IMG/VR virus record: IMGVR_UViG_2921473944_000002
Span: 53,340-117,339 of that record
From: a virus
Taxonomy: Duplodnaviria; Caudoviricetes
Length of the DNA: 64,000 nt
Direction: 5' to 3' (one strand)
The position numbers and the translations under genes were made by a program. Positions 1 to 64,000 of the stretch are shown piece by piece; positions within the stretch are counted from its first letter, which is position 1; every line of letters begins with the position of its first letter. Under the pieces are notes generated by a model. It made no database searches. It saw only the letters and a list, made by a program, of their open reading frames with translations, and was not told where the DNA came from.

Positions 1-10
1 TGATGGCAAT

Positions 11-355
11 ATGGCTATGGTTTCTCGCTACGGAACGACAGAGGAATTTATCTGTGAGTATGATGGAAAATTATGCGGTGATGAAATGGAAACTACAGAC
101 ATCGAAAAGGCTTTGAGATGGTTATGGAATCGTAAGGCAAATAAAGGCGGTATGAGTTTCTTGGTATTCCGTCGCAGAGTTGATGGAATGATAAAGAAAG
201 CTGGTGGTGGGATTTCTGTATCATACAGAGCAGATAGAGAAAACGGCAGGCATATTGCTCAATGCTCTGACGGCACAAAGATCATCGGCAGTACAAGCAG
301 CTTGCGAGTTTCCGTCCGTTGGGGAGCAGGACACGCTGCTACGGCAGAATTGTAA
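11..355 (+). CDS. hypothetical phage protein
   Basis: ORF co-oriented with neighbours; no recognised motif. Confidence 0.6.
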   Translation: MAMVSRYGTTEEFICEYDGKLCGDEMETTDIEKALRWLWNRKANKGGMSFLVFRRRVDGMIKKAGGGISVSYRADRENGRHIAQCSDGTKIIGSTSSLRVSVRWGAGHAATAEL

Positions 356-361
356 GGATTA

Positions 362-661
362 TTGTATATGAGTAAAAAGATGTATCACGCAAGATATGAT
401 GAGTGCGACGGCATGAGTCGCGAGGAATACATAGAATATCGCCGGGAAATTCAGAGAGAGAAGAGAAAGGCGGAAGTAGAAAGGAAGAAAAAGATGATTA
501 AGCAGAGATTGATGGGCATTGGAATGCTTTTAATTAGCGTTCTGATTTTTGTTATGGCAAGTCACGCTCAGGTTCGAGGAGATATTGACGGAACTCCATT
601 GTTAATCACGGTTCCGATGGGATTATATATGTTGTTCTCGAAAGAGTGCTGCATAATTTAG
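362..661 (+). CDS. hypothetical membrane protein
   Basis: Charged N-terminus followed by two hydrophobic segments. Confidence 0.65.
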   Translation: MYMSKKMYHARYDECDGMSREEYIEYRREIQREKRKAEVERKKKMIKQRLMGIGMLLISVLIFVMASHAQVRGDIDGTPLLITVPMGLYMLFSKECCII

Positions 662-671
662 GAGGTGTGCT

Positions 672-1262
672 ATGAAGGTATATAGAACTTCCGAGGTATT
701 AGCCGGAGGAAGATATGAAGTAGGAGATATCGTCAGATATACATTGGAAACTGGCGAGGAAGTTGAGGCAATAGCGGTAAAAGAGGAATATATAGGGAAT
801 TATGAGCCGTGCATGACGTTCATGCTTTTGGATTGTTTGAAAGATACTTGTCGCATGAATCGTGGCGATACGAATGAAGGCGGATACGAAAAATCATATC
901 TTAGAGAATGGCTTAATAAGGAATGTATTGAAAAATTCCCATTTGCCATGAGAATGAACATGATTCCGTTTGAGAATGGAGATCTGCTGAGCATTCCGAC
1001 AGAACGTGAGATTTTTGGACAGAATATATATGGTGAGGAAGAGCCGGACACAGTAGAACAGTTTGAACCGATGAAAAAGAGACGAAATCGATTAGCTTCC
1101 GATGGATTAAATGGAGGGTATCAGTATTACTGGCTGAAGAATAAACGTGTGGGGTCTGCGGCTTACTTCTGCTATGTGTACTACATCGGCGTTGCGGGCG
1201 GCTACGGCGCGTCTTATTCTCTTGGCGTTCGTCCGCTTTATCGTCTTCGTAACTATCGGTAA
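672..1262 (+). CDS. DUF6273-like protein with C-type-lectin-like C-terminus; probable DGR target
   Basis: SYLREWLN, YWL and GVRP motifs; GGAGG RBS; Tyr/Gly-rich C-terminus. Confidence 0.75.
   Translation: MKVYRTSEVLAGGRYEVGDIVRYTLETGEEVEAIAVKEEYIGNYEPCMTFMLLDCLKDTCRMNRGDTNEGGYEKSYLREWLNKECIEKFPFAMRMNMIPFENGDLLSIPTEREIFGQNIYGEEEPDTVEQFEPMKKRRNRLASDGLNGGYQYYWLKNKRVGSAAYFCYVYYIGVAGGYGASYSLGVRPLYRLRNYR
1155..1236 (+). other. DGR variable-repeat-like segment
   Basis: Run of NNC/NNT codons (tac tac atc ggc gtt gcg ggc ggc tac ggc) ending in ggcgttcgtccg; hairpin gccacca-ttta-tggtggc at 1267-1284. Confidence 0.55.
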
Positions 1263-1312
1263 TCTAGCCACCATTTATGGTGGCGAATGGCTTTCCAAAC
1301 GGAGGTGGTCTA

Positions 1313-1462
1313 ATGGATTTAACCGTAAGGTTTGTGGTTGTAGAAACCAATACAGTAGTTGACAAAACATTTAGCAATTACCTAGAGTGCAGGCGATTTG
1401 TAAATAGGTGCAGGCATTCCAGAAAGATAAAGTTGATATTTTACCCTACATTCAGGGATTAA
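1313..1462 (+). CDS. small hypothetical protein
   Basis: GGAGG RBS before ATG 1313. Confidence 0.5.
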   Translation: MDLTVRFVVVETNTVVDKTFSNYLECRRFVNRCRHSRKIKLIFYPTFRD

Positions 1463-1476
1463 GGAGAAATGGGAAT

Positions 1477-1992
1477 ATGTCAGATAAGATGAAACAAGAT
1501 AGAGCGATTTCTGTAGGAGAAAAGATATTTTTATCTGTTGCGATAATTATTATTGTAATGGTTCTTGCAACTCTAACAATTACTCAAGGAAAATCTACGG
1601 AGCATACATATGAAGTAGATACAGAAGAAATAACTGTCGATTATTCAGATGCAGAGAAATTCTTTTTAATGGATTTTGAACAGAGATATCCAGATTATCA
1701 AATATATGATTCCGGAGATTTAACAGCTGAGATTCTTGAAAACAGGAATGGGAAAGTAATTGTTGAAAGATGTGTGGGAATTGTAACCGATTCAGAGACA
1801 GGTGACGGGATGATATTGAACACAGACCCGGATCACTACTACATATCATATGCAGGAGTTGACGGCGTTACGGACGGAACTGTTATTGTATCATACATGG
1901 TTTACAGTACAAAGAATAATTCCACTGATGATATCGAAGAAAGATATGATTATATTGCATCGAGGGAATATGAACAGGAGGTATGGATGTGA
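1477..1992 (+). CDS. membrane-anchored hypothetical protein
   Basis: AAGGAG RBS; single N-terminal TM helix. Confidence 0.65.
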   Translation: MSDKMKQDRAISVGEKIFLSVAIIIIVMVLATLTITQGKSTEHTYEVDTEEITVDYSDAEKFFLMDFEQRYPDYQIYDSGDLTAEILENRNGKVIVERCVGIVTDSETGDGMILNTDPDHYYISYAGVDGVTDGTVIVSYMVYSTKNNSTDDIEERYDYIASREYEQEVWM

Positions 1993-2270
1993 TTAAAGAA
2001 GAGATGATGGCAAAGATTGCAAGCGACACGATGATTAGTCGTGGAATCGTAGAAGATGTCGTAAATTCGCTGCTAGAAAATATTGAGCAATCTTTAGTAA
2101 ATGGTGAAAACGTAGTATTCAGAGGATTTGGCACTTTTGAAGCTAAAGAAAGAAAAGCAAAGATAGGAAGAAATGTGAAAGCAGGCATTCCTGTTCAGAT
2201 TCCAGCGCATATTACTCCAGTATTTAAAGCAAGTGACGCATTAAAGAAAAAAGTATATAGAGAGGTGTAG
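1983..2270 (+). CDS. hup: HU/IHF-family DNA-binding protein
   Basis: GFGTFE...RKAKIGRN...PVFKAS signature. Confidence 0.92.
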   Translation: MDVIKEEMMAKIASDTMISRGIVEDVVNSLLENIEQSLVNGENVVFRGFGTFEAKERKAKIGRNVKAGIPVQIPAHITPVFKASDALKKKVYREV

Positions 2271-2272
2271 TT

Positions 2273-2884
2273 ATGCAGAATATAGATGTCACAGCTTCTG
2301 AAATTTGGGATTACTGCCTAAATCATCAAGAAGCACTTTCGAGAAATCAGCATTTGATGGCAGAAAATCCAGATTACGGGATGGAAGTCTGGCTAACGAT
2401 GATAAATGGTTCCCCGGAGCTTATTGTGGAATGTGATGGTAGTGAAATCTATCGGGAGGATATCCTGAATGAAAAGGATGCAAAGAAAACAGCTGATAGG
2501 ATATATGAAGATTATCTGAGCATCAAAGCAATTGAAACATTGACTGACGATGGCAACATGACGGTTGATGAAGATACAACGGTTTATATCGAGGATGAAG
2601 AAGATGATGAGCAGTCATTGATTGATGAGAGAGAAGATGAGATTGAGTTATCTGTCAGGGATTTTGTAAGTGTAGTGTCAGATACAGGGTGTTACAACGT
2701 AGAAGATGAAGTCATCGATGATTTAAAAGAACATTTCCTTGAGTATATGTATCGAAAATGGGGAATCGGAATCTATAGACCGATGTACCTTGAAGATGCA
2801 GATACAGGAGAGGATTATTTTACGGAATATCCATACGATGATCTGGTATATGAGGATGATAATCCAATATATAAACAAGAGTAG
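2273..2884 (+). CDS. acidic hypothetical protein
   Basis: GAGG RBS; D/E-rich ORF. Confidence 0.65.
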   Translation: MQNIDVTASEIWDYCLNHQEALSRNQHLMAENPDYGMEVWLTMINGSPELIVECDGSEIYREDILNEKDAKKTADRIYEDYLSIKAIETLTDDGNMTVDEDTTVYIEDEEDDEQSLIDEREDEIELSVRDFVSVVSDTGCYNVEDEVIDDLKEHFLEYMYRKWGIGIYRPMYLEDADTGEDYFTEYPYDDLVYEDDNPIYKQE

Positions 2885-2934
2885 TTAAAGCCGACGATTA
2901 TCGTCGGTATGCTTACCAATGCTCGGCTTCCGGG
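2880..2934. repeat. 55-bp direct repeat copy 1, containing hairpin ccgacga-tta-tcgtcgg
   Basis: Identical to 3720-3774. Confidence 0.95.
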
Positions 2935-3002
2935 ATGCCAACCCAAGCGTAAGCGGATAGCGCAAACGGAGTAAATATAAGAGAAAAAAGGAGATAAAAA
3001 TT

Positions 3003-3392
3003 ATGGCAAAAGTAAAAACAATGGGACAGGCAATCGTAGTAGTATCTGATGTGAAACTTGAGGATATCAAGAAGATTGAGAAGTATCGTCCAGATGCGCT
3101 GGTTCTTAAAGGCGGCGAGGACAATAAAGAAGAAATCTTCAGAATCGGTACAGGTAGCAGCAGTATCAATACATACGGAGCTTCTTTCTGTGAAGAGACT
3201 CGTGATGATGATAAAAAGGCTGTTATTACTATGACAACAGGTTACAACGGAGATGATATCAAAGGGTTCATCGCAGATGAGCTTGGTGCAGCTCTGACAA
3301 ACCTCGGAAAGCTTGAAAAAACTATCCCAGCAGTCATCGATGCTATCGACAAAGAAAGAGAAGCTATTATGTCTGGCATTACAGTTGCGTAG
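3003..3392 (+). CDS. hypothetical protein upstream of the Ubl gene
   Basis: AAGGAG RBS; ORF followed by terminator. Confidence 0.75.
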   Translation: MAKVKTMGQAIVVVSDVKLEDIKKIEKYRPDALVLKGGEDNKEEIFRIGTGSSSINTYGASFCEETRDDDKKAVITMTTGYNGDDIKGFIADELGAALTNLGKLEKTIPAVIDAIDKEREAIMSGITVA

Positions 3393-3404
3393 TCTTGCAG
3401 CATG

Positions 3405-3435
3405 TGGCTACCGTCTAGTTGCGGTAGCCATTTTT
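3405..3435 (+). terminator. intrinsic terminator
   Basis: tggctaccg/cggtagcca stem followed by TTTTT. Confidence 0.75.
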
Positions 3436-3492
3436 AAAAACTGAATATGGTACAAAATACATAATTTTTAATGAAGAAAAGGAGATCAAACC

Positions 3493-3720
3493 ATGATTAA
3501 AGTTACAGTAGGAAATAACGTAAAAAGAAACAGCGTAATCGTAGATGAGGCAACAACTCTGAGATCAGTGCTCGAAACAAATGAAATTGATTACACAAGA
3601 GGAACAATGCATCTTGATGGTTCTACACTGCAGCCGGGAGACCTTGATAAGTCATTCTCTGACATGGGAATCAGAGAAAAATGCTTCCTTCTGAACGTAG
3701 TAAAAGCTGATAATGCGTAA
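3493..3720 (+). CDS. ubiquitin-like (beta-grasp) protein
   Basis: 75 aa; beta-beta-alpha pattern (MIKVTV...TLRSVLE...LDG...LDKSFSDMGI...LLNVVK); near E1, E2 and JAB genes; ends in KADNA. Confidence 0.7.
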   Translation: MIKVTVGNNVKRNSVIVDEATTLRSVLETNEIDYTRGTMHLDGSTLQPGDLDKSFSDMGIREKCFLLNVVKADNA

Positions 3721-3774
3721 GTAGTTAAAGCCGACGATTATCGTCGGTATGCTTACCAATGCTCGGCTTCCGGG
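3720..3774. repeat. 55-bp direct repeat copy 2
   Basis: Identical to 2880-2934. Confidence 0.95.
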
Positions 3775-3820
3775 GAGAAATAATCTCCCCGGTATTATAG
3801 GTAATCACGGAGGCGCTACT

Positions 3821-4465
3821 ATGGCAAAGAAAAAGAACAACTTTTATGCGGTAAAGAAAGGAAAGATTCCCGGTTTATATAAAACATGGGATGAGTGTAA
3901 AGCGCAGGTTGATGGCTTTAGTGGCGCTTTATACAAAGGGTTCTCAACAAGGAAAGAGGCTGAGAATTACTTGGATGGCAATATTGAATCAGAAGAAGAT
4001 TCTTTAAACGAGGCGGAGGTTACAATATATGTAGACGGAAGCTATGATGAAAACACCAAGGTGTATGGATATGGTTTTGTGGTTATCAATAAAGACGGAA
4101 CCGTAGAAAAATATTATGGAGCAGGAAATAATCACGAGTCTGCAAAATTAAGAAATGTAGCAGGAGAGATGCTTGCGTCTATGAACGCTGTTAGATATGC
4201 AATTCAACACGGGTATAAGTCTGTGAAAATTTATTATGATTACAGTGGTATAGAAATGTGGGCGACTAAGGAATGGAAAACAAAGAATAATTTAACCACG
4301 AAGTACGCTTGCGCAATGCAAGAATGGATGTCAGAAATTTTAATTTCGTTCCAGAAAGTCGCAGCTCATACAGGCGTCGAATACAATGAAGCCGTAGATC
4401 AGCTTGCAAAATTTGCGGTAAGTAATTTTTGTAAGGAAAACAGTATAGGGAATGGAATGCGTTGA
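3821..4465 (+). CDS. rnhA: ribonuclease HI with N-terminal hybrid-binding (viroplasmin-like) domain
   Basis: FYAVKKG...GLYKTWDECK domain; YVDGS, NVAGE, YYD, KVAAHTG..YNE.VD.LAK motifs. Confidence 0.92.
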   Translation: MAKKKNNFYAVKKGKIPGLYKTWDECKAQVDGFSGALYKGFSTRKEAENYLDGNIESEEDSLNEAEVTIYVDGSYDENTKVYGYGFVVINKDGTVEKYYGAGNNHESAKLRNVAGEMLASMNAVRYAIQHGYKSVKIYYDYSGIEMWATKEWKTKNNLTTKYACAMQEWMSEILISFQKVAAHTGVEYNEAVDQLAKFAVSNFCKENSIGNGMR

Positions 4466-4603
4466 GGCGCTGATAGATGGTTCGATTCCATCCGTTCCAT
4501 CTATCTCATAGATGGAAATGAGATATGAGGAGGCTGTCCGAGATGTAAGAAACAGTCGGCTTGTGGATTGCCGGTACAAATATGCTGAAAATCCATATTA
4601 AAC

Positions 4604-4677
4604 GGATTGTTAGCTCAGGTGGTTAGAGCAACCGGCTCATAACCGGTCGGTCATCCGTTCGAGTCGGATACGATCCA
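4604..4677 (+). tRNA. tRNA with CAT anticodon, most likely tRNA-Ile2 (lysidine); CCA not encoded
   Basis: Full cloverleaf: ggattgt/acgatcc acceptor, accgg-ctcataa-ccggt anticodon arm resembling Firmicutes Ile2, TTCGAGT T-loop. Confidence 0.88.
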
Positions 4678-4704
4678 TTGAATATTTAAAAAGGAGGAAT
4701 TAAA

Positions 4705-6270
4705 ATGTTCAGACCAACCATTAACAATACGCCATTGACATCACAAATGGCAAATAGCTATTTCCAAAATATTTATGGAGATAACTTTAATTCTGATGTA
4801 ACTTTTGTTTCAACATTAAGAGCATTGGTTGCAAATAGAATCAAAGACGATGAAAGAGTAGTACTTAAGTTCAGGAATAGTTCGTTCGATAAAGACACAA
4901 TTGAAGGCGCAAGCGATATAAATGTGTTGAATGCTGTATGTAATCCAATGAACTATGCAAACGGTACAATCATTGTGCATAATTTTAGAGGAAATGCACA
5001 AGGGAATTTGGCATCTTTCCGAGTAATGGAAAGAGGATTCACATCAACATATAGTGGATTTGAGAGAATCGTTAAAGTAACAGAGTTTTTTAGAAAAACT
5101 TTTTACTCGTTATGTTTTGTTAACCCTAACACTAAGCAGGTTGTAATATTCATAGACAACCTAAATATCCGTCGTATGCATTATTTACAGTGCGCCATTT
5201 TTGCATTTATGCCTTGGTATTTTGATCCAAGTGAAGGTGTTACGGCAGATGAAATGGAACTGATTCAATCGTTAAGAGAGACAACGCCTGACAGATATAT
5301 GGCTGCGATTGCAAAGATTGCATCTGCATATGATTTTAGATCCATGCATATCAGAAACGAACTTAAAGGTTTCGAAACAATATACGAGAAAAGACAGTGC
5401 GCAGAACTCGAACAAAATATCGAATCGTATCTCCGCAATATTAGAGACTATAACGATCAAATTGCGAATATTCTTAGACAAAAATACGATGCTGAAATTA
5501 GATTGCTTGGGCTGAAAGATAAAATTGCGGCATCAGAAGGGGAAGATTCAGAGATTATGGAATACTTCCTCTGCAATTCGAAGCTCGATTTGGAGTATGT
5601 TAATAACTCTGACCTGACATTTGTTGTCAAGGATTATCTTATGTATTTCGATGAAGATATGGCAAAGACAATTATTGATAACAATCGAAGCTATATATAT
5701 CGAAATTCCAGAGATTTTGATGCAGACGATGTGAAGAAGCTGATGTATGCGATTTTCATTGACCAGACAATCAGGCTGCGATTCTGCTGTGCGTATACAC
5801 TCCGGTTAGGAGAGCGTGTCAGAGGATTAAGCGATTACGATTATAATGAAACCTATAGTACATATATGCCAAATCCACATATCGACAGATATAGTTGTCT
5901 GGGAAATTACGAGCGAACAATGAACGAAAGACTTAGAGATAATGATGCTATTGGAGCAATAGAATTATGTATTTCTTCGTGTAAGAGTTTGAATTTCAGT
6001 GACAGTACGGTTATGGAAACTTTCATGGCTCGCATGACTGGGGAACATGGATATAGACACAATAAATGCATTGAACTCCCAGATGGAAGTGTTGTAGATA
6101 TGAAAGGTGCTATTGCGTGGATGAAAGAACAGGAAGAAGCTACTGAGCAGAAAGAAGAAACTACAGAAAATGAGCAGGAAGTTCCTGAAAGACCGGAACA
6201 GGCGGCAGATACAGTTGAAGAGCCAATCGAAGATGATATTGATTTGCCAGACGACGAATTTGAATTCTAA
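4705..6270 (+). CDS. coiled-coil protein with C-terminal prokaryotic E2/UBC-like domain
   Basis: PNPHIDRYSCLGN resembles the E2 HP..I....CLG catalytic region; central coiled coil; sits between Ubl and JAB. Confidence 0.6.
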   Translation: MFRPTINNTPLTSQMANSYFQNIYGDNFNSDVTFVSTLRALVANRIKDDERVVLKFRNSSFDKDTIEGASDINVLNAVCNPMNYANGTIIVHNFRGNAQGNLASFRVMERGFTSTYSGFERIVKVTEFFRKTFYSLCFVNPNTKQVVIFIDNLNIRRMHYLQCAIFAFMPWYFDPSEGVTADEMELIQSLRETTPDRYMAAIAKIASAYDFRSMHIRNELKGFETIYEKRQCAELEQNIESYLRNIRDYNDQIANILRQKYDAEIRLLGLKDKIAASEGEDSEIMEYFLCNSKLDLEYVNNSDLTFVVKDYLMYFDEDMAKTIIDNNRSYIYRNSRDFDADDVKKLMYAIFIDQTIRLRFCCAYTLRLGERVRGLSDYDYNETYSTYMPNPHIDRYSCLGNYERTMNERLRDNDAIGAIELCISSCKSLNFSDSTVMETFMARMTGEHGYRHNKCIELPDGSVVDMKGAIAWMKEQEEATEQKEETTENEQEVPERPEQAADTVEEPIEDDIDLPDDEFEF

Positions 6271-6283
6271 GGAGCGTTGAATT

Positions 6284-7237
6284 ATGAGTAAAATGATAAA
6301 ATTACCACAGGATATCCTTGATCAGTATACAAAGGAGTTTTACGAAACTTTAAGATCAGGAAAATTTCCAGATGGGAAAGTTAATTTTTCCAAGACATTA
6401 GGGACTGTTGATAGAAAAGCAACAGTCCTTTTTACAGAGTTGGCATGGCAGAAAATGCAGCTCCTTATCAGGGAATTTAACGATGAGGTAGCATGGCACG
6501 GCATCGCAACGAGATGTGAAGAGCAAGATACATATCTCATTTCTGATATTTTGGTGTATCCACAGGAGGTTACAGGAACTACTGTTACTACAGATCAGGA
6601 AAAATATCAGATGTGGTTAATGGAGCAGGAAGACGATATATTTAATAACATTAGAATGCAGGGTCATTCTCATGTAAATATGGCAACCAGCCCATCCAGT
6701 GTGGACTTGAATCTATATGAAAGTATCCTAGATCAGCTCAGTGGTGATATGTTCTATATCTTTATGATTTGGAATAAGAGCGGGAGCAAAACTGTAAAAA
6801 TTTACGACCTCAGAGAGAATATTCTATTTGAGACTTCTGATGTTACAGTATCCATTAAAGATGTTGGCGATATGTCTGGATTTTTGAAAGAAGCAAAGGA
6901 ATTGGTGCAGAGAAAAACATATACATCTACATATGGCGGAAATGGATATCCGTATTCAGGATATGGTGGATACGGTGGCTATGGAGCCAAGAAAAAAGAT
7001 GAAAAGAAAGATGTGACAAGCCTGGGAAAACACAAACCCCTTACGTCAGAAAATAAAAAAAGCAAAGGACGTAAGGGGAAGCGTAAGAAAGGAAATAAAT
7101 CTACTAAACAGGTGACATTAGATGATTACTTCGGATTATCAACCCAAGACGTCGATGGATATGATGACGCAGATCTTGATGGTCTGAGCGAGTATGAGGA
7201 TGAATATTGGCGACGTAAATATGGTTTCGATTGCTAG
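6284..7237 (+). CDS. JAB/MPN metallopeptidase (deubiquitinase-like)
   Basis: Upstream EVAW glutamate plus HSHVNMATSPSSVD (HxH-x7-S-xx-D) motif. Confidence 0.85.
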   Translation: MSKMIKLPQDILDQYTKEFYETLRSGKFPDGKVNFSKTLGTVDRKATVLFTELAWQKMQLLIREFNDEVAWHGIATRCEEQDTYLISDILVYPQEVTGTTVTTDQEKYQMWLMEQEDDIFNNIRMQGHSHVNMATSPSSVDLNLYESILDQLSGDMFYIFMIWNKSGSKTVKIYDLRENILFETSDVTVSIKDVGDMSGFLKEAKELVQRKTYTSTYGGNGYPYSGYGGYGGYGAKKKDEKKDVTSLGKHKPLTSENKKSKGRKGKRKKGNKSTKQVTLDDYFGLSTQDVDGYDDADLDGLSEYEDEYWRRKYGFDC

Positions 7238-7250
7238 GGTGGTGAGATAA

Positions 7251-7727
7251 ATGACAAGAGATGATTTTCAAAGGGACGTAAGTAGCTGGTCTGACCTGAG
7301 AGCATTCTGTAATGAATATGGGTGTTCGGTATGCGAAGATGTATATTCGCAAGAAGAAATGGATGAAGAGATTAGTTCAAATCTAGTACAAATGGCGAGA
7401 GATGCGAGTGATTGGCATGAACTCTATCATCAGCTTGAAGATATACCAGATGGGTATTATTTTTATCTTAAAAATGAGTATGATGAATTTTCTGGCGCTG
7501 ATGATGATGACTTTGAAAGCTATCGCTCTGATGCTTTTGAGTGGGGCGAATACGAGGGAATCTTCGAGGATGAAGAGGAAGAAGACGATGACTACGAGGA
7601 AGAACTCGAGGAGACAGAGGAGCATTGTGATCCAGATGACGAGTACGAGGTCGGAAATGAAGATATTCCAATTGCAGATCTTTTCATAGTACCGAAAAAC
7701 GGAGATAGAGGAATTTATAATGTATAA
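7251..7727 (+). CDS. highly acidic hypothetical protein
   Basis: D/E-rich ORF within the Ubl gene cluster. Confidence 0.65.
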   Translation: MTRDDFQRDVSSWSDLRAFCNEYGCSVCEDVYSQEEMDEEISSNLVQMARDASDWHELYHQLEDIPDGYYFYLKNEYDEFSGADDDDFESYRSDAFEWGEYEGIFEDEEEEDDDYEEELEETEEHCDPDDEYEVGNEDIPIADLFIVPKNGDRGIYNV

Positions 7728-7742
7728 CACAAGGAGGACAAT

Positions 7743-8414
7743 ATGGATTTAAGTAAATCATATGAATTTTTTCAGCCAGAGAAAGATACAGCAAGAATCC
7801 ACATCGTAGGATGTGGATCTGTTGGCTCAACAATCGCAGAGAATCTTGCAAGATGCGGAGTGACCAAAATGACATTGTGGGATTTCGATAAAGTTGAACC
7901 TCATAATATCGTAAATCAGATGTTTAATCAGAATGATGTTGGTAAATTCAAGGTAGATGCTCTGAAGGATATTTTGACAGATATTAATCCAGAGATCGCA
8001 GAAAAAATTGAGGTTAAGCCAGAAGGATGGCAGGGAAAATTGATGTCTGGATATATCTTCTTATGCGTAGACAGTATCGAACTTAGAAGAGAGATTGTTG
8101 AAAAGCATATGGATAGTCCGTATGTAAAAGCGGTATTTGATTTTAGAACACTGCTTGAAAGCGCACAGCATTATGCAGCTGACTGGTCTGATTCCAAAAT
8201 GAAGGAAGATTTATTGAACTCGATGCAGTTCTCACATGATGAAGCTAAGGATGAGACACCAATATCCGCTTGTGGTGTTACACTTGGTGTAGCGACAACA
8301 GTAAGATTGATTTCAGCTCTCGGTGTGAACAACTACATCAATTTCGTAAAAGGCGATGGAATCAAGAAAATGATTATTATGGACGGGTTCAAATTTGACC
8401 TGTTGGCGTTTTAG
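7743..8414 (+). CDS. ThiF/E1-family adenylyltransferase
   Basis: IVGCGSVGS, DFDKVEPHNIVNQ, K, CVDS, DFR motifs; C-terminal SACG cysteine. Confidence 0.9.
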   Translation: MDLSKSYEFFQPEKDTARIHIVGCGSVGSTIAENLARCGVTKMTLWDFDKVEPHNIVNQMFNQNDVGKFKVDALKDILTDINPEIAEKIEVKPEGWQGKLMSGYIFLCVDSIELRREIVEKHMDSPYVKAVFDFRTLLESAQHYAADWSDSKMKEDLLNSMQFSHDEAKDETPISACGVTLGVATTVRLISALGVNNYINFVKGDGIKKMIIMDGFKFDLLAF

Positions 8415-8416
8415 CC

Positions 8417-8623
8417 ATGAGGGATAAGCAAAGAATCGACCTATTCTGCGAAATTTTATCGACTGCGTGGAAAAGAGTACCAGACATGAGATTCGGTCAG
8501 CTAATGTATAACTTCTTTCACGACGAGTATAACTCTGATCCATTTTATATAGAAGATACAGAACTGATTCGTAGCTTCCAAGCATATGTCGATAAAATCA
8601 GCAAAAATATGCATTCAAGATAA
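8417..8623 (+). CDS. small conserved-type hypothetical protein
   Basis: MRD..RI...W...PD.RFGQL...DPFYIED pattern. Confidence 0.7.
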   Translation: MRDKQRIDLFCEILSTAWKRVPDMRFGQLMYNFFHDEYNSDPFYIEDTELIRSFQAYVDKISKNMHSR

Positions 8624-8625
8624 AT

Positions 8626-8652
8626 AAACCGCCACCAAATGTGGCGGTTTTT
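8626..8652 (+). terminator. intrinsic terminator
   Basis: aaaccgccac/gtggcggttt stem plus T tail. Confidence 0.8.
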
Positions 8653-8655
8653 ATA

Positions 8656-8927
8656 AAGAACGTGCAATGATATTTATCTCTTCGAGATAGCTTCTTACTG
8701 TTAGTGGAAGTAACAACTTGAGCAGTGGGACAACACCACGGAAATAGAAGGCGGGACATGCATCTCCTCCAGAAACATAAATTGGAATAATACATAGAAA
8801 CCGTCATCTTCAGAAATAAAGAACAAACGTATTGATAATCAACGGATTACAGGTCAGCCAAATAAAAGTTGATCAGGAGGAGACTCCGCGGGATACAGTT
8901 ATACACACATTAGATTGCAAGGTTCTT
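8656..8927 (+). ncRNA. retron-like msr/msd cassette 1, directly upstream of the RT
   Basis: Terminal IR aagaac-g-tgcaat / attgca-ag-gttctt; G8669 right after the stem; hairpin tatctc-ttc-gagata; 32-nt core 8690-8721. Confidence 0.8.
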
Positions 8928-8940
8928 GAAAGGAGAAAGT

Positions 8941-10080
8941 ATGTACTATATTACTGTAAAGCAGCCTCCGTCATACCATCAGATGACATTAGAAGAGTTC
9001 CTTTTTGGAGGCAATACGCAAACTAGACTAATAAATGAAAATCTTACAAATACAAGGACATATGAAGTAGAAAATATAAGCGAAAGATTTCTTCAGCTTG
9101 TAAATGTTGATAAACTTATCGAAAAACTTATATGGTTCAATGAAAGAACAGATTATCTGAGAGAAAAGCCTAGACGTGATTGGTATTATGAGTTCCATAT
9201 ACCAAAAAAGAGCGGCGGACTTAGGAAGATTGATGCCCCAGAACCAGAATTAAAAGAGGCGCTCAGTACTTTAAAAACTATATTTGAAGTAGATTTTCAG
9301 GCGCTTTATCACACATCGGCTTTTGCTTACATTCACAAAAGATGCATTATAGACCTGCTGAAAAGACATCAGGCGAATGAAAGCAAGTGGTTTGAAAAAT
9401 TAGATTTATCAAACTTTTTTGGCAGTACAACGATGGAATGGGTATTACAAATGTTTTCAATGGTATTTCCTTTTTCAGAAGTGCTCAAAGACGAAAGAGG
9501 TAGGGCAGAATTCGCAAAGGCTATTGAACTTGGATTTTTGGACGGCGGTTTGCCACAAGGGACGCCGTTATCTCCAATAATCACTAATATTATGATGATT
9601 CCGGTTGATTTCGAGATAGCAAGAACATTAAGAGAGTATAATCATCAGAGGTTTGTATATACAAGATATGCTGATGATTTTCAGATTTCATCTAAATATA
9701 GTTTTAGCTTCACAGAAATACAAAATGTAATTGTGTCCATCTTAAAGAATTTCAAAGCTCCATTTACAATAAACAGTACAAAAACAAGATATGGTTCTTC
9801 GGCAGGGCAGAATTGGAATCTTGGTCTTATGTTGAATAAAGATAATGAAATTACAGTAGGGCATAAGAAAAAAAGACAATTTCAAGCAATGCTTTCTTCG
9901 TATGTTATGGATAGGAAGAATGGAATTGCTTGGGATAAGAGTGACATTCAAACAATGGAAGGATATCGAAACTACTATCGAATGGTTGAACGAGAGAAGA
10001 TTGATGGAATCGTAAAACATTTAAGTGATAAGTTCGGAGTAGATATCGTAAAGGCAATTAAAGAAGACCTTGCGGCTTAG
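8941..10080 (+). CDS. retron-type reverse transcriptase
   Basis: IPKKSGGLRKI, SAFAY, LDLSNFF, LPQGTPLSP, YTRYADD motifs; NLGL in place of VTG; AAGGAG RBS before ATG 8941; no maturase or endonuclease domain. Confidence 0.9.
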   Translation: MYYITVKQPPSYHQMTLEEFLFGGNTQTRLINENLTNTRTYEVENISERFLQLVNVDKLIEKLIWFNERTDYLREKPRRDWYYEFHIPKKSGGLRKIDAPEPELKEALSTLKTIFEVDFQALYHTSAFAYIHKRCIIDLLKRHQANESKWFEKLDLSNFFGSTTMEWVLQMFSMVFPFSEVLKDERGRAEFAKAIELGFLDGGLPQGTPLSPIITNIMMIPVDFEIARTLREYNHQRFVYTRYADDFQISSKYSFSFTEIQNVIVSILKNFKAPFTINSTKTRYGSSAGQNWNLGLMLNKDNEITVGHKKKRQFQAMLSSYVMDRKNGIAWDKSDIQTMEGYRNYYRMVEREKIDGIVKHLSDKFGVDIVKAIKEDLAA

Positions 10081-10124
10081 GCTGTATGGTCTTCTAATAA
10101 ATTGACCAAATAATTAAAATAAAA

Positions 10125-10385
10125 TCTATGCAATGAAATTACTGTTTTACAGTGCTTCTTACTGTTAGTGGAAGTAACAACTTGAGAAGGAGAAGAACAG
10201 GGAACCAAGCAGACGACGCAGCGTGCAGTCCAGGATCCATCGCTTCCCAAAACCATAACGATAAAATCGGGTAGAACCATCCATTGATAATCAATATAAA
10301 TTCGCCCAGAATTAGGAGACCTAACTACCAGAAGGACGATCACCCGAATGAGAAATCAAAGCCCACACACACCAGATTGCATAGA
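10125..10385 (+). ncRNA. retron-like msr/msd cassette 2
   Basis: Perfect IR tctatgcaat/attgcataga; G10135; hairpin actgt-ttt-acagt; core 10154-10185 identical to cassette 1. Confidence 0.8.
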
Positions 10386-10386
10386 G

Positions 10387-10668
10387 ATGTACAATGAAAT
10401 TATATCCTTTGGATATGCTTCTAGCCGTCGGCGGAAGTGACAACTTGATAAGGAGATGGATGACAGAAGACCACGAGCTCTGGAGCCAGAAAACGGGAAA
10501 CCAGATCCAAAACATACGACTAACACATCAGGAACTAATTGTCAATAGCATAAGCAATTGGAAATCAATGAAATCTCGTAAACAACAGAGCTAAAGCACA
10601 CATCTCGGATCTTCAGAGCTCAGCTGCAGCTTAAAGAAGACATCACCATTACATATTAGATTGTACAT
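10387..10668 (+). ncRNA. retron-like msr/msd cassette 3
   Basis: Perfect IR atgtacaat/attgtacat; G10396; hairpin atatcc-ttt-ggatat; core 10417-10448 with compensatory changes; T-tract follows. Confidence 0.8.
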
Positions 10669-10704
10669 TGTTTTTTTTGAATAAATAATATTAAGGAGGA
10701 AGTT

Positions 10705-11163
10705 ATGTACATCAACACAAGTATTAACGCAATTAAAATTCCAAGAAAATTTAGTAATTCTACTCCAAATGAAGATAAGATGGAGTCTTGCAGAAGATTC
10801 TATAAAGCTAACGGTATACTAGATAGAAATATCGTTGTAGATGAAAATATGGAATTAAAAGATGGATATATTGGCTATCTAGTTTTGAAAGAGAGTAATG
10901 CATCGGTAGTAGGAGTTGACCAAAGAACAACAGAAAAGACAGTTATCGTATACGGTGTTCATCCTGGTGTAGCCAAGGAATACTGCTGGAAAGTTGTCGA
11001 AGAAACGGAAGATAAGCAAAATCTTAGAGTCGGAGCACATGCGGTAGTAAGGACAAGATTCGGTGATACTGAAATTCTCATTACGAGAATCGAGCATATA
11101 ACGAAAAGAAAGAAGAGACAAATGGGACATGTAAAAAGAGTTGTAAGATGCCTGATGGAGTAG
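10705..11163 (+). CDS. two-domain protein with ParB-like N-terminal domain
   Basis: IVVDENMELKDGYIGY resembles the ParB/Srx DG motif; AAGGAGG RBS. Confidence 0.55.
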   Translation: MYINTSINAIKIPRKFSNSTPNEDKMESCRRFYKANGILDRNIVVDENMELKDGYIGYLVLKESNASVVGVDQRTTEKTVIVYGVHPGVAKEYCWKVVEETEDKQNLRVGAHAVVRTRFGDTEILITRIEHITKRKKRQMGHVKRVVRCLME

Positions 11164-11310
11164 CTATATGAGATGTGTTTATTTAGAAAAGAAAGAAATA
11201 CTTTCAAAGGAAGATATGCGTATTCATACGGCTAATATCTGCAGAAATAAAAAATCTGAAAAATACAAAATGTTTAGCATTGACAAAATGCTAAAGAAGT
11301 GGAGGGATAA

Positions 11311-11844
11311 ATGAATTACTACATATCAGATACTCATTTCGGTCATAAGAATATAATTCGGTATGACAATAGACCATTTGATTCAGCGGAAGAAATGGAT
11401 GAAGCGATGATTCAATTATGGAATGAGACGGTTAACGATACTGATGCTGTATACATTCTTGGAGATTTTAGCTGGTATAAAGAGGATAAAACAGCATCAA
11501 TATTAGGAAAACTTAAAGGTCATAAAATACTTATTAAAGGGAATCATGACCGTGTGTCTAGCAAGGTAGCAAGATATTTTGACAGAGTTTGCGATTATGC
11601 AGAAGTCAAAGATAACGGTAGAAAAGTTATTATGTCGCACTATCCAATGCCGTTCTGGAATGGTCAACATAGAGATACGGTACACTTGTATGGTCATGTA
11701 CATAATTCAAGTCAATATAATTACTGTCTTAGCATAGAAAAAGAACTAAGACAGTTACAGGATATACCAATGAGAATGTTCAATGTTGGGTGTATGATGA
11801 AATACATGAATTATATACCTAGAACATTGGATGAAATTTTATAG
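11311..11844 (+). CDS. calcineurin-like metallophosphoesterase, last ~10 codons displaced by the IS
   Basis: SDTHFGH, LGD, GNHD, HYP, GHVH motifs. Confidence 0.88.
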   Translation: MNYYISDTHFGHKNIIRYDNRPFDSAEEMDEAMIQLWNETVNDTDAVYILGDFSWYKEDKTASILGKLKGHKILIKGNHDRVSSKVARYFDRVCDYAEVKDNGRKVIMSHYPMPFWNGQHRDTVHLYGHVHNSSQYNYCLSIEKELRQLQDIPMRMFNVGCMMKYMNYIPRTLDEIL

Positions 11845-13399
11845 AGATGAGCAAAACACATTGATCCAAAAGTAGAACTTGGCAGTTAGCTCCCATAAAG
11901 TTTGAGGTTGCGATTTTATGGCATAGCAAAGCTAACGTAAGTCCAAAACTTACGAAATCATAAGACTATGAGAATTTTTTAATCAAGCAATTCGTTTTAT
12001 TGTTTTTAGTTTGCGATAAGACTGACCAGAATGGCTAGTGATTGCGGCAACGGCAACTGCTAGTAAACTGATATGGGCAAGTGTGTTTAAGTTTGTAACA
12101 GATGCTTTATTTCTCACCCACATCCGCTCCTGACCAGTATTTTTAAAACGCGAATTATAGCGTTCACATTCTGTGCGGAGTGAATAATTACTTTCAAAAT
12201 ATTTGCTGTCCCTATCAATGGAAAGTCTTAAATCATCAGGAATGGTGAGATATTTCGTACAGCCACGATGCTTTTTACCATTATAGAAATTTTTGTGGTG
12301 GCATGGGCAAACGGTATCTTTACTTGATTTTAGAGGACAACAAAACTTTTGACGGGTACGACCACAATCGGAAAACTTACCATCCTTCCACATGGCAAGC
12401 CCTGCTTCGCAAATGGGATTCCCTTGAGGAAGAAGTTTCGGATTTTTGGAATTACGTTTGTTTAATGGAATGATACATTCTCCATTGTAAAGATCCTTAA
12501 CCTGATTGTAGATATTTTTGACATCGTAACCTTTGTCGGCAAGGAATGTGCAGTCCGTTATTGGTTGAAAGGAATGGGTAGCAGCAAGGATATCTAAAGC
12601 GATGGTAGCATCATGAACTTCCGCGGTTGTGGTCATTTCATAAATAGGAAGACCTGAAATACAGTCTACAAGGACATGATTTTTATAGCCCCAATAGAAT
12701 TCATATTTTTTCTCGTTCGTTTGATTGGATGCAGTGTGGACGCCGAGTTTACAATCCGAATCTGCCCTTGGTTGATTTCCGGGTTTAAACTTATTTGAGA
12801 GAAAAGATTTCGGATTATTCTGTGAAGTATTTGCAGAGACAGGGGTTGAATCTAAGCCAATAAAAGAAGTGTCTACAATACCTTCTTTAGAAAGGAATAA
12901 CACCTGAGTTTTCATGATTTCAGAGAGAACTTTGTTATCGAAATTTTTCAGGAAGCGATCAAAGGTCCAATAAGAAGGAAGTGGACGAGAAATATCAAAG
13001 CCACAAAAATGCGCAATCAGAAGATTATTGTGAAGATAATCGACAAGATCGGAAATCATGGAGAAGCCTTCGCATTTCATGACAATAAAGGAACAAATCA
13101 TAGCGTGATTTGAAAAGCCTTTCCTTCCTGTCTTGGGGAATTCCGGAACAAAGGATAAATCAAGATTCAAAAAAAGAGAATCATAAAACTTTGCAACTGG
13201 TTGTGAAGTGAAAAGACGAATGTCTTTCAAAATTTCTTGACGATAGATAACAATCAGCTCCTTTCGGTGAATTGATTTTGACAACTTAATTATACCATTT
13301 GGAGTTGATTGTTACTATAAATTTGGAGTGATAAAAGAGGTTGCCATGCCTCGCAAACCCGCATAAATACTGAATGTGTGGAGTTTTGCTCATGGCTAT
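11841..13399 (-). mobile_element. insertion sequence (DDE; IS5/IS1182-like)
   Basis: IRs atagagatgagcaaaac (11841-11857) and gttttgctcatggctat (13383-13399); direct repeat gaaatttt at 11833-11840 and 13400-13407. Confidence 0.88.
11983..13284 (-). CDS. DDE transposase
   Basis: GLDST, WGYKNH, LADKGYD, YSLRTECERYNSRFK motifs; start codon uncertain. Confidence 0.9.
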   Translation of the reverse strand: MSKSIHRKELIVIYRQEILKDIRLFTSQPVAKFYDSLFLNLDLSFVPEFPKTGRKGFSNHAMICSFIVMKCEGFSMISDLVDYLHNNLLIAHFCGFDISRPLPSYWTFDRFLKNFDNKVLSEIMKTQVLFLSKEGIVDTSFIGLDSTPVSANTSQNNPKSFLSNKFKPGNQPRADSDCKLGVHTASNQTNEKKYEFYWGYKNHVLVDCISGLPIYEMTTTAEVHDATIALDILAATHSFQPITDCTFLADKGYDVKNIYNQVKDLYNGECIIPLNKRNSKNPKLLPQGNPICEAGLAMWKDGKFSDCGRTRQKFCCPLKSSKDTVCPCHHKNFYNGKKHRGCTKYLTIPDDLRLSIDRDSKYFESNYSLRTECERYNSRFKNTGQERMWVRNKASVTNLNTLAHISLLAVAVAAITSHSGQSYRKLKTIKRIA

Positions 13400-13427
13400 G
13401 AAATTTTATCTAATGGAGGTGACATAG

Positions 13428-13748
13428 ATGGACAGAAGTAGTTTTAATCCACAAGTGGGAGATGACGTGAGAATTAGATCGTGGGATGATATGGTCTCTG
13501 AATTTGGATTAGATGACGACGGGAATATACCGTGTAGATTTTCTTTTGTAGGATATATGAGGGATATGTGTGGTCGGGAATTTACTATCACAAATATAAG
13601 TGATGGAAGATATATAGGATATCCAGAAGGAGAGGTATCTATATCCATTGATATGATTGAGCCGGTACCAGATGATGAAGTTGCTGCTGAGGAATTAGAC
13701 GGTTTTTTAAGTGAAATCAAAATTATCAAGATGGAGGATATGTCATGA
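13428..13748 (+). CDS. hypothetical protein (SH3/KOW-like)
   Basis: VGDDVRIRSW...MCGREFTI pattern; GGAGG RBS. Confidence 0.65.
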   Translation: MDRSSFNPQVGDDVRIRSWDDMVSEFGLDDDGNIPCRFSFVGYMRDMCGREFTITNISDGRYIGYPEGEVSISIDMIEPVPDDEVAAEELDGFLSEIKIIKMEDMS

Positions 13749-14152
13749 AACTTATAGTAATCACTGGTCAAGAAGGTGCTGATGCGGATAGTTTACTCAG
13801 ACAGGTTATTGCTGATAATGGGTATTCGTATAGCGAAGCTCCAAGAATGGTTTTTCCAGAAAGATCTAATTTGCTTTACCATCCGAGAAGTCTTTACAAC
13901 AATGTAAGGAAGGTTGTTAGAGACCATATTGATAATGATGAGGATTTGTTTGTGGTAACATTTTCTGACTATACGATGTATGGCGTGAGAGCAGAGATAA
14001 GACAAGCCGGTTTCGAAGGGGCTATGTTATATCAGGCAGAGTCAGGCGGAGGTTTTGTGATATCTGAGATAGATAGTAATGGAAAATGTAGATATATTAA
14101 CGGAGTGTTTGATGTTTTGAGAGACGCGCTCAACGAAGTACTTGGATGGTAA
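13745..14152 (+). CDS. hypothetical protein
   Basis: ATGA overlap with upstream ORF. Confidence 0.6.
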   Translation: MKLIVITGQEGADADSLLRQVIADNGYSYSEAPRMVFPERSNLLYHPRSLYNNVRKVVRDHIDNDEDLFVVTFSDYTMYGVRAEIRQAGFEGAMLYQAESGGGFVISEIDSNGKCRYINGVFDVLRDALNEVLGW

Positions 14153-14182
14153 AAAGATATTATTGCATATAATGCATTAGTA

Positions 14183-14432
14183 TACTCACAATGAAAATGG
14201 ATTGTTTCTTAGCGAAAGTAAAAATACGATAGTAATACATAATAACAATCACTCCTGCTGTTAGCGAGAGTTCGACAATGGTTCTTGCATCTCAGAATTT
14301 GATCAGTCTTAAAAAAGACTATTAACTGCGTTAATATTCAATTTTAAGACTAGATAAAATTACTTCGATGGCATGGCTTAGCATATGCTAATCAAAGCGC
14401 ACCACATTGATTACGCATACGGATTGTGAGTA
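14183..14432 (+). ncRNA. divergent retron-like cassette 5
   Basis: Perfect IR tactcacaat/attgtgagta; G14193; stem gattgtt/aacaatc; core variant actcctgctgttagcgagagt at 14251-14271. Confidence 0.6.
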
Positions 14433-14451
14433 AATATAAGGAGGATTTTGA

Positions 14452-15591
14452 ATGAAAGCAATTAATTTAGGAGATAACACATACAGCATTTTTAGTGATG
14501 CGATGAGAGTATATGAGAAACTTCCGGCGCAAGTATATGTTGTAAGGTTTTCAGAAACACGAGGATTCTTTTTGGAAAAATACAATGATATGAATATAAA
14601 GGAATCGAGAGTTTATGGTATTCATGAGGAAAAAGTGAACAAAGTATTGAGTATGTTTGAGAATCAAGATCGAAATCTTGGAGTAATCTTGAGCGGAGAT
14701 AAGGGAATTGGTAAATCGCTATTTGCTAAAATGCTTTCGAGCGTTGTTATTCAGAGGGGCATTCCAACAATCATAGTAGATAGATACGTGCCGGGAATTG
14801 CTTCTTATATAGAAGATATTGAACAGGAAGTAATGGTGCTGTTTGATGAATTTGATAAGACATTTGGTGAGGTGAAGTCAAAAGACGGAGAAGCTTCTCC
14901 GCAAGCGAATCTGCTGTCGTTATTCGACGGGTTATCATCAGGAAAAAAGTTGTTTGTAGTGACATGTAATGAACTACGAAAATTGAATGAATATCTTATC
15001 AATAGACCCGGCAGATTCCATTATCATTTCCGATTTGAATATCCGTCAGCGACTGAAATTCGTGAATATCTGCAGGATAAGCTTGATGAGGAATATTACG
15101 AAGAGATAAATGCAGTCGTGTCATTCTCAAATAAGGTTAGATTGAATTACGATTGTTTAAGATCAATTGCGACTGAATTAAATACAGGGATTCCATTTTC
15201 AGAAGCAATTAAGGATCTCAATATTATAAATACAGAACTGCAAATGTATAATATTGCACTTAGATTCAATAATGGTGTAGTGTTTAGAGCACAGAATATA
15301 AGTATGGATATGTTCGGAGATGACGAAGACAAAACAGTCTATATGTATGATAAACGCGGAAGAAATGTCGTTGATATCACATTTAAACCATGTGATGCTA
15401 TTTACGACACGATGAAATTTGCTCATGTAATTATTCCTGAGAATCTTAAAGTTGAGTATTACTTTAAAGATGGAGACGATAAATACGACTATGAGGACGA
15501 TAAAGCAATGGAAGAAGCAATCCGCGAGGCTGGTGTAGAATGCGTAGTGATTAATCGTAGGGATTCGAGAGGTATTCATTATAATGTATAA
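14452..15591 (+). CDS. AAA+ ATPase
   Basis: GDKGIGKS Walker A, LFDEFDK Walker B, TCN sensor, NRPGRF arginine finger. Confidence 0.88.
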   Translation: MKAINLGDNTYSIFSDAMRVYEKLPAQVYVVRFSETRGFFLEKYNDMNIKESRVYGIHEEKVNKVLSMFENQDRNLGVILSGDKGIGKSLFAKMLSSVVIQRGIPTIIVDRYVPGIASYIEDIEQEVMVLFDEFDKTFGEVKSKDGEASPQANLLSLFDGLSSGKKLFVVTCNELRKLNEYLINRPGRFHYHFRFEYPSATEIREYLQDKLDEEYYEEINAVVSFSNKVRLNYDCLRSIATELNTGIPFSEAIKDLNIINTELQMYNIALRFNNGVVFRAQNISMDMFGDDEDKTVYMYDKRGRNVVDITFKPCDAIYDTMKFAHVIIPENLKVEYYFKDGDDKYDYEDDKAMEEAIREAGVECVVINRRDSRGIHYNV

Positions 15592-15605
15592 ATGGTGGAA
15601 AGTAT

Positions 15606-16892
15606 ATGAGTTATAAAGATATATATAAATTACAATCTATTAGCGGAGCGAAAGCAAAATGTGATTTTATCAAAAGTCATGATGAAGATACATATTTTAA
15701 AAGGTTCCTATATTTTGCACTTAATCCGCTAATTACATACAACATATCGAAAAAATCATTAGATAAGCTGATGTTTGGCAATAATGCTGACGGTCAAAAG
15801 CTTATCTTTTTTAATGATATTTTTGAATGTTGTGAGTATCTGTCAAGACTAAGGAGTATGGATGATGCAACTTTGAGGCAGATAAAAACGCTTTTAGATA
15901 TGAAGTATTCGGATCAGGAAGAAAAAGAGCTGTATATGCAACTCTTATCTAAGACGGTTCGACTCGGAATTACAGGAAAGACAATCAATAAGATTATTCC
16001 GAATCTTATTCCAGAGTGGGAAGTGCAACAGGCGTACCCAGTTGACAAATATCCGTTAAAAGTTGGAGCAGAGTTTTGGCTGACACAAAAACTTAACGGG
16101 GCGAGAGCAACCTTATATGAGGGGCAATTGCTTGCAAGAAGCGGTATGCCATACAAAGGGTTAGAGCATATTACGGATGCTCTCTCGTGGCTGAGGGTCG
16201 CCGGATTTGTTGCAGACGGAGAATTGACACTCAAGGATAAAGGAAGTCTGAGTGATAATGAAGCATTTAGAGTTGCAACAGGTGTTTTGAATTCAGATAG
16301 TGTTAATAAAACGGTGATTTGCTACACGATTTTTGACATGATTCCAATCAAAGATTTCGATTCACCTACGCCACAGACTACATATCGCTATCGTAGAGAG
16401 ATTCTAAATCAGTTTGCACAGAGAATCGGTGATACGGACGGCGCGGTTAAAGTTCTGCCTGTCCTGTACCACGGAACCGATCAATCCAAAATTGACGAAC
16501 TTCTGGAACAGATGGTTCGTGAGGATAAAGAAGGGTTAATGATCAATACGGATGTTCCGTATAGAAGGACACGACATAAAGGCATTCTCAAAGTGAAAAG
16601 ATTCTATACTATGGATTTACCGATTATCAGATGCGAGGAAGGAACTGGAAGGCTTGATGGGACACTCGGGGCTTTTGTCCTGAAATACAAGGGCAATGAA
16701 GTCAGGGTTGGTTCTGGATTTACTGACGAACAGAGAGAGCATTTCTGGAAAAATAAAGAAAATCTGACAGGGGTGCTTTGTGAAGTAAAATATAAAGAGA
16801 TTTCACAGGACAAGGGAACTGGGCTTGAGAGCTTACAATTCCCTGTTTTTATGGGATTGAGAACAGACAAAACAGAAGTAAGTTACGGGTAG
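15606..16892 (+). CDS. lig: ATP-dependent DNA ligase
   Basis: KLNGAR (KxDG variant), DGEL, IFD, EGLM, LKVK, VGSGF, SLQFPVF...R.DK. Confidence 0.92.
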   Translation: MSYKDIYKLQSISGAKAKCDFIKSHDEDTYFKRFLYFALNPLITYNISKKSLDKLMFGNNADGQKLIFFNDIFECCEYLSRLRSMDDATLRQIKTLLDMKYSDQEEKELYMQLLSKTVRLGITGKTINKIIPNLIPEWEVQQAYPVDKYPLKVGAEFWLTQKLNGARATLYEGQLLARSGMPYKGLEHITDALSWLRVAGFVADGELTLKDKGSLSDNEAFRVATGVLNSDSVNKTVICYTIFDMIPIKDFDSPTPQTTYRYRREILNQFAQRIGDTDGAVKVLPVLYHGTDQSKIDELLEQMVREDKEGLMINTDVPYRRTRHKGILKVKRFYTMDLPIIRCEEGTGRLDGTLGAFVLKYKGNEVRVGSGFTDEQREHFWKNKENLTGVLCEVKYKEISQDKGTGLESLQFPVFMGLRTDKTEVSYG

Positions 16893-16903
16893 CAAGGAGG
16901 GTT

Positions 16904-17365
16904 ATGATGTTGTTGCACAAACAGAAATCATTATACTACATGGATATGGAGGATAAAGAAAAAGATAATTTGAGAGACATGGTTCTTGTTGCAATCAACG
17001 AAGTCACAAAGTTCGACCAAGAAAATATGGATGAAGATAGATACGATGTCGGAGTTGATTTTTCCAATATTTCACCATTTAATCCACATATGATTTCATA
17101 TGCATTACAGGATTTAGGATACGAGGAAGTTGATTTACGAATAAATGGATGGGAACATGACTACTGGCAGAAATTCACACATCCAAACAGTAAGAAGTTT
17201 CCACCGATGCAGCTCACGGGAACTAGCTGGATACATAAATGTCAGATACATGGTGTTGAAGATGATTATGAGACATATCTGCACCTAGAGAATGATCCGG
17301 AATATTCGAATCGTATTAAAAATGGTTTGAAACTGCTTTCAGAGGCTATGAATCGTGCGTCTTAA
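16904..17365 (+). CDS. hypothetical protein
   Basis: AAGGAGG RBS. Confidence 0.65.
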   Translation: MMLLHKQKSLYYMDMEDKEKDNLRDMVLVAINEVTKFDQENMDEDRYDVGVDFSNISPFNPHMISYALQDLGYEEVDLRINGWEHDYWQKFTHPNSKKFPPMQLTGTSWIHKCQIHGVEDDYETYLHLENDPEYSNRIKNGLKLLSEAMNRAS

Positions 17366-17535
17366 TTTACCAAAACAGAGTGATTATAATCGTAGAATCA
17401 TAAAAATCAAATCACCAATAGGAGGGAAAGTATACGACATCACAGGAGATGTTACAGAGAATCATAAGTGGATTTCGTGGTTGGAATATTCAAATAAACA
17501 ATTAAAAGAGAAAATTACAAAAGAAAATATCATGT

Positions 17536-17793
17536 TTTAAACCGTAATGATATTACTGCTTTGCAGTGCTTCTTACTGTTAGTGGAAGTAACAACTTGAA
17601 AAGGAAAGGAGGAAACGCCTCCAGCACGGCAGGCGCTGCCGCATCCGGATCGAGCTTATAAAGAAACAAAGGATACAGGGAATCGCAAGATAACACATTG
17701 ATTCTCAAATGCGCAAACTCAAAGCAAAGTCCCAGTACTCCGGCGATTTCGGCGACGTCAAACAGGCTACCGTATATTAGATTACAGTTTAAA
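17536..17793 (+). ncRNA. retron-like msr/msd cassette 4
   Basis: IR tttaaaccgtaat/attacagtttaaa (12 of 13); G17549; hairpin actgc-ttt-gcagt; core 17568-17599 identical to cassettes 1 and 2. Confidence 0.8.
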
Positions 17794-17882
17794 CAAAGAA
17801 AGGAGAAATATACAACATATGGCTGAAAAATATCTTATTGTCATGACAACTTGTGAATATCTCGACAGAAAGAAGGAGCAAA

Positions 17883-18053
17883 ATGAGTAGAGATAATACG
17901 TGCCTTTTCTGCAACGAATCAATCCCAGAGGGAAGAATGGTGTGCCCGGTGTGCGAGGAGGCATTGAGAAATATTCCTGCTGGAAAATATACAAAGAAAT
18001 CATTCGTTGCTCGATTGAAGATGGAAGTAAAGAAATTGTTTAAAATCGCATAG
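17883..18053 (+). CDS. small zinc-finger-like protein
   Basis: CLFC...CPVC; AAGGAG RBS. Confidence 0.55.
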   Translation: MSRDNTCLFCNESIPEGRMVCPVCEEALRNIPAGKYTKKSFVARLKMEVKKLFKIA

Positions 18054-18055
18054 GA

Positions 18056-18430
18056 TTTTGCCCGGTTGAGATAACATACCACGGCTGTGAGTAGCGGTCG
18101 GATTCCAAGGTGGATATATAAGATGATATGTTGTGGTTGGTGCATATTATTTTTTATATATCTGGGCGTAAAAGAAATAGAGGTTAGGTAGCGTTGCACT
18201 ATCGAAGCGAGACGATGAGCTATCGCGAGGCGTAAGGCATTGCCTCAAAAGAGTCGTTATTCCTTCTCTGACTCTGAAATACCTTGGTAAGCTAAGGCGG
18301 GAAACACTAATCCCCCTGCTCCCCGGTAAGAAAGACTGAAAAGACTGTCGGCGACATACTTGACATGTTGTTGTAGTTAGAATATCGCCATGCGTAAAGG
18401 TGTTGGGTGAGGTCGGGAGTGGAGTTACTT
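18056..18430 (+). ncRNA. unassigned structured intergenic RNA candidate
   Basis: GC-richer gap without a + strand ORF; stems ttttgcccgg/ctgggcgtaaaa, gatatataagatgatatg/catattattttttatatatc, gaggc/gcctc. Confidence 0.4.
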
Positions 18431-18474
18431 ATGCAATAGATTTGAAAAGAATAAACATATATGAGGTGAAAATC

Positions 18475-20688
18475 ATGAGAGTTTTGTTGTTATTAAGAGG
18501 AAGTGCGGGATGCGGGAAATCAACATGGATTGAACAGCATGGTTTAAAGCAGTATGCATTATCTGCTGATGATATCAGAATGATGTGTTCAAGTCCTCAG
18601 ATGATGCCAGACGGAACACATGCAATCAATCAGGCAAATGACGGAGTGGTGTGGAAGACACTGTTTAATATTCTGGAAACTAGAATGAGAAATGGGGAGT
18701 TTACAGTAATTGATGCCACAAACTCCAAAACAGCAGAGATGAATAGATACAAGAAGATGTGCGACGACTACAGATATAGAATGTATTGCGTTGATTTTAC
18801 CACAATTCCTATTGAAGTCACAAAAGAAAGAAACCGTGGACGGCAGGAATTGAAAAGAGTGCCGGAAGAAGTAATCGATAAGATGTATGCGAGATTTGAG
18901 ACACAGAAAATTCCATCAGGAATCAAGGTTATTAAGCCAGATGAGTTAAACGCTGTTTTGGTGAAGTTGAAAGATGAAATATTTCCGTACTTCTTTTCTT
19001 TGATGTGTTTGTTGCGACGTAATTCAAAAATCCATTCCCCGACAGAATCCGCATTAGGCTCTAACTTCTCTGGCTCTCTAAATACGGTATTCTGTACCTC
19101 GACAGGAACGAAAGACCCATCGTTATCGAGAATAGCTGCTCTAAGATTTCCACCAAACTCGACTCTTCCTTCAAGATTGAAGACATGATCGTTGACTTTT
19201 ACTGGAAGACCTTTGGTATTTCTATGACCATGAACCTGATAGAATCCATCACCCATCTTTTCAGCAAATGTAGATGCGACCTGTTCTGCGTCATTGTATC
19301 TTCCAACACCTTTAATCATCTGACTTGTGGCAACTGTGGTTAAATTATCCGGGATAAAACTCAAACCCGCATGTGTTGCAAGCACTGTTTTTCCACGAAA
19401 TTCATAGTAAGCACACTGTCCCATTCTTCTGTAAAGCTTTCTGATTGACTTCTTGTCGATTTCAGCATCTTCGATCTCGGCTTTTGTATGGAACTCAAAT
19501 TCCTTTGAATTACTTACTTTATCATGCGCCCAGTCCCATAACCACCGTTCGTGATTTCCTTCAAGCAGTAAAACATTCGGCTTATCGCAGGTTGAAAGGA
19601 GAAATTTCAGGACATCAGCATTTTCGATGCCGCGATCTGTATAATCTCCGCAGAAAATATAAAACTCATCATCTTTAAAACCGCCATTCATCTCGAAATA
19701 TGTATCCAGCGCAGTCATACATCCATGAATATCTCCAATGTGATGAATGCGCTTGTACTGGTTCAAATCAAATTTCTTCATAAATACAGCGTTTTATGAT
19801 GGTATTTGGGATTCTCAGACTACAAAGGCGAGAGGTTTGTATATTGATATTCCAAAGCAGAAAATAGTAGCCAGAGCATATGATAAGTTCTTCAATGTGA
19901 ATGAACGACCAGAGACAAAACTTGAAATGCTGCAGGATAAACTGTCATTCCCGGTGAGAGTGTATGTTAAGGAGAATGGATATCTTGGAATTGTTGCAAA
20001 TAATCCAGAAACAGGAGAACTGTTTGTAACTACGAAATCCAATCCGGAAGGATCATTCGCAGAATGGTTTATGGAGGCGCTTCAGAAACAGCTCGGAACA
20101 GAAACACTCAACAAGGTAAATGAGTATTCAAAAGAGCACAATGTATCCTTCGTGTTTGAAAACGTAGATATGGAACGCGATCCACACATCATTAAATATC
20201 CAGAAAGTAAAGTATTTCTTCTTGATATTGTGGTAAACGATATGAATTTCCAGAAGCTGAATTATGAGGATATGTGCAATGTTGCTGACTCAATGAACAT
20301 TCCTCACAAAGAGCTTGGTTATGAGATTGATACATGGCAGGAGTTCTTTGATTGGTATAACGAAGTAATGGCAGAAGATTATAGATACAATGGAAGACTT
20401 ATTGAAGGATTTGTTGTAGAGGATTCGAATGGATATATGGTCAAGCTGAAATTAGCATACTACCATTTTTGGAAGTTCATGAGATCTATTGCTCATGAGG
20501 CAATTAGAAAAGGATATATTGATCCAAAAAGAACGGCTGCACTTGTAACGCCTGTTGCAAATCAGTTCTATGCCTGGGTGAAAACACTTCATGATTCGGA
20601 AGATTTGGACAGCGTTCCGAGGGATATCTGCACACTGAGAGATATGTTTTACGAATCAGATTCAGGCAAGAAATTCAAATATGAATAG
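18475..20688 (+). CDS. polynucleotide kinase-phosphatase-RNA ligase (Pnkp-like), interrupted by an internal inversion
   Basis: GSAGCGKST kinase on +; GDIHGC/GDYTDRG/GNHE phosphatase on -; KENG, FE, EGFV, KLK ligase on +; re-inversion gives one 737-aa frame. Confidence 0.85.
18948..19794 (-). other. inverted segment bounded by inverted repeats (phosphatase domain)
   Basis: aaacgctgt (18948-18956) and acagcgttt (19786-19794), within a 17/21 imperfect IR. Confidence 0.85.
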
Positions 20689-20701
20689 GAGATGATTATT
20701 C

Positions 20702-20809
20702 ATGACGGTAGTTATTGTCGGAGCGGTTTGTTTCGGTGTCGGTCTTTTGACCGGCGTCGGACTTGTTTGTCTAGTCAGTATAGACAGAGTAAACCGTGAG
20801 AACAATTGA
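20702..20809 (+). CDS. 35-aa membrane peptide
   Basis: MTVVIVGAVCFGVGLLTGVGLVCLVS...; AGGAG RBS; below the ORF-track cutoff. Confidence 0.5.
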   Translation: MTVVIVGAVCFGVGLLTGVGLVCLVSIDRVNRENN

Positions 20810-20837
20810 TGAAGAATTTAGATAAAGGAGGACAATT

Positions 20838-21479
20838 ATGAATTTAAAAGAAGCGTTTAGATACCAGAATTTTTTGGATAGAATTTTTGGAGCAGCTTGT
20901 GTTAGTATTGAGAAAAGAGACCACTGTCTAACTCAGACAAGAAATCATCTTTATAATAAGGTGAATCCAGATATGGAAAATGTCAAAGAAGAGGTCAAAA
21001 CAGAAGAAGATTTCTTTGCGAATGATGATGTGATTCAGGCGATGTTATTTCTGATTGAAGAAAAGGAAAAGCTTTCAATTGCAATCAATAAAGCAAAGGA
21101 ATCCATTGATATGGATATTGATGCTGCGGTATCTGTTAATAAGTATAGACAGTTGCTTAATAAGTCCGTTGCTTTTATGATGCGATTAAACCCATGCACT
21201 CGAATCGAAACAGGAATCGCACAGAAGTTCAATTCAACAGGTGATCCAGTAGATTATAAATATGATGTAGAGGTTACGAGTGTCGAAGCCTATGACAGAA
21301 AAGCTGCAAAGAAGATTATGAAAAAAGTAATCTCGGAGGCAGACAAAACATCAGCAGCTATTGACTTTGTAAAGGTAAACACTACAGTCGATTATACACC
21401 TGTATTCGATGTAAATGATTCATTTGAAGATGTGATGAATACATTTTTAGAGATGCAGGGAAATAAAGAACAGAAGTAG
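20838..21479 (+). CDS. hypothetical helical protein
   Basis: AAGGAGG RBS. Confidence 0.75.
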   Translation: MNLKEAFRYQNFLDRIFGAACVSIEKRDHCLTQTRNHLYNKVNPDMENVKEEVKTEEDFFANDDVIQAMLFLIEEKEKLSIAINKAKESIDMDIDAAVSVNKYRQLLNKSVAFMMRLNPCTRIETGIAQKFNSTGDPVDYKYDVEVTSVEAYDRKAAKKIMKKVISEADKTSAAIDFVKVNTTVDYTPVFDVNDSFEDVMNTFLEMQGNKEQK

Positions 21480-21485
21480 GGAGCC

Positions 21486-21966
21486 ATCGGCTCTCTGATT
21501 TGGGCAGTAATTTAGGACGGTATAATATCAGTGTCTGACAGTACATAACTGTTAGTCTTCAGCGATGGAGACTTATAATGCAGGAAACATCTTTTAGATG
21601 TTTACAATAAATCTAAGTAAAAGAATATTGAATTTCTAGCGAAATTTGACTGGTTTCTCCAAATGTTTTGCTATGCGTTACATGCCATAACACGATAAAT
21701 TCATAATCATATAACACCAATATATAGCATACATCATGCATTAAGTATTTGCCATGCGACACAGATATGCTATTTTCTTTCAAAGGATAAAGGATATTGA
21801 ATTTAATTTAGTTAAAGACACATATGGTAAATAAAAATTGAAAACATGTACGATTATTTGGTTATAATGACTGATAATGGTATTTTGCAATTTTTGGTTG
21901 CGTAGCTCATAGAGCATTTCTGATATTCATATTAGAATAAATTGCTGTTCAAATCAGGGAGCTGAT
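21486..21966 (+). ncRNA. ~480-nt RNA candidate closed by a 28-bp terminal helix
   Basis: 21486-21513 pairs with 21939-21966; all five non-Watson-Crick positions are G-U on the + strand. Confidence 0.65.
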
Positions 21967-21983
21967 AGAAAGAGGTATATAAT

Positions 21984-22445
21984 ATGGAAACATTTGTAGG
22001 TGTTCAATTGAAGTCCGATTCAACATTAGCCTATTGGTTCTCTGTCCCGGAAGAGTTGCGAGAGGATATCCGCATGGGTTGCAACGTGATATGTACAACT
22101 GTAAGAGGAAACCCAGAAGGAAAAATTGTGAAGATTCTTGATGGAATAAGCAACAATGATGCTTTGAAAATTATACCGGAGCGGTACTTTCCTTTAAAAG
22201 AAATTATAGCTGTTTCAAGACAGTATGATCTCAAAGATATTTATATTCCGATGGAATTAGAGATGGTGTCGATTAAGCCAGAGGATATAGCAAATCGTAT
22301 GAAAGAATTTTATGATACAGGTAGATTTTCAAAAGTAATTGTGAAATCTGGCGGTCAGTTAGTTGATGGATACGATGCTGTTCTTGTGGCGAGAATGTTT
22401 GGACACGATTCGATACTGGGATGGACGTTAAAATTCGACGAATGA
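21984..22445 (+). CDS. two-domain protein with ParB-like C-terminal domain
   Basis: VIVKSGGQLVDGY motif; domain order swapped relative to 10705-11163. Confidence 0.55.
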   Translation: METFVGVQLKSDSTLAYWFSVPEELREDIRMGCNVICTTVRGNPEGKIVKILDGISNNDALKIIPERYFPLKEIIAVSRQYDLKDIYIPMELEMVSIKPEDIANRMKEFYDTGRFSKVIVKSGGQLVDGYDAVLVARMFGHDSILGWTLKFDE

Positions 22446-22458
22446 TAGGGGTGATAAA

Positions 22459-22674
22459 GTGATTGATGCGTGTTTGCAATTGATTGTATCAATTATAGCT
22501 TTACTATGCATAATCTTGGTAATTAAGGCTATATCAAACAATCCAGATGCAAGATGTCAATACGGCAATTGTGATGAATGCCCATTCCCTAGATGCAGAA
22601 AGGAGATGCGCAAACATGGGCGTATACATAACAGGAGATTGCCACGGAGAATGGCAAAAACTCATTTATTATAG
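22459..22674 (+). CDS. small membrane protein
   Basis: N-terminal TM helix, Cys cluster. Confidence 0.45.
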   Translation: MIDACLQLIVSIIALLCIILVIKAISNNPDARCQYGNCDECPFPRCRKEMRKHGRIHNRRLPRRMAKTHLL

Positions 22675-23377
22675 CAGATGCAAAAATCTCACTGACAAGG
22701 ATTTTATTATTGTATGTGGAGACTTTGGGATTTGGAATGATTCTGACGGATACGAGACGATGAAATTAAATATGTTATCTAAAATTAAACCAATGGTAGT
22801 GTTCGTTGATGGAAATCATGAAAATTTTGACAGACTTTATAGTGATGAATTTGAGACGGTTGATTTTTGTGGTGGTAAGGCGCAGAAAATTAGAGATAAT
22901 ATATATCATCTACTTAGGGGATATGTATTTGAATTCTGCGGAAAGAAATTCTTTGCCTTTGGAGGGGCTAGTAGTCATGATATAGATGACGGTATTCTTA
23001 ATCCAGATGAGTATGAATGTTGGCATGATTTTATGGAAGTTGTAAATGAGTGGGATAAGAAGAGAATGATGTTCCGCATCAAAGGGATGTCTTGGTGGGA
23101 AAGAGAACTCCCGACAGAAGAGGAAATGAATTTTGGAAAAGAGATGCTTGTTGAAAATGATAATGAAGTTGATTTTATCATTTCACATTGTTGTCCGCAA
23201 CAGATTGCAGCTCTGTTTTCTCATGGCATGTACAAGCAAGATGCGCTGACAAATTATTTCGATGAGATTATGGATAATACGAAGTTTACCCGGTGGTATT
23301 TTGGTCATTACCATGATGACAGAACTATTATGGGTAAATTCATCATGCTATATGACTCATTTGAAAGAGTGGTGTAG
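22616..23377 (+). CDS. calcineurin-like metallophosphoesterase
   Basis: TGDCHG, CGDFG, DGNHE, SHCCP, FGHYH motifs. Confidence 0.9.
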   Translation: MGVYITGDCHGEWQKLIYYSRCKNLTDKDFIIVCGDFGIWNDSDGYETMKLNMLSKIKPMVVFVDGNHENFDRLYSDEFETVDFCGGKAQKIRDNIYHLLRGYVFEFCGKKFFAFGGASSHDIDDGILNPDEYECWHDFMEVVNEWDKKRMMFRIKGMSWWERELPTEEEMNFGKEMLVENDNEVDFIISHCCPQQIAALFSHGMYKQDALTNYFDEIMDNTKFTRWYFGHYHDDRTIMGKFIMLYDSFERVV

Positions 23378-23378
23378 G

Positions 23379-23978
23379 ATGGAGGTTAAAATTAGTAGCG
23401 GAAATTCAAAGCTTGGCAAGATTCCAAGCGTATCGTTACCAGCAGGGATTACCTGTAGAAATGATTGTGAATGCAGCAAGAAGTGTTATGCGAAAAAGCT
23501 GGAGAGATTACGGAGAACCGTAAGAGAAGCATATCAACATAATTACGATTTGCTGAAAAATAAACCAGATGTGTATTGGAGAGAGGTCGAGGCGTCAATT
23601 ATGATGTCTCGATTTTTTAGATTCCATGTTTCTGGAGATATCCCTGATGAGGAGTATTTGATACATATGATTGAAGTAGCTGAAAGAAATCCGCATTGTG
23701 AGATTCTATGTTTCACAAAGAAGTATGAGATTGTAAATAAAATACTACTTTTATATCCGATTCCAGCCAATTTACATTTGATTTTAAGTGGATGGGTAGG
23801 ATTTAAAATGGAGAACCCTCTTAATCTGCCAGAAGCTCATGTAAGGTATAGAGATGGGACAACAACGGCAAAAGAAGATGCGGTTGAATGTGCAGGCAAT
23901 TGTACTGAATGTGCGATTACTGATGGCGGATGTTGGTCTTTGCAAAATGGAGAGCAGGTTGTTTTTAATGAACATTAG
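23379..23978 (+). CDS. Gp88-like / radical-SAM-like Cys-rich phage protein
   Basis: GNSKLG..SLPAG.TC...C...CYA, FRFHVSGD, C..NCTEC...C motifs. Confidence 0.7.
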   Translation: MEVKISSGNSKLGKIPSVSLPAGITCRNDCECSKKCYAKKLERLRRTVREAYQHNYDLLKNKPDVYWREVEASIMMSRFFRFHVSGDIPDEEYLIHMIEVAERNPHCEILCFTKKYEIVNKILLLYPIPANLHLILSGWVGFKMENPLNLPEAHVRYRDGTTTAKEDAVECAGNCTECAITDGGCWSLQNGEQVVFNEH

Positions 23979-23981
23979 GAG

Positions 23982-24323
23982 GTGATGAAATTGAATAGGG
24001 ATAAACGTAGAAAATTTATTAAGGAAGCGAAAAAGAAAGGGATCCCAAAGGAGTATATTGATGCTTACCTTACTATGATGAATAGCAATGAGACAAATGA
24101 CGAAATCAAAGAGAATGAAAAAGTTATGGTGAATGTTGAACGTGTTACATCATCCAAAAATTACGATTCAATGAATGGCAGATATAAAGAATTCATTCAG
24201 AATTGTATTGGTCAGATCTTTACAGCTCATATAGAAGACAATGGTCTAATCAGCCTTAAAGAAAATCCAGAATGGTTGTTTTGGGGCGGAGATTTAATTA
24301 AATGCAGAGGAGATGACGTTTAA
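23982..24323 (+). CDS. hypothetical protein
   Basis: AGGAGG RBS. Confidence 0.6.
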   Translation: MMKLNRDKRRKFIKEAKKKGIPKEYIDAYLTMMNSNETNDEIKENEKVMVNVERVTSSKNYDSMNGRYKEFIQNCIGQIFTAHIEDNGLISLKENPEWLFWGGDLIKCRGDDV

Positions 24324-24333
24324 CTGATAAAAT

Positions 24334-24615
24334 TTGATTATGGAGGTGGTCAAAACGGATGCTGTAGAAACACTGAAAAAAGAGCTATGCAAATTTGCAA
24401 GTAATAAACTACATGCAAGCTATGCAGATCTTCTATCAATTATAAGTATCATTGACAAATATAACACTCATGCCGGAGTAATAGAAGGAATTCCAATTGA
24501 TTGCATTACCATACATAATCGAGTGCTTGCTCTTAGGTACGATGAAAATTACACACTTGATGATGTGAGATGTACAGGCATCCATTTTACGAAGGCAGAG
24601 CTTGGAATTGGCTGA
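24334..24615 (+). CDS. hypothetical protein
   Basis: ORF in the co-oriented run; start uncertain. Confidence 0.45.
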   Translation: MIMEVVKTDAVETLKKELCKFASNKLHASYADLLSIISIIDKYNTHAGVIEGIPIDCITIHNRVLALRYDENYTLDDVRCTGIHFTKAELGIG

Positions 24616-24737
24616 ATGAAGAAATAATGCGTAATTTCCAATTAAATATATAGAGAAATATATTCGGTCATGAATGATGAGCGTGCAGAAATGTATGTCT
24701 CATCATTTTTTGATAAATAAAAGAAAGGAGAAAACTA

Positions 24738-27329
24738 ATGAATGGATTAAGTAGCAAGGAGGTTTTAGATAGCAGAAAACTTCACGGGAGTAATAAGCTA
24801 CCGGAACCGAAAATGAAGAAGTGGTATGACTTTGCAAAAGAAGCACTGAGCGAGAAGATCACAATGATTCTTATTGCAATTGCTGTTTTGCAGTTATTCC
24901 TCGGATTCATGGGAGTAATGGAACTTTCTGATCCGATCATGATTCTTGTGGTACTTGCAATCGTGACAGCGATTGCTGTAAAGACTGGACTTGGTGTTCA
25001 GAAGTCAGCAGCAGAGTTGCGAGCAAAGACGTCGGTCAGGTACTGCGATGTAATTCGTGATGGGAAAGTTCAGACAATCAACAAGGATGAGTTGGTTGTT
25101 GGAGATTTAGTATGTGTAGGTATGGGACAGGAGATTTTCGCCGATGGTTATATTGTAGATGGAAAAATCTCAGTGAATAATGCAGCAATCAATGGAGAGA
25201 CAAAAGAGTGTAAGAAGACGCCGATTCAAGGATACATACACGCAAAAACTACATCAACATCTGCATATACAAACCCGAACTGCTTGTTTGCAGGAACTAC
25301 GGTTATGTCAGGCGAGGGCAAGATGATTGTCACAGATGTGGGCGTAAATACAGTCAACGGGGATACGATGGTTAAGATGCAGACATTGGAATCTCCAAAA
25401 ACAGCTCTTGATATCGCACTCGATAATTTGAGTGACTTTATTTCAAAATGGGGAACCGTCGCAGCTGTGGTAACATTTGCAGTTTTAACAATGACTGGCA
25501 TCATGAGTGTTGGGTTCAGCAACTATTTCGGAGGACATGTTTTAGATGTGATCAAGAAAATCGCACAGAATTTCTCTGTCGCATTAACAATTATTGTAGC
25601 AGCAGTTCCGGAGGGACTTCCACTGATTGTAAAACTCGTAACAAAGCAAAATGTTCGGACGATGGAGACGTTTAATATTCTGGCGAAGAATCCAGGCAAA
25701 ATTCCAGAGCTTGCTTACGTGGATATTATTTGTACGGATAAGACTGGTACGCTTACAACCGGAGTCATGACTCCAAAGAAAATAATCGATGCATTTGTAG
25801 ATGAAGTCGATGAGTCATCTGAATTATGGAAAGCTATGGTCAATAATATCTGTGTCAATAACAGTGCGGTGTTTGATGGCAATGGAGAAATTACTGGAGG
25901 TAATTCTATTGACCGTGCGGTATTAACTTTGACGGATTCTGAAGAGTATGGGAAAATCGGGAATGACTTACAGGTCAAAGCGAAACAGGTCTTCAATAGT
26001 TCTAATAAATATTCCGCAGTAAGTTGTTCAAATGAAGTTACCTATTATAAAGGTGCTCCAGAAAAACTCATTGAGCATTGCACGACAGCTCTTGGAGATG
26101 GGATTCAGACGTTTACAGACATCGATAAAATCAGACTGCTTGAGAACATTAAAGAAATGACAACGAAGTCAATGAGGTGCATTGCTCTTACACAGTCGAA
26201 GGAAGAACTTGTTGAGAATGAACTTCCAAATAACATGACATTATTAGGAATTATCGGAGTTGTAGATCCGGTGAGAGAGGAAGTTCCAAATGCAGTAGCA
26301 ATGGCTCATAAAGCAGGTATTCAGGTAATCGAGATTACAGGGGATTGTCTTGAAACTGCACAGGCAGTAGCTGCTGAATGCGGTATCTATATGCCGGGTG
26401 ATTTAGCCATTACAAATGATGAATTTGAATCGATGTCAGACGACGAGGTTAAGAGTATTATTCCACGATTGAGAGTTATTTCCAGATGTTCACCGAACAC
26501 AAAGCTGAGATTGGTAACTCTTGCACAGGAGATTGGGAAATCTGTGGCAATGACAGGTGACGGAGTGAATGATTCTCCAGCGTTGAAGAGAGCAGATGTT
26601 GGATTTGGAATGCAAGGTGGGTCTGACGTGGCGAAAGAAGCGTCAGATATCGTATTGACTGATGATAACTTTGCAAGTGTTGTCAAAGCAGTAGAGCTTG
26701 GAAGAACGTTCATGCATAACATCATGATGTTTCTTGAATTCCAGCTCCCAATCAACATTGCACTTTTGATTTTGAGTGTGATTTATCCAATGATTGCAAC
26801 AGGAGCGCTGCTTGCATCAGTTCAGATTTTAATTATCAACATTATTATGGACTCTTTGAATTCACTGTCATTTGGTGGCGAACCTCCAAAAGAGGAGTAT
26901 ATGTCAGAGAAACCTATTAAAAAAGGTTCTGGACTTTTTATTCGAGGAGCAAAAAAACGGATTGCAATTAGTACAGCAGCCTTTATTGCACTGTACGGAA
27001 TTATCACATTTAGTCCAGTATCAAATATGTTTGCTTCAGATGCTGAATCTATGACAGCAAGATTCGCATTGCTATGTTTTATGGCAGTGTTCAATGGATT
27101 TAATATTCGTACTGAACATATGAACTTATTCAAAGGCATTGGAAAAAACAAGCTGTTTGCGTATATTGCAATTGGCATTTTTGCAATGACGGTTATTTTG
27201 TGTGATTTTGTAGGAACTCTTATCAAAGCAACACCGCTTGATGTGATGCATTGGTTAGTAATTATTGCAATCGCATTTTTAGTTATCCCAGTCGATCTTG
27301 TAAGAAAGGCTGTTGATAATAGAAAGTAA
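24738..27329 (+). CDS. P-type (Ca2+-type) ATPase
   Basis: PEGLP, DKTGTLT, KGAPE, TGD, TGDGVNDSPALK motifs; multiple TM helices. Confidence 0.95.
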   Translation: MNGLSSKEVLDSRKLHGSNKLPEPKMKKWYDFAKEALSEKITMILIAIAVLQLFLGFMGVMELSDPIMILVVLAIVTAIAVKTGLGVQKSAAELRAKTSVRYCDVIRDGKVQTINKDELVVGDLVCVGMGQEIFADGYIVDGKISVNNAAINGETKECKKTPIQGYIHAKTTSTSAYTNPNCLFAGTTVMSGEGKMIVTDVGVNTVNGDTMVKMQTLESPKTALDIALDNLSDFISKWGTVAAVVTFAVLTMTGIMSVGFSNYFGGHVLDVIKKIAQNFSVALTIIVAAVPEGLPLIVKLVTKQNVRTMETFNILAKNPGKIPELAYVDIICTDKTGTLTTGVMTPKKIIDAFVDEVDESSELWKAMVNNICVNNSAVFDGNGEITGGNSIDRAVLTLTDSEEYGKIGNDLQVKAKQVFNSSNKYSAVSCSNEVTYYKGAPEKLIEHCTTALGDGIQTFTDIDKIRLLENIKEMTTKSMRCIALTQSKEELVENELPNNMTLLGIIGVVDPVREEVPNAVAMAHKAGIQVIEITGDCLETAQAVAAECGIYMPGDLAITNDEFESMSDDEVKSIIPRLRVISRCSPNTKLRLVTLAQEIGKSVAMTGDGVNDSPALKRADVGFGMQGGSDVAKEASDIVLTDDNFASVVKAVELGRTFMHNIMMFLEFQLPINIALLILSVIYPMIATGALLASVQILIINIIMDSLNSLSFGGEPPKEEYMSEKPIKKGSGLFIRGAKKRIAISTAAFIALYGIITFSPVSNMFASDAESMTARFALLCFMAVFNGFNIRTEHMNLFKGIGKNKLFAYIAIGIFAMTVILCDFVGTLIKATPLDVMHWLVIIAIAFLVIPVDLVRKAVDNRK

Positions 27330-27343
27330 GGAGGTATAAGGAA

Positions 27344-27922
27344 ATGTCAATTAATTTAGTGAAGGGTCAGAAAATTGACCTTACAAAAGGAAATGCAGGA
27401 CTCAAGAAAGTAGTCTTTGCGCTTGGATGGGATACAAATAGATATGATGGAGATGCAGAATTTGATCTTGATGTATCTGCATTCTTTACAGATGATTCAG
27501 GGAAGGTAACAGGGGAGCAGGATTTTGTGTTCTACGGACAGCCGCAGCATCCTAGCGGAGCGCTTACATATTCCGGAGATAATAGAACAGGGGCTGGTGA
27601 TGGAGATGATGAAACAATGGTTGTTGAACTGGATAAAATTCCAGCAAATATCTCTAAGATTAGCTTTGCTACTACTATCTACGATGCTGAAAACAGATTA
27701 CAGAATTTTGGCATGGTAGACAATTCATACATTAGAGCATATGATGCCGAAACAAATGAAGAATTGTTCAAATATGAATTAAACGAAGACTTTTCTTTGG
27801 AAACAGGGGTTGTAGCAGGTGAACTGTACCGTAGAAATGGAGAATGGAAATTCAACGCAGTTGGCTCTGGATTTGCCGGAGGTCTTTCGGCAGTCGGTCG
27901 AAATTTTGGATTGGATTTATAA
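27344..27922 (+). CDS. terD: TerD-family stress protein
   Basis: LGWD, DLD.SA, GDNRTG.GDGDDE, WKFNAVG motifs. Confidence 0.93.
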   Translation: MSINLVKGQKIDLTKGNAGLKKVVFALGWDTNRYDGDAEFDLDVSAFFTDDSGKVTGEQDFVFYGQPQHPSGALTYSGDNRTGAGDGDDETMVVELDKIPANISKISFATTIYDAENRLQNFGMVDNSYIRAYDAETNEELFKYELNEDFSLETGVVAGELYRRNGEWKFNAVGSGFAGGLSAVGRNFGLDL

Positions 27923-27939
27923 GAAGGGAGTATTTAGAT

Positions 27940-28512
27940 ATGTCAGTAAATTTGGTAAAAGGTCAGAAACTTAATCTGTCAAAAGAAGTAGCCGGTTTGA
28001 AAAAAGTAATTGTTGGTCTCGGATGGGATGCAGTAAAGCAGGGGTTATTTGGTCATCAGCCAAACATTGATTGCGACGCTTCCGCAATCATCTTAGGTAA
28101 AAAAGGAAAGTACAGAGACACTGTTTACTTCGGAAACAGATCTTCGGAACAGGGATGCGTATTCCATCATGGAGACAATCTTACAGGAGACGGAGATGGC
28201 GACGACGAACAGATTACAGTAAATTTGGAGAAAATGCCGGATGACGTAGAAAAGGTTGTTTTTGTCGTAAATATTTACGCATGTGAATCCAGAAAGCAGG
28301 ATTTTGGTCTTATTAAAAATGCCTTTATCAGACTGGTTGATAATTCGACAGGGAAAGAGATTTGCCGATATAATCTTTCTGAAGATTATGCAGGAAAAAC
28401 TGCTATGGTATTTGCTGAGGTATATAAGAAAGATGGAGAGTGGAGATTTAATGCAATCGGGCAAGGAACAAATGACACAAGTGTCAGCGAACTCGCCAAC
28501 AGATATAAATAA
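27940..28512 (+). CDS. TerD/TerZ-family protein
   Basis: [25 protein letters not shown] motifs. Confidence 0.92.
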
Positions 28513-28522
28513 GGAGAGAAGT

Positions 28523-29104
28523 ATGTCAATATCATTAAGTAAAGGACAGAGGGTTGACCTTACAAAAGGTCGCCCTTCATTAAAGAATATTTTTGTAGGT
28601 CTTGGTTGGGATATTAACCATTATGACGGAGAGGCTGATTTTGATCTTGATGCTTCTGCGTTTATGATCAAAGAAAATGGAAAGGTTAGAAATGATGAAG
28701 ATTTCATCTTTTATGGTAACTTATCACATTCTTCAAAAAGCGTGATTCATATGGGTGATAATCGAACCGGAGAAGGAGATGGCGATGATGAAGTTATCAA
28801 TATTAAACTTGATCAAGTTCCTATTGATTATGAGACAGTCGCTATTACGGTAACAATTTATGATGCAGAAAACAGACTTCAGAATTTCGGAATGGTTGAG
28901 AATGCATATGTCAGAGTTGTAGATGCTGATACAGGAGAAGAACTGATGAAATTTGATTTAAGTGAAGATTTTTCAACCGAAACTGCTTTAGTTGTAGCGG
29001 AGGTTTATCGTCATAATGGCGAGTGGAAATTTAAAGCTGTTGGAAGTGGATACAGCGGAGGTCTTAAAGCTCTTTGCGGTCAGTATGGTATTGATGCGGA
29101 ATAG
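28523..29104 (+). CDS. terD: TerD-family protein
   Basis: [25 protein letters not shown] motifs. Confidence 0.92.
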
Positions 29105-29115
29105 GAGGCATTATT

Positions 29116-29862
29116 ATGACTAATTTCATGTTTATTGTGATTGTTGTAATCGTGTTGGCTGTGGTTGTTTTGTTCGGCACGGTTTTTGGGAAACAGCTTC
29201 GCGTTAAGATGAGAGGAAGAACAGACGAAATGATGAGGCAGGATGCCCAGACACCAGAAGGAGCAAAGGACTATTACAATGCAGCAATCAGAGAAAAGGA
29301 AGAATTTTACAATCGGGCTTCTGTGAGTTTTGCAGAAATATCCGGGAAGCGTAAAGCAACGCAAGATGATTTACATCAGGCTAATAAAGATATTATGCAG
29401 GTCACTAATAATATGAATGCATGTATCGATGGGAATAAAGATGATGAGGCAATGCAGTATGCAAGAAAGAAATCGACGCTTGAGAATAAAATCAACGTAT
29501 TGAAGGACACACTTGTGGAAATGAAAGAAGCTGAAGCACATCAGAAAGAGATTATGGAACAGGCGGCTGAAGAACTGCAGAGGCTTAGAGAAGAAAAAGA
29601 ACAGGTGATTTTTCAGATGGAAGCAGATAGTCAGATAATCGAACTTCATCAGAGCATGGATTCTCTCAGCATGAACAATGAGAGCGAGAGAATGCTGGAA
29701 AGAGTTAGAGAGGGAGCAAAGAAAACAAGAGAAAGAGCTGAAGGAAGCAGAATCGCGTATGATTCAAGCTCTCAGGCTGCGGATCGAAGACTTGCTGCTT
29801 CTGAAAGAGAAAGAAATGCTCGTCAGATTCTCGAAGAGGCAAGGAGACAGCGAGGAAAGTAA
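29116..29862 (+). CDS. membrane-anchored PspA/IM30-like coiled-coil protein
   Basis: N-terminal TM helix plus long coiled coil; follows ter genes. Confidence 0.65.
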   Translation: MTNFMFIVIVVIVLAVVVLFGTVFGKQLRVKMRGRTDEMMRQDAQTPEGAKDYYNAAIREKEEFYNRASVSFAEISGKRKATQDDLHQANKDIMQVTNNMNACIDGNKDDEAMQYARKKSTLENKINVLKDTLVEMKEAEAHQKEIMEQAAEELQRLREEKEQVIFQMEADSQIIELHQSMDSLSMNNESERMLERVREGAKKTRERAEGSRIAYDSSSQAADRRLAASERERNARQILEEARRQRGK

Positions 29863-29875
29863 TTCCGGTGATAAT

Positions 29876-30229
29876 ATGTTCAGAGTAATAATTGCAGGTA
29901 GCCGATCATTTGCGAACTACGAAATGTTAAAAGCAAATATGAATTGTCTGTTGCAGAATATCAGTGATGAAATATCCATAGTATGCGGAACCGCAAGAGG
30001 AGCAGACAGGCTGGGAGAGAAGTATGCGAAAGAAATGGGTTTCCATGTTGCATACTTCCCGGCAGACTGGGAGCGGTATGGCAAAGCGGCTGGATATATA
30101 AGAAATAAAGAGATGGCTCAAAACGCCGATGCTTTGGTAGCATTTTGGGACGGAGAAAGTAGAGGAACAAAATCAATGATAGACCTGGCTAAAGAGTATG
30201 ATCTCGCTGTCAGGGTTTTAAAATTCTGA
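29876..30229 (+). CDS. SLOG/YspA-like (DUF2493) protein
   Basis: IIAGSR, GTARGAD, AGYIRN..M, FWDGESRGT motifs. Confidence 0.85.
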   Translation: MFRVIIAGSRSFANYEMLKANMNCLLQNISDEISIVCGTARGADRLGEKYAKEMGFHVAYFPADWERYGKAAGYIRNKEMAQNADALVAFWDGESRGTKSMIDLAKEYDLAVRVLKF

Positions 30230-30245
30230 CGGAGGTAATATCGAT

Positions 30246-30383
30246 ATGGACGAAGATGAGCTTGACTATTGCTATGAGTGCGGAGGCTACGGAGATGATT
30301 ACTCCGTAGACGAGAACGGCGAACTTGTGTGTAATTGTGATACATGTCTGATGAATCCATTTAGAGGTGATTGGGATGATTAA
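30246..30383 (+). CDS. 45-aa Cys-rich acidic protein
   Basis: GGAGG RBS; CYEC...CDTC. Confidence 0.55.
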   Translation: MDEDELDYCYECGGYGDDYSVDENGELVCNCDTCLMNPFRGDWDD

Positions 30384-30423
30384 CGATAGTGAGATAGAAT
30401 GATTTTAATATGAGGAGTTAAAG

Positions 30424-30774
30424 ATGCAGAAAGACAAAATTATCTATACGGTTAAACACAGAAAAGCATTCAGAAGAGTAGAGAAAGAACTGCTTGGACA
30501 TAACACCTTGAGAGGAATCCTTCATGATTTGGATAAGGTGTTTCTGTATATGATTTTTGATTATAAATCAGTGCATAACTGGCATAGGAATCATTCCAGA
30601 CATCATTCTATTAAGGCAAAGACACATAGTGATTTTGTCCAGATGGTAGTGGACTGGGAATGTGCTAGGTATACAAAGCCGGACAAACTTTTGAATGCAA
30701 GGGATACACTTGATAAGTTCTATCCTGAATTAAAAGACAAGGTTTTACCTGTCATTCAGGAACTTGGTTTATAA
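30424..30774 (+). CDS. HD-like (DUF5662-like) protein
   Basis: H...HDLDK...H...HH...DW motifs. Confidence 0.65.
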   Translation: MQKDKIIYTVKHRKAFRRVEKELLGHNTLRGILHDLDKVFLYMIFDYKSVHNWHRNHSRHHSIKAKTHSDFVQMVVDWECARYTKPDKLLNARDTLDKFYPELKDKVLPVIQELGL

Positions 30775-30786
30775 ATTTGATGTTTG

Positions 30787-31095
30787 ATAGGGTAGAGTCA
30801 CATCTGCCCTATTGATTTTCTACGGCAGACAATAGTTGGTGTCTGTAACGACTATTGTAGAAGACTTTGCTCGGTATATGACTTCTTCAGTGCATGAAAA
30901 CAGATAAGTGCATTGATAACGAGCGACACTCCAAAAGTCTTGGGTAGTTTTTGAGGAGAGAACCCTTCCGACTTAGGTGATATCGGTATCCGGGTTACGG
31001 GAGAATAGTTTGGAGCCTGCAGAAGCGACGTAACCGCGTGACCAGACATAGGAGGAAATGAGCCTCCTACCGCCAGTAAACAGGGCGATAGCTGG
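30787..31095 (+). ncRNA. unassigned structured RNA candidate upstream of the tmRNA
   Basis: Consecutive stems: atagggtaga/tctgccctat, ttctac/gtagaa, aatagttg/cgactatt, gctcg/cgagc, ggttacg/cgtaacc, taggagg/cctccta. Confidence 0.5.
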
Positions 31096-31108
31096 ATGGA
31101 TTTTTTTC

Positions 31109-31438
31109 GGGGCTGTAAAGGTTTCGACAGGGGTATGAAAGTTATGAGTTCGCTTAGAGTGATGACTTAATCATCAAACTTTAAATACAAACGCAAACAG
31201 ACAGATGTTAGCAGTAGCCTAAGTTGCTACACCAAAATACATTGAGATATTGCTGGTAGATGTTGAGGTTCAAAAACAAGCATATTCAGTATACGGTTCC
31301 CTGTATATGAATACCTGCATTGGTTGAGATAGTTAAGAACAGGGTGGTGGATGAGAAATCAGTACATGATTCCAAAACAGCGTAAAGATTCATAGTGAGT
31401 AGTATTTTTGGACAGGGGTTCGATTCCCCTCAGCTCCA
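31109..31438 (+). ncRNA. ssrA: tmRNA with tag ANRQMLAVA
   Basis: 5' GGGGCTGTAAAGGTTTCGAC; 3' GGGGTTCGATTCCCCTCAGCTCCA; G3-U acceptor pair; tag ORF 31193-31222. Confidence 0.93.
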
Positions 31439-31466
31439 TTCAAATTTAAGAAAGGCGGTGTTTATT

Positions 31467-31703
31467 ATGATGAAAAGGGTAATTATGATGTTATGTTTGA
31501 TATCTATTGTATTTACCGGATGTGAGACGAAGCAGCAAAAGGATTGTAATCATCAGTGGAATATCGTAAAGGAATCTACAGGAAGATATAACACGAAATA
31601 TTATACAGTATATTGTCCAAAATGTAAGCTGGAGAAGTTATATGTATATGAAGACGAATGGAAAGAACTTCAGTTAGACATGGATTACTACGAGGATAAG
31701 TAA
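31467..31703 (+). CDS. putative lipoprotein
   Basis: Signal peptide with FTGC lipobox. Confidence 0.6.
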   Translation: MMKRVIMMLCLISIVFTGCETKQQKDCNHQWNIVKESTGRYNTKYYTVYCPKCKLEKLYVYEDEWKELQLDMDYYEDK

Positions 31704-31803
31704 TTATAATGCGGTAGCGGAATAGCTGATGGGAGAGTTACAAAAAAATGGATATAACGGCAGTAGGGATTGCAAAAGAGTAAAAATGAGGAGATTAAGT
31801 GAT

Positions 31804-32292
31804 ATGAAAACATTAATAAAGTATTTACTAAAAGAGGATACTGTTATTTTCTTCGATGTGGATGGTGTACTTGCGCCTTATGAATTTGGAGAAAATAGAC
31901 ACTGTATCGACGATGCGGAATGGGATAGAAAGATGGAAAATGGAGAAGATATGTATTCAACAGTTGCTCCTGTTAAGCTATTTCAACAGTTTATCTCTCA
32001 AAAGGGTATAGATAATGTATATGTTTGTTCAAAAGCTAATCCGGAAGAATATGAATCCAAAATGAAATTTTGTCATGACGGATATGGAATCCCGATGGAT
32101 CACATTATTATGGTTTCTTCTAAAAATGATAAACTTGCGATATTAAAAGCATTCGCAGAAGCTAATTCTATTCCAGAAAATAAAATTGCAATGGTAGAAG
32201 ATACAACGAAGACACTAGATATGATTGCTAAAGGAAGTAAATGCTCTACTATACATGTATCTTCGTTTCTTGATTACAGTCATGAGGAGTAG
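31804..32292 (+). CDS. HAD-superfamily hydrolase
   Basis: FFDVDGVL, K, MVED motifs. Confidence 0.75.
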   Translation: MKTLIKYLLKEDTVIFFDVDGVLAPYEFGENRHCIDDAEWDRKMENGEDMYSTVAPVKLFQQFISQKGIDNVYVCSKANPEEYESKMKFCHDGYGIPMDHIIMVSSKNDKLAILKAFAEANSIPENKIAMVEDTTKTLDMIAKGSKCSTIHVSSFLDYSHEE

Positions 32293-32293
32293 T

Positions 32294-33322
32294 ATGGATT
32301 TACAACAGATTAAAAGTTTGGTTAAGTCAGATGAATATGTGTTCCTAAAAGACAATGCGCACTTGGGAGACAGAATCATCATGCTAGGGCTTGGCGGGAG
32401 CTATGCCTATGGAACAAATGTAGAAACTTCGGATCTTGATGTTCGTGGGTGTGCTTTAAATAATAAAGAAGAGATTTTAACTAATCAGAATTTTGAACAG
32501 TTTGTTGACGAACGCACGGACACCACAATATATGCATTCAATAAATTAGTAAGTTTGCTATGTAATTGCAATCCAAATACGGTAGAGATGCTCGGGTTAA
32601 AGCCTGAGCATTATTTATATCTATCGTCAATTGGAAAAGAACTACTGGATAATAAACAATTATTTCTTTCAAAGAAAGCGGCTCAGGCATTTGGAGGATA
32701 TGCAACAGCGCAGCTCAGAAGACTTGACAATAAAGCAGCTAGGCTTGTTGGACAGGCTCAAAAAGAACAGCACGTTTTGAATAGCATCAATAATGTAATG
32801 GCTGATTTTAATGAAAGATATACACCATATGCAGATGATGCGATCAAATTATATATTGATAAATCAGACAAAGAAGATATGGAATCTGAAATTTATATGG
32901 ATGTAAATCTTACGAGGTATCCTTTACGAGACTATAAATCCATGTGGTCTGAGATGAATAATGTAGTTAAGGATTATTCCAAAATCGGCAAAAGAAATCA
33001 GCACGCGATTGAGCACAATAAGCTTGGTAAGCATATGATGCATCTGATCAGACTCTATATGATGTGCTTGGATATCTTAGAAAACAAAGAAATAGTAACA
33101 TTCAGAAGTAAAGAGCACAACTTACTGATGTCAATTAGAAATGGCGAATATTTGGATGAAAATAGACAGCCAATTCCTGAATTTTTTGAAATGGTTGATG
33201 AATATGAGAAGAAAATGAAGTATGCAAAAGAGAATACAGATCTTCCAGAAAAGCCGGATTACAAAAGGATACAGGAATTTGTGATGAGTGTTAATGAAAG
33301 AATTGTAAGAGGATTAGCATAG
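32294..33322 (+). CDS. Pol-beta-superfamily nucleotidyltransferase
   Basis: GGSYAYGT...SDLDVRG, NPN..E, K.MMHLIRL motifs. Confidence 0.85.
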   Translation: MDLQQIKSLVKSDEYVFLKDNAHLGDRIIMLGLGGSYAYGTNVETSDLDVRGCALNNKEEILTNQNFEQFVDERTDTTIYAFNKLVSLLCNCNPNTVEMLGLKPEHYLYLSSIGKELLDNKQLFLSKKAAQAFGGYATAQLRRLDNKAARLVGQAQKEQHVLNSINNVMADFNERYTPYADDAIKLYIDKSDKEDMESEIYMDVNLTRYPLRDYKSMWSEMNNVVKDYSKIGKRNQHAIEHNKLGKHMMHLIRLYMMCLDILENKEIVTFRSKEHNLLMSIRNGEYLDENRQPIPEFFEMVDEYEKKMKYAKENTDLPEKPDYKRIQEFVMSVNERIVRGLA

Positions 33323-33333
33323 GAGGTGTAGCT

Positions 33334-34149
33334 TTGGGTGAGATAGTAAGTATCGTAGATGCAAAAAACAAGGTAATTGATTTACATGCATTACAAAGGA
33401 ATAAGGTAAAGTCAGCAGCCGGTTTAATAGCTCCTGCGGCAGAAGAAACCCATTGCGAATTAGCCCCAGAACATGCTGCGGAGCCGATTAAAAGTCTTGA
33501 CGATATCTATGCAATTTCAGAATTTCTCATTTCTAATAAAAGATACAGAGATAATATGCTGTTTATCGTAGGGATAAATTTTGGCTTACGAGTGAGCGAT
33601 TTAAGAATGCTCAGGTTCTCTAATCTAATCAATGATAATTTCACATTTCGTGATAATTTCCCAGTGTTTGAGAAGAAAACAAGAAATACAAGGAAAAGAA
33701 AAAAGAATAGATATATCACAATCAATACCGCCGTTATAGAGGCGGTAACTTTGTATCTGGAGAATAAGCCAAATGTTACACTAAGTGATTATCTATTCAG
33801 GAGCGAATCCAACAGAGGAAAATCATTGAACCAGCCATTATCAAATCAGTCTATTGATAGGATTTTAAAAGGAATAGCTGTTGATTTACATCTAAACATT
33901 AGGATAGCAACTCATAGTTTGAGAAAAACATTCTGTTATCATCAGATGGTTATGTCAAACAACGATAGCAGGAAACTTCTTCTGCTACAGAAGATGCTCA
34001 ATCATTCATCGCCTGCACAGACGTTAGATTATATAGGAATTACGTCTGAGGAAATTGAAGAAGCGTATAAGGCATTGAATCTTGGAGGACGTACTAGGAA
34101 TTATCTGGTTGACAGTAATCTTGTCGAGGCTGAAAGTTCGGCAGGTTAA
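33334..34149 (+). CDS. tyrosine recombinase (catalytic domain)
   Basis: GLRVSD, K, HSLRKT, LNHSS, TLDY catalytic residues. Confidence 0.9.
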   Translation: MGEIVSIVDAKNKVIDLHALQRNKVKSAAGLIAPAAEETHCELAPEHAAEPIKSLDDIYAISEFLISNKRYRDNMLFIVGINFGLRVSDLRMLRFSNLINDNFTFRDNFPVFEKKTRNTRKRKKNRYITINTAVIEAVTLYLENKPNVTLSDYLFRSESNRGKSLNQPLSNQSIDRILKGIAVDLHLNIRIATHSLRKTFCYHQMVMSNNDSRKLLLLQKMLNHSSPAQTLDYIGITSEEIEEAYKALNLGGRTRNYLVDSNLVEAESSAG

Positions 34150-34163
34150 GAGAGGAGGTCACG

Positions 34164-34358
34164 ATGGCATTAGATAAAGCAATCCAGCATGGGAAGGAGC
34201 ATAGAAAACCATATACCGGAGGTAAAGCTATTGACCGCACATGCAGGAATCATGGAAGTTGTGATTGGTGCAAGGGCAATAGGCTACATGCTTCTAATGT
34301 ACAGGAAGAAATTGCCGATGCGAAGTTGGCAGAATATGAGAAAGGAGGGAGTGGATGA
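34164..34358 (+). CDS. small conserved-type phage protein
   Basis: GKEHRKPY...CRNHGSCDWC..NR; GGAGG RBS. Confidence 0.65.
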   Translation: MALDKAIQHGKEHRKPYTGGKAIDRTCRNHGSCDWCKGNRLHASNVQEEIADAKLAEYEKGGSG

Positions 34359-34672
34359 AAAAGTGGTTTTATATCGTTATGTTGTCTCTGATGATTGTAT
34401 TTGGGATAATCGGATGCACATCAAAGGATGATGAAACACAGGGTGGTAAGCAAGATGAGGCTACACCAATACATATTACGATTCCAAAAAGAAGACGTGG
34501 TGATTTCACAGCAGAAATCGATACCGTGTCTGTCACGGATGAGAACGGAGAGATATTGTTTGAATGTGACACAGAAGGAGGAGTTACTATCAAACTAAAT
34601 GATAGTGTTCTTACAGTTGTCGTTCCAGAACGAAATGACAGCTGTTTTGATAATGGAAAATTAGCAGAATAA
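34355..34672 (+). CDS. putative lipoprotein
   Basis: Signal peptide with IIGC lipobox. Confidence 0.6.
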   Translation: MKKWFYIVMLSLMIVFGIIGCTSKDDETQGGKQDEATPIHITIPKRRRGDFTAEIDTVSVTDENGEILFECDTEGGVTIKLNDSVLTVVVPERNDSCFDNGKLAE

Positions 34673-34685
34673 GGAGGAATAGGAA

Positions 34686-35207
34686 ATGAAAAATGTACTT
34701 ATTGTAGTAGACGTTCAGAATGATTTTGTTGATGGTGCTCTTGGAAGCAAAGAAGCGCAAGCAATCATTCCAGCTGTGAAAGCAAAGATTGAGAAATATG
34801 ATAAATACGGTAGAGAGATTCTTTTCACAAGAGACTCACACGATGGGGATTATCTGTACACTTCTGAAGGAAGAAAACTGCCTATTAAACACTGCATTAT
34901 GGGGACTCGCGGACATAGAATTGTAGATGGTCTTGAAACACATAATAGCAGGCATATTGATAAGCAGACATTCGGATACACTGGATGGGATGAGGTGTTA
35001 GATATGCTTGGAAATCCGGATAGCATTGAGATGATTGGTCTTGATACCGATATTTGTGTTGTTGCAAATGCATTGATTATTAAAACATTAAGACCAGATA
35101 TTGAAATCACAGTGGATGCAGGATGCTGTGCAGGATCGACACCAGAAAAGCACAAAGCAGCACTAGAAGTAATGAAGAGTTGTCAGATTGATGTGATTGG
35201 AGAATAA
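34686..35207 (+). CDS. pncA: nicotinamidase / isochorismatase-family hydrolase
   Basis: VVDVQNDF, DSH, HC, K, GLDTDICV motifs. Confidence 0.85.
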   Translation: MKNVLIVVDVQNDFVDGALGSKEAQAIIPAVKAKIEKYDKYGREILFTRDSHDGDYLYTSEGRKLPIKHCIMGTRGHRIVDGLETHNSRHIDKQTFGYTGWDEVLDMLGNPDSIEMIGLDTDICVVANALIIKTLRPDIEITVDAGCCAGSTPEKHKAALEVMKSCQIDVIGE

Positions 35208-35213
35208 AAAGAA

Positions 35214-36041
35214 ATGATTATTTTGGATGGAACAGAAGTAAATGTAGCGCATTTTCCAGATGGTACTCAGAGAATTATACTAGAAAATCTTCCAAAGATG
35301 GAGTGGAGAAATATACACGAAATTACATGGAAATTTGAAAGAGAGGAAGAACTGTCTACTTTAATTTATGTTACGAGACATTTGAGAAACATGCCGTGTA
35401 TACAGGAAATATATCTTAATTTGCTATATCTCCCAAATGCAAGAATGGATCGTATACATCATCATGAAGAAGTATTCACGCTTAGAGGGTTCGCCGATGC
35501 AATTAACTGGTTGCGATTTGATGTTGTGAGGGTTCTTGATGTTCATAGCAATGTTGGAGCAGCCTTACTTAATAATGTGTTGGTTTGTACACCGGAGAAG
35601 TATTTAAAAGAAGTAATGGAACAGATAGATGAAACCGTACCATTAGTTTTATATTTCCCAGATGAAGGAGCAGCAAAACGGTATTCCGATTTATTCCCTG
35701 GTATGCGGTATTGCTATGGAGAGAAGAAGAGAGACTGGAAGACGGGTAAAATTCTCGGACTAGATATTATGACAAACGGCATTGATTTGCAGAAGCAGAC
35801 CGTATTGATGATAGACGATATCATCGCTTATGGAGGTTCTTTATACTATAGTGCAAAAGAGTTGAAGCGCAGAGGAGTTGGTACGATTTATGCTTATGCG
35901 ACACATACAGAAAACTCTATACTCGATGACGAGAAGGGAACTTTGATTAAGTTATTAGAAGACAATACAGTGGAGAGGCTGTATACAACAGGAAGTCTTT
36001 TTGCAGGGAAACATGACAAAATTACAGTTTTGGAGGTGTAA
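35214..36041 (+). CDS. PRPP-synthetase-like protein (NARP1 Adps-like)
   Basis: FPDG, ARMDR, DVHS, PDEGA..RY, K.R, IDDII..GGS, ATH motifs. Confidence 0.85.
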   Translation: MIILDGTEVNVAHFPDGTQRIILENLPKMEWRNIHEITWKFEREEELSTLIYVTRHLRNMPCIQEIYLNLLYLPNARMDRIHHHEEVFTLRGFADAINWLRFDVVRVLDVHSNVGAALLNNVLVCTPEKYLKEVMEQIDETVPLVLYFPDEGAAKRYSDLFPGMRYCYGEKKRDWKTGKILGLDIMTNGIDLQKQTVLMIDDIIAYGGSLYYSAKELKRRGVGTIYAYATHTENSILDDEKGTLIKLLEDNTVERLYTTGSLFAGKHDKITVLEV

Positions 36042-36043
36042 TA

Positions 36044-37507
36044 ATGGATAATACAATGGCTTTATTATTGTCAGACACATATAAACAGTGCCATGACAGG
36101 ATGTATCCAAAAGGATTGACAAAGCTTGTTTCTTATTGGGTTCCAAGAAGATCCATGCTGAAAAATCAGGATAAGATGGTTTTCTTTGGGCTGCAGGCAT
36201 TCATTAAAGAGTATCTGTTAGGTTATTTTCAGACAAACTTCTTTGATGTTAATGAGGAGGAAGTTGTCAAACAATACACGGATGCAATGAACATTCAAAT
36301 CGGGTCAGGGAATTACGATGTAGATAAGATCGTGCAATTACATCGTCTCGGATATCTTCCTTTGGAAATCAGAGCGCTTCCAGAAGGAACACTTGTTACA
36401 ATGGGAATTCCATGTATCGAAATCACAAACACTACAGAGGAATTTGCGTGGCTCGTGCAGTGGATTGAATGTATCTTGCAGGTAGAATTGTGGAAACCTT
36501 GCTGCCACGCAACAATCGGTTATATGTACAGAAATATTGCGGACTATTGGTATAACAAAACAACAGACGGTCTGGATGGAGCAATGGCTTGTGCCGATTT
36601 CGGCATGAGAGGAATGTCATGCATGGATGAAGCAATAAGATGTTCGGCTTCGTGGCTGTTATCATTTAATAAGACATCTACAATTCCAGCCATTTCATAT
36701 ATTGACAAATATTACAATGCAGATTGTAAACACAACAGAATTGGTATCGGAGCAGTATCAACAGAGCATAGCGTTATGGGTGCAAATTTCTCAATCGATG
36801 GTGATGAAATTACATTTGTAAAAAGATTGCTTACTGAATTATATCCAGACACATCGTTCAGTATGGTATCAGATACATATGATTACTGGAATCTAGTGAA
36901 TAATATCCTGCCTCAGTGCAAAGAAGAGATTATGAACCACAATGGAAAACTCTTAGTTAGACCAGACAGCGGAGATATTGTGGAAATCTCAGTTAAAACA
37001 GTTGAAAGACTGTGGGAAATTTTCGGAGGAACTGAAAATTCCAAAGGGTACAAGGTATTAGACCCTCATATTGGAATTATTTACGGAGATGGATGTACAT
37101 TATCCAATGTCGAAACTATTTGGGAAGAACTTGAAAAGCGCGGATTTGCTGCGAATAACATCGCATATGGAGTTGGGGCATTTTGCTTTACAGCAATCGT
37201 AGAAGATGGAAAGCTTGTGGTCGCTACCAGAGATACATTTGGCATTGCAATGAAAGCAACATACGGTGTTATTAACGGTAAAAAACTGATGATCTATAAA
37301 GACCCGAAGACAGACACAAGCCATTTAAAGAAATCGCATAAAGGTTGTTGCCGAGTATACAAAGAAGATGGACAGCTGAAGTGCCAGGATCAGCTGACGG
37401 AGATGAGCGATGATAGCTTGCTCACAACAGTTTTCAAGGATGGCAAGCTTGCTAAAGAGGAGTCATTTATGGATATTAGAGAAAGGATGTATGGAGTAAA
37501 TGATTAA
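36044..37507 (+). CDS. nicotinamide/nicotinate phosphoribosyltransferase-like protein (Namat-like)
   Basis: SDTYK..H, DFGMRG, STEHSVM, VSDTYD, RPDSGD, YGDG, K.PKTD..KKS.KG motifs. Confidence 0.9.
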   Translation: MDNTMALLLSDTYKQCHDRMYPKGLTKLVSYWVPRRSMLKNQDKMVFFGLQAFIKEYLLGYFQTNFFDVNEEEVVKQYTDAMNIQIGSGNYDVDKIVQLHRLGYLPLEIRALPEGTLVTMGIPCIEITNTTEEFAWLVQWIECILQVELWKPCCHATIGYMYRNIADYWYNKTTDGLDGAMACADFGMRGMSCMDEAIRCSASWLLSFNKTSTIPAISYIDKYYNADCKHNRIGIGAVSTEHSVMGANFSIDGDEITFVKRLLTELYPDTSFSMVSDTYDYWNLVNNILPQCKEEIMNHNGKLLVRPDSGDIVEISVKTVERLWEIFGGTENSKGYKVLDPHIGIIYGDGCTLSNVETIWEELEKRGFAANNIAYGVGAFCFTAIVEDGKLVVATRDTFGIAMKATYGVINGKKLMIYKDPKTDTSHLKKSHKGCCRVYKEDGQLKCQDQLTEMSDDSLLTTVFKDGKLAKEESFMDIRERMYGVND

Positions 37508-37961
37508 AATTATTGATGGTGATTTACTCGCATCCAAAACAGATATTATTGCACACCAGGTTAATTGCAAAGGTGCTTTTAACTCTGGTGTTGCAAGGGC
37601 AATACGGGAATATGATGTTCAGGTTTTCCATGATTATCGTGCGTACTGCTCCGGTAAAACGGCAGATGATCTTATAGGAGATGTGAGATATTTCCAATCA
37701 GATATGGATGACAAAATATACGCAAACCTATTTGCTCAGAAATCTTATGGATATGATGGCAAACAATATACAGATTTGGAAGCGTTGAAAAAGTGCTTTG
37801 AAAATCTGCGGGATTATGCAATGGAGAGAAATATGAGTATTGCAATGCCTTATAAGATTGGAAGCGTTAGAGGAGGCGCAAACTGGGAAGATGTTTATGC
37901 TTTAATTGAAACTACATTTCGAGAAGTAAATGTAGAATTATGGAGGCTTGATAAAGGATGA
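37500..37961 (+). CDS. macro-domain ADP-ribose hydrolase
   Basis: GDLL, HQVNC.G....GVA, MPYKIGS.RGG..W motifs. Confidence 0.88.
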   Translation: MIKIIDGDLLASKTDIIAHQVNCKGAFNSGVARAIREYDVQVFHDYRAYCSGKTADDLIGDVRYFQSDMDDKIYANLFAQKSYGYDGKQYTDLEALKKCFENLRDYAMERNMSIAMPYKIGSVRGGANWEDVYALIETTFREVNVELWRLDKG

Positions 37962-38374
37962 TAAGTGCGTTTAGAGGAAAATATTATTTTTTAAGCAATT
38001 TTTATGCAGCTCCTGTGGTGTGGGACGGTGTTTCTTATAAGAATAATGAAGCTGCGTTTCAATCTGCTAAAGTAGGAAGAGAGTACAGGCAGGAATTTGC
38101 AGAGTTAACCGCTTCAGAAGCTAAGAAATTAGGTAGGAAGGTTCCGCTTAGACCAGACTGGGAGAACGTTAAGGAAAGAATTATGTATGAGATTTGCCTT
38201 GCTAAATTCTCCCAGAATGAAGAACTCAAAGAAAAATTACTTTTAACAGGAGAATGTGCCTTAGAAGAAGGTAATACATGGGGTGACAAAGTATGGGGAA
38301 CGGTGAATGGTGAAGGAGAAAATAAACTTGGAAAGATTCTGATGAAAATACGGGAGGAACTAAGACATGAGTAA
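37958..38374 (+). CDS. NADAR (YbiA-like) protein
   Basis: FLSNFY, E.AFQ..K, AKKLG, KFSQN, D..WG, G.NKLGKILM..RE motifs. Confidence 0.9.
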   Translation: MISAFRGKYYFLSNFYAAPVVWDGVSYKNNEAAFQSAKVGREYRQEFAELTASEAKKLGRKVPLRPDWENVKERIMYEICLAKFSQNEELKEKLLLTGECALEEGNTWGDKVWGTVNGEGENKLGKILMKIREELRHE

Positions 38375-39380
38375 ATTTAATGCAAAGGCAGTAAAAGATG
38401 ACATCGTAAAATGGATTAGAGAATTCTTTGAGCAGAATGGTAAAGGATGTAGTGCTGTAGTCGGGATTTCCGGAGGAAAGGATTCCAGTGTGGTTGCAGC
38501 TTTGTGCGTAGAAGCTCTTGGCAAAGATAAGGTTTTCGGAGTGCTTATGCCGAATGGGGAGCAAGTTGATATTGACACATCGTATTCTCTAGTAAAGCAT
38601 CTCGGGATTGACTATTGTGTGGTTAATATTCATGAAGCAATTAGATCACTGAAGCATGAGATCAAACCGCAGCTCGGAGATCATTGGTCTGTACAGACTT
38701 CTGTAAATCTTCCGGCAAGAATTAGAATGGCTACATTGTATGCAGTATCTCAAACAATCGGTGGGAGAGTCGCCAATACCTGCAATTTATCAGAAGATTG
38801 GGTTGGATATGCTACGAGATATGGAGACGGAGCCGGGGACTTTAGTCCGTTATCAAAGCTCACTGTAACTGAAGTTAAAGCAATCGGACGTGAGCTTGGT
38901 CTTCCAGAAGAATTAGTTGAAAAGGTTCCTACAGATGGTCTGTGTGGTCATACGGACGAAGATAACCTTGGATTTACATATGCAGTTCTGGACAGATACA
39001 TTAGAACCAGTGAAATCGATGATATGCATACAAAAGAAAGAATTGATACCATGCATAAAAAGAATTTGTTCAAGTTGGCTCTTATGCCGTCGTTTGAATA
39101 CACAAATCCTGTAGAAACAGTAGTGTTAGATGGTAAGCAGACTGGATATGGTATCGTAAGTGAGTATATTAAAAAATACTGGGAACATCACTGCACTGAA
39201 GACGTGATTGTATCAATCGAAATATCCAGAGACGGGAAGAATTACGAACGTCTTAATGAAGTCGCAAGCCCATACGATATGTATGATGTAGAATATTTAA
39301 ACGATTGGTGGGAAGGCGAGAAATATATCAGGGTAACAGATATACAAGGCATATCCGATATAAAAATCAAGAAATTATAG
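38367..39380 (+). CDS. nadE: NH3-dependent NAD+ synthetase with C-terminal extension
   Basis: GISGGKDS, N..ARIRM, GYATRYGD, P.DGL...TDE..LG..Y motifs. Confidence 0.9.
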   Translation: MSKFNAKAVKDDIVKWIREFFEQNGKGCSAVVGISGGKDSSVVAALCVEALGKDKVFGVLMPNGEQVDIDTSYSLVKHLGIDYCVVNIHEAIRSLKHEIKPQLGDHWSVQTSVNLPARIRMATLYAVSQTIGGRVANTCNLSEDWVGYATRYGDGAGDFSPLSKLTVTEVKAIGRELGLPEELVEKVPTDGLCGHTDEDNLGFTYAVLDRYIRTSEIDDMHTKERIDTMHKKNLFKLALMPSFEYTNPVETVVLDGKQTGYGIVSEYIKKYWEHHCTEDVIVSIEISRDGKNYERLNEVASPYDMYDVEYLNDWWEGEKYIRVTDIQGISDIKIKKL

Positions 39381-39392
39381 AAAGGAACAATT

Positions 39393-39626
39393 ATGGACAC
39401 ATCAGCACTTGCGAAAGGAATGAAGAAGTATGAAGCAGTGCCGAAGAATACGTTAATGAGAAGAACGCCCGTAATCATCAGAGTTGATGGTCGGGCGTTT
39501 CATATTAAAAGAAAAATACTGATTATAAGAACAAGATGGGTTATTGATACAGAGATTCCAATCTTTAAAGGAGAGGGCAGAGATTATATCGACAGATTAG
39601 TGTGTATTGGAGGTGTTGAAAATTGA
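39393..39626 (+). pseudogene. internally deleted Thg1-like tRNA-His guanylyltransferase
   Basis: N-terminal MK.YE...PVIIRVDGRAFH joined almost directly to C-terminal WVIDTEIPIF...RDYI; only 77 aa. Confidence 0.7.
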
Positions 39627-39973
39627 AATGGCTTGAAGCAAAAGATAAAGCAAAAGACAAAGTATGGGCTTTCTTAGAATTACGTCCGACAGGTAAAGTT
39701 TTGACGAAAGAACAGTATGATTACGCAATGTATTATGCCAAGCATACAGGAATTGATTGCAGCTATGTAAGATCGTTTGAAGAAGAGAAGGGGAAATATC
39801 TGCGACTGGGTAGCTGGTTTGGCGGTGCATCATATTACTTTTTCTTCGGAGATCAGCCGGAAGGCATTATCGAGACGGCTGTTACAAATGAATGGAAAGT
39901 TATTGAAACTTTCAAAGAATATTACGAGGATTTTTCTTATGGTAAATTAGGGAAAATCGAATTTGATGAGTAG
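39623..39973 (+). CDS. hypothetical protein
   Basis: GGAGG RBS, TTG start. Confidence 0.55.
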   Translation: MKWLEAKDKAKDKVWAFLELRPTGKVLTKEQYDYAMYYAKHTGIDCSYVRSFEEEKGKYLRLGSWFGGASYYFFFGDQPEGIIETAVTNEWKVIETFKEYYEDFSYGKLGKIEFDE

Positions 39974-40444
39974 GTGATACATATGAAATGTAAGCAATGT
40001 GAAGGAAAAGGAATGATTGGTCTTGGAGTAGGAATCAGAGGGGTAACAAAATGTCCAGTATGTAATGGCAAAGGCGAGGTTCCGGATAATTCTACTACAA
40101 AGGTAGCTGTTATATTCGATAGATGGTTCATCGCGCCAGACGAATTAAATGAATTCTGTCAAAGTATCGGGTACGAAAACCCGGATTACCCAAACGACTT
40201 TGATTTAATGTTTGACCCAAGAGTTGTTCAATTTTGTCAGCAGAATTTGACTAGATTATGGGGAGAACATGTATACAGAGGACGAGAAAGCTGCGATTTC
40301 AGATGTGGTTTTGCAGGAGCTGGCTATATCAGACAAATAGATACATCTAAGACATGGAGATTGTCTTACAATCATGTGGACGCTCCGGTGATTGACTATG
40401 TGCAGGTTAGCACGAATAAATACGGATACCTTTCCGTATTATAA
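39974..40444 (+). CDS. hypothetical protein with DnaJ-type zinc finger
   Basis: CKQCEGKG...CPVCNGKG. Confidence 0.65.
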   Translation: MIHMKCKQCEGKGMIGLGVGIRGVTKCPVCNGKGEVPDNSTTKVAVIFDRWFIAPDELNEFCQSIGYENPDYPNDFDLMFDPRVVQFCQQNLTRLWGEHVYRGRESCDFRCGFAGAGYIRQIDTSKTWRLSYNHVDAPVIDYVQVSTNKYGYLSVL

Positions 40445-40454
40445 GGAGGAATTT

Positions 40455-41654
40455 ATGATTTACTTAGATAACTCAGCAACAACTCCGATTCACCCGGATG
40501 TGCTCAATGCTATGATGCCATACTTAAAGGGTGGATATGGGAATGCGGGGGCTGTTTATAGGATTGGACGAGAATCTGCAAAAGCTATTCAGAAAGCAAG
40601 AGAGCAGGTTGCTCAGTTATTTAATGCTTCCGCCGATCAGATTGTATTTACATCTGGAGGAAGCGAAGGAAACAATATGGTGTTCTCATACGGCATGAGA
40701 TGTATGCTTGAAGAGCTGGGAAAGAAACATGTTGTGATTTCTCAGATTGAACATGATTCAGTGTATGAAGCAGCGACGCACATGTTCAAACAATCTGGGA
40801 ATGTGAATATAAAAGACGACTTTTATACACAGTTTATACATACAAAAAGAGACGGGACGGTCGATGTAGAGCATTTAGAGTCATTATTAGACGAAGATGC
40901 CAACATCGGTCTCGTATCGGTAATGTATGTAAATAATGAAACAGGAGCTGTAAATCCTATAAATCGCATAGGCGAAATGTGTAAGGAAAGAGGAATATTG
41001 TTTCATACAGATTGTGTACAGGCAGCAGGATGCCACGTAATTGATGTTAATACGATTGGTTGCGATTATGCAACCATATCCGGTCATAAGATTTATGCTC
41101 CTAAAGGAATTGGCGCTATATATATAAGAGACAGTAAACTTGCTCGATCACTTGTATACGGTGGTGCTAATCAGGAATTCGGGTTCCGTGGAGGTACTGA
41201 GAATGTTGCAAGTATCGTAGGTCTTGGCAAGTCATGTGATATGATTTGTTCAGATTTCGGCGCGCAGAGAGTGGCGGTGTCTTTATTAAAGCGGCTATTT
41301 TATGAAAATATAGTCTCCGGTCTGAAGTCCAGTGGCTTAGACGAGAGAGTCCATGTTAATGGTGCGGCAGCAGGCGATGTTGGGAAGACATTGAATTTAA
41401 GAATCGAGAATATTGATAGCGAGACTTTGGTTCTAATGTTAGATGCGAAAGGAGTATGCATATCTGCCGGGTCTGCGTGTCATAGTCATGAGTCACAGCC
41501 TAGCAGAGTTTTAACATCTATGGGGCTTTCGGACGATGAAGCGAGAGACTCTGTTAGAATTTCGTTTTCATCTGCAAATACACCGGAAGAAGTCGAGGAA
41601 GCTGCTGCAATATTTTCTTCATGTGTCAAAGCATTAGCCGGATTGCAGAGGTAA
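40455..41654 (+). CDS. iscS: cysteine desulfurase (IscS/NifS)
   Basis: YLDNSATT, FTSGGSE, SGHK, SAGSAC motifs. Confidence 0.93.
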   Translation: MIYLDNSATTPIHPDVLNAMMPYLKGGYGNAGAVYRIGRESAKAIQKAREQVAQLFNASADQIVFTSGGSEGNNMVFSYGMRCMLEELGKKHVVISQIEHDSVYEAATHMFKQSGNVNIKDDFYTQFIHTKRDGTVDVEHLESLLDEDANIGLVSVMYVNNETGAVNPINRIGEMCKERGILFHTDCVQAAGCHVIDVNTIGCDYATISGHKIYAPKGIGAIYIRDSKLARSLVYGGANQEFGFRGGTENVASIVGLGKSCDMICSDFGAQRVAVSLLKRLFYENIVSGLKSSGLDERVHVNGAAAGDVGKTLNLRIENIDSETLVLMLDAKGVCISAGSACHSHESQPSRVLTSMGLSDDEARDSVRISFSSANTPEEVEEAAAIFSSCVKALAGLQR

Positions 41655-41687
41655 TATTTTAATGATAAAATAAAGGAGGTACGCTGC

Positions 41688-42086
41688 ATGGATATATTAG
41701 GAACTCAGATTGATTTTAGCTTTTTAAGTTCATCTGATAAGAAATGGATTATAGATACAGCTAATGATGTATTAAAGAATAATCCAGATGTAGACAAAGC
41801 ACGTATATGCCAGATATTGTACAGTTATCTGGCTTTACGTCATATAACTAAAGGTCGAAATGTGAAAGTAGGATATAAGTTGTTTGAACCGTCAAAAAAT
41901 ATGGGGTATATCAGTGTCATAGGACGAAGAGTTGACTATCATGATAGCAAGGTATTTAGAACAGTGACATCATTTGCAACAAATTTTGAGGTGTATCCAA
42001 AAACAAACGGGACAGTGCAACTTAATTTCACGTTTCACAAATTAAGAAAGAAACGAGGAGATGGTTGCGATGGAAAGTGCAGTTAA
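41688..42086 (+). CDS. hypothetical protein
   Basis: AAGGAGG RBS. Confidence 0.6.
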   Translation: MDILGTQIDFSFLSSSDKKWIIDTANDVLKNNPDVDKARICQILYSYLALRHITKGRNVKVGYKLFEPSKNMGYISVIGRRVDYHDSKVFRTVTSFATNFEVYPKTNGTVQLNFTFHKLRKKRGDGCDGKCS

Positions 42087-42429
42087 ATGTTTTGATGTAG
42101 TAAATATGGTAGTTGAGGAGGCAAGTGAGCAGTTCAAACCAATATGGAGAGTTGATAACGAAAAGTTGGATATTCTTCATGAATATTGCGATGCAATAGA
42201 TGGAATTTTAAAGGAATTTGATGGCGATTCGATTGATGTGGATATTGATGAGATCAAGATGACAATTAATATTACCATTGAGTGTGAGGATTTAACAATA
42301 GAATCAAAAGAACATCAGTTCCATCAGCTTGTTGAGAGAGCTGTGAAATTTGGTTTCTCTAAATCGAAAGAAAGAGAAGCGATGTGTGTTAATTTCGTAT
42401 TTCCGAGTGTATGGGACAAGGCGATGTAG
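42061..42429 (+). CDS. hypothetical protein
   Basis: GAGGAG RBS. Confidence 0.6.
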   Translation: MVAMESAVKCFDVVNMVVEEASEQFKPIWRVDNEKLDILHEYCDAIDGILKEFDGDSIDVDIDEIKMTINITIECEDLTIESKEHQFHQLVERAVKFGFSKSKEREAMCVNFVFPSVWDKAM

Positions 42430-42445
42430 GCTGGAGGTAACCTGC

Positions 42446-42676
42446 ATGAATAATAAACGGCGTGAACTGTTAAAAGATGCAACAGATTTACTTGGCAGAG
42501 CGTCCAATATGGTACAAAGGGCATTGGATGACGAACAGGACTGTTTGGATAATATGCCAGAAAATTTATTGGATAGTGAAAGATGTCAGAAGATGGAAGA
42601 TGCGATAGATAGATTAGAGGAGGCTTTAGATCAGATGGAGAGCGCAAAAGACTGTATCGGAGAAGCAGCCAATTAG
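42446..42676 (+). CDS. helical hypothetical protein
   Basis: MN..RR...EQD..DNMPENL pattern; GGAGG RBS. Confidence 0.65.
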   Translation: MNNKRRELLKDATDLLGRASNMVQRALDDEQDCLDNMPENLLDSERCQKMEDAIDRLEEALDQMESAKDCIGEAAN

Positions 42677-42685
42677 GAGGTAGTC

Positions 42686-43294
42686 ATGTGGAGTCTATTT
42701 GGATTATTGGCAGTTGGTGGTGCAATTGTGGTGAAATATATTAACGACTCATCAACAACAGAGGCATTCAATAACAAAAGAAAAAAAGCAGACGCTATCA
42801 ATCGAGAGTTTGAGATAACAATAGAAGAGGCAAATGATTTAGATAAACAGTTTAGAGATTATAATAGCAGATGGAATTTGCTCTTATCTGTAGACGACGG
42901 GTTGAATTATGTTTATGGATGCCAGTGGAGAAAAATTTTTGAAAATTCTGACTATGTTCCAGCTGTTTATTCTGAATTGAATACAGTATGGGGTGTTGCT
43001 TTTCAACTTGTCTGTGCTAAAAATGGTAAGATAGGATTGAATCAAAAAAACTATCAATTAACTGGTAATCCAGAGCTTTGCATGATAAAAGTTAAAGCTT
43101 GTGAGATGATTGAAAAATATATACGAGATGTCAATCAGAATCTCGAACTCGTGTTTGTTCCGGGGTGGAAGATACTTTCATCCCGGGAAGCTCTATCATA
43201 CCATGATGAAATTTGTGGTGGCAAGCTATGGTGGAAGCACAACCTACCTCCAATGAGAAAAGAACAAAATCTTTGTGTGAGGAAACTATGGTAA
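42686..43294 (+). CDS. membrane-anchored hypothetical protein
   Basis: AGGAGG RBS; N-terminal hydrophobic helix. Confidence 0.6.
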   Translation: MWSLFGLLAVGGAIVVKYINDSSTTEAFNNKRKKADAINREFEITIEEANDLDKQFRDYNSRWNLLLSVDDGLNYVYGCQWRKIFENSDYVPAVYSELNTVWGVAFQLVCAKNGKIGLNQKNYQLTGNPELCMIKVKACEMIEKYIRDVNQNLELVFVPGWKILSSREALSYHDEICGGKLWWKHNLPPMRKEQNLCVRKLW

Positions 43295-43325
43295 TTTTTT
43301 ACCAATGGCAAGTCATAAAAACGCA

Positions 43326-43379
43326 TTGACAGTTAACAAGAGACATGATAAGATTATAAACATACAGAACAAGTGTTCG
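43326..43379 (+). promoter_or_regulatory. sigmaA promoter with Gram-positive SOS (LexA) box
   Basis: TTGACA-17-TAAGAT with TG extension; AGAAC-AAGT-GTTCG at 43366-43379. Confidence 0.8.
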
Positions 43380-43607
43380 TGTGACGACCGAACATTTATC
43401 TAAAAAAAAGTAGCTGTGCAACAACCACGAAACACAGCTACTTAACATCAGACCGCGCAAACAACCACATTTCACACGGCTTCTGAATCAGTAGTGGGGT
43501 GACATGAATCAGCCACTACGATCGGAATACATGCCCACTAATAGAACACATATTCTGATTGTAGTATGCCACACCGCTTCCAAAAAGTCAATGGAGGAAT
43601 ACTGCAA

Positions 43608-43976
43608 ATGAATGGCAAAATCGGAAATAAAAGTAAGAGGATTTCGATTGCTGAATTAAAAGACTACCTTTCTAAACGAAAGTGTGATAAATATATTTTT
43701 TCTAGCAATTATCAGAGCAATATAAACAATTATACGCTCAGATGTAGCATGATGTTCGACGTACTCGATATTCTATTTAATCCGAATAAGATATTCTTGC
43801 ATAATGCTAATAGGATATCAGATGCGGATAGCCAGTATGTAGTGATTGAACGAGCAAAATATGCGTATATCGAAGAGCTTGAAACTGGAATTATCATTGA
43901 TATTACCTGCGGGAGTATATCAACAGATATTGATAATCATACATATACGGTAGTAGCAGAAAAAATTACAAAGTAA
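43608..43976 (+). CDS. hypothetical protein downstream of the SOS-box promoter
   Basis: GGAGG RBS. Confidence 0.6.
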   Translation: MNGKIGNKSKRISIAELKDYLSKRKCDKYIFSSNYQSNINNYTLRCSMMFDVLDILFNPNKIFLHNANRISDADSQYVVIERAKYAYIEELETGIIIDITCGSISTDIDNHTYTVVAEKITK

Positions 43977-43993
43977 ATTATTTTATTAGCTTG
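43973..43993 (-). promoter_or_regulatory. 21-bp repeated operator-like motif overlapping the -35 of a TTGACA-17-TATTCT promoter (43991-44019)
   Basis: Reverse complement is caagctaataaaataatttac, identical to 49785-49805. Confidence 0.7.
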
Positions 43994-44062
43994 ACATATT
44001 AAACATGGTGTGCTATTCTTTAACTGTAAACAAGAGAAAATACAGTGAAAGGAGTGGCAACC

Positions 44063-44491
44063 TTGAAGAATAGTAACGATAACAAAAAACCGAACATAGG
44101 AGACGTATACTTAGTATATTTTGATGGTAGCGGGAATGAACAAAAAGGATATAGACCTGGATTAGTGTTCCAGAATAATGTGGGAAATGAGCATAGTCCA
44201 AACTTAATAGTTTTACCGCTGACAAGTGCATTAAAGAAGACCAATCAACCAACACATGTATTCATACCAAAGGAGGTTGGACTCCGAAAGGATAGTATGG
44301 TATTATGTGAAAATCCGAAGTGTATGTCAAAACATAAACTAGGAGAATATATTACTACATTACCGGAAGAATACATGGCGCAAGTCGCTGTTGGCAATAT
44401 ATTATCTTCATCAGCAATAGCATTTATAGATCCAGATTTACTGATGAGTGTTTGGCAAAAGGCGTTAGTGTTAAATGCGATAGCTAATTAG
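44063..44491 (+). CDS. MazF/PemK-family endoribonuclease
   Basis: GDVY.V.F...G.EQKG.RP.LV.QN, V.PLTS, PTHV, S.VLCE motifs. Confidence 0.88.
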   Translation: MKNSNDNKKPNIGDVYLVYFDGSGNEQKGYRPGLVFQNNVGNEHSPNLIVLPLTSALKKTNQPTHVFIPKEVGLRKDSMVLCENPKCMSKHKLGEYITTLPEEYMAQVAVGNILSSSAIAFIDPDLLMSVWQKALVLNAIAN

Positions 44492-44500
44492 GAGGCACAG

Positions 44501-45457
44501 ATGTATAATGCAGAAATAAAACATCAGTTTATGAGAGAAGTAGTATCTACTACTCCGTGGAAATTAAAATTATGCGAGTCGGTATTTAATAGCACCGAGG
44601 AATACGAGGAAGAATGGAAAGCCGACTTATGCACTAAATCAGCAGAAGAATTACAACCAATGGTGAACCAGATTTCTGGGTTCAGAGCAAGGAGTAAATG
44701 GTCAAGACTTATATTATTAAAGGATTATGTGAAATGGTGCATAGAAATGGAAGTAGACGGAGCTTGTTCAGGTATGCTTGAGATAAAAACTGTAGGACTT
44801 GACAAGGTAAAACAACAGACTATTGCAAGCCCGAAGCATTTACAAAACTACCTGAATGCAATATGTGAACCAGCAAATATGAAAGCAACTGATAATATAT
44901 ATAGATGTTATTATTGGTTGGCATATGCAGGGATGGCGGAAGAAGATATCTTCAAAGTCAAATGTTCAGACGTAGACTTCAATAAGCTTATAGTTCAATA
45001 TAATCAAAAGTATACAGTAGTACCTATTTATCCAGAAGGGCTTGAGGCTTTTCATAATTGTGTGGAGTTAAGCCAGTTTCGGTATATACATCCCAATATT
45101 ACAAAAGAGATTTGGAAAGATAGAGCAGATGGAGATATTTTGATCCGTGGAATTAAATCAGTATCCACAATAAAAGCATTCAGAGTTGAGTTATCAAGAA
45201 GATCTAAACAAAAGAGTGATAAAACACCATTGAAATTGAGCCATTTTAGGGTTTGGTTATCGGGCGTGTTTTATAGAATGTATGAACAAGAAGTCATAGG
45301 AGTACCTCCAGATTTTAATGCGATAGTAGCGCAACAAATGGAAGGGAAAACTTACAAACTAGATAGCGGAAGAAATACGATAGAAGCGAAGCATCGACAG
45401 CTTGTAAGAGACTATGAAGAAGATTATGAAAGATGGAAACTTGCATGGTTTCTATAA
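44501..45457 (+). CDS. MrpR(YopR)-like tyrosine-recombinase-fold repressor
   Basis: MYNAEIK..F...E....DL, L..YV.W, V.LSG.F, Y..W pattern recalls SPbeta YopR; lacks the HxxR catalytic motif. Confidence 0.6.
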   Translation: MYNAEIKHQFMREVVSTTPWKLKLCESVFNSTEEYEEEWKADLCTKSAEELQPMVNQISGFRARSKWSRLILLKDYVKWCIEMEVDGACSGMLEIKTVGLDKVKQQTIASPKHLQNYLNAICEPANMKATDNIYRCYYWLAYAGMAEEDIFKVKCSDVDFNKLIVQYNQKYTVVPIYPEGLEAFHNCVELSQFRYIHPNITKEIWKDRADGDILIRGIKSVSTIKAFRVELSRRSKQKSDKTPLKLSHFRVWLSGVFYRMYEQEVIGVPPDFNAIVAQQMEGKTYKLDSGRNTIEAKHRQLVRDYEEDYERWKLAWFL

Positions 45458-45516
45458 TATTAGGCTAATATAGCCATATTGACTGCCTACAGAAGTGGGC
45501 TTTCAATTACATATAT

Positions 45517-45537
45517 CATGCTAATTTAATAATTTAC
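45517..45537 (+). promoter_or_regulatory. 21-bp operator-like motif copy
   Basis: catgctaatttaataatttac. Confidence 0.6.
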
Positions 45538-45539
45538 AT

Positions 45540-45611
45540 AGGGCTATCGCCAAGTGGTAAGGCACAGGACTTTGACTCCTGCATTCGTTGGTTCGAATCC
45601 AACTAGCCCTG
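45540..45611 (+). tRNA. tRNA-Gln(TTG)
   Basis: agggcta/tagccct acceptor; cagga-ctttgac-tcctg anticodon arm; TTCGAAT T-loop. Confidence 0.93.
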
Positions 45612-45657
45612 CTCGGGTGGAAACACCCCAAATAATTATTGAAAGGAGGAATTACAG

Positions 45658-46236
45658 ATGTTAACGGAAGCAAAGAGAATTGCAAATCATGATAGGGTAG
45701 TAGAACTTTTGAATACAGTTGCCAGAGATGGGATTTCTGAACTGCTAAAGTGGCTCGAAGAATCGGATTTCTTTACCGCTCCGGCATCTCATGCGTATCA
45801 TGGTTCCTACATCGGTGGGTTATGCGAACATTCTTTAAATGTTTATGACGAAGCAAAAAGATTGTTAGCGGCGTATCCAGAAATCAACGTATCAGAAGAT
45901 ACAGTAATTGTCTCTGCATTACTTCATGATTTATGTAAAGTAAATTTCTACACAACAGAAAAAAGAAACAGGAAAAATAGTGAGACAAACCAGTGGGAAA
46001 GTTATGATGCATTCGCAATCAGAGAAAAGTTTTGCTACGGCGGACATGGAAGTAAGTCAGTATTTCTCGCTCAAAACTTTATTAAGTTAACACCAACAGA
46101 AGCTGTTGCAATTAACTGTCACATGAGTGTGTGGGACGGAAATAAAGATGTTGGTAGAGCATATGAGAAATGCTGGTTTGCATGGATTCTTCATGTTGCA
46201 GACGAAAGTGCTACATATATTAAAGAGGGAGAATAG
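45658..46236 (+). CDS. HD-domain phosphohydrolase
   Basis: APAS..YH....GGL.EHS, LLHDLCK, GHG, HM, AD motifs. Confidence 0.85.
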   Translation: MLTEAKRIANHDRVVELLNTVARDGISELLKWLEESDFFTAPASHAYHGSYIGGLCEHSLNVYDEAKRLLAAYPEINVSEDTVIVSALLHDLCKVNFYTTEKRNRKNSETNQWESYDAFAIREKFCYGGHGSKSVFLAQNFIKLTPTEAVAINCHMSVWDGNKDVGRAYEKCWFAWILHVADESATYIKEGE

Positions 46237-46239
46237 AGA

Positions 46240-46518
46240 ATGAAGAAAAGAAAGACTGTTCAGGAGCCGGTAGAGATCGATGTGCTCCAAAAAAAGAAAG
46301 ATGAACTTGCTCAATTTGTTGAAAGATACAACAGCGCAGTAGCTGTAGTGACTGGGACTGTGAGCAATCTTGAATCTATCAATGCAAGTATTGATGAGAA
46401 AATCAAAGAAATCGAAGAGTATCAGGAAGAATTAGTAAAAACAAAGAATGGTCTCGGAGATACGAAGATGAAGAATGAACAGGTAATTAAAAATTTCAAA
46501 GCGCTGGTTGGAGCGTAA
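46240..46518 (+). CDS. coiled-coil hypothetical protein
   Basis: Heptad pattern. Confidence 0.6.
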   Translation: MKKRKTVQEPVEIDVLQKKKDELAQFVERYNSAVAVVTGTVSNLESINASIDEKIKEIEEYQEELVKTKNGLGDTKMKNEQVIKNFKALVGA

Positions 46519-46530
46519 TAAGGAGGAACT

Positions 46531-47232
46531 ATGTCAGATACAGAAACATTAAATCTTATGCAGAAGCTTGCGAAAATTCGTGCAATTTCAGATGTAGTTG
46601 CGAAAGAAAAGAGAGGCTATAACTACAGCTATGCCGACATCACATCGATTCTAGCTAAGATTACAGCAGGTATGAAAAAGTATGGTGTGTCACTTATACC
46701 GCAGATTGTCCCTGAGACAGCAAATGTTGAACAACTTGTAACGTCAACTACAAAATTCACGAAAACTGGCGATGCATATGAAGCAAAGAGCTCAGAAATG
46801 TTAGTTACTGCTGATATGATATTTAGATGGGTCGATGATGCGAATCCAGAAGATTTCATCGATGTGCCTTGGTTTGTAACTGGATCTCAGGGAGACCCAT
46901 CTCAGGCTCTTGGATCTGGTCTTACATATTGCACAAGATATTTTCTCTGCAATTACTTCCAGATTGCTCAGGCTGATTCAGACGTTGACGCTTATCGTAG
47001 CAAGCAGAAAGAAGCAGAGGTGTCTGAGGATAAGGCAATCGCAGAGGAGATTATTTCTCAGTTTGATGGTGTGGTAAGAAAATTCCTTGCAGATCATCCA
47101 GATAAATCTGATGATGTCAAAACATTTGTTAAGCGATATGTAAAGAGCGGAAATTATCTTGCAATTAAGGAGCCTGCGTTAGCAGCTGATTTACTTGCAA
47201 AATTCAATGAAAAATTCATCAAAGGAGAGTAA
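46531..47232 (+). CDS. ERF-family ssDNA annealing protein
   Basis: GYNYSY, Q..GS.LTY..RY motifs. Confidence 0.82.
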   Translation: MSDTETLNLMQKLAKIRAISDVVAKEKRGYNYSYADITSILAKITAGMKKYGVSLIPQIVPETANVEQLVTSTTKFTKTGDAYEAKSSEMLVTADMIFRWVDDANPEDFIDVPWFVTGSQGDPSQALGSGLTYCTRYFLCNYFQIAQADSDVDAYRSKQKEAEVSEDKAIAEEIISQFDGVVRKFLADHPDKSDDVKTFVKRYVKSGNYLAIKEPALAADLLAKFNEKFIKGE

Positions 47233-47238
47233 ATACAT

Positions 47239-47631
47239 ATGGGATTTAGAACAGGCAGTTATGCAACAATTTGGTCAGTAGAGAGTGCATCAGACACTCG
47301 TACAAAGGCAAGAATTTCAATCAGCAGAAAGAATAAGCAGACAGGAGAATACGATACAGACTTCTCAGGATTCGTTGATTTTATTGGTACAGCTGCAGCA
47401 AAAAAGGCACTGATGCTAAAAGAAAAAGATAGAATTCGTCTTGGGGATGTTGACGTCACTAACAATTACAGCAAAGAGAAAGGCATCACTTATACAAATT
47501 TCAAAATTTTCAGCTTTGAAACACAGTCTGAAATCAACGGAAGTGGCGGTGGAGGAAATTCTGGATATGATACGGAACCTCAGAAAAATGTAGATAGTGG
47601 GGAAATTGATGACTCACAGCTTCCATTTTAA
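47239..47631 (+). CDS. ssb: single-stranded DNA-binding protein
   Basis: OB-fold pattern with acidic tail ending in LPF. Confidence 0.8.
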   Translation: MGFRTGSYATIWSVESASDTRTKARISISRKNKQTGEYDTDFSGFVDFIGTAAAKKALMLKEKDRIRLGDVDVTNNYSKEKGITYTNFKIFSFETQSEINGSGGGGNSGYDTEPQKNVDSGEIDDSQLPF

Positions 47632-47641
47632 GAGGTGAGAA

Positions 47642-48451
47642 ATGGGAGAGGTAAGTTATCGTCCGTTAATTGAGGCGATGACCTGGAGCTACAGTAGGCT
47701 CGAAATATTTGATGACTGCCCGTACAGGTGGTTTTTAACATACATACATACTCCAAAATTAAAAAAAGAAGATAAATTCTATGCGGCATATGGATTGTTC
47801 ATGCATGATTTGCTTGAGAAATATTATAAAGGTGAAAATTCCAAAGAAGAAATACTGATGATGTTTCTCACGCAATTTAAGGAACGTACTAAAGGTACTG
47901 GTAGACCGAAAGCTGCAACTGTACAGAAATATTTTAAAACAGGAACAGAATTTATTAAGTCACTTGAGCCATTTAGATTCAAAATGGTTTCTGTAGAAGA
48001 GAAGATTGATTTCACAATAGGAGATTTTGATTTTACAGGAAGAATAGATTATCTCGGTGAAGAGAATGGAGATTTTGTTATCGTTGATAATAAATCAAGG
48101 GATTTGAAGTCAAGAAGCGGACGTGAAAAACCAACGCTAAAGGATAAAGAACTTGATTCAATGCTGAAGCAGCTGTACATATATGCTGAGGCAGTACGTC
48201 AAAAATATGGTAAATTGCCAAAATTATTATGTTTTAACTGTTTTAGGACAGGAGTGTTTATCGAAGAACCATTTAACGAAGACGCATATCGCGAAGCCTT
48301 ATCATGGGCGCAGCACAAAGTCGAAGAAATATCAGGCGCAGATGAATTCTATCCTAATCGGGAATTTTTCTCGTGTTACTACCTTTGTGGTCTCAGCAAC
48401 CATTGCTGTTATGACCTAGCGGCACGAGCCGAAAGGAGGACTAGAGCATGA
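47642..48451 (+). CDS. PD-(D/E)XK (Cas4/AddB-like) nuclease
   Basis: SYS....CP, GRID, IVDNKS, QLYIY motifs; C-terminal Cys cluster. Confidence 0.85.
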   Translation: MGEVSYRPLIEAMTWSYSRLEIFDDCPYRWFLTYIHTPKLKKEDKFYAAYGLFMHDLLEKYYKGENSKEEILMMFLTQFKERTKGTGRPKAATVQKYFKTGTEFIKSLEPFRFKMVSVEEKIDFTIGDFDFTGRIDYLGEENGDFVIVDNKSRDLKSRSGREKPTLKDKELDSMLKQLYIYAEAVRQKYGKLPKLLCFNCFRTGVFIEEPFNEDAYREALSWAQHKVEEISGADEFYPNREFFSCYYLCGLSNHCCYDLAARAERRTRA

Positions 48452-49779
48452 CTAGCGTAGATGACATCAATAGTCTTGAAAGTGAAGCCGGTATTATTGC
48501 ATCTCTAATACATAAGCCGGATTTCATCTTCTATTCCGAATATTTATTACCCAATCATTTTACAAATAAAGAAAATAGATGTGTATATACAGCTATTGGG
48601 GATCTCGTTGAGAGAGGGATTAGCACAATAGACCCATATAACATCATAGAAAGCTTTAATGCATCAGAAGCAACGAGAAAATATGCCGATGAATTATCCA
48701 TTGAAAAGCTGAATGAGCTTATGGAGATGAGCGATGTGTTGGCGCGACATACGGTCGAAGAGTACAAGATGCTCGTAGATAATGTTCTGGACGCGGCTTT
48801 CAGAAGAGATACGTTTCAGAGATTAAAGGAATGTCAGGCTCTCTGCTATAACAGAGCAGAAACTAATGTTGAAGAGAAGATATATTCCATTATTGATGAT
48901 GTGATGACGGAGTTTTCAACAACAAATGATGTTCCAATGTTTAAGGACGTTGTAGATGACTGCTGGGATGAAATCCAATCCAGACAAGGAGACGGATATG
49001 CTGGCATCCAGTTTAAGTTTCCTGCATTGAATGAATACGCCACGATTGAACCGGGTGAGTTGTTTATCTTTGCGGCAGAGGCGAAACAAGGAAAGTCCAT
49101 GATGCTTCTTAATTGTGCAGTCGATCTGATGAAGAAAGACTTAGCAGTATTGTATTTGGACAGCGAGCTTAATACAAGAATGTTTACAGCACGAATTCTG
49201 GCGCATATTGCAAAAGTAGAATACAAGAGACTTACATCTGGAAGCTACAATGCAGAAGAGGCGCAAAGAATTGATGAGGCAAGAAAATGGCTGAAGACCA
49301 GAAAATTTACTCATCTGTATATCCCGATGTTTGACCAGCAAACAATTTTCACAGCAGTAAAGAGAGTTCAGCATACAATGGGGCTTGATGTACTGATTGT
49401 TGACTACTTCAAAGGGTCTGGCGATGGAGATGCATTTGATTCATATCAGGAACTTGGAAGATTTGTAGATATGGTCAAGAACAAAATTTGTGGTGATATG
49501 GGGATTTGCGGAATAGGAGCTGCACAAGCAACAACAACAGGTAAAGTTGCAGATTCGGCTAAGATTGGACGAAACGCAAGTACGATTGCAATTATTCAGG
49601 ACAAAACAGCCGAAGAGGTAGAAGCCGATGGGGCTGAGTGCGGAAATAAGAAATTAAGGGTTATCCTTAATCGAAACGGTATGCAGCACGCATCCGGAGA
49701 ATACATAGATTTGCAGTTTAATGGGAACTTGATTTCATACGAACAAGCAAAACAGCATATACCGAGTACCCCTTATTAA
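48448..49779 (+). CDS. dnaB: replicative DNA helicase, DnaB-like
   Basis: AEAKQGKS Walker A, DSE, IVDY motifs. Confidence 0.88.
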   Translation: MTSVDDINSLESEAGIIASLIHKPDFIFYSEYLLPNHFTNKENRCVYTAIGDLVERGISTIDPYNIIESFNASEATRKYADELSIEKLNELMEMSDVLARHTVEEYKMLVDNVLDAAFRRDTFQRLKECQALCYNRAETNVEEKIYSIIDDVMTEFSTTNDVPMFKDVVDDCWDEIQSRQGDGYAGIQFKFPALNEYATIEPGELFIFAAEAKQGKSMMLLNCAVDLMKKDLAVLYLDSELNTRMFTARILAHIAKVEYKRLTSGSYNAEEAQRIDEARKWLKTRKFTHLYIPMFDQQTIFTAVKRVQHTMGLDVLIVDYFKGSGDGDAFDSYQELGRFVDMVKNKICGDMGICGIGAAQATTTGKVADSAKIGRNASTIAIIQDKTAEEVEADGAECGNKKLRVILNRNGMQHASGEYIDLQFNGNLISYEQAKQHIPSTPY

Positions 49780-49784
49780 GCTAT

Positions 49785-49805
49785 CAAGCTAATAAAATAA
49801 TTTAC
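49785..49805 (+). promoter_or_regulatory. 21-bp operator-like motif copy
   Basis: caagctaataaaataatttac upstream of primase. Confidence 0.65.
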
Positions 49806-50807
49806 GTGAAAGGAGACGACGGAGTGGACTTAGAAGAACTGATTGATTCGATAGATATCGTGGAATACATATCACAATTTGTAGAACTTGAGGAAAAGAA
49901 CGGAGAATACTGGGGGCTTAGCCCATTCTCCGATGAGAAAACACCGTCGTTTTCAATCCGCAGGGAGAACAATACTTTTTATTGTTTCTCCAGCGGTATT
50001 GGAGGAAACGTCTTTACATTCACTAAGTTCTACTATCAATGCGATGCAAACAAGGCGATAGACATTTTAAAGAAATATGCAGGGTGTGACGGAGCAGAAT
50101 TTGTTCCCAGAAGAAGAATGGCGGCTACGATTGCTTGTAGGAAATATATGAAGAAGCAAGTACGTCATAAGGAGTCGAAAACGAAGCGATTTCCGGATGA
50201 CTGCATGAGCAAGTATGAAAAAAGAGATGACAAGTTGGCGGTATGGGAAGCTGAGGGAATCTCCAGAGAAGCACTTGATACATTTCAAGTATACTACGAC
50301 AGCTTCTCCAACCGACTTGTATATCCGATACGAGATATTGAAGGAAATATTGTGAATATCGGTGGTAGAATCCTTGATCCGGAATGGAAAGAAAAGGGAA
50401 TGAGAAAGTATACATACCTTTCTGGATGGGGAGAGATGAGCGTGATTTATGGACTTTTCGAGAATATGGAAGAAATTCTCAAGAAGAAAGAAATCATCAT
50501 CTTTGAAGGATGCAAATCGGTGCTCATAGCAAGGTCGTGGGGAATACGAAACACTGGAGCACTTCTCACATCCCATTTGAATCCTGCTCAAATGAAACTG
50601 CTTGCAAGGCTCGGTGTGAGAGTCGTGTTTGCATTAGACAAGGAAGTAAATATTAAAAAAGATCATAACATCAACAAGCTAAAACAATATGTGAATGTTG
50701 AATATGTATGGGACAAAGACAATTTGTTAGAAGAAAAAGATGCACCAGTAGATAAAGGGGGAGAGGTATTTGATAAGGTTTACAACCAGAGACGACGATT
50801 CAATTAG
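49806..50807 (+). CDS. dnaG: DNA primase
   Basis: PF.DEKTPSF zinc-binding-like domain, GGR, KY, FEG, ALD Toprim motifs. Confidence 0.88.
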   Translation: MKGDDGVDLEELIDSIDIVEYISQFVELEEKNGEYWGLSPFSDEKTPSFSIRRENNTFYCFSSGIGGNVFTFTKFYYQCDANKAIDILKKYAGCDGAEFVPRRRMAATIACRKYMKKQVRHKESKTKRFPDDCMSKYEKRDDKLAVWEAEGISREALDTFQVYYDSFSNRLVYPIRDIEGNIVNIGGRILDPEWKEKGMRKYTYLSGWGEMSVIYGLFENMEEILKKKEIIIFEGCKSVLIARSWGIRNTGALLTSHLNPAQMKLLARLGVRVVFALDKEVNIKKDHNINKLKQYVNVEYVWDKDNLLEEKDAPVDKGGEVFDKVYNQRRRFN

Positions 50808-51258
50808 ATATCAATATAATGCACGAAGCGATATTGCATCAAGAAGAGTCGTTGATGGAATAAAAGAAATAGAAGAGTTGGCATATAACGAAAGAGTAAG
50901 ACAGAGAAGAGTAGCTGAAGATATTGGAAAATCTTCATTTGATGCATGTGAAATCGCAGAGCTACTTAATAAATTTAATGTAGATATGAAACTTCCGGGA
51001 GGCTCTCCTAGACCATTGGTAAGCGTGCTATTAGATGTTGTTAGAATGTATACACAAACACATAATCCAATTATCAGTAGCAGATTACTGACGTTATCAG
51101 AAAGTATCAATCAGATAATTTCGAGATGCGTAGAGAGCGGAATGAACCAAAGCGAAATCACATCGGAAATTCTACTTGAGCCAGAAGTTGATGATGTTAG
51201 GTTGGATGAGTTCCTTCATGAGTTTGTTGTAAGGGAGGGACGAATTGCAAATGCATAA
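50770..51258 (+). CDS. hypothetical protein
   Basis: ORF between primase and polymerase. Confidence 0.55.
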   Translation: MIRFTTRDDDSIRYQYNARSDIASRRVVDGIKEIEELAYNERVRQRRVAEDIGKSSFDACEIAELLNKFNVDMKLPGGSPRPLVSVLLDVVRMYTQTHNPIISSRLLTLSESINQIISRCVESGMNQSEITSEILLEPEVDDVRLDEFLHEFVVREGRIANA

Positions 51259-54200
51259 AGATTATTATGAAATGTTTCACTGTCATACAGAGCTAAGTCT
51301 CTTGGATAGTTGCACAAAATATCAAGAGTATGTGGATTTGGCTGTGAAAAATGGTCAAAAAGTGTTGTCCATATCAGAACATGGTAAGCCAATGAATTGG
51401 ACAGAAAAATGGGCGGCTTGCAAGAAAGCGGGTCTCAGATACATACATTCTGTAGAAATATACCTGACAGAGCAGTTGGAGCCAAAAGTCAGAGATAACT
51501 ATCATACAGTGCTCATGGCTCGAAATATGGCTGGACTATTAGAACTCAATGCTTTGATTACAAAATCATGTGACAAGCAGCATTCGTACTATACGAACAG
51601 AATTTCATTTGATGAATTCCTAAATATTTCAGACAATATCATTTCGACAAGTGCTTGTCTAGCCTCACCGTTGAATAAGTTATCTCCAGACCATCCGCGT
51701 TATATGGAGCTGGCACGGAAATACGACTTCTTAGAAGTTCAAGCACATAATCATCCAGATCAGATTGCTTTTAATGAGCGCCTCCTTGAATTATCGAGAG
51801 AGATTGGAACTCCGTTGATTGCGGGGACAGACACTCACAGTTCTACTCCGTATAAGGCAGAATGCAGGGCTGCGCTAATATCAGCAAAAGGTAAGTCTTA
51901 TGGAGACGAAGATGCATTTGATTTGACATACAAGACATATGATGAGCTTGTAGAGATGTTCAGAGTGCAGGGGGCGTTACCGGAAGATGAGTATATGCAG
52001 GCAATCAGAAATACTCATCAATTATATGACCTCACAGAAGATATTGAGCTAGATACAGCAATTAAATATCCGATCTTATATGGATCACGAGAGGCAGACT
52101 CAGAGAAGTTTACCGAAACAGTATATACAAAATTAGAAGAGAAACTCGAGTCTGGTGTAATACCAAGAAGCCAAGAGCGTGCATTTAGAGATGCGATTGA
52201 AGAGGAGCTTCGTGTATTCAGAAAACTGAAAATGGATGGATTTATGTTATCAATGTCAGAACTGATTTCATGGTGTAAAGAGCAAGGTATGGCAATCGGA
52301 ACTGCTAGAGGTTCTGTCGGTGGCTCGAGAGTTGCTTATGTAACAGATGTCATTGATCTGAATCCAGAAACATGGCACACAGTATTCTCACGATTCTGTA
52401 ATGAAGATAGAGAAGAAATCGGTGATATTGATATAGACTGCGTTGAGTCTGACAGACCAGCAATATTCCAATACATCATTAAGCGATTTGGCGCGGATAA
52501 GACAGCAAGAGTTGCATCTTTTGGAACTTTGCAGGAGAAAGGTGTCATCGATGAGGTTGGTAGATATCTTGCTAAGAAATGGAATAAGGAGAATGGCGTA
52601 GATAATCCGTTTTATGGAAGTCTGTATGACAACGGATCAACACCAAGGGAAAACCCGTGGACGCTTCCTAAGATTGCAAAAATCAAGGAAGAATATTCAG
52701 CTAATCCTGAAAAAACTAAGAGTAAGTATAAGGAGCTGTTTTATTACTTTGATGGATTGCTTGATACGAAGATATCGCAGTCAGTACATCCGGCAGGAAT
52801 GGTAATCAGCCCGATTACTTTGGATGATAACTTCGGTATTTTTGAAAAAGACGGAGAAACCTGCCTGATGCTTGATATGGAGAATATCCATGACTACACA
52901 GGTCTTGCTAAATATGACTTCCTTATTCTGAAAACAGTGCAGGTAATCAGAGACACATGTAGATACCTGAACAGACCATATCCGAAGACACATGAAATTG
53001 ATTGGAATGACCAAGATGTGTGGGCTGATATGATTAAGAATCCATCAGGGATATTCCAGTTTGAGGGTGCATTCGCATTTGAGAGCTTAAAGAAATTTAC
53101 TCCAAAGAGTATTTTTGATATGTCGATCGTTACAGCATGTATCAGACCGTCAGGAGCTTCTTATAGAGATGCATTGCTTGCCAGAAAGCCACATAGTAAC
53201 CCATCTGAGATCATTGATGAACTTCTAAAAGACAACCTCGGCTATCTGATTTATCAAGAGGATACAATCAAGTTCCTGCAACAGATTTGCGGATTGTCTG
53301 GTAGTGAATCTGACAATATCAGACGAGCTATTGGTAGAAAACAGAAAGACAGGCTTGATGCGGCGATGCCATCAATCTTAGAGGGGTACTGTGAAAAGTC
53401 TCCTCAGCCTAGAGAAACTGCTGAAACAGAGGCAAAAGAATTCCTGCAGATTATTGAAGATAGTGCATCATATCAGTTTGGATATAACCATTCAATAGCG
53501 TACTGCTTGCTTGGATATCTGTGTGCTTATTACAGGTATTATCATCCACTTGAATTTATCACATCATTTCTTAATAATGCAGCAAATGAAGATGATATCA
53601 GAAACGGTACGGCATATGCTCATAAAATTGGTATCAAAGTGACAATGCCTAAGTGGGGATTATCCAAGAGTGAGTACTTCTTTGATAGTGAGAAGCGTGT
53701 TATTGCCAAGGGGCTTAGTTCAATTAAATATATGAGTTCCGGTCTCGCAGAAGAGATGTTTGAAATAGCACATCATAAGAAATATAACCACTTTATTGAT
53801 GTCTTATGTGATTTGAGCAATAATTCATCACTCAAAACGAACCAATTGGACATTCTTATTAAAATTGATTTCTTCTCCGAATTTGGAAATCAGAGAGAAT
53901 TATTGAAAATCACAGAGCTTTTCTACGATATGTTCAAAAAAGGAAATGCTAAACAGATCAGAAAAGATAGAGTTGATGGAACACCTCTTGAGCCAATTAT
54001 CAAAAGATATGCTGTCGGAGTTACGAAGAGTGGTGGGGTCGCGAAAAGCTACACATTACTTGATGTAATGTCAATTATGCATGACGCAGAAGATGCCGTA
54101 AAGAATTTACATATGGAAGACCTTAGTATCGTTGTTAAGGTAAGAAACTTTGCAGATGTCATGGGATATGTAGGTTATATCTCTGGCAGAGAGGAAGATA

Positions 54201-54436
54201 GACGTAAGTTGTATGTTTCAGACGTATACGAGTTGGTGCGTCGTAAAGACAATAAGCAATTCGGATATTCAATTATAACTAAATCTATCGGTAGCGGAGT
54301 TGAAAGCAGATTTACAGTAGTGAATAGCGTGTACAACGAAGACCCGATTAAGAAAGGTGACATCATTTATTGCAAAGGTTGGGAAAGAAACGGTCAATAT
54401 TTCAGACTTACAAGATTTGAAAAAGTGCTTTATTAG
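51251..54436 (+). CDS. dnaE: DNA polymerase III alpha subunit
   Basis: PHP HCHTELSLLD, RGSVGGS, DIDID, HPAG, KYDFL, GIFQFE, YQFGYNHS motifs. Confidence 0.95.
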   Translation: MHKDYYEMFHCHTELSLLDSCTKYQEYVDLAVKNGQKVLSISEHGKPMNWTEKWAACKKAGLRYIHSVEIYLTEQLEPKVRDNYHTVLMARNMAGLLELNALITKSCDKQHSYYTNRISFDEFLNISDNIISTSACLASPLNKLSPDHPRYMELARKYDFLEVQAHNHPDQIAFNERLLELSREIGTPLIAGTDTHSSTPYKAECRAALISAKGKSYGDEDAFDLTYKTYDELVEMFRVQGALPEDEYMQAIRNTHQLYDLTEDIELDTAIKYPILYGSREADSEKFTETVYTKLEEKLESGVIPRSQERAFRDAIEEELRVFRKLKMDGFMLSMSELISWCKEQGMAIGTARGSVGGSRVAYVTDVIDLNPETWHTVFSRFCNEDREEIGDIDIDCVESDRPAIFQYIIKRFGADKTARVASFGTLQEKGVIDEVGRYLAKKWNKENGVDNPFYGSLYDNGSTPRENPWTLPKIAKIKEEYSANPEKTKSKYKELFYYFDGLLDTKISQSVHPAGMVISPITLDDNFGIFEKDGETCLMLDMENIHDYTGLAKYDFLILKTVQVIRDTCRYLNRPYPKTHEIDWNDQDVWADMIKNPSGIFQFEGAFAFESLKKFTPKSIFDMSIVTACIRPSGASYRDALLARKPHSNPSEIIDELLKDNLGYLIYQEDTIKFLQQICGLSGSESDNIRRAIGRKQKDRLDAAMPSILEGYCEKSPQPRETAETEAKEFLQIIEDSASYQFGYNHSIAYCLLGYLCAYYRYYHPLEFITSFLNNAANEDDIRNGTAYAHKIGIKVTMPKWGLSKSEYFFDSEKRVIAKGLSSIKYMSSGLAEEMFEIAHHKKYNHFIDVLCDLSNNSSLKTNQLDILIKIDFFSEFGNQRELLKITELFYDMFKKGNAKQIRKDRVDGTPLEPIIKRYAVGVTKSGGVAKSYTLLDVMSIMHDAEDAVKNLHMEDLSIVVKVRNFADVMGYVGYISGREEDRRKLYVSDVYELVRRKDNKQFGYSIITKSIGSGVESRFTVVNSVYNEDPIKKGDIIYCKGWERNGQYFRLTRFEKVLY

Positions 54437-54445
54437 GAGGACACT

Positions 54446-54868
54446 ATGGAAATATTAACAGATGCTACACTAAGCAAATTACTTGCAGAGTGTGGAAAAT
54501 ACGAAAACTATGTTGCAGCCATACTATTTGATAGTAAGTCAAGAGAGACGGAATTTCTAAATGAAATGAAATCAATCGGAAATGACTGGACTATAAATGT
54601 ACGACTCGGAAGAATCAAGTGTAAAAAGACAAATAGTCATATCTATACATTTACATTAACAAAGAATTTTGAAGACAAGATTCGCGGTATGGAATTTAAT
54701 AGTATGTTGCTCGATGGAATAGCAGGCGCAGATGATACAGTGGCATACATATATGGTCAGTCATTAGTTAAGTATATGAGTACGCAAAATGTGGACGAAA
54801 TGGTTAGTAATGACATACCAGATAAGGTTTTGATGAACTTCCTTGACGAGTTCACTATCACTGAATAG
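54446..54868 (+). CDS. hypothetical protein
   Basis: AGGAGG RBS. Confidence 0.6.
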   Translation: MEILTDATLSKLLAECGKYENYVAAILFDSKSRETEFLNEMKSIGNDWTINVRLGRIKCKKTNSHIYTFTLTKNFEDKIRGMEFNSMLLDGIAGADDTVAYIYGQSLVKYMSTQNVDEMVSNDIPDKVLMNFLDEFTITE

Positions 54869-54879
54869 GAGGCGGACAG

Positions 54880-54999
54880 ATGCTTTTATGGATGATATTC
54901 GTAGCCGGAGAACTGACAGGATTGCATTATTTTAGTGCAAACGGATGGTTCTTCTTTACCATAGCGTGCTGGTTATGGCATTGGCTCATGTCAGATTAA
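54880..54999 (+). CDS. 39-aa Trp-rich membrane peptide
   Basis: AGGAGG RBS; MLLWMIFV...WLWHWLMSD. Confidence 0.45.
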   Translation: MLLWMIFVAGELTGLHYFSANGWFFFTIACWLWHWLMSD

Positions 55000-55076
55000 A
55001 ACTTGTTTATAGCATGTGTTATAGAGAAGTTGTTCATAAAACTATTATTTTATATACAGATTAGAGGTGACTCAAA

Positions 55077-55271
55077 GTGAGAAAAATGTATTGCAACAAG
55101 TGCGGCAAAGAGATGGATATATGGGATAAGCAAGAGGAGTTCTCAATCCATACAAGATGCGGTTATGGGACAACGTTTGATGGCTCAGATATCGAACTTG
55201 ATTTGTGTTGTGACTGCATGGAAGAACTGGTAGATAACTGTAAGATATCTCCGGTAACAGATAATACATAA
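55077..55271 (+). CDS. small zinc-finger protein
   Basis: CNKC...DLCCDC. Confidence 0.65.
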   Translation: MRKMYCNKCGKEMDIWDKQEEFSIHTRCGYGTTFDGSDIELDLCCDCMEELVDNCKISPVTDNT

Positions 55272-55299
55272 TAAATCCAAAATAAGGAGGTGATTAGGA

Positions 55300-55929
55300 T
55301 TGTATAAGAAAATAATTTCTACATCAGTAGTTGTAGCAATAGCTATCATGTTAGTGGTTGCCGTATCGAGTCAAGATAATCAGGTTGTAAAAGCGGATAC
55401 TTCAAAAAGTTCGCTTAAACCGCTGGTTATAGAAACTGCGGAATGTGTCTCTGAGCAGAGCAATACTGAGCAGGAAGTAACAGATTACAGCCAAGAAGAA
55501 GTTGTAACAGAAACTGCGGATGAACCATACGTCACAATATATTACACAGAGCAAGACGTAATTGATATCGCTAAAGTTTTGTATAACGAGTGTAGAGGCG
55601 TTAGCAGCAAGACTGAACAGGCGTGTGTGGCATGGACTGTATTAAATAGAGCAGATAATCAAGGTATAAGCATAGCAGAAGTCATTAGAGCAGAAAATCA
55701 GTTTGCTTTCAGTGAAAATACAATCATCGACGATACACTACTTGATTTAGCGTCAGATGTTCTATGGAGATGGAATATGGAAAAGAATGGCGAAACAGAG
55801 GTCGGACGTGTTTTGCCGCAAGACTATACATATTTTGCAGGGCGCAACGGTCATAATTACTTCCGAAATGGATTTTCCGACAATTATAGTATATGGGATT
55901 ATTCGTTAGAAAGCCCATATGAAAATTAA
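55300..55929 (+). CDS. SleB/Hydrolase_2-like cell wall hydrolase
   Basis: Signal anchor; AKVLYNECRG, VAWTVLNR, QF, HNYF motifs. Confidence 0.78.
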   Translation: MYKKIISTSVVVAIAIMLVVAVSSQDNQVVKADTSKSSLKPLVIETAECVSEQSNTEQEVTDYSQEEVVTETADEPYVTIYYTEQDVIDIAKVLYNECRGVSSKTEQACVAWTVLNRADNQGISIAEVIRAENQFAFSENTIIDDTLLDLASDVLWRWNMEKNGETEVGRVLPQDYTYFAGRNGHNYFRNGFSDNYSIWDYSLESPYEN

Positions 55930-55940
55930 CTATTGGCTTA

Positions 55941-55961
55941 CATGCTAATAAAATAATTTAC
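55941..55961 (+). promoter_or_regulatory. 21-bp operator-like motif copy
   Basis: catgctaataaaataatttac upstream of thyX. Confidence 0.65.
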
Positions 55962-55974
55962 AAGGAGAAAAATA

Positions 55975-56511
55975 ATGAATGTAGAGATTTTGAAACATCC
56001 GACAGAGGAAGATTGGAAACTATGCCAGACATGTACGCTTGTCACAGTCAGTAAAAAAGCTGTCAAGCCGCCAACGGAGTCATGGAAAGTAAGACTATTA
56101 AAGGCAAATCACTCTCCAATTAGAACTTTGGAATTCTGTTTCAGACTGACAGATATTCCATACTGGGTATCAGTGCATCTGGTAAGACATGTACATGCAA
56201 CGCCATTTGTATCTACTCAGAGAGATGACAGACAGGACAAATATGAGAGAGGAGCAGCCAGACAAGATGCTCTTGTGACAATGTGTTGGTATATGAATGC
56301 AGAAGAGCTGATTACTATTGCTCATAAACGACTGTGTAATCAAGCATCTAAAGAAACAAGAGAAATCGTAAGAATGATATGCGAAGAGGTTATCAAGGTC
56401 AATCCAGAATTCAAGGAGCTACTTGTGCCTAATTGCCAGTACCGTGGCGGTATTTGTGAAGAATTCAACTGTTGTGGATTAAATCAGAAATATTTGCCTC
56501 AGATTAAATAG
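55975..56511 (+). CDS. thyX: FAD-dependent thymidylate synthase
   Basis: HSP, HLVRH, S.QR, N, RLC..A..E.R motifs. Confidence 0.8.
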   Translation: MNVEILKHPTEEDWKLCQTCTLVTVSKKAVKPPTESWKVRLLKANHSPIRTLEFCFRLTDIPYWVSVHLVRHVHATPFVSTQRDDRQDKYERGAARQDALVTMCWYMNAEELITIAHKRLCNQASKETREIVRMICEEVIKVNPEFKELLVPNCQYRGGICEEFNCCGLNQKYLPQIK

Positions 56512-56515
56512 TGGG

Positions 56516-56974
56516 GTGAAGAAGATGGAAAGCAGAATCCATAACAGACACAAGATGAAACAGCTTATAGACTTCAAGGGTTGTGCTGTTGATGGCGGTA
56601 TGTACCCAACAGATATTGATGGTGTGATTGAGTATAAAGACTCAAAGTACATAATTTTCGAGGTGAAATACGGAGACTCAGAGATACCAATTGGACAGCG
56701 ATTGGCGCTACAGAGAATGGTTGACGATTTCACTAAATCAGGTAAGCAAGCGATTGTGCTTATATGTTCTCATACAGTGAAAAATCCAAACAAGCCGGTT
56801 GTGATGGCGTGGTGTAATGTCAGAGAGATTTATTACGGTGATGAGAAACGCTGGCGTACTCCAGACAGAGAAATTAAGGTCAGAGAAGCGATTGATTGCT
56901 TTCAAAAATATTCAAATATTGTTTTACACAAGGAAGAGGAGGTGGAAGATCATGGAAGAACAGATGAAGCTTGA
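56516..56974 (+). CDS. PD-(D/E)XK-like hypothetical protein
   Basis: PTDIDG...FEVK...GQ. Confidence 0.55.
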   Translation: MKKMESRIHNRHKMKQLIDFKGCAVDGGMYPTDIDGVIEYKDSKYIIFEVKYGDSEIPIGQRLALQRMVDDFTKSGKQAIVLICSHTVKNPNKPVVMAWCNVREIYYGDEKRWRTPDREIKVREAIDCFQKYSNIVLHKEEEVEDHGRTDEA

Positions 56975-57323
56975 TGATAGTGGACAGCGAATTTCATATG
57001 GAGATGGCATGGCTATCAGAGAACCATCAACAGGGAAAGGAAGATATGACTTAGTATCTCCATTTGCCATGCGAAGATTGGCTCAGCATTACGAAAATGG
57101 TGCGAGAAAATATGCCGATAGAAACTGGGAAAAAGGAATGCCGTTCTCAAGATATATAGACTCGGCAAAGCGTCATTTAGACAAATACATAATGGGTATG
57201 ACAGACGAAGATCATTTAGCTGCTGCTGCATGGAATATTTTTGCAATCATGCATCATCAGGAGCTTGGACAAACTGAGTTGGACGATATGCCACATTATG
57301 ATTGTAAATACGAACACGAATAA
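56952..57323 (+). CDS. dATP/dGTP diphosphohydrolase-like protein (DUF5664)
   Basis: GKGRYDL, GARKY..RNWEKG, S..RH, EDHLAAA.WN motifs. Confidence 0.8.
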   Translation: MEEQMKLDDSGQRISYGDGMAIREPSTGKGRYDLVSPFAMRRLAQHYENGARKYADRNWEKGMPFSRYIDSAKRHLDKYIMGMTDEDHLAAAAWNIFAIMHHQELGQTELDDMPHYDCKYEHE

Positions 57324-57334
57324 GGAGAAGAGAT

Positions 57335-57976
57335 ATGCAGAGAAAAGAAAAAGGTTATTACGACATTGACATTGATATGGATGAAACACTTTTGAAAATG
57401 GGGCTGGTAGAAGATATTTTTTATCTGAGAGACCTTAAACAGAGAAAAATGTTTCTAACATCAAATATTGACCAGTTCTCCATCGGAGATATTACAAAAC
57501 ACATAATGCAGTATAACGCAGAAGATAAAGGAATGCCTGCAGAAGAACGACAGCCAATTCTTCTGTATGTAGCATCCAATGGGGGGGATGTCGATGCCGG
57601 ATTCGAGCTGATCGATGCTATTCTTGCAAGCAAAACTCCTGTTTACACAATAAATCTTGGATACCAGTACAGCATGGGATTCTTGATTGGGCTGGCAGGT
57701 CATAAGAGATATGCCACACAGAATGCGAAATTCCTTATGCATGACGGCTCAAATCTCATCTGGAATTCTGGCACAAAAGCTCAAGACCAGATGGAGTTCC
57801 AGAAACGTGTGGAGCAGAGAATTAAACAGTATGTCATTACGCACAGCAATGTGACAAGCGAAGAGTATGACAGTAAATTGCGTGTTGAGTGGTATCTGTT
57901 TGCTGATGAAGCAAAGGAGAAAGGATTCTGTGACCACATTTTAGGTGTGGACTGTGAATTAGATGAAATTGTGTAG
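57335..57976 (+). CDS. clpP: ClpP-family protease
   Basis: S.GGDV..G, YSMG, FLMHD, A.EA...G..D motifs. Confidence 0.85.
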   Translation: MQRKEKGYYDIDIDMDETLLKMGLVEDIFYLRDLKQRKMFLTSNIDQFSIGDITKHIMQYNAEDKGMPAEERQPILLYVASNGGDVDAGFELIDAILASKTPVYTINLGYQYSMGFLIGLAGHKRYATQNAKFLMHDGSNLIWNSGTKAQDQMEFQKRVEQRIKQYVITHSNVTSEEYDSKLRVEWYLFADEAKEKGFCDHILGVDCELDEIV

Positions 57977-57988
57977 GAGGCTTGACGT

Positions 57989-58819
57989 ATGGACAAGGAA
58001 TATCTTGGATTTAAGGAACTCATAATTACAGGGGAAGAGGTTAATGACCTCTTCAATCCTGAAACGGAAAACACATTCGGTTGTTTACAGAATGAATATC
58101 TGATCGCATCTGATGAACATGGAAACTCGATCGGTAAATTCAAATGTGATGGAAGTAAAGTTGTCAAGGTTCCGTATAAGGCTATTGAAACAAGATTTGC
58201 AGGAAAGGTAAAACCAAGAAACCCACAGCAGGAACTTGCTATCGATATGCTTTATGACGAAAATACAACAGTCAAAATCATTGCAGGAAAGTTTGGTACT
58301 GGTAAGGACTTCTTAATGTGTTCTGCAGCAATCGATCTGCTTGAACATGGTAAGTTCGAGAAGATTGTGTACGTCAGAAACAATATCGAAGTAAAAAATT
58401 CTAAACCAATCGGTCATTTACCGGGTTCTTACAATGAGAAACTCTTGCCATTTGCAATGCCTTTAGCTGACCATTTGGGAGGAGTGGACGGTCTTGAGCT
58501 GATGATTGGTCACGGAAAGATTGAAATCGTTCACTTAGGATTTATCAGAGGCAGAGATATTAAGAACTCAATCATTATTTGTTCTGAAGCCGAGAACATG
58601 ACAAAGGAGCATATACAATTACTTCTCGGAAGAGTCGGAGAGGGTTCCTCGTTGTGGATCAACGGAGATTTTAAACAGTGTGATGCAGATGTATTCAGAG
58701 AGAATAGTGGTCTGATGATTGCTGTTGATAAACTGAAAGGTCATCCAAGATTCGGATATGTGAAGCTTCTCAGGACAGAGCGAAGTGAAACAGCTGCTAT
58801 GGCAGATTTGCTTGATTAG
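57989..58819 (+). CDS. phoH: PhoH-family ATPase
   Basis: GKFGTGK, G.LPG...EK, RGR, EAEN, GD..Q.D, RS motifs. Confidence 0.9.
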   Translation: MDKEYLGFKELIITGEEVNDLFNPETENTFGCLQNEYLIASDEHGNSIGKFKCDGSKVVKVPYKAIETRFAGKVKPRNPQQELAIDMLYDENTTVKIIAGKFGTGKDFLMCSAAIDLLEHGKFEKIVYVRNNIEVKNSKPIGHLPGSYNEKLLPFAMPLADHLGGVDGLELMIGHGKIEIVHLGFIRGRDIKNSIIICSEAENMTKEHIQLLLGRVGEGSSLWINGDFKQCDADVFRENSGLMIAVDKLKGHPRFGYVKLLRTERSETAAMADLLD

Positions 58820-58830
58820 GAGGTAACTGA

Positions 58831-61053
58831 ATGATTGTAATGAAGAGAGATGGTCGAGAAGACCAGTATACAAAAACAAAGATACATACGGCGATTTGCA
58901 AAGCAATCGTTGAAGTTAACGGAGCGGGGGATACTTCCCTTGCTACCGTTATCACAAATAGACTTGACTCGAGATATCGCAAAAGAAAAAGAACAATCTC
59001 GGTAGAAGAGATACAGGACGATATCGAAACAGAACTGATGAAAGAACAGGCATTCGATGTCGCCAAGGCATATGTTAGATATAGATACAAACATGAAATG
59101 AAACGTAACGGCAGTAGTATCGACGGTAAAATTCTTACAATTGTCGATGGTGTAAATGAGGAGGTAATACAGGAAAATTCAAACAAGAATCCAACAATAT
59201 TATCTACACAGAGGGATTACATCGCCGGTGAGGTAAGTAGAGATATCACAAGGAACACATTGCTTCCGAAAGAAATACAATATGCTCATGATGAGGGGAT
59301 TATCCATTTTCATGATTCAGATTATTTCGTACAAAGAATGCACAATTGTTGCTTAGTTGATATAGGGGATATGCTTCAAAACGGTACGGTTATTTCGGAC
59401 ACTCTAATTGAAAAACCACATAGTTTTTCAACTGCATGTAACGTAACAACACAGGCTGTTGCGCAGATTGCGTCAAACCAGTATGGCGGTCAGAGTATTT
59501 CTTTAACACATCTCGCACCATTTGTTGATGTAAGCCGACAGAAGATTCGCAAAGATGTTGAGAACGAAATTACTGCTTGCAACGGCGATATTAGTAGCAT
59601 TGATGCTATCGTAGAAAAACGATTGAAAGAAGAGATAAAACGTGGAGTGCAAACAATCCAATATCAAGTTCTTACTCTAATGACTACGAACGGTCAGACA
59701 CCATTTATTACGGTGTTTATGTATCTTGGGGAAGCCAAAGACGAGAGAACAAAAGCTGATCTTGCAATGATTATTGAAGAAGTTGTGAAGCAGAGATACC
59801 AAGGCGTTAAGAACGAAAAAGGTGTATGGATTACTCCGGCATTTCCTAAGCTCATATATGTGCTTGAAGAAGATAATATCCATGAAGATAGTGAATATTT
59901 CTATCTTACAAAATTATGTGCAAAGTGCTCTGTAAAGCGTCTTGTACCGGATTACATTTCTGAAAAGATGATGTTGCAGAATAAAATCGATGCGAATGGT
60001 GACGGGCATTGCTTCCCATGTATGGGATGCAGAAGCTTTCTGACTCCTTATCTTGATGAAAACGGAAATCCGAAGTATTATGGAAGATTTAATCAAGGTG
60101 TCGTTACAATCAATCTTCCAGATGTAGGATTATCTGCTGTGAAAAAGATGGAGAGAATTACTTATGTCGATGATGAACAATATCAGAAGCGTAAGGAAGA
60201 GATTTTTTGGGAGATATTTGAAGAAAGATTAGAGCTGTGTCATAAAGCACTACGTCTTCGTCATGAAAGATTACTTGGAACACTGTCAGACGCCTCCCCA
60301 ATTCATTGGCAGAATGGAGGACTTGCGCGATTAAAGAAAGGAGAGACAATCGACAAGCTTCTATATGGTGGCTATTCCACATTATCTCTTGGATATGCTG
60401 GATTGTATGAGTGTGTTAAGGCAATGACCGGAAAAAGTCATACAGACGATGAAGCGAAACCATTTGCGCTTGCGATTATGCAGAAGATGAATTATAAGTG
60501 TGCAGAATGGAAAGCAGCAGAGAATATTGATTACTCATTATATGGAACTCCTATAGAATCTACTACATACAAATTTGCAAGATGCTTACAGAAACGATTC
60601 GGTGTAATCGATGGTATCACAGATAGAAATTATATAACTAATAGCTATCATGTGCATGTAACAGAGGAAATCAATGCTTTTGATAAGCTAAGATTTGAGT
60701 CCGAGTTTCAGGTGCTGAGTCCGGGAGGTGCTATTTCATATATCGAAACAGCCAATTTAAGTGATAATGTAGAAGCTGCTATCGAAGTAATCAAGTATAT
60801 CTATAATCATATCATGTATGCTGAGCTGAATACAAAGAGTGATTACTGTCAGGAATGCGGATATGACGGAGAAATACAGATTGTAGAAAATGAAGACGGA
60901 AAGCTTGTTTGGGAATGCCCGAATTGTGGCAACCGAGATAGAACAAAGATGAATATTGCAAGGAGAACATGTGGTTATATCGGACTACAAGACTTCAATC
61001 AGGGACGTACGCAAGAAATAAAAGAGCGATATGTTCATTTAGGCGGTGATTAA
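58831..61053 (+). CDS. nrdD: anaerobic ribonucleoside-triphosphate reductase
   Basis: ATP cone, HFHD, NCC, GGQS, MGCRS, RRTCGY glycyl-radical motif. Confidence 0.95.
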   Translation: MIVMKRDGREDQYTKTKIHTAICKAIVEVNGAGDTSLATVITNRLDSRYRKRKRTISVEEIQDDIETELMKEQAFDVAKAYVRYRYKHEMKRNGSSIDGKILTIVDGVNEEVIQENSNKNPTILSTQRDYIAGEVSRDITRNTLLPKEIQYAHDEGIIHFHDSDYFVQRMHNCCLVDIGDMLQNGTVISDTLIEKPHSFSTACNVTTQAVAQIASNQYGGQSISLTHLAPFVDVSRQKIRKDVENEITACNGDISSIDAIVEKRLKEEIKRGVQTIQYQVLTLMTTNGQTPFITVFMYLGEAKDERTKADLAMIIEEVVKQRYQGVKNEKGVWITPAFPKLIYVLEEDNIHEDSEYFYLTKLCAKCSVKRLVPDYISEKMMLQNKIDANGDGHCFPCMGCRSFLTPYLDENGNPKYYGRFNQGVVTINLPDVGLSAVKKMERITYVDDEQYQKRKEEIFWEIFEERLELCHKALRLRHERLLGTLSDASPIHWQNGGLARLKKGETIDKLLYGGYSTLSLGYAGLYECVKAMTGKSHTDDEAKPFALAIMQKMNYKCAEWKAAENIDYSLYGTPIESTTYKFARCLQKRFGVIDGITDRNYITNSYHVHVTEEINAFDKLRFESEFQVLSPGGAISYIETANLSDNVEAAIEVIKYIYNHIMYAELNTKSDYCQECGYDGEIQIVENEDGKLVWECPNCGNRDRTKMNIARRTCGYIGLQDFNQGRTQEIKERYVHLGGD

Positions 61054-61055
61054 AA

Positions 61056-61559
61056 ATGCATTACGGTAAGATAAGAAATTGCGATATTGCAAACGGTCAA
61101 GGAGTCAGAGTGAGTCTATTTGTATCTGGTTGCAGGAATCATTGTAAAAATTGTTTCCAACCAGAGACATGGAACTTTGATTATGGGACTCCGTATACAG
61201 AAGAAACAGAAGAGTACATTATCCAGTTATTATCAAAGCCGTATATTCAAGGTCTGACGATACTCGGAGGGGAGCCACTTGAGCCTGAAAATCAACAAGG
61301 TTTACTTAGGCTCCTCAAAAGAGTCAAATCTGATTATCCGGAAAAAGATATATGGTGTTATACAGGATACACCCTTGAGCAGGCTTTGAAAGACGGTTCT
61401 CCATGCAGGTGCGATGTTACGGATGAATTGCTTTCAGCAATAGACGTATTGGTTGACGGTAGATTTGTGGAGGAGCTTAAAGATATTACATTAAAGTTCA
61501 GAGGGTCTTCTAATCAAAGAATAATTAGCATGAAAGAGTGGAGGAAGCGAATGAAATGA
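61056..61559 (+). CDS. nrdG: anaerobic RNR activating protein
   Basis: GCRNHCKNCF, LGGEP, FRGSSNQ motifs. Confidence 0.95.
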   Translation: MHYGKIRNCDIANGQGVRVSLFVSGCRNHCKNCFQPETWNFDYGTPYTEETEEYIIQLLSKPYIQGLTILGGEPLEPENQQGLLRLLKRVKSDYPEKDIWCYTGYTLEQALKDGSPCRCDVTDELLSAIDVLVDGRFVEELKDITLKFRGSSNQRIISMKEWRKRMK

Positions 61560-61990
61560 GAAGATTATTTATTATGAGAAAAGACTTGCACATGTCTTCT
61601 GGGAAACTCATGGCGCAAGTAATGCATTGTGCAGAAGCGTATTGGACTTCTAGGATACGTGCTGGGCGTTCCAGTGCTTTTGCGATAGATAGTGGCGAAT
61701 ATATGTCTTTAGTGACGTTGCCTGTGGATGTATATGAGGACTATGTGTGCGGAACATTCACAAAAACTGTATGTGAAGCGAGAAATAAAAATCATTTATT
61801 AAAGGCAAAAATCATCGCAGACGAAATGGGTTTGATAGAGAATATCGATTATGGATGTATCTATGACAAATGTCTGACAGAATTAGAACCAGAAGAAGAT
61901 GATTGGACTACATTGACTGGTATTTGGTTCTGTCCGCTAGAAGATGAGGTTGCTCATAAGATTAGCAAAAAATATCAATTATATAAATAG
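61556..61990 (+). CDS. peptidyl-tRNA hydrolase, PTH2-like
   Basis: MRKDL.MSSGK..AQ..H, K.V, D...TE, T.T motifs. Confidence 0.75.
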   Translation: MRRLFIMRKDLHMSSGKLMAQVMHCAEAYWTSRIRAGRSSAFAIDSGEYMSLVTLPVDVYEDYVCGTFTKTVCEARNKNHLLKAKIIADEMGLIENIDYGCIYDKCLTELEPEEDDWTTLTGIWFCPLEDEVAHKISKKYQLYK

Positions 61991-62002
61991 GAAGGAATTA
62001 CA

Positions 62003-62476
62003 ATGACAAGAATAGTAAAGGATTGCGACATGGCGAGAATGAATATAAAGAAAATAAATACCGATTCGATTGTGCCAACCAAGGGATCAGATGATGCAGC
62101 AGGTCTGGATTTGTACGCATATATTCCAAGAGGTGCAATTGATATCCCGGCTGGTACTACTATCAAAATTGGGACTGGCATCGCAACAGAAATTCCGACG
62201 GGATGTTTTGGAGCTGTATTTGCAAGAAGTGGACTTGCTACTAAAAGAGGATTACGTCCATCTAACTGCGTAGGAGTCGTAGATTCAGATTACCGTGGAG
62301 AGGTAATTGTAGCACTGCACAATGACTCTGATAAATGCGAAACAATTCATCATGGCGATCGTATTGCTCAGCTGGTTATTATGCCGTACATTAGTGTTAG
62401 GCTGTGCGAAGTTGATGAATTATCTAATACAGAGCGTGGTTCAGGTGGGTTCGGCAGTACAGGAATTTCGCTGTAA
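62003..62476 (+). CDS. dut: dUTPase
   Basis: AGLDL, RSGLA, GVVDSDYRGE, RIAQLV, RGSGGFGSTG motifs. Confidence 0.96.
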   Translation: MTRIVKDCDMARMNIKKINTDSIVPTKGSDDAAGLDLYAYIPRGAIDIPAGTTIKIGTGIATEIPTGCFGAVFARSGLATKRGLRPSNCVGVVDSDYRGEVIVALHNDSDKCETIHHGDRIAQLVIMPYISVRLCEVDELSNTERGSGGFGSTGISL

Positions 62477-62528
62477 TAATATAAACGAGGTGGGCGTTAG
62501 CCTGCCTCTATTTAGTAAGGAGATACAT

Positions 62529-62717
62529 ATGGAGAAAATATTAATGAGCCTCAAAGAGGTGTGTGAATACACAGGATGGGGCGAGACAAAGGTTAGAGAG
62601 ATATTAAAGAGACCCGATAGTACATTTACAGTTATACTAGGCAATAGGTTATATGCTAATAAGAAGAAATTTGATGAGTATTTAGATAGATGCGCAAAAT
62701 ATCACATCCCAGTATAG
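62529..62717 (+). CDS. excisionase-like HTH protein
   Basis: LMSLKEVCEYTGWGE..VR pattern; adjacent to integrase. Confidence 0.75.
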   Translation: MEKILMSLKEVCEYTGWGETKVREILKRPDSTFTVILGNRLYANKKKFDEYLDRCAKYHIPV

Positions 62718-62803
62718 AAGTTTGCAGTTGTATTTTTGCGTAAAACAGTGTAATGTATATGTGTAAGTTGATGCTGTAGTCAATATAGAAAGGAATATTG
62801 ATT

Positions 62804-64000
62804 ATGGGAAAAGACTTAAATGGTAAAGAACTTGGTAGAGGATTCAGTCAGAGAAAGGACGGTAGATATGAAGCCAGAGCCGTCATATGCGGCACAAAAA
62901 TAGATATTTATGACATGAATCTAGCGAAACTGAAAAAGGAATTTGAAGTTGAAAAAGCTAGAGTATTGCGAGACGAAAAGAATGTACGACCTAACGTAAC
63001 ATTCAAAGAATGGTATTTAGAGTGGTTTGAAAAATGTAAATCTCCTCAACTAAAATCAGAGGTAAGCAGGAAGACATATGATAGGAAAGTGAGAAACACA
63101 TATTGTAAGATTCTTGGCGATAAGCGTATGGAGAATATCTCACAAATGAATATGCAGGCTGCTACAACCGAATTGGTTGAACAAGGGTATACAGATCGTT
63201 CTGTAAGAGAAGCTCTAGGAATCGTGAATGAATGCATGGAGATTGCGATTGTAAATCACATTATAAATGTAAACCCATGCGTAGGAATCAAAATCCAAAA
63301 TGCGAATGAGCGTAGAGAAAGAAGAGTTATGAAGAAATGGGAGCAAGATTTGTTTCTAAGCGAAGTTAAAAACAGATACTACTACGAAGCATATAAGATT
63401 CTTCTTTTGACTGGCATGAGAATTGGAGAGTTCTCTGGTTTGCAGTGGAGAGATATAGATTTTGAGAATAAAGTCATCAACATTAACAGATCCATGCAGA
63501 CGGCATATATTGATGGTAAGAAAATCGAAGAACTTACAACACCGAAGACAGCAAATTCATATAGAGCAATACCGTTTTTTGGAGAAACAGAGGAGTGCCT
63601 TATAAATTGGAAGAAGAAGCAAGATGAGTATAAGAAACGTCTTGGCGATAGATGGAGGGCAAGACCGGAACTTGGTGACTTAGTATTTACAAGTACGGTA
63701 GGTTCACCTGTAACACGATATGTCATTGTGCATGACATAAATAAAGTAGTCCAAAATATCAATCTTAAAGAGATTAGTAGGGCATTCAGAGAACATAGAG
63801 AGCCTGTTGAATTTGAACATTTACATCCGCACGCTTTTCGTCACACTTTTGCAACACGTTGTTTTGAAAAAGGGCTTGACCCATTATTTGTACAGAGTAT
63901 AATGGGACACGCCGATTATGCAACTACAGTGTCATACACACATATATTAGATGATTTACGTCAGAGAGAGGTAGCGAAGATTGGCAACTTCCTTGAATAA
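62804..64000 (+). CDS. int: phage integrase (tyrosine recombinase)
   Basis: Arm-binding N-terminus, TGMRIGE, PKT, HAFRHTFAT, MGH, Y. Confidence 0.95.
   Translation: MGKDLNGKELGRGFSQRKDGRYEARAVICGTKIDIYDMNLAKLKKEFEVEKARVLRDEKNVRPNVTFKEWYLEWFEKCKSPQLKSEVSRKTYDRKVRNTYCKILGDKRMENISQMNMQAATTELVEQGYTDRSVREALGIVNECMEIAIVNHIINVNPCVGIKIQNANERRERRVMKKWEQDLFLSEVKNRYYYEAYKILLLTGMRIGEFSGLQWRDIDFENKVININRSMQTAYIDGKKIEELTTPKTANSYRAIPFFGETEECLINWKKKQDEYKKRLGDRWRARPELGDLVFTSTVGSPVTRYVIVHDINKVVQNINLKEISRAFREHREPVEFEHLHPHAFRHTFATRCFEKGLDPLFVQSIMGHADYATTVSYTHILDDLRQREVAKIGNFLE

Follow-up and report, generated by a model that had tools for sequence, protein, structure and literature searches.

A phage-borne gene run encoding an alanine-ended ubiquitin-like protein, its fusion partner and a putative protein-ligation machinery

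Introduction

The characterised prokaryotic ubiquitin-like (Ubl) conjugation systems, namely CBASS Cap2/Cap3, Bil and Bub, function in bacterial anti-phage defence (PMC11601596). The Bil systems, belonging to class 6d of Iyer, Burroughs and Aravind 2006 (PMC1779556), comprise the Ubl BilA, the E2 BilB, the JAB peptidase BilC and the E1 BilD. In type II CBASS, E. cloacae CdnD ends in Ala (...GRFA), and this residue is adenylated by the E1 domain of Cap2; the JAB peptidase Cap3 cuts linear cGAS-GFP fusions (bioRxiv 10.1101/2022.03.31.486616). In Bub, the JAB peptidase cleaves a Ubl-E2 fusion and so matures the Ubl (PMC11601596).

Here we analysed a 64,000-nucleotide window of an IMG/VR phage record that carries genes for a Ubl, an E2-like protein (E2L), a JAB/JAMM metallopeptidase and an E1-type enzyme in one run. 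New here are the Ala-ended Ubl family, the exact fusions of Ubl to a 129-aa protein (p129), the conserved gene order p129-Ubl-E2L-JAB-E1 and the link to a retron-type reverse transcriptase (RT). With a probability of about 0.6, we propose that the run encodes a self-contained ubiquitin-like protein-ligation system of the phage, of a family found in no paper or curated library. A large lineage of gut Clostridia phages stably carries this complete predicted Ubl set on the virus side, and the E2L family comprises more than 1,700 clusters at 50% identity, none of them informatively named. If ligation works as proposed, it would widen the rules of substrate recognition by E1 and JAB enzymes, offer a compact orthogonal protein-ligation toolkit, and pose the question whether Ubl tagging serves the phage's own biology or counters host immunity.

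Results

A co-oriented Ubl gene run in a phage replicon

The record is a gut provirus of 117,339 bp with 99% completeness, and the window encodes a phage DnaB-type helicase, primase, DNA polymerase, ligase and NrdD, together with an integrase-like gene. The replicon carrying the run is a phage, in agreement with an initial annotation made from the sequence letters, which had assigned the machinery to the phage itself. That annotation had also placed four genes in one co-oriented run, and all four were found on the + strand, i.e. Ubl (3493..3720, 75 aa), E2L (4705..6270, 521 aa), JAB (6284..7237, 317 aa) and E1 (7743..8414, 223 aa); the p129 partner gene and the near-constant RT link were overlooked. 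The ORFs are real genes rather than chance ORFs: 1,709 representatives of 50%-identity E2L clusters (E ≤ 1e-3) and 1,325 Ubl clusters at 90% identity (E ≤ 0.01) were retrieved. About 50 loci from phages and MAGs keep the order p129-Ubl-E2L-JAB-E1, even where E2L identity is as low as 27%. The module holds a fixed place among early/replication genes and was present in all five near-complete relatives (defined by DNA polymerase). A locus scan with one distant single protein returned no match, and a sigma-70 promoter scan scored the real sequence no better than shuffles.

The Ubl ends in a conserved alanine

Structure prediction of the Ubl gave a ubiquitin-type beta-grasp of about 75 residues (AF2 pLDDT 92) with a flexible C-terminal tail (pLDDT about 57 for the last residues), and the best structural matches were ubiquitin, SUMO and the bacterial Ubl BilA, the top matches by Foldseek and VIA-align being all Ubl/ubiquitin; the fold first read from the letters as beta-grasp-like was thus recovered. 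By sequence, no match was obtained in Pfam, PHROGs, NCBIfam, PADLOC or the PDB. As had been noted earlier, Gly is missing near the C-terminus: the protein ends in ...VVKADNA, its last Gly is residue 59, and in place of a terminal Gly or Gly-Gly it has N74 and A75, each at least 90% conserved.

Among the 120 closest Ubl relatives, 99 have ...KADNA as their final residues, and the longer members carry unrelated variable tails placed after the terminal Ala. Ubl identity amounts to 75–80% where the neighbouring proteins fall to about 50% or less. Since the variable tails and the whole-protein fusions described below start exactly after ...DNA, the comparative data support Ala75 as the working C-terminus, which is the role that the initial annotation had envisaged for the terminal Ala. 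Against this reading, no beta-grasp Ubl known to us uses a terminal Ala.

p129 adjoins the Ubl or is fused to it

The p129 gene (3003..3392, + strand), coding for a conserved 129-aa protein, is the immediate upstream neighbour of the Ubl gene in 44 of 50 loci; another 4 have the two genes fused. Exact in-frame fusions with p129 behind Ubl form about 100 protein clusters, and about 100 of the 102 longer Ubl homologues proved to be precise fusions joining DNA to A, with a junction in which ...KADNA is followed by A-x-[IV]-x-[IV]-x-G. The fusion loci L040 and L048–L050 retain E2L, JAB, E1 and RT, and a single locus (L051) contains p129, two fusions and a free Ubl. Across 22 p129 sequences, S15, K27, G59, F62, G95 and E105 are invariant and A2 is nearly so. 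No match to p129 was found in Pfam, PHROG, PADLOC, NCBIfam, PDB, Atlas or by hhalign, and hhalign likewise gave no relation to E2L, JAB, E1 or the acidic protein encoded in the run. The Ubl-p129 gene fusion is proof of a functional link and not of a conjugate; it suggests a self-encoded target, and from these sequence relations p129 is a Ubl partner and probably a substrate. The natural fusions thereby serve as a built-in handle, naming the partner and probably the substrate.

Eukaryotic ubiquitin precursors are ubiquitin-ribosomal protein fusions or polyubiquitin with an extra C-terminal residue, and are matured by DUBs. The phage precursors resemble them in having variable extra C-terminal residues or an in-frame small-protein fusion, and in the presence of several precursor genes in one genome (L051), but the lineage is unrelated, the phage end is Asn-Ala instead of Gly-Gly, and the fusion partner is the phage protein p129.

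E1 has conserved nucleotide-binding residues and JAB a complete JAMM motif

The E1 is a single-domain, stand-alone ThiF-type adenylating enzyme, which matched Pfam ThiF (PF00899) over residues 16–206 at 2.7e-24 (86.1 bits versus a cut-off of 28.1) and the PADLOC E1-E2 (Cap2) model at 4.1e-20; its PDB matches included UBA5 (5e-12), MoeB (1.5e-9) and Cap2 (2.6e-6), with MccB and PaaA also among them. G23-x-G25-x-x-G28, D47, D49, K70, D110 and C177 are at least 95% conserved in 44 sequences, so that the enzyme has both the GxGxxG and the Mg-binding Asp of ThiF/MoeB/E1 adenylation domains, and its previous reading as ThiF/E1 holds. In the alignment with UBA5, Asn58 (at least 95% conserved) replaces the Arg of the SNLxRQ motif, and no RYxRQ-type N-terminal Arg-finger motif is evident before GxGxxG; for these reasons ATP handling may differ. 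Cys177 would be equivalent to Cap2 Cys548 by position only, and the C-terminal half gave only chance antibody matches among PDB sequences and resembles no solved structure by sequence. The best NCBIfam match was the ThiS adenylyltransferase model (85 bits, under its 159-bit cut-off), and the PRTRC ThiF model TIGR03736 scored 32.5 bits versus a cut-off of 144.75, which places the enzyme outside that family.

In the JAB peptidase, also recognised earlier, the JAMM zinc/catalytic motif is complete (E68...H128-S-H130-x7-S138-x2-D141), with E68, H128, S129, H130, S138 and D141 at least 95% conserved in 49 sequences. Over this motif the protein can be aligned with RPN11 (E = 0.6), and it matched the PADLOC JAB model at E = 0.016. 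The peptidase occupies about residues 1–200 and is followed by a low-complexity tail with Gly/Tyr-rich, Lys-rich and acidic stretches.

E2L is a probable E2 enzyme

E2L is a two-domain protein composed of an N-domain (residues 1–220), a single 55-residue helix (223–277), a C-domain (283–470) and an acidic disordered tail, and carries the motif PNPHIDRYSCLG. Within P389-N390-x7-C398, C398 is invariant and N390 at least 90% conserved in 147 sequences, and His392 and Cys398 are at least 95% conserved in the 50 locus proteins. A Cys thus stands behind a PN loop, where E2/UBC enzymes have their catalytic Cys after an (H)PN loop, and we take the PN-x7-C spacing to be like the HPN-x7-C of E2 enzymes. 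As in UBC folds, the loop holding Cys398 and His392 comes after a four-stranded sheet and is followed by three helices. Structural matches of the C-domain to RWD/UBC-like folds were weak, and its structural matches other than coiled coils were almost all RWD-type; because coiled-coil matches to helix 223–277 filled the VIA-align lists for E2L, E2 chains at lower Z were hidden.

When the complete E2L model was compared with the PDB by Foldseek, no structure matched at E ≤ 0.001; the sole match in BFVD was an uncharacterised homologue from an uncultured phage, and Pfam, PHROGs, NCBIfam, PADLOC and PDB sequences gave no match for E2L. None of 401 sampled Bacillota genomes contained Pfam Prok-E2_B, and a search with the Cap2 model returned plain ThiF/MoeB genes for the most part, with no more than two E2-E1 fusions; against these, used as single sequences and hence at low power, hhalign of the E2L C-domain gave no signal. 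E2L is encoded in 48 of the 50 loci, each time between Ubl and JAB. Given the weak RWD/UBC fold match and the conserved His392/Cys398 with E2-like spacing, we regard E2L as a probable, not a proven, E2 enzyme. The initial description of a 521-aa E2-like coiled-coil protein was therefore borne out for the long helix and the conserved residues, and is toned down to probable for the E2 call, with the UBC fold weakly matched.

Relation to described Ubl systems

Compared with Bil, in which BilD is a large IAD-AAD-CYS E1 (PMC11601596), the phage E1 is a 223-aa single adenylation domain, E2L, at about 500 aa, has an additional N-domain and a long helix, and the Ubl ends in Ala instead of Gly. The p129 partner, the Ubl-p129 fusions, the phage-borne setting and the RT link are features of the phage module, and no membership in Bil was found at the sequence level. 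The likeness to type II CBASS lies in the E1, which has the size of the Cap2 E1 domain (residues 374–600) and matches PADLOC E1-E2 and Cap2 in the PDB, and in the action of Cap2 on a terminal Ala and of Cap3 on linear fusions. The phage module differs in that its substrate is a genuine Ubl of beta-grasp fold and its E1 and E2L are encoded by separate genes, in contrast to the fused Cap2, and no CD-NTase or effector family was detected within the run by Pfam, PADLOC or NCBIfam. With Bub, the phage module would share the synthesis of the Ubl as part of a fusion precursor, whose working C-terminus is exposed by a JAB. The Bub Ubl, however, is fused to E2 and cut after Gly, and Bub employs oxyester catalysis and a DUF6527 serine protease (BubE), whereas the phage fusion partner is p129 and both phage enzymes keep a conserved Cys; neither Ubl-E2 or E2-E1 fusions nor a DUF6527 match occurs in the run. 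The pairing of a beta-grasp protein with a small single-domain ThiF-family adenylating enzyme recalls ThiS/MoaD with ThiF/MoeB, but the phage module lacks Gly-Gly and adds E2L, the JAB peptidase and the fusions to p129, and no ThiG, MoaE or rhodanese was found in the run by Pfam or NCBIfam.

A proposed ligation pathway and its alternatives

From folds, motifs, conservation, fusions and synteny, all analysed in silico, we infer each chemical step, the target and the role of the system. The Ubl would be produced in one of three forms, namely ready to use (...Asp-Asn-Ala), extended by a short tail, or joined head-to-tail with p129, and the JAB/JAMM enzyme would cleave right after Ala75, releasing free Ubl and p129, and later reverse conjugates. 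E1 would bind the flexible Ubl tail and adenylate the Ala75 carboxylate, probably followed by a Ubl thioester on Cys177, from which the Ubl would be transferred to Cys398 in the C-terminal domain of E2L. Since no E3 is present, the N-terminal domain and long helix of E2L may supply partner or target binding. The Ubl would finally be ligated to a target amine, for which p129 is the best candidate, through either its Met-trimmed N-terminal Ala, an arrangement mimicked exactly by the gene fusions, or the invariant Lys27; the target could also be a different protein of the phage or the host.

The same chemistry could serve another role, namely that of defence cargo carried by the prophage: structural proteins of superinfecting phages would be the ones tagged, and together with a defence-type retron the module would form a small defence island. 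Anti-phage immunity is the function of all prokaryotic E1/E2/JAB systems characterised so far (PMC11601596), retron-type RTs are defence genes as well (PADLOC matches), the record is classed as a provirus with an integrase-like gene in the window, and some loci lie on 244–359 kb contigs resembling pieces of bacterial chromosome. The fixed place among early/replication genes, the presence in five of five relatives and the order kept down to 27% identity nevertheless make a lineage core function likelier than patchy cargo, and the dedicated p129 partner points to a self-encoded target, so that we consider the defence role rather doubtful.

Somewhat more improbable is ligation by two enzymes and no true E2, in which E1 alone would activate the Ubl for direct transfer to a target or for chemical modification of the C-terminus, JAB would still mature the Ubl, and E2L would be a scaffold, an adaptor, a target or an unrelated Cys/His enzyme. 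MccB and PaaA, E1-like enzymes that act on non-Gly C-termini and use no E2, set the precedent and are among the PDB matches of E1; moreover, the structural matches of E2L are weak and none of the sequence or profile methods links it to E2 families. Against this reading stand the conserved Cys398/His392 pair in its UBC-like loop, the predominance of RWD-type matches once coiled coils are set aside, and the constant position of E2L between Ubl and JAB.

A sulfur-carrier function, in which E1 would form a Ubl thiocarboxylate with sulfur from a phage cysteine-desulfurase-like enzyme for thio-modification of tRNA, DNA or a cofactor, was the relay with an IscS-like enzyme raised by the initial annotation, and is very unlikely despite the sub-cut-off ThiS adenylyltransferase match of E1, the ThiS found in 10% of members of one Atlas neighbour cluster and a class-V aminotransferase (Aminotran_5) gene at 40392–41654, because this gene is 32 kb from the run, the Ubl has no Gly-Gly end, and ThiS/MoaD pathways feature no JAB, no E2-like protein bearing a Cys and no Ubl-protein fusions.

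The RT link and accessory genes

The retron-type RT (8926..10080, + strand) matched Pfam RVT_1 (1.5e-19), PADLOC RT_II-A (2.4e-47) and, below cut-off, the NCBIfam retron St85 RT (1.8e-49). The run had been placed directly upstream of an RT locus, and this proved general: of the 42 loci with enough downstream DNA, 40 have an RT no more than 2 kb beyond E1 and two have none. This near-constant pairing suggests that Ubl module and RT contribute to a single process, either during early infection or while the phage is a prophage. Between them lies a hairpin with a GC-rich stem, followed by a T-run (8626..8650), which either closes the run like a terminator or forms the first stem of an RT ncRNA; this terminator-like hairpin and the two loci lacking an RT count against the proposal. 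As a tentative and rather improbable extension of the ligation model, the Ubl machinery and the RT could be two arms of one phage system of a new kind, with a peptide-type Ubl-p129 conjugate (at the p129 N-terminus or Lys27), mimicked by the natural fusions, switching or assembling an msDNA-like RT/ncRNA module during infection; if true, virus-encoded, non-glycine and possibly N-terminal Ubl conjugation would act as a retron effector or regulator. The RT was also considered as a second E1 substrate and rejected, because its C-terminus, IK-x-DL plus 1–3 variable residues, is not fixed.

Four further genes on the + strand, likewise omitted from the initial annotation, accompany the run. The acidic 158-aa protein (7251..7727) is encoded by an optional, mobile gene present in 18 of 50 loci, sometimes at a different position within the locus, and the 68-aa ORF p68 (8417..8623) at the end of the run occurs in 4 of 50; neither product matched a family in Pfam, PADLOC, PHROGs or NCBIfam. 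A tRNA-Met (CAT) gene (4604..4677, ARAGORN) lies within the run, in a region with blastn matches to phage tRNA genes. Between the Ubl and E2L genes, an RNase H1 gene (3749..4465; likely start 3821, based on relatives beginning with MAKKKNN) encodes a hybrid-binding domain and an RNase H domain (Pfam PF01693, 1e-20; PF00075, 5.6e-14; PHROG 531, 1.2e-27). It is an optional insert, found in 5 of 50 related loci; in L020 its position is downstream of the RT.

A conserved ubiquitin-like gene module linked to a reverse transcriptase

The genes of a ubiquitin-like protein (Ubl), an E2-like protein (E2L), a JAB metallopeptidase and a ThiF-type enzyme (E1), as proposed in the initial annotation, are real and correctly placed, and lie in a tightly packed + strand run in which all genes are co-oriented, from p129, encoding a 129-aa protein, to a retron-type reverse transcriptase (RT, 8926-10080, +). 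The same run includes p129 (3003-3392, +), RNase H1 (3749-4465, +; true start probably 3821, because relatives begin at the Met of codon 25), tRNA-Met (4604-4677, +), a 158-aa acidic protein (7251-7727, +) and the 68-aa ORF p68 (8417-8623, +), which had been passed over; intergenic gaps from E2L through p68 are 2-15 nt. That a phage carries the set was borne out by the source record, an IMG/VR provirus of 117,339 bp and 99% completeness with the window as its second half, and by the phage DnaB-type helicase, primase, DNA polymerase, ligase and NrdD encoded in the window.

Matching of the ORFs called in 8 viral, 38 MAG and another 11 viral loci to the window proteins yielded nearly everywhere the same order: p129, Ubl, E2L, JAB, (acidic), E1, RT. 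Among 50 loci with enough DNA past Ubl, which are related to one another so that their counts are not independent events, E2L and E1 were each present in 48, JAB in 47, RT in 44 and a separate p129 in 44, plus 4 fused, with the acidic gene (18/50) and RNase H (5/50) being optional; in E2L identity, the compared loci range between 95% and 27%. RT lies ≤2 kb from E1 in 40 of the 42 loci having at least 3.5 kb past E1, in agreement with the earlier remark that the set is directly upstream of the RT locus. In one locus (L020), RNase H is located after RT. The gap between Ubl and E2L accepts cargo, which in the window's clade consists of tRNA-Met and an RNase H1 that has a hybrid-binding domain.

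Ubl ends at a fixed alanine and in some relatives is fused to p129

The 75-aa Ubl (3493-3720, +) had no match in any sequence library searched. Its AlphaFold2 model (35-sequence alignment; pLDDT 92, pTM 0.80) comprises beta-beta-alpha-beta-beta elements and a low-confidence tail, and matched an Arabidopsis Ubl domain, ubiquitin, SUMO and NEDD8 in the PDB by Foldseek (TM 0.6-0.7), supporting the proposed beta-grasp character. The family counts 1,325 clusters at 90% identity and is much more conserved than its neighbours, with 75-80% identity in typical relatives versus about 50% for E2L.

The exact end ...NVVKADNA was found in 99 of the 120 closest Ubl homologs, and the longer ones carry unrelated extra residues past the terminal Ala of ...KADNA (A, AA, K, VA, TC, HI, HQ, CK, RK, or 7-22 residues); the same behaviour recurs in distant loci, e.g. 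KTDNAA, KMDNALAA and KMDNAR. A search limited to longer Ubl proteins yielded 102 clusters, of which about 100, with 202-210 residues, are in-frame fusions of Ubl and a p129 homolog, ...ADNA being followed at the junction by A-x-[IV]-x-[IV]-x-G. Free p129 starts with M-A-K-[IV]-x-[IV]-A-G, its Ala2 being nearly invariant; therefore, the fusions join Ubl Ala75 to the would-be N-terminus of p129 after Met removal. Four fusion loci (L040, L048-L050) are without a separate upstream p129 and keep E2L, JAB, E1 and RT. A fixed end followed by variable tails or by whole proteins is the pattern of ubiquitin precursor genes. Likewise, the BubAB precursor is cut by a JAB domain to the mature Ubl (PMC11601596). 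Because the Ubl tails and fusions match these patterns, good comparative evidence from the sequences supports Ala75 as the working end of Ubl and p129 as its functional partner, and of the suggested tagging through a terminal Ala, it is the use of this end that gains support.

Single loci displayed further arrangements. In a 137-kb viral contig (L051:8269-10681), E2L is preceded by one free p129, a tandem pair of Ubl-p129 fusion genes and an unfused Ubl that ends in DNAAA. In a 119-kb relative (L005:6152-6410), the Ubl frame ends ...VVKAD at a TGA and goes on as LAGNAK, so that the usual N-A end now lies past the stop codon. Besides its regular module, L032 encodes, 3 kb ahead of it, another Ubl-domain protein (3564-4181; 205 aa) that is divergent and has a Cys-rich C-terminal part.

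E1, JAB and E2L retain putative catalytic residues

E1 (223 aa; 7743-8414, +) matched Pfam ThiF (86 bits, residues 16-206), the PADLOC Cap2-type E1-E2 models (4e-20), and UBA5 (5e-12), MoeB (1.5e-9), MccB and Cap2 (2.6e-6) in the PDB. Conservation of at least 95% in 44 sequences was determined for GxGxxG, D47, D49, K70, D110 and Cys177 in T-P-x-S-A-C, so the ThiF/E1 call, with its nucleotide-binding residues and Cys177, was upheld. In alignment to UBA5, a conserved Asn58 replaces the Arg of the canonical N-R-Q motif, and no N-terminal Arg-finger motif is evident in the E1 sequence. E1 is as large as the Cap2 E1 domain (residues 374-600, catalytic Cys548; 10.1101/2022.03.31.486616), and Cys177 has about the offset of Cys548, an equivalence by position only, as no solved-structure sequence matched the C-terminal half of E1.

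JAB (317 aa; 6284-7237, +) has a complete JAMM motif, E68...H128-S-H130-x7-S138-x2-D141, whose conservation is ≥95% among 49 sequences. The protein could be aligned to RPN11 over this motif (E 0.6) and weakly matched the PADLOC JAB models; its identification as a JAB peptidase thus holds. Its low-complexity tail of ~120 residues (6900-7237) is Gly/Tyr-rich, then Lys-rich, then acidic/aromatic, and varies in sequence across loci while retaining this style.

E2L (521 aa; 4705-6270, +) had no match in sequence libraries or PDB sequences. Its AlphaFold2 model (147 sequences, 35-89% identity; pLDDT 92.4) consists of alpha/beta N- and C-domains (1-220 and 283-470) connected by a single helix of 55 residues (223-277), and ends in a terminal helix and an acidic disordered tail. 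F2, D31, H159, W171, F351, H392 and C398 are invariant and P389, N390 and G400 nearly so, with H392, C398 and G400 retained across 50 proteins from the loci, at identities as low as 27%. The modelled C-domain runs helix, two strands, three-helix insert, two strands, loop, three helices, probably a UBC topology plus an insert, and its loop carries Y-x-P-N-P-H-I-D-x-Y-x-C-L-G, with the same Asn-to-Cys spacing as in HPN-x7-C of UBE2D2. The earlier E2-like label is moderately supported, by the probable UBC topology of the model, conserved H392/C398 and HPN-like spacing, but not by any library or PDB sequence match. The C-terminal tips in the window's clade (6200-6270; L002, L003, L028, L041) are acidic with a final Phe and read ...DDIDLPDDEFEF, ...EEDELF, ...EDDLF and ...HDPLF, similar to the bacterial SSB C-terminal tip, a docking motif for replication/repair proteins, and are absent in other clades.

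Proposed conjugation pathway and its alternatives

As the most likely course, we propose that JAB would uncover Ubl Ala75, that E1 would adenylate it, and that Ubl would pass via E1 Cys177 and then E2L Cys398 onto a target amine, with p129 as the prime candidate target; JAB could later strip Ubl from targets. A terminal Ala is, to our knowledge, new for any beta-grasp Ubl. It is not new for the enzyme class, because E. cloacae CdnD is adenylated by Cap2 at its terminal Ala (...GRFA), and fusions of cGAS to GFP are cut by Cap3 (10.1101/2022.03.31.486616). Among alternatives, the same chemistry could serve a prophage-borne defence, which we consider improbable, as the fixed position and lineage-wide presence favour a phage function; a mechanism without E2 is possible at slightly longer odds. 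The sulfur relay with IscS, originally offered as alternative, is very unlikely, as is any sulfur-carrier role of Ubl/E1.

By comparison, the proposed conjugation module resembles Bil/class 6d in its parts (Ubl, candidate E2, JAB and E1, without E3), Cap2/Cap3 in E1 size and, as proposed from sequence, Ala tolerance, and Bub type I and eukaryotic ubiquitin genes in precursor fusion, but lacks the architectures that define Bil, CBASS, Bub and PRTRC. In the full-text literature searched, no description was found of a phage-encoded or an RT-linked Ubl/E1/E2/JAB set.

RT linkage, together with the RNase H1 that interrupts the run in the window's clade, points to a process shared by the Ubl module and RT. 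Two observations speak against an obligatory link: the lack of RT in two loci (L021, L038), and a GC-rich hairpin followed by a T-run at 8626-8650. The hairpin, AAACCGCCAC-CAAAT-GTGGCGGTTT then TTTTAT immediately 3′ of the p68 stop codon, may terminate the Ubl run or form the first stem of the retron-type ncRNA. A DDE transposase gene (11983-13284, -) lies on the opposite strand within the RT/ncRNA region.

Distribution of the module

Most of the MAGs are labelled as Oscillospiraceae, Acutalibacteraceae, Ruminococcus, Lachnospiraceae or other Clostridia, with human, ruminant and termite guts as sources; a few loci fall in Bacteroidota bins, where binning errors are possible. GenBank phages yielded one unannotated relative (27% identity) and BFVD one uncharacterised homolog from an uncultured phage. 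Among relatives chosen by DNA polymerase, E2L was present in 5/5 records at least 90% complete and in 0/5 partial records, one of them 87% complete, of a clade with 65-67% polymerase identity. In this clade (L082-L085, L090), the polymerase match spans 4,071 nt versus about 3,160 nt in closer relatives, pointing to about 300 inserted aa, possibly an intein. Other phage genes in the window encode a tmRNA (31109-31438; tag ANRQMLAVA), NAMPT and NAD synthase for NAD salvage (36044-39380), and a class-V aminotransferase resembling cysteine desulfurase (40392-41654).

Follow-up and report, generated by a model that had tools for sequence, protein, structure and literature searches.

Inversions in phages classically concern tail fibres and host range, while descriptions of intragenic invertons exist for genes of bacteria. 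In the G segment of phage Mu and the C segment of phage P1, the serine invertases Gin and Cin use sites of roughly 26 bp and an enhancer, and the inversion provides alternative tail-fibre C-termini that change the host range. The locus described here resembles these systems in that a phage-borne inversion alters the reading of a phage gene, but it involves no serine recombinase and no alternative coding cassette, and its outcome would be an enzyme that is on or off rather than two functional forms. In the fim switch of E. coli, the tyrosine invertases FimB and FimE, encoded by adjacent genes, act on 9-bp inverted repeats that border the intergenic promoter element fimS. A 9-bp inverted-repeat core and an on/off outcome are common to fim and the present locus, and small tyrosine recombinases, which drive fim, are candidates here; the present element differs in being intragenic, and the phage recombinases score far below the cut-offs for FimB/FimE-like enzymes.

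On phage invertible segments, van de Putte et al. 1980 is cited in PMC12823448. Among the closest described elements is the thiC inverton of Bacteroides thetaiotaomicron, in which 11-nt inverted repeats lie within the coding sequence (Chanin et al., 10.1101/2023.03.11.532203). The intragenic invertons of that report share with the present locus the short intragenic repeats, the recoding of the gene by inversion with a premature stop, an invertase that is not named and an origin in the gut microbiome. They differ in that the element described here is phage-borne, targets RNA repair and has an inverted piece that coincides with one catalytic domain of an enzyme that has three, and in that the evidence presented here is comparative, coming from many assemblies, and not read-level. 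Phage is mentioned only three times in that report, and the two mentions examined concern capsule-mediated phage susceptibility.

The reference enzymes for RNA healing and sealing are T4 Pnkp with Rnl1, and the Pnkp of Clostridium thermocellum, or CthPnkp (PMC2190708, PMC1920235). The gene described here has the kinase–phosphatase–ligase order of CthPnkp and the same predicted activities (5' kinase, 2',3'-phosphoesterase and ligase), and CthPnkp and lambda phosphatase are the enzymes that its kinase and metallophosphatase are most like in structure searches. Its ligase domain, in contrast, is Rnl1/Trl1-like (PF09511) and not of the CthPnkp type, whereas in T4 the activities are spread over several proteins and the phosphatase is of the DxDxT kind. 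Searches of the literature found no inverton described earlier within an RNA-repair gene of a phage. We propose, with a probability of about 0.77, that such a gene in a temperate Lachnospiraceae phage carries an intragenic inverton, and that the window (the whole stretch of 64,000 nt that was analysed, part of a 117-kb phage genome) would hold it in the OFF state.

An RNA-repair gene with an inverted catalytic domain

The gene lies in three pieces, whose strands had been proposed in a sequence-only reading of the window and are borne out by Pfam matches. The kinase part (18475..18947, + strand), whose ATG at 18475 is preceded within a few bases by the Shine-Dalgarno sequence GAGGTGA, is P-loop polynucleotide-kinase-like: PF13671 AAA_33 matches it with an E value of 5e-23, the match spanning 18475-18957 (+), and its PDB matches are the kinase domain of C. 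thermocellum Pnkp (4gp7/4jst). The invertible segment (18957..19785, - strand) is the entire metallophosphoesterase domain, 275 codons with an ATG at 19781, which lies antisense to the gene in the window and matches PF00149 (Metallophos, E 4.5e-14) at 19781-18957 (-). The Rnl1-type RNA ligase part (19795..20688, + strand) matches PF09511 RNA_lig_T4_1 with an E value of 7e-43 (147.5 bits against a cut-off of 28.3) over 19789-20685 (+); its PDB matches are the Trl1 ligase domains 6n0v/6n67, and the KENG motif, which carries the lysine of nucleotidyl transfer and is expected of an Rnl1-type ligase, is present in its translation. A terminator-like hairpin (20732..20761, +) lies past the end of the gene.

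Inversion of 18957-19785 in silico gives a single open frame of 737 aa, with the junction peptides ...DELNAVFMKKFDLNQ... and ...FNFTKTAFYDGIW..., both as had been anticipated in the sequence-only reading. The intact allele of a relative (L002:3687-5897) matches PHROG 8238 with an E value of 4.8e-217, residues 1-728 aligning to profile positions 1-732 of 737. By these matches, the 737-aa gene is predicted to encode an RNA heal-and-seal enzyme (PHROG 8238) in which kinase, metallophosphatase and Rnl1-type ligase domains are joined. Against TIGR04075, the equivalog of bacterial Pnkp, it scores 69.6 bits, far below the cut-off of 750, and the alignment is confined to the kinase–phosphatase part, and a distant blastn search of GenBank phage records gave a sole match of 77 nt, to Staphylococcus phage RNA ligase genes.

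The proposed mechanism involves two inverted 24-nt sites, one in each inter-domain linker, with an identical 9-bp core, AAACGCTGT. Conservative site-specific recombination within the core, presumably carried out by a recombinase, would flip the 829-bp phosphatase-coding segment, and the flip would be reversible within populations. The forward state would yield one trifunctional enzyme, and the inverted state the kinase domain followed by a 77-aa nonsense tail, with RNA repair off.

In the window, the predicted OFF-state product (18475..19188, +) has 237 aa, namely the kinase domain extended by 77 codons of phosphatase antisense; it is also found in the protein collection, in two clusters of 31 and 33 members. 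The antisense tail stays open for 78 codons, whereas the median among distant relatives is 24; with 2 of 38 relatives reaching such a length, this is a weak hint that it is kept unusually open. A ligase-only ORF of 313 aa (19747..20688, +) begins directly after a TGA and has no upstream Shine-Dalgarno sequence, so that it is probably translated poorly or not at all. With its phosphatase in antisense and no ribosome-binding site before its ligase ORF, the gene is predicted to have RNA repair switched off in the inverted state. Within the segment, no promoter-like site that could drive anything in the inverted state was found.

The recombination sites

The left site (18943..18966, 24 nt) has its 9-bp core, AAACGCTGT, at 18948-18956, and the right site (19776..19799, 24 nt) has the core ACAGCGTTT at 19786-19794. 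This inverted repeat sits inside an imperfect repeat with 17/21 matches over 21 nt (19 nt at 84% by repeat search), the positions and the count being those given in the earlier reading. Both arms fall in inter-domain linkers of one 737-codon frame, as expected of an intragenic inverton. At the left site, the outer flank is fixed and the inner flank moves with the segment; at every junction the outer flank is followed by the core and then by either inner flank, so that the breakpoints are always within the same 9-bp core. The spacing of the sites is constant (833 nt), and the segment has equal length at all loci.

The repeat by itself is within chance, since 2.6 kb of this region contain other inverted repeats as well, one of them perfect over 11 nt and many imperfect over 16-24 nt. 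It becomes significant because it fits the breakpoints exactly, because its core has no third copy in the 117-kb genome, because its arms are conserved at synonymous sites and because relatives carry both orientations. Allowing up to 5-6 mismatches, no additional copies of the site were found genome-wide, and none beside any recombinase gene.

When six genes were compared, the left arm had one variable position and the right arm none, against a mean of 6.0 per 24 nt, and the right arm was the gene's sole 24-nt window without a variable position. Across both arms, 1 of 16 third-codon positions is variable, against 54% gene-wide. Both 24-nt arms are thus the most conserved DNA of the gene, and they are under selection at the nucleotide level.

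Orientation among related loci

Relatives were collected regardless of orientation, which makes this an unbiased sample, and further inverted contigs came from targeted look-ups. In the unbiased sample, the inverted orientation was found in 4 of the 18 close relatives, which form the repeat-bearing clade, and in none of the 77 distant relatives (0/36 viral loci and 0/41 genome loci), which have no left repeat arm (hypergeometric p ~0.001). The targeted look-ups added further inverted contigs from at least 14 additional samples, bringing the inverted form to about 19 independent assemblies, which stem from several assemblers and are found in NCBI, IMG, ENA and Logan. Metagenomes that yielded contigs of one orientation or the other include ERR10890004, SRR27226971, SRR33419329, ERR7127763, SRR24136864, SRR29820865, SRR11531392, ERR13926623 and ERR14039590. 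In the clade, 14 loci are forward and 17 inverted; the two natural orientations expected of an intragenic inverton, with their breaks inside the repeats, are thus observed, and all three repeat-bearing sub-lineages contain both. The contig across the locus in GCA_003461655.1 (499 kb) is unbroken and in the inverted orientation; the species genomes of GTDB gave no match to the left-junction pattern. The genomes of five relatives, compared over 66-117 kb, show no inversion but that of the segment, and in one near-identical pair, the forward L091 and the inverted L005, the segment is 100% identical and the flanks 99.4-99.6%.

These comparisons bear on the two caveats of the sequence-only reading, an assembly artefact and a one-off rearrangement. 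No support was found for an artefact or for one fixed rearrangement that only the window genome would carry, and both are scarcely credible: all assembler k-mers are longer than the repeat (9 nt perfect, 19 nt imperfect), and inverted copies recur in the roughly 19 assemblies of different pipelines and in three sub-lineages, by which this explanation is refuted. The tree, moreover, calls for at least 6-9 independent flips. The ends of short inverted-state contigs are scattered and do not lie at the repeats, so that these contigs give no sign of mixed orientations within a sample. One contig, L090, ends at the right repeat, for which a graph branch and a storage cut are both possible causes.

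On a tree of 31 tips, the orientation changes 9 times, at least 6 of these changes being forced by well-supported branches, and shuffled orientation labels need a mean of 10.5 changes against the 9 observed. Sequences at zero distance on the tree differ in orientation. The orientation is without phylogenetic signal. The forward state is placed at the root, since all 77 outgroup loci are colinear.

The tree is compatible both with back-and-forth switching and with many one-way flips, site-specific or repeat-mediated, in which the gene would be repeatedly killed because its loss is advantageous, for example in lysogens, and would never flip back. Such a one-way inversion would agree with the forward root, with a tree that cannot prove reversals, with the existence of variants in which the segment or the whole region is deleted and with a nonsense codon shared, within the inverted segment, by L093 and L094 (an inverted sub-lineage from two samples), so that some inverted copies are decaying dead ends. 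It is nevertheless quite unlikely: of six inverted genes checked, five are fully intact once re-inverted, the orientation does not cluster phylogenetically, and, although nucleotides diverge by about 20%, the synonymous sites of the arms are invariant, which is hard to explain for a repeat whose sole use is the destruction of its gene. The evidence thus supports a DNA switch that occurs naturally and repeatedly and turns the gene on or off, rather than a chance event or a faulty assembly; the phase-variable switch suggested in the earlier reading is upheld by the occurrence of both orientations in three sub-lineages, by breakpoints and junctions in the same core of homologous genes from related phages, by near-identical genomes that differ in orientation and by the conserved arms.

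Rearrangements and lesions at the locus

The sites are a hot spot for DNA transactions. A 16.8-kb deletion begins inside the left core, one contig has the segment precisely deleted and another a 2-nt deletion beside the core; in all, 3 of the 4 other rearrangements found are located at the sites. Lesions were checked in a subset of the clade loci, and among those examined two in-gene lesions away from the sites were noted, a 1-nt indel in the low-coverage contig L084 and the nonsense codon of L093/L094.

It could be argued that no recombinase is involved, and that the inversion arises when a template is switched, or by illegitimate recombination, at a 9-bp inverted repeat present by chance, the inverted forms looking frequent because they are selected. 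The deletions do use microhomologies of 5-8 nt, the repeat is short and chance repeats of like length exist in the region, and the right arm also exists in L007, which has no left arm, as ordinary conserved coding sequence. This explanation is highly improbable, as it would require at least 6-9 independent, base-perfect events at one 9-bp repeat, while 3 of 4 other rearrangements lie at the sites, just those two off-site in-gene lesions were noted among the examined clade loci, and the synonymous sites of the arms are conserved.

Functional meaning

In this phage, an enzyme of RNA-repair or counter-defence type would be turned on or off through the inversion of precisely one of its catalytic domains. 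Selection appears to have preserved this switch in Lachnospiraceae prophages of the human gut that form a widespread group, which suggests that active RNA repair is both costly and beneficial to the phage or the lysogen. Its purpose may be bet-hedging over this cost and benefit, for instance against tRNA-cutting defences. As gene callers split such genes into pieces, their frequency in viromes is underestimated. The system is tractable, with a 24-nt site, just three candidate phage recombinases and the public assembly GCA_003461655.1, whose 499-kb contig holds the prophage of the window, with the locus at about 185.8-188.5 kb of QTXN01000002.1.

Candidate recombinases

The phage genome encodes three tyrosine recombinases, and no PF00239 match, that is, no serine recombinase of the Gin/Cin/Hin invertase type, was found in its 117 kb; a tyrosine recombinase is therefore the most likely driver. 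The stand-alone ORF at 33334, which had been read as a tyrosine recombinase, matches PF00589 (33334..34149, +; E 3.5e-16; phrog_216). It encodes 271 aa, a catalytic domain with a short N-terminus, and its gene lies 14 kb from the RNA-repair gene in the window genome. The 400-aa tyrosine integrase at the prophage end (62798..64000, +), the window's second recombinase, is a less likely driver, and the third enzyme has the coordinates G000:41299-42327. All three enzymes score far below the cut-offs of the NCBIfam tyrosine-type DNA invertases (FimB/FimE-like, NF007370/NF007371), the best score being 34.6 bits against 221 for a 342-aa enzyme, and the 271-aa enzyme has no match. The latter is present in 5/5 close relatives, and all three are kept in the relatives with enough sequence. 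In two sister phages, L017 and L027, a 72% orthologue of the 271-aa enzyme lies 15-23 nt upstream of the RNA-repair gene, apparently forming an operon with it; neither phage has repeats at the domain borders. The 271-aa enzyme is the first candidate driver, tentatively and on circumstantial grounds, at somewhat less than even odds.

Gut bacteria possess global invertases that act on many sites, such as Mpi and RecV, and a real switch could be driven by an invertase of the Lachnospiraceae host and not by a phage enzyme. Such enzymes would fit the lack of a site copy beside a phage recombinase gene and the 14 kb that separate the phage recombinase from its putative target. The retention of three tyrosine recombinases in relatives with enough sequence, the orthologue that two sister phages seem to transcribe together with the target gene and the occurrence of the switch in phages from many samples, with probably differing host strains, argue against a host enzyme, which we regard as a less probable driver. 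A stronger form of the phage-encoded switch is possible, though we would not count on it: a tyrosine recombinase of the phage, dedicated to this task and sharing an operon with the repair gene in sister phages, would toggle between a trifunctional and a kinase-only counter-defence enzyme as a form of bet-hedging. If true, part of the phage or lysogen population would always have tRNA repair and part would always be without it, a hedge against host systems that cut tRNA, or that are triggered or burdened by tRNA repair. Protein-based scans returned no close relatives of L027. In that phage, a 15-nt perfect inverted repeat lies between the recombinase gene and the kinase, and a scan of viral contigs for it gave 103 matching stretches.

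Architecture of the gene and its two states

Comparison of assemblies indicates that the inversion in this phage RNA-repair gene is a genuine DNA switch, one that recurs, is precise to the site and is under selection. Pfam assigns three parts to the gene: a P-loop kinase (AAA_33; 18475-18957, plus strand), a calcineurin-like metallophosphoesterase (19781-18957, minus strand) and an Rnl1-type RNA ligase (RNA_lig_T4_1; 19789-20685, plus strand), confirming the pieces and strands proposed by a sequence-only reading. The 9-mer inverted repeat that this reading placed at the borders is present, with AAACGCTGT as left core (18948-18956) and ACAGCGTTT as right core (19786-19794); our own count agrees with the 17/21 imperfect repeat described around it, and a repeat search extends it to 19 nt at 84% identity. 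The repeat alone is statistically unremarkable, as similar ones arise by chance within the same 2.6 kb. Once 18957-19785 is inverted, a single 737-aa frame reads through without a stop and yields the junction peptides that had been predicted.

The product of the forward (ON) state matches PHROG 8238 from end to end. Its kinase part resembles the kinase domain of C. thermocellum Pnkp, its phosphatase part lambda phosphatase and PP1, and its ligase part the adenylyltransferase domain of Trl1/Rnl1; the Walker A motif, the metallophosphoesterase motifs GDxHG, GDxxDRG and GNHE, and the ligase motif KxxG are readable in the translation. tRNA is the target cut by anticodon nucleases. In the inverted (OFF) state, a good ribosome-binding site (18463) still precedes the kinase, which reads into 77 antisense codons and terminates at 19188. 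The ORF for the phosphatase points the opposite way and has neither a promoter-like site nor a Shine-Dalgarno sequence. The ligase ORF, which likewise lacks a Shine-Dalgarno sequence, starts at an ATG (19747) directly behind a TGA. We infer that healing of the 3' end and sealing would both be off in this state, leaving at most a tailed kinase.

The source record is an IMG/VR provirus of 117,339 bp, 99% complete, of which the window comprises bases 53340-117339. The OFF-state protein is also recorded in NCBI assembly GCA_003461655.1, on contig QTXN01000002.1 (499,243 bp), which places the phage, as an integrated element, within a contig of a bacterial chromosome. ARAGORN locates a tmRNA (31109-31438, tag ANRQMLAVA), a tRNA-Met (4604-4677) and a tRNA-Gln (45540-45612) in the phage.

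Orientation of the segment among relatives

To find homologous genes, viral contigs were searched at the protein level using the ligase part, and each of the 45 loci obtained was typed with tblastn. Among the five closest relatives (84-99% amino acid identity), three loci (L002, L003 and L006) carry a colinear, intact gene and two (L004 and L005) are inverted as in the window, whose orientation is thus not the only one found. All 36 more distant viral loci showing the three parts are colinear. Junction alignment of the six close genomes places the core at both borders in every one; the outer flanks are constant and the inner flanks (RTTTATGAAG or TTTGGTGAAG) change sides with the segment. In the next relative, L007, the right arm is present, the left arm is absent and the gene is colinear.

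A left-junction pattern covering either state recovered 12 metagenome contigs, 11 forward and one inverted. The resulting orientation-blind sample of the repeat-bearing clade holds 4 inverted loci of 18. None of the 36 distant viral loci is inverted, nor is any of 41 full-length loci from GTDB genomes of Lachnospiraceae and related Eubacteriales, Acetatifactor, Hungatella and Kineothrix among them; our own hypergeometric count gives p ~0.001 for this contrast. These comparisons indicate that both orientations occur naturally, the inverted one only where the repeat exists. A collection of 15 billion proteins contains the 237-aa OFF-state product, the kinase with its tail, as two clusters at 90% (31 and 33 members). 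Look-up of full-length members led to contigs in the inverted state, drawn from at least 14 additional samples and several pipelines (Logan, and MEGAHIT and SPAdes scaffolds of ENA); one identical OFF-state product was recovered in seven samples. The forward-state clusters are bigger (~1,100 and ~940 members), but they absorb fragments, so that an exact forward-to-inverted ratio does not follow from them; the best estimate of the inverted share, from the unbiased sample, is about one fifth.

Several variants of the gene family were seen alongside. In one relative a ~980-nt insertion on the same strand interrupts the phosphatase-coding part (L021:3425-4407), and a protein of the collection (P0091) fuses the kinase to NUMOD4/HNH_3 domains, which suggests introns or homing endonucleases in this family. 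A 332-kb phage encodes the kinase followed directly by the ligase, a natural two-domain form of the enzyme lacking the phosphatase domain (L040:4395-5864). Four kinase ORFs of the repeat-bearing clade (P0123, P0127, P0142 and P0148) lose their match to the usual sequence a few codons ahead of the left site, and may reflect further rearrangements or contig-end artefacts.

Number and precision of the flips

When the full genome (G000) is compared by megablast with five relatives, each 66-118 kb long and 81-96% identical, a single block is inverted, G000:72287-73133, which corresponds to window 18948-19794, core to core. Every locus showing both sites, apart from L084, has them 833 nt apart, meaning that the junctions neither gain nor lose bases; L084 differs by an internal 1-nt indel on a contig of 1.8x coverage. 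A maximum-likelihood tree of the flanks of 18 loci contains three orientation changes, all forced by well-supported branches. A second tree of 31 loci, built from the flanks and the re-oriented segment with the sites left out, requires nine changes, at least six of them forced, against an average of 10.5 for shuffled labels, so that orientation carries no phylogenetic signal. Locus L091 (forward) and L005 (inverted) share a 100% identical 847-nt segment with flanks 99.4-99.6% identical, and L103 (inverted) lies at zero distance from both. The sequence-only reading had kept two fallbacks, an assembly artefact and a one-off rearrangement, and both are excluded.

Conservation of the repeat arms

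Conservation was measured on six genes found by protein similarity, and hence without bias towards the repeat. Among them, variation affects 25% of all nucleotide positions and 54% of the third codon positions, and 24-nt windows of the gene average 6.0 variable positions. Over the 2,214 nt of the gene, only the right site (19776-19799) is a 24-nt stretch free of variation; the left site (18943-18966) has one variable position, a value of one or fewer being reached in just 1.5% of windows. Taken together, only 1 of the 16 third positions in the two sites varies (~7e-5 by our own binomial estimate). Conservation of this kind, third positions included, implies selection on both arms at the level of their DNA sequence. 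A repeat that arose by chance would not show such selection, and the arms are best read as functional DNA. No further copy of the core exists elsewhere in the 117-kb genome. In the alignments each site shows partial dyad symmetry of its own, with AAAC and GTTT standing three bases apart between arms that contain TCA, a layout that may be read as the usual recombinase core site with an asymmetric centre.

Other lesions at the sites

Further rearrangements indicate that the sites are hot spots. In L095:3440-3540 (Logan ERR13958090), a 16.8-kb deletion joins window 18952 to 35774. The break in the left core follows its AAACG, and the partner is another AAACG inside a PRPP-synthetase-like gene, so that the junction has this microhomology; phosphatase and ligase are lost along with the 271-aa recombinase. 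In L106:3469-3560 (Logan ERR14039590), the invertible segment is lost exactly, the left outer flank and core being joined to the right outer flank with the ligase out of frame. An inverted locus, L107:3505-3540 (ENA ERZ28638773), lacks 2 nt of the T-run adjoining the core and is possibly a locked-off allele. Two inverted loci from two samples, L093 and L094 (ENA ERZ27253945 and ERZ28659387), have in common a GGA-to-TGA nonsense change within the segment, at codon 410 of the re-inverted gene, which implies that the segment is unprotected by selection while inverted. Some inverted copies thus appear to be heading for death, these two being read as decay in the OFF state; five other inverted genes checked are intact once re-inverted.

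Known systems and candidate recombinases

The classical phage inversions, Mu G and P1 C, exchange tail-fibre ends by means of serine invertases, unlike the phage of the window, whose 117-kb genome contains no serine recombinase. The fim switch shares with this system a 9-bp repeat and small tyrosine recombinases, but it flips a promoter element, whereas the flip described here is intragenic. The same mechanism class as this gene is found in the intragenic invertons of gut bacteria, which have short repeats inside genes (11 nt in thiC) and unknown invertases (bioRxiv 10.1101/2023.03.11.532203). No description of an inverton in a phage RNA-repair gene was found in the literature; what is new within the known class is the phage, the RNA-repair enzyme and the flip of a whole domain.

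The genome encodes three tyrosine recombinases: a 400-aa integrase at the prophage end, a 342-aa enzyme outside the window with an N-terminal SAM-like domain, and a 271-aa enzyme (33334-34149) whose catalytic domain, with readable RHR/Y-type motifs, is preceded by only ~60 residues. The 342-aa and 271-aa types are kept in 5/5 close relatives regardless of orientation, which is uninformative on the driver. The one positive clue comes from two GC-richer sister phages. In these an orthologue of the 271-aa enzyme (72% identity; L027:2841-3656 and L017:2500-3324) shares a strand with the RNA-repair gene and ends only 15 and 23 nt upstream of it, in an apparent operon; the RNA-repair genes of both have no repeats at the domain borders. 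The 271-aa enzyme, which the sequence-only reading had also named, is the leading candidate, if a tentative one at somewhat under even odds. A host invertase is only slightly less likely to drive the flip, and the other two phage tyrosine recombinases and recombinase-independent routes share the remaining probability.

A perfect 15-nt inverted repeat spans the recombinase gene to the kinase start in one sister phage (L027:3013-3027 and 3769-3783), and the 15-mer by itself also has matches in 103 further contigs. Among distant homologues (~30% identity) of the small recombinase, 7 of the 10 in the group of 29-32% identity carry one in-frame stop (TGA or TAA); these are in genome records G019, G020, G022, G023, G025, G027 and G032, which lie behind loci L032, L033, L036, L038, L043, L045 and L037, respectively.
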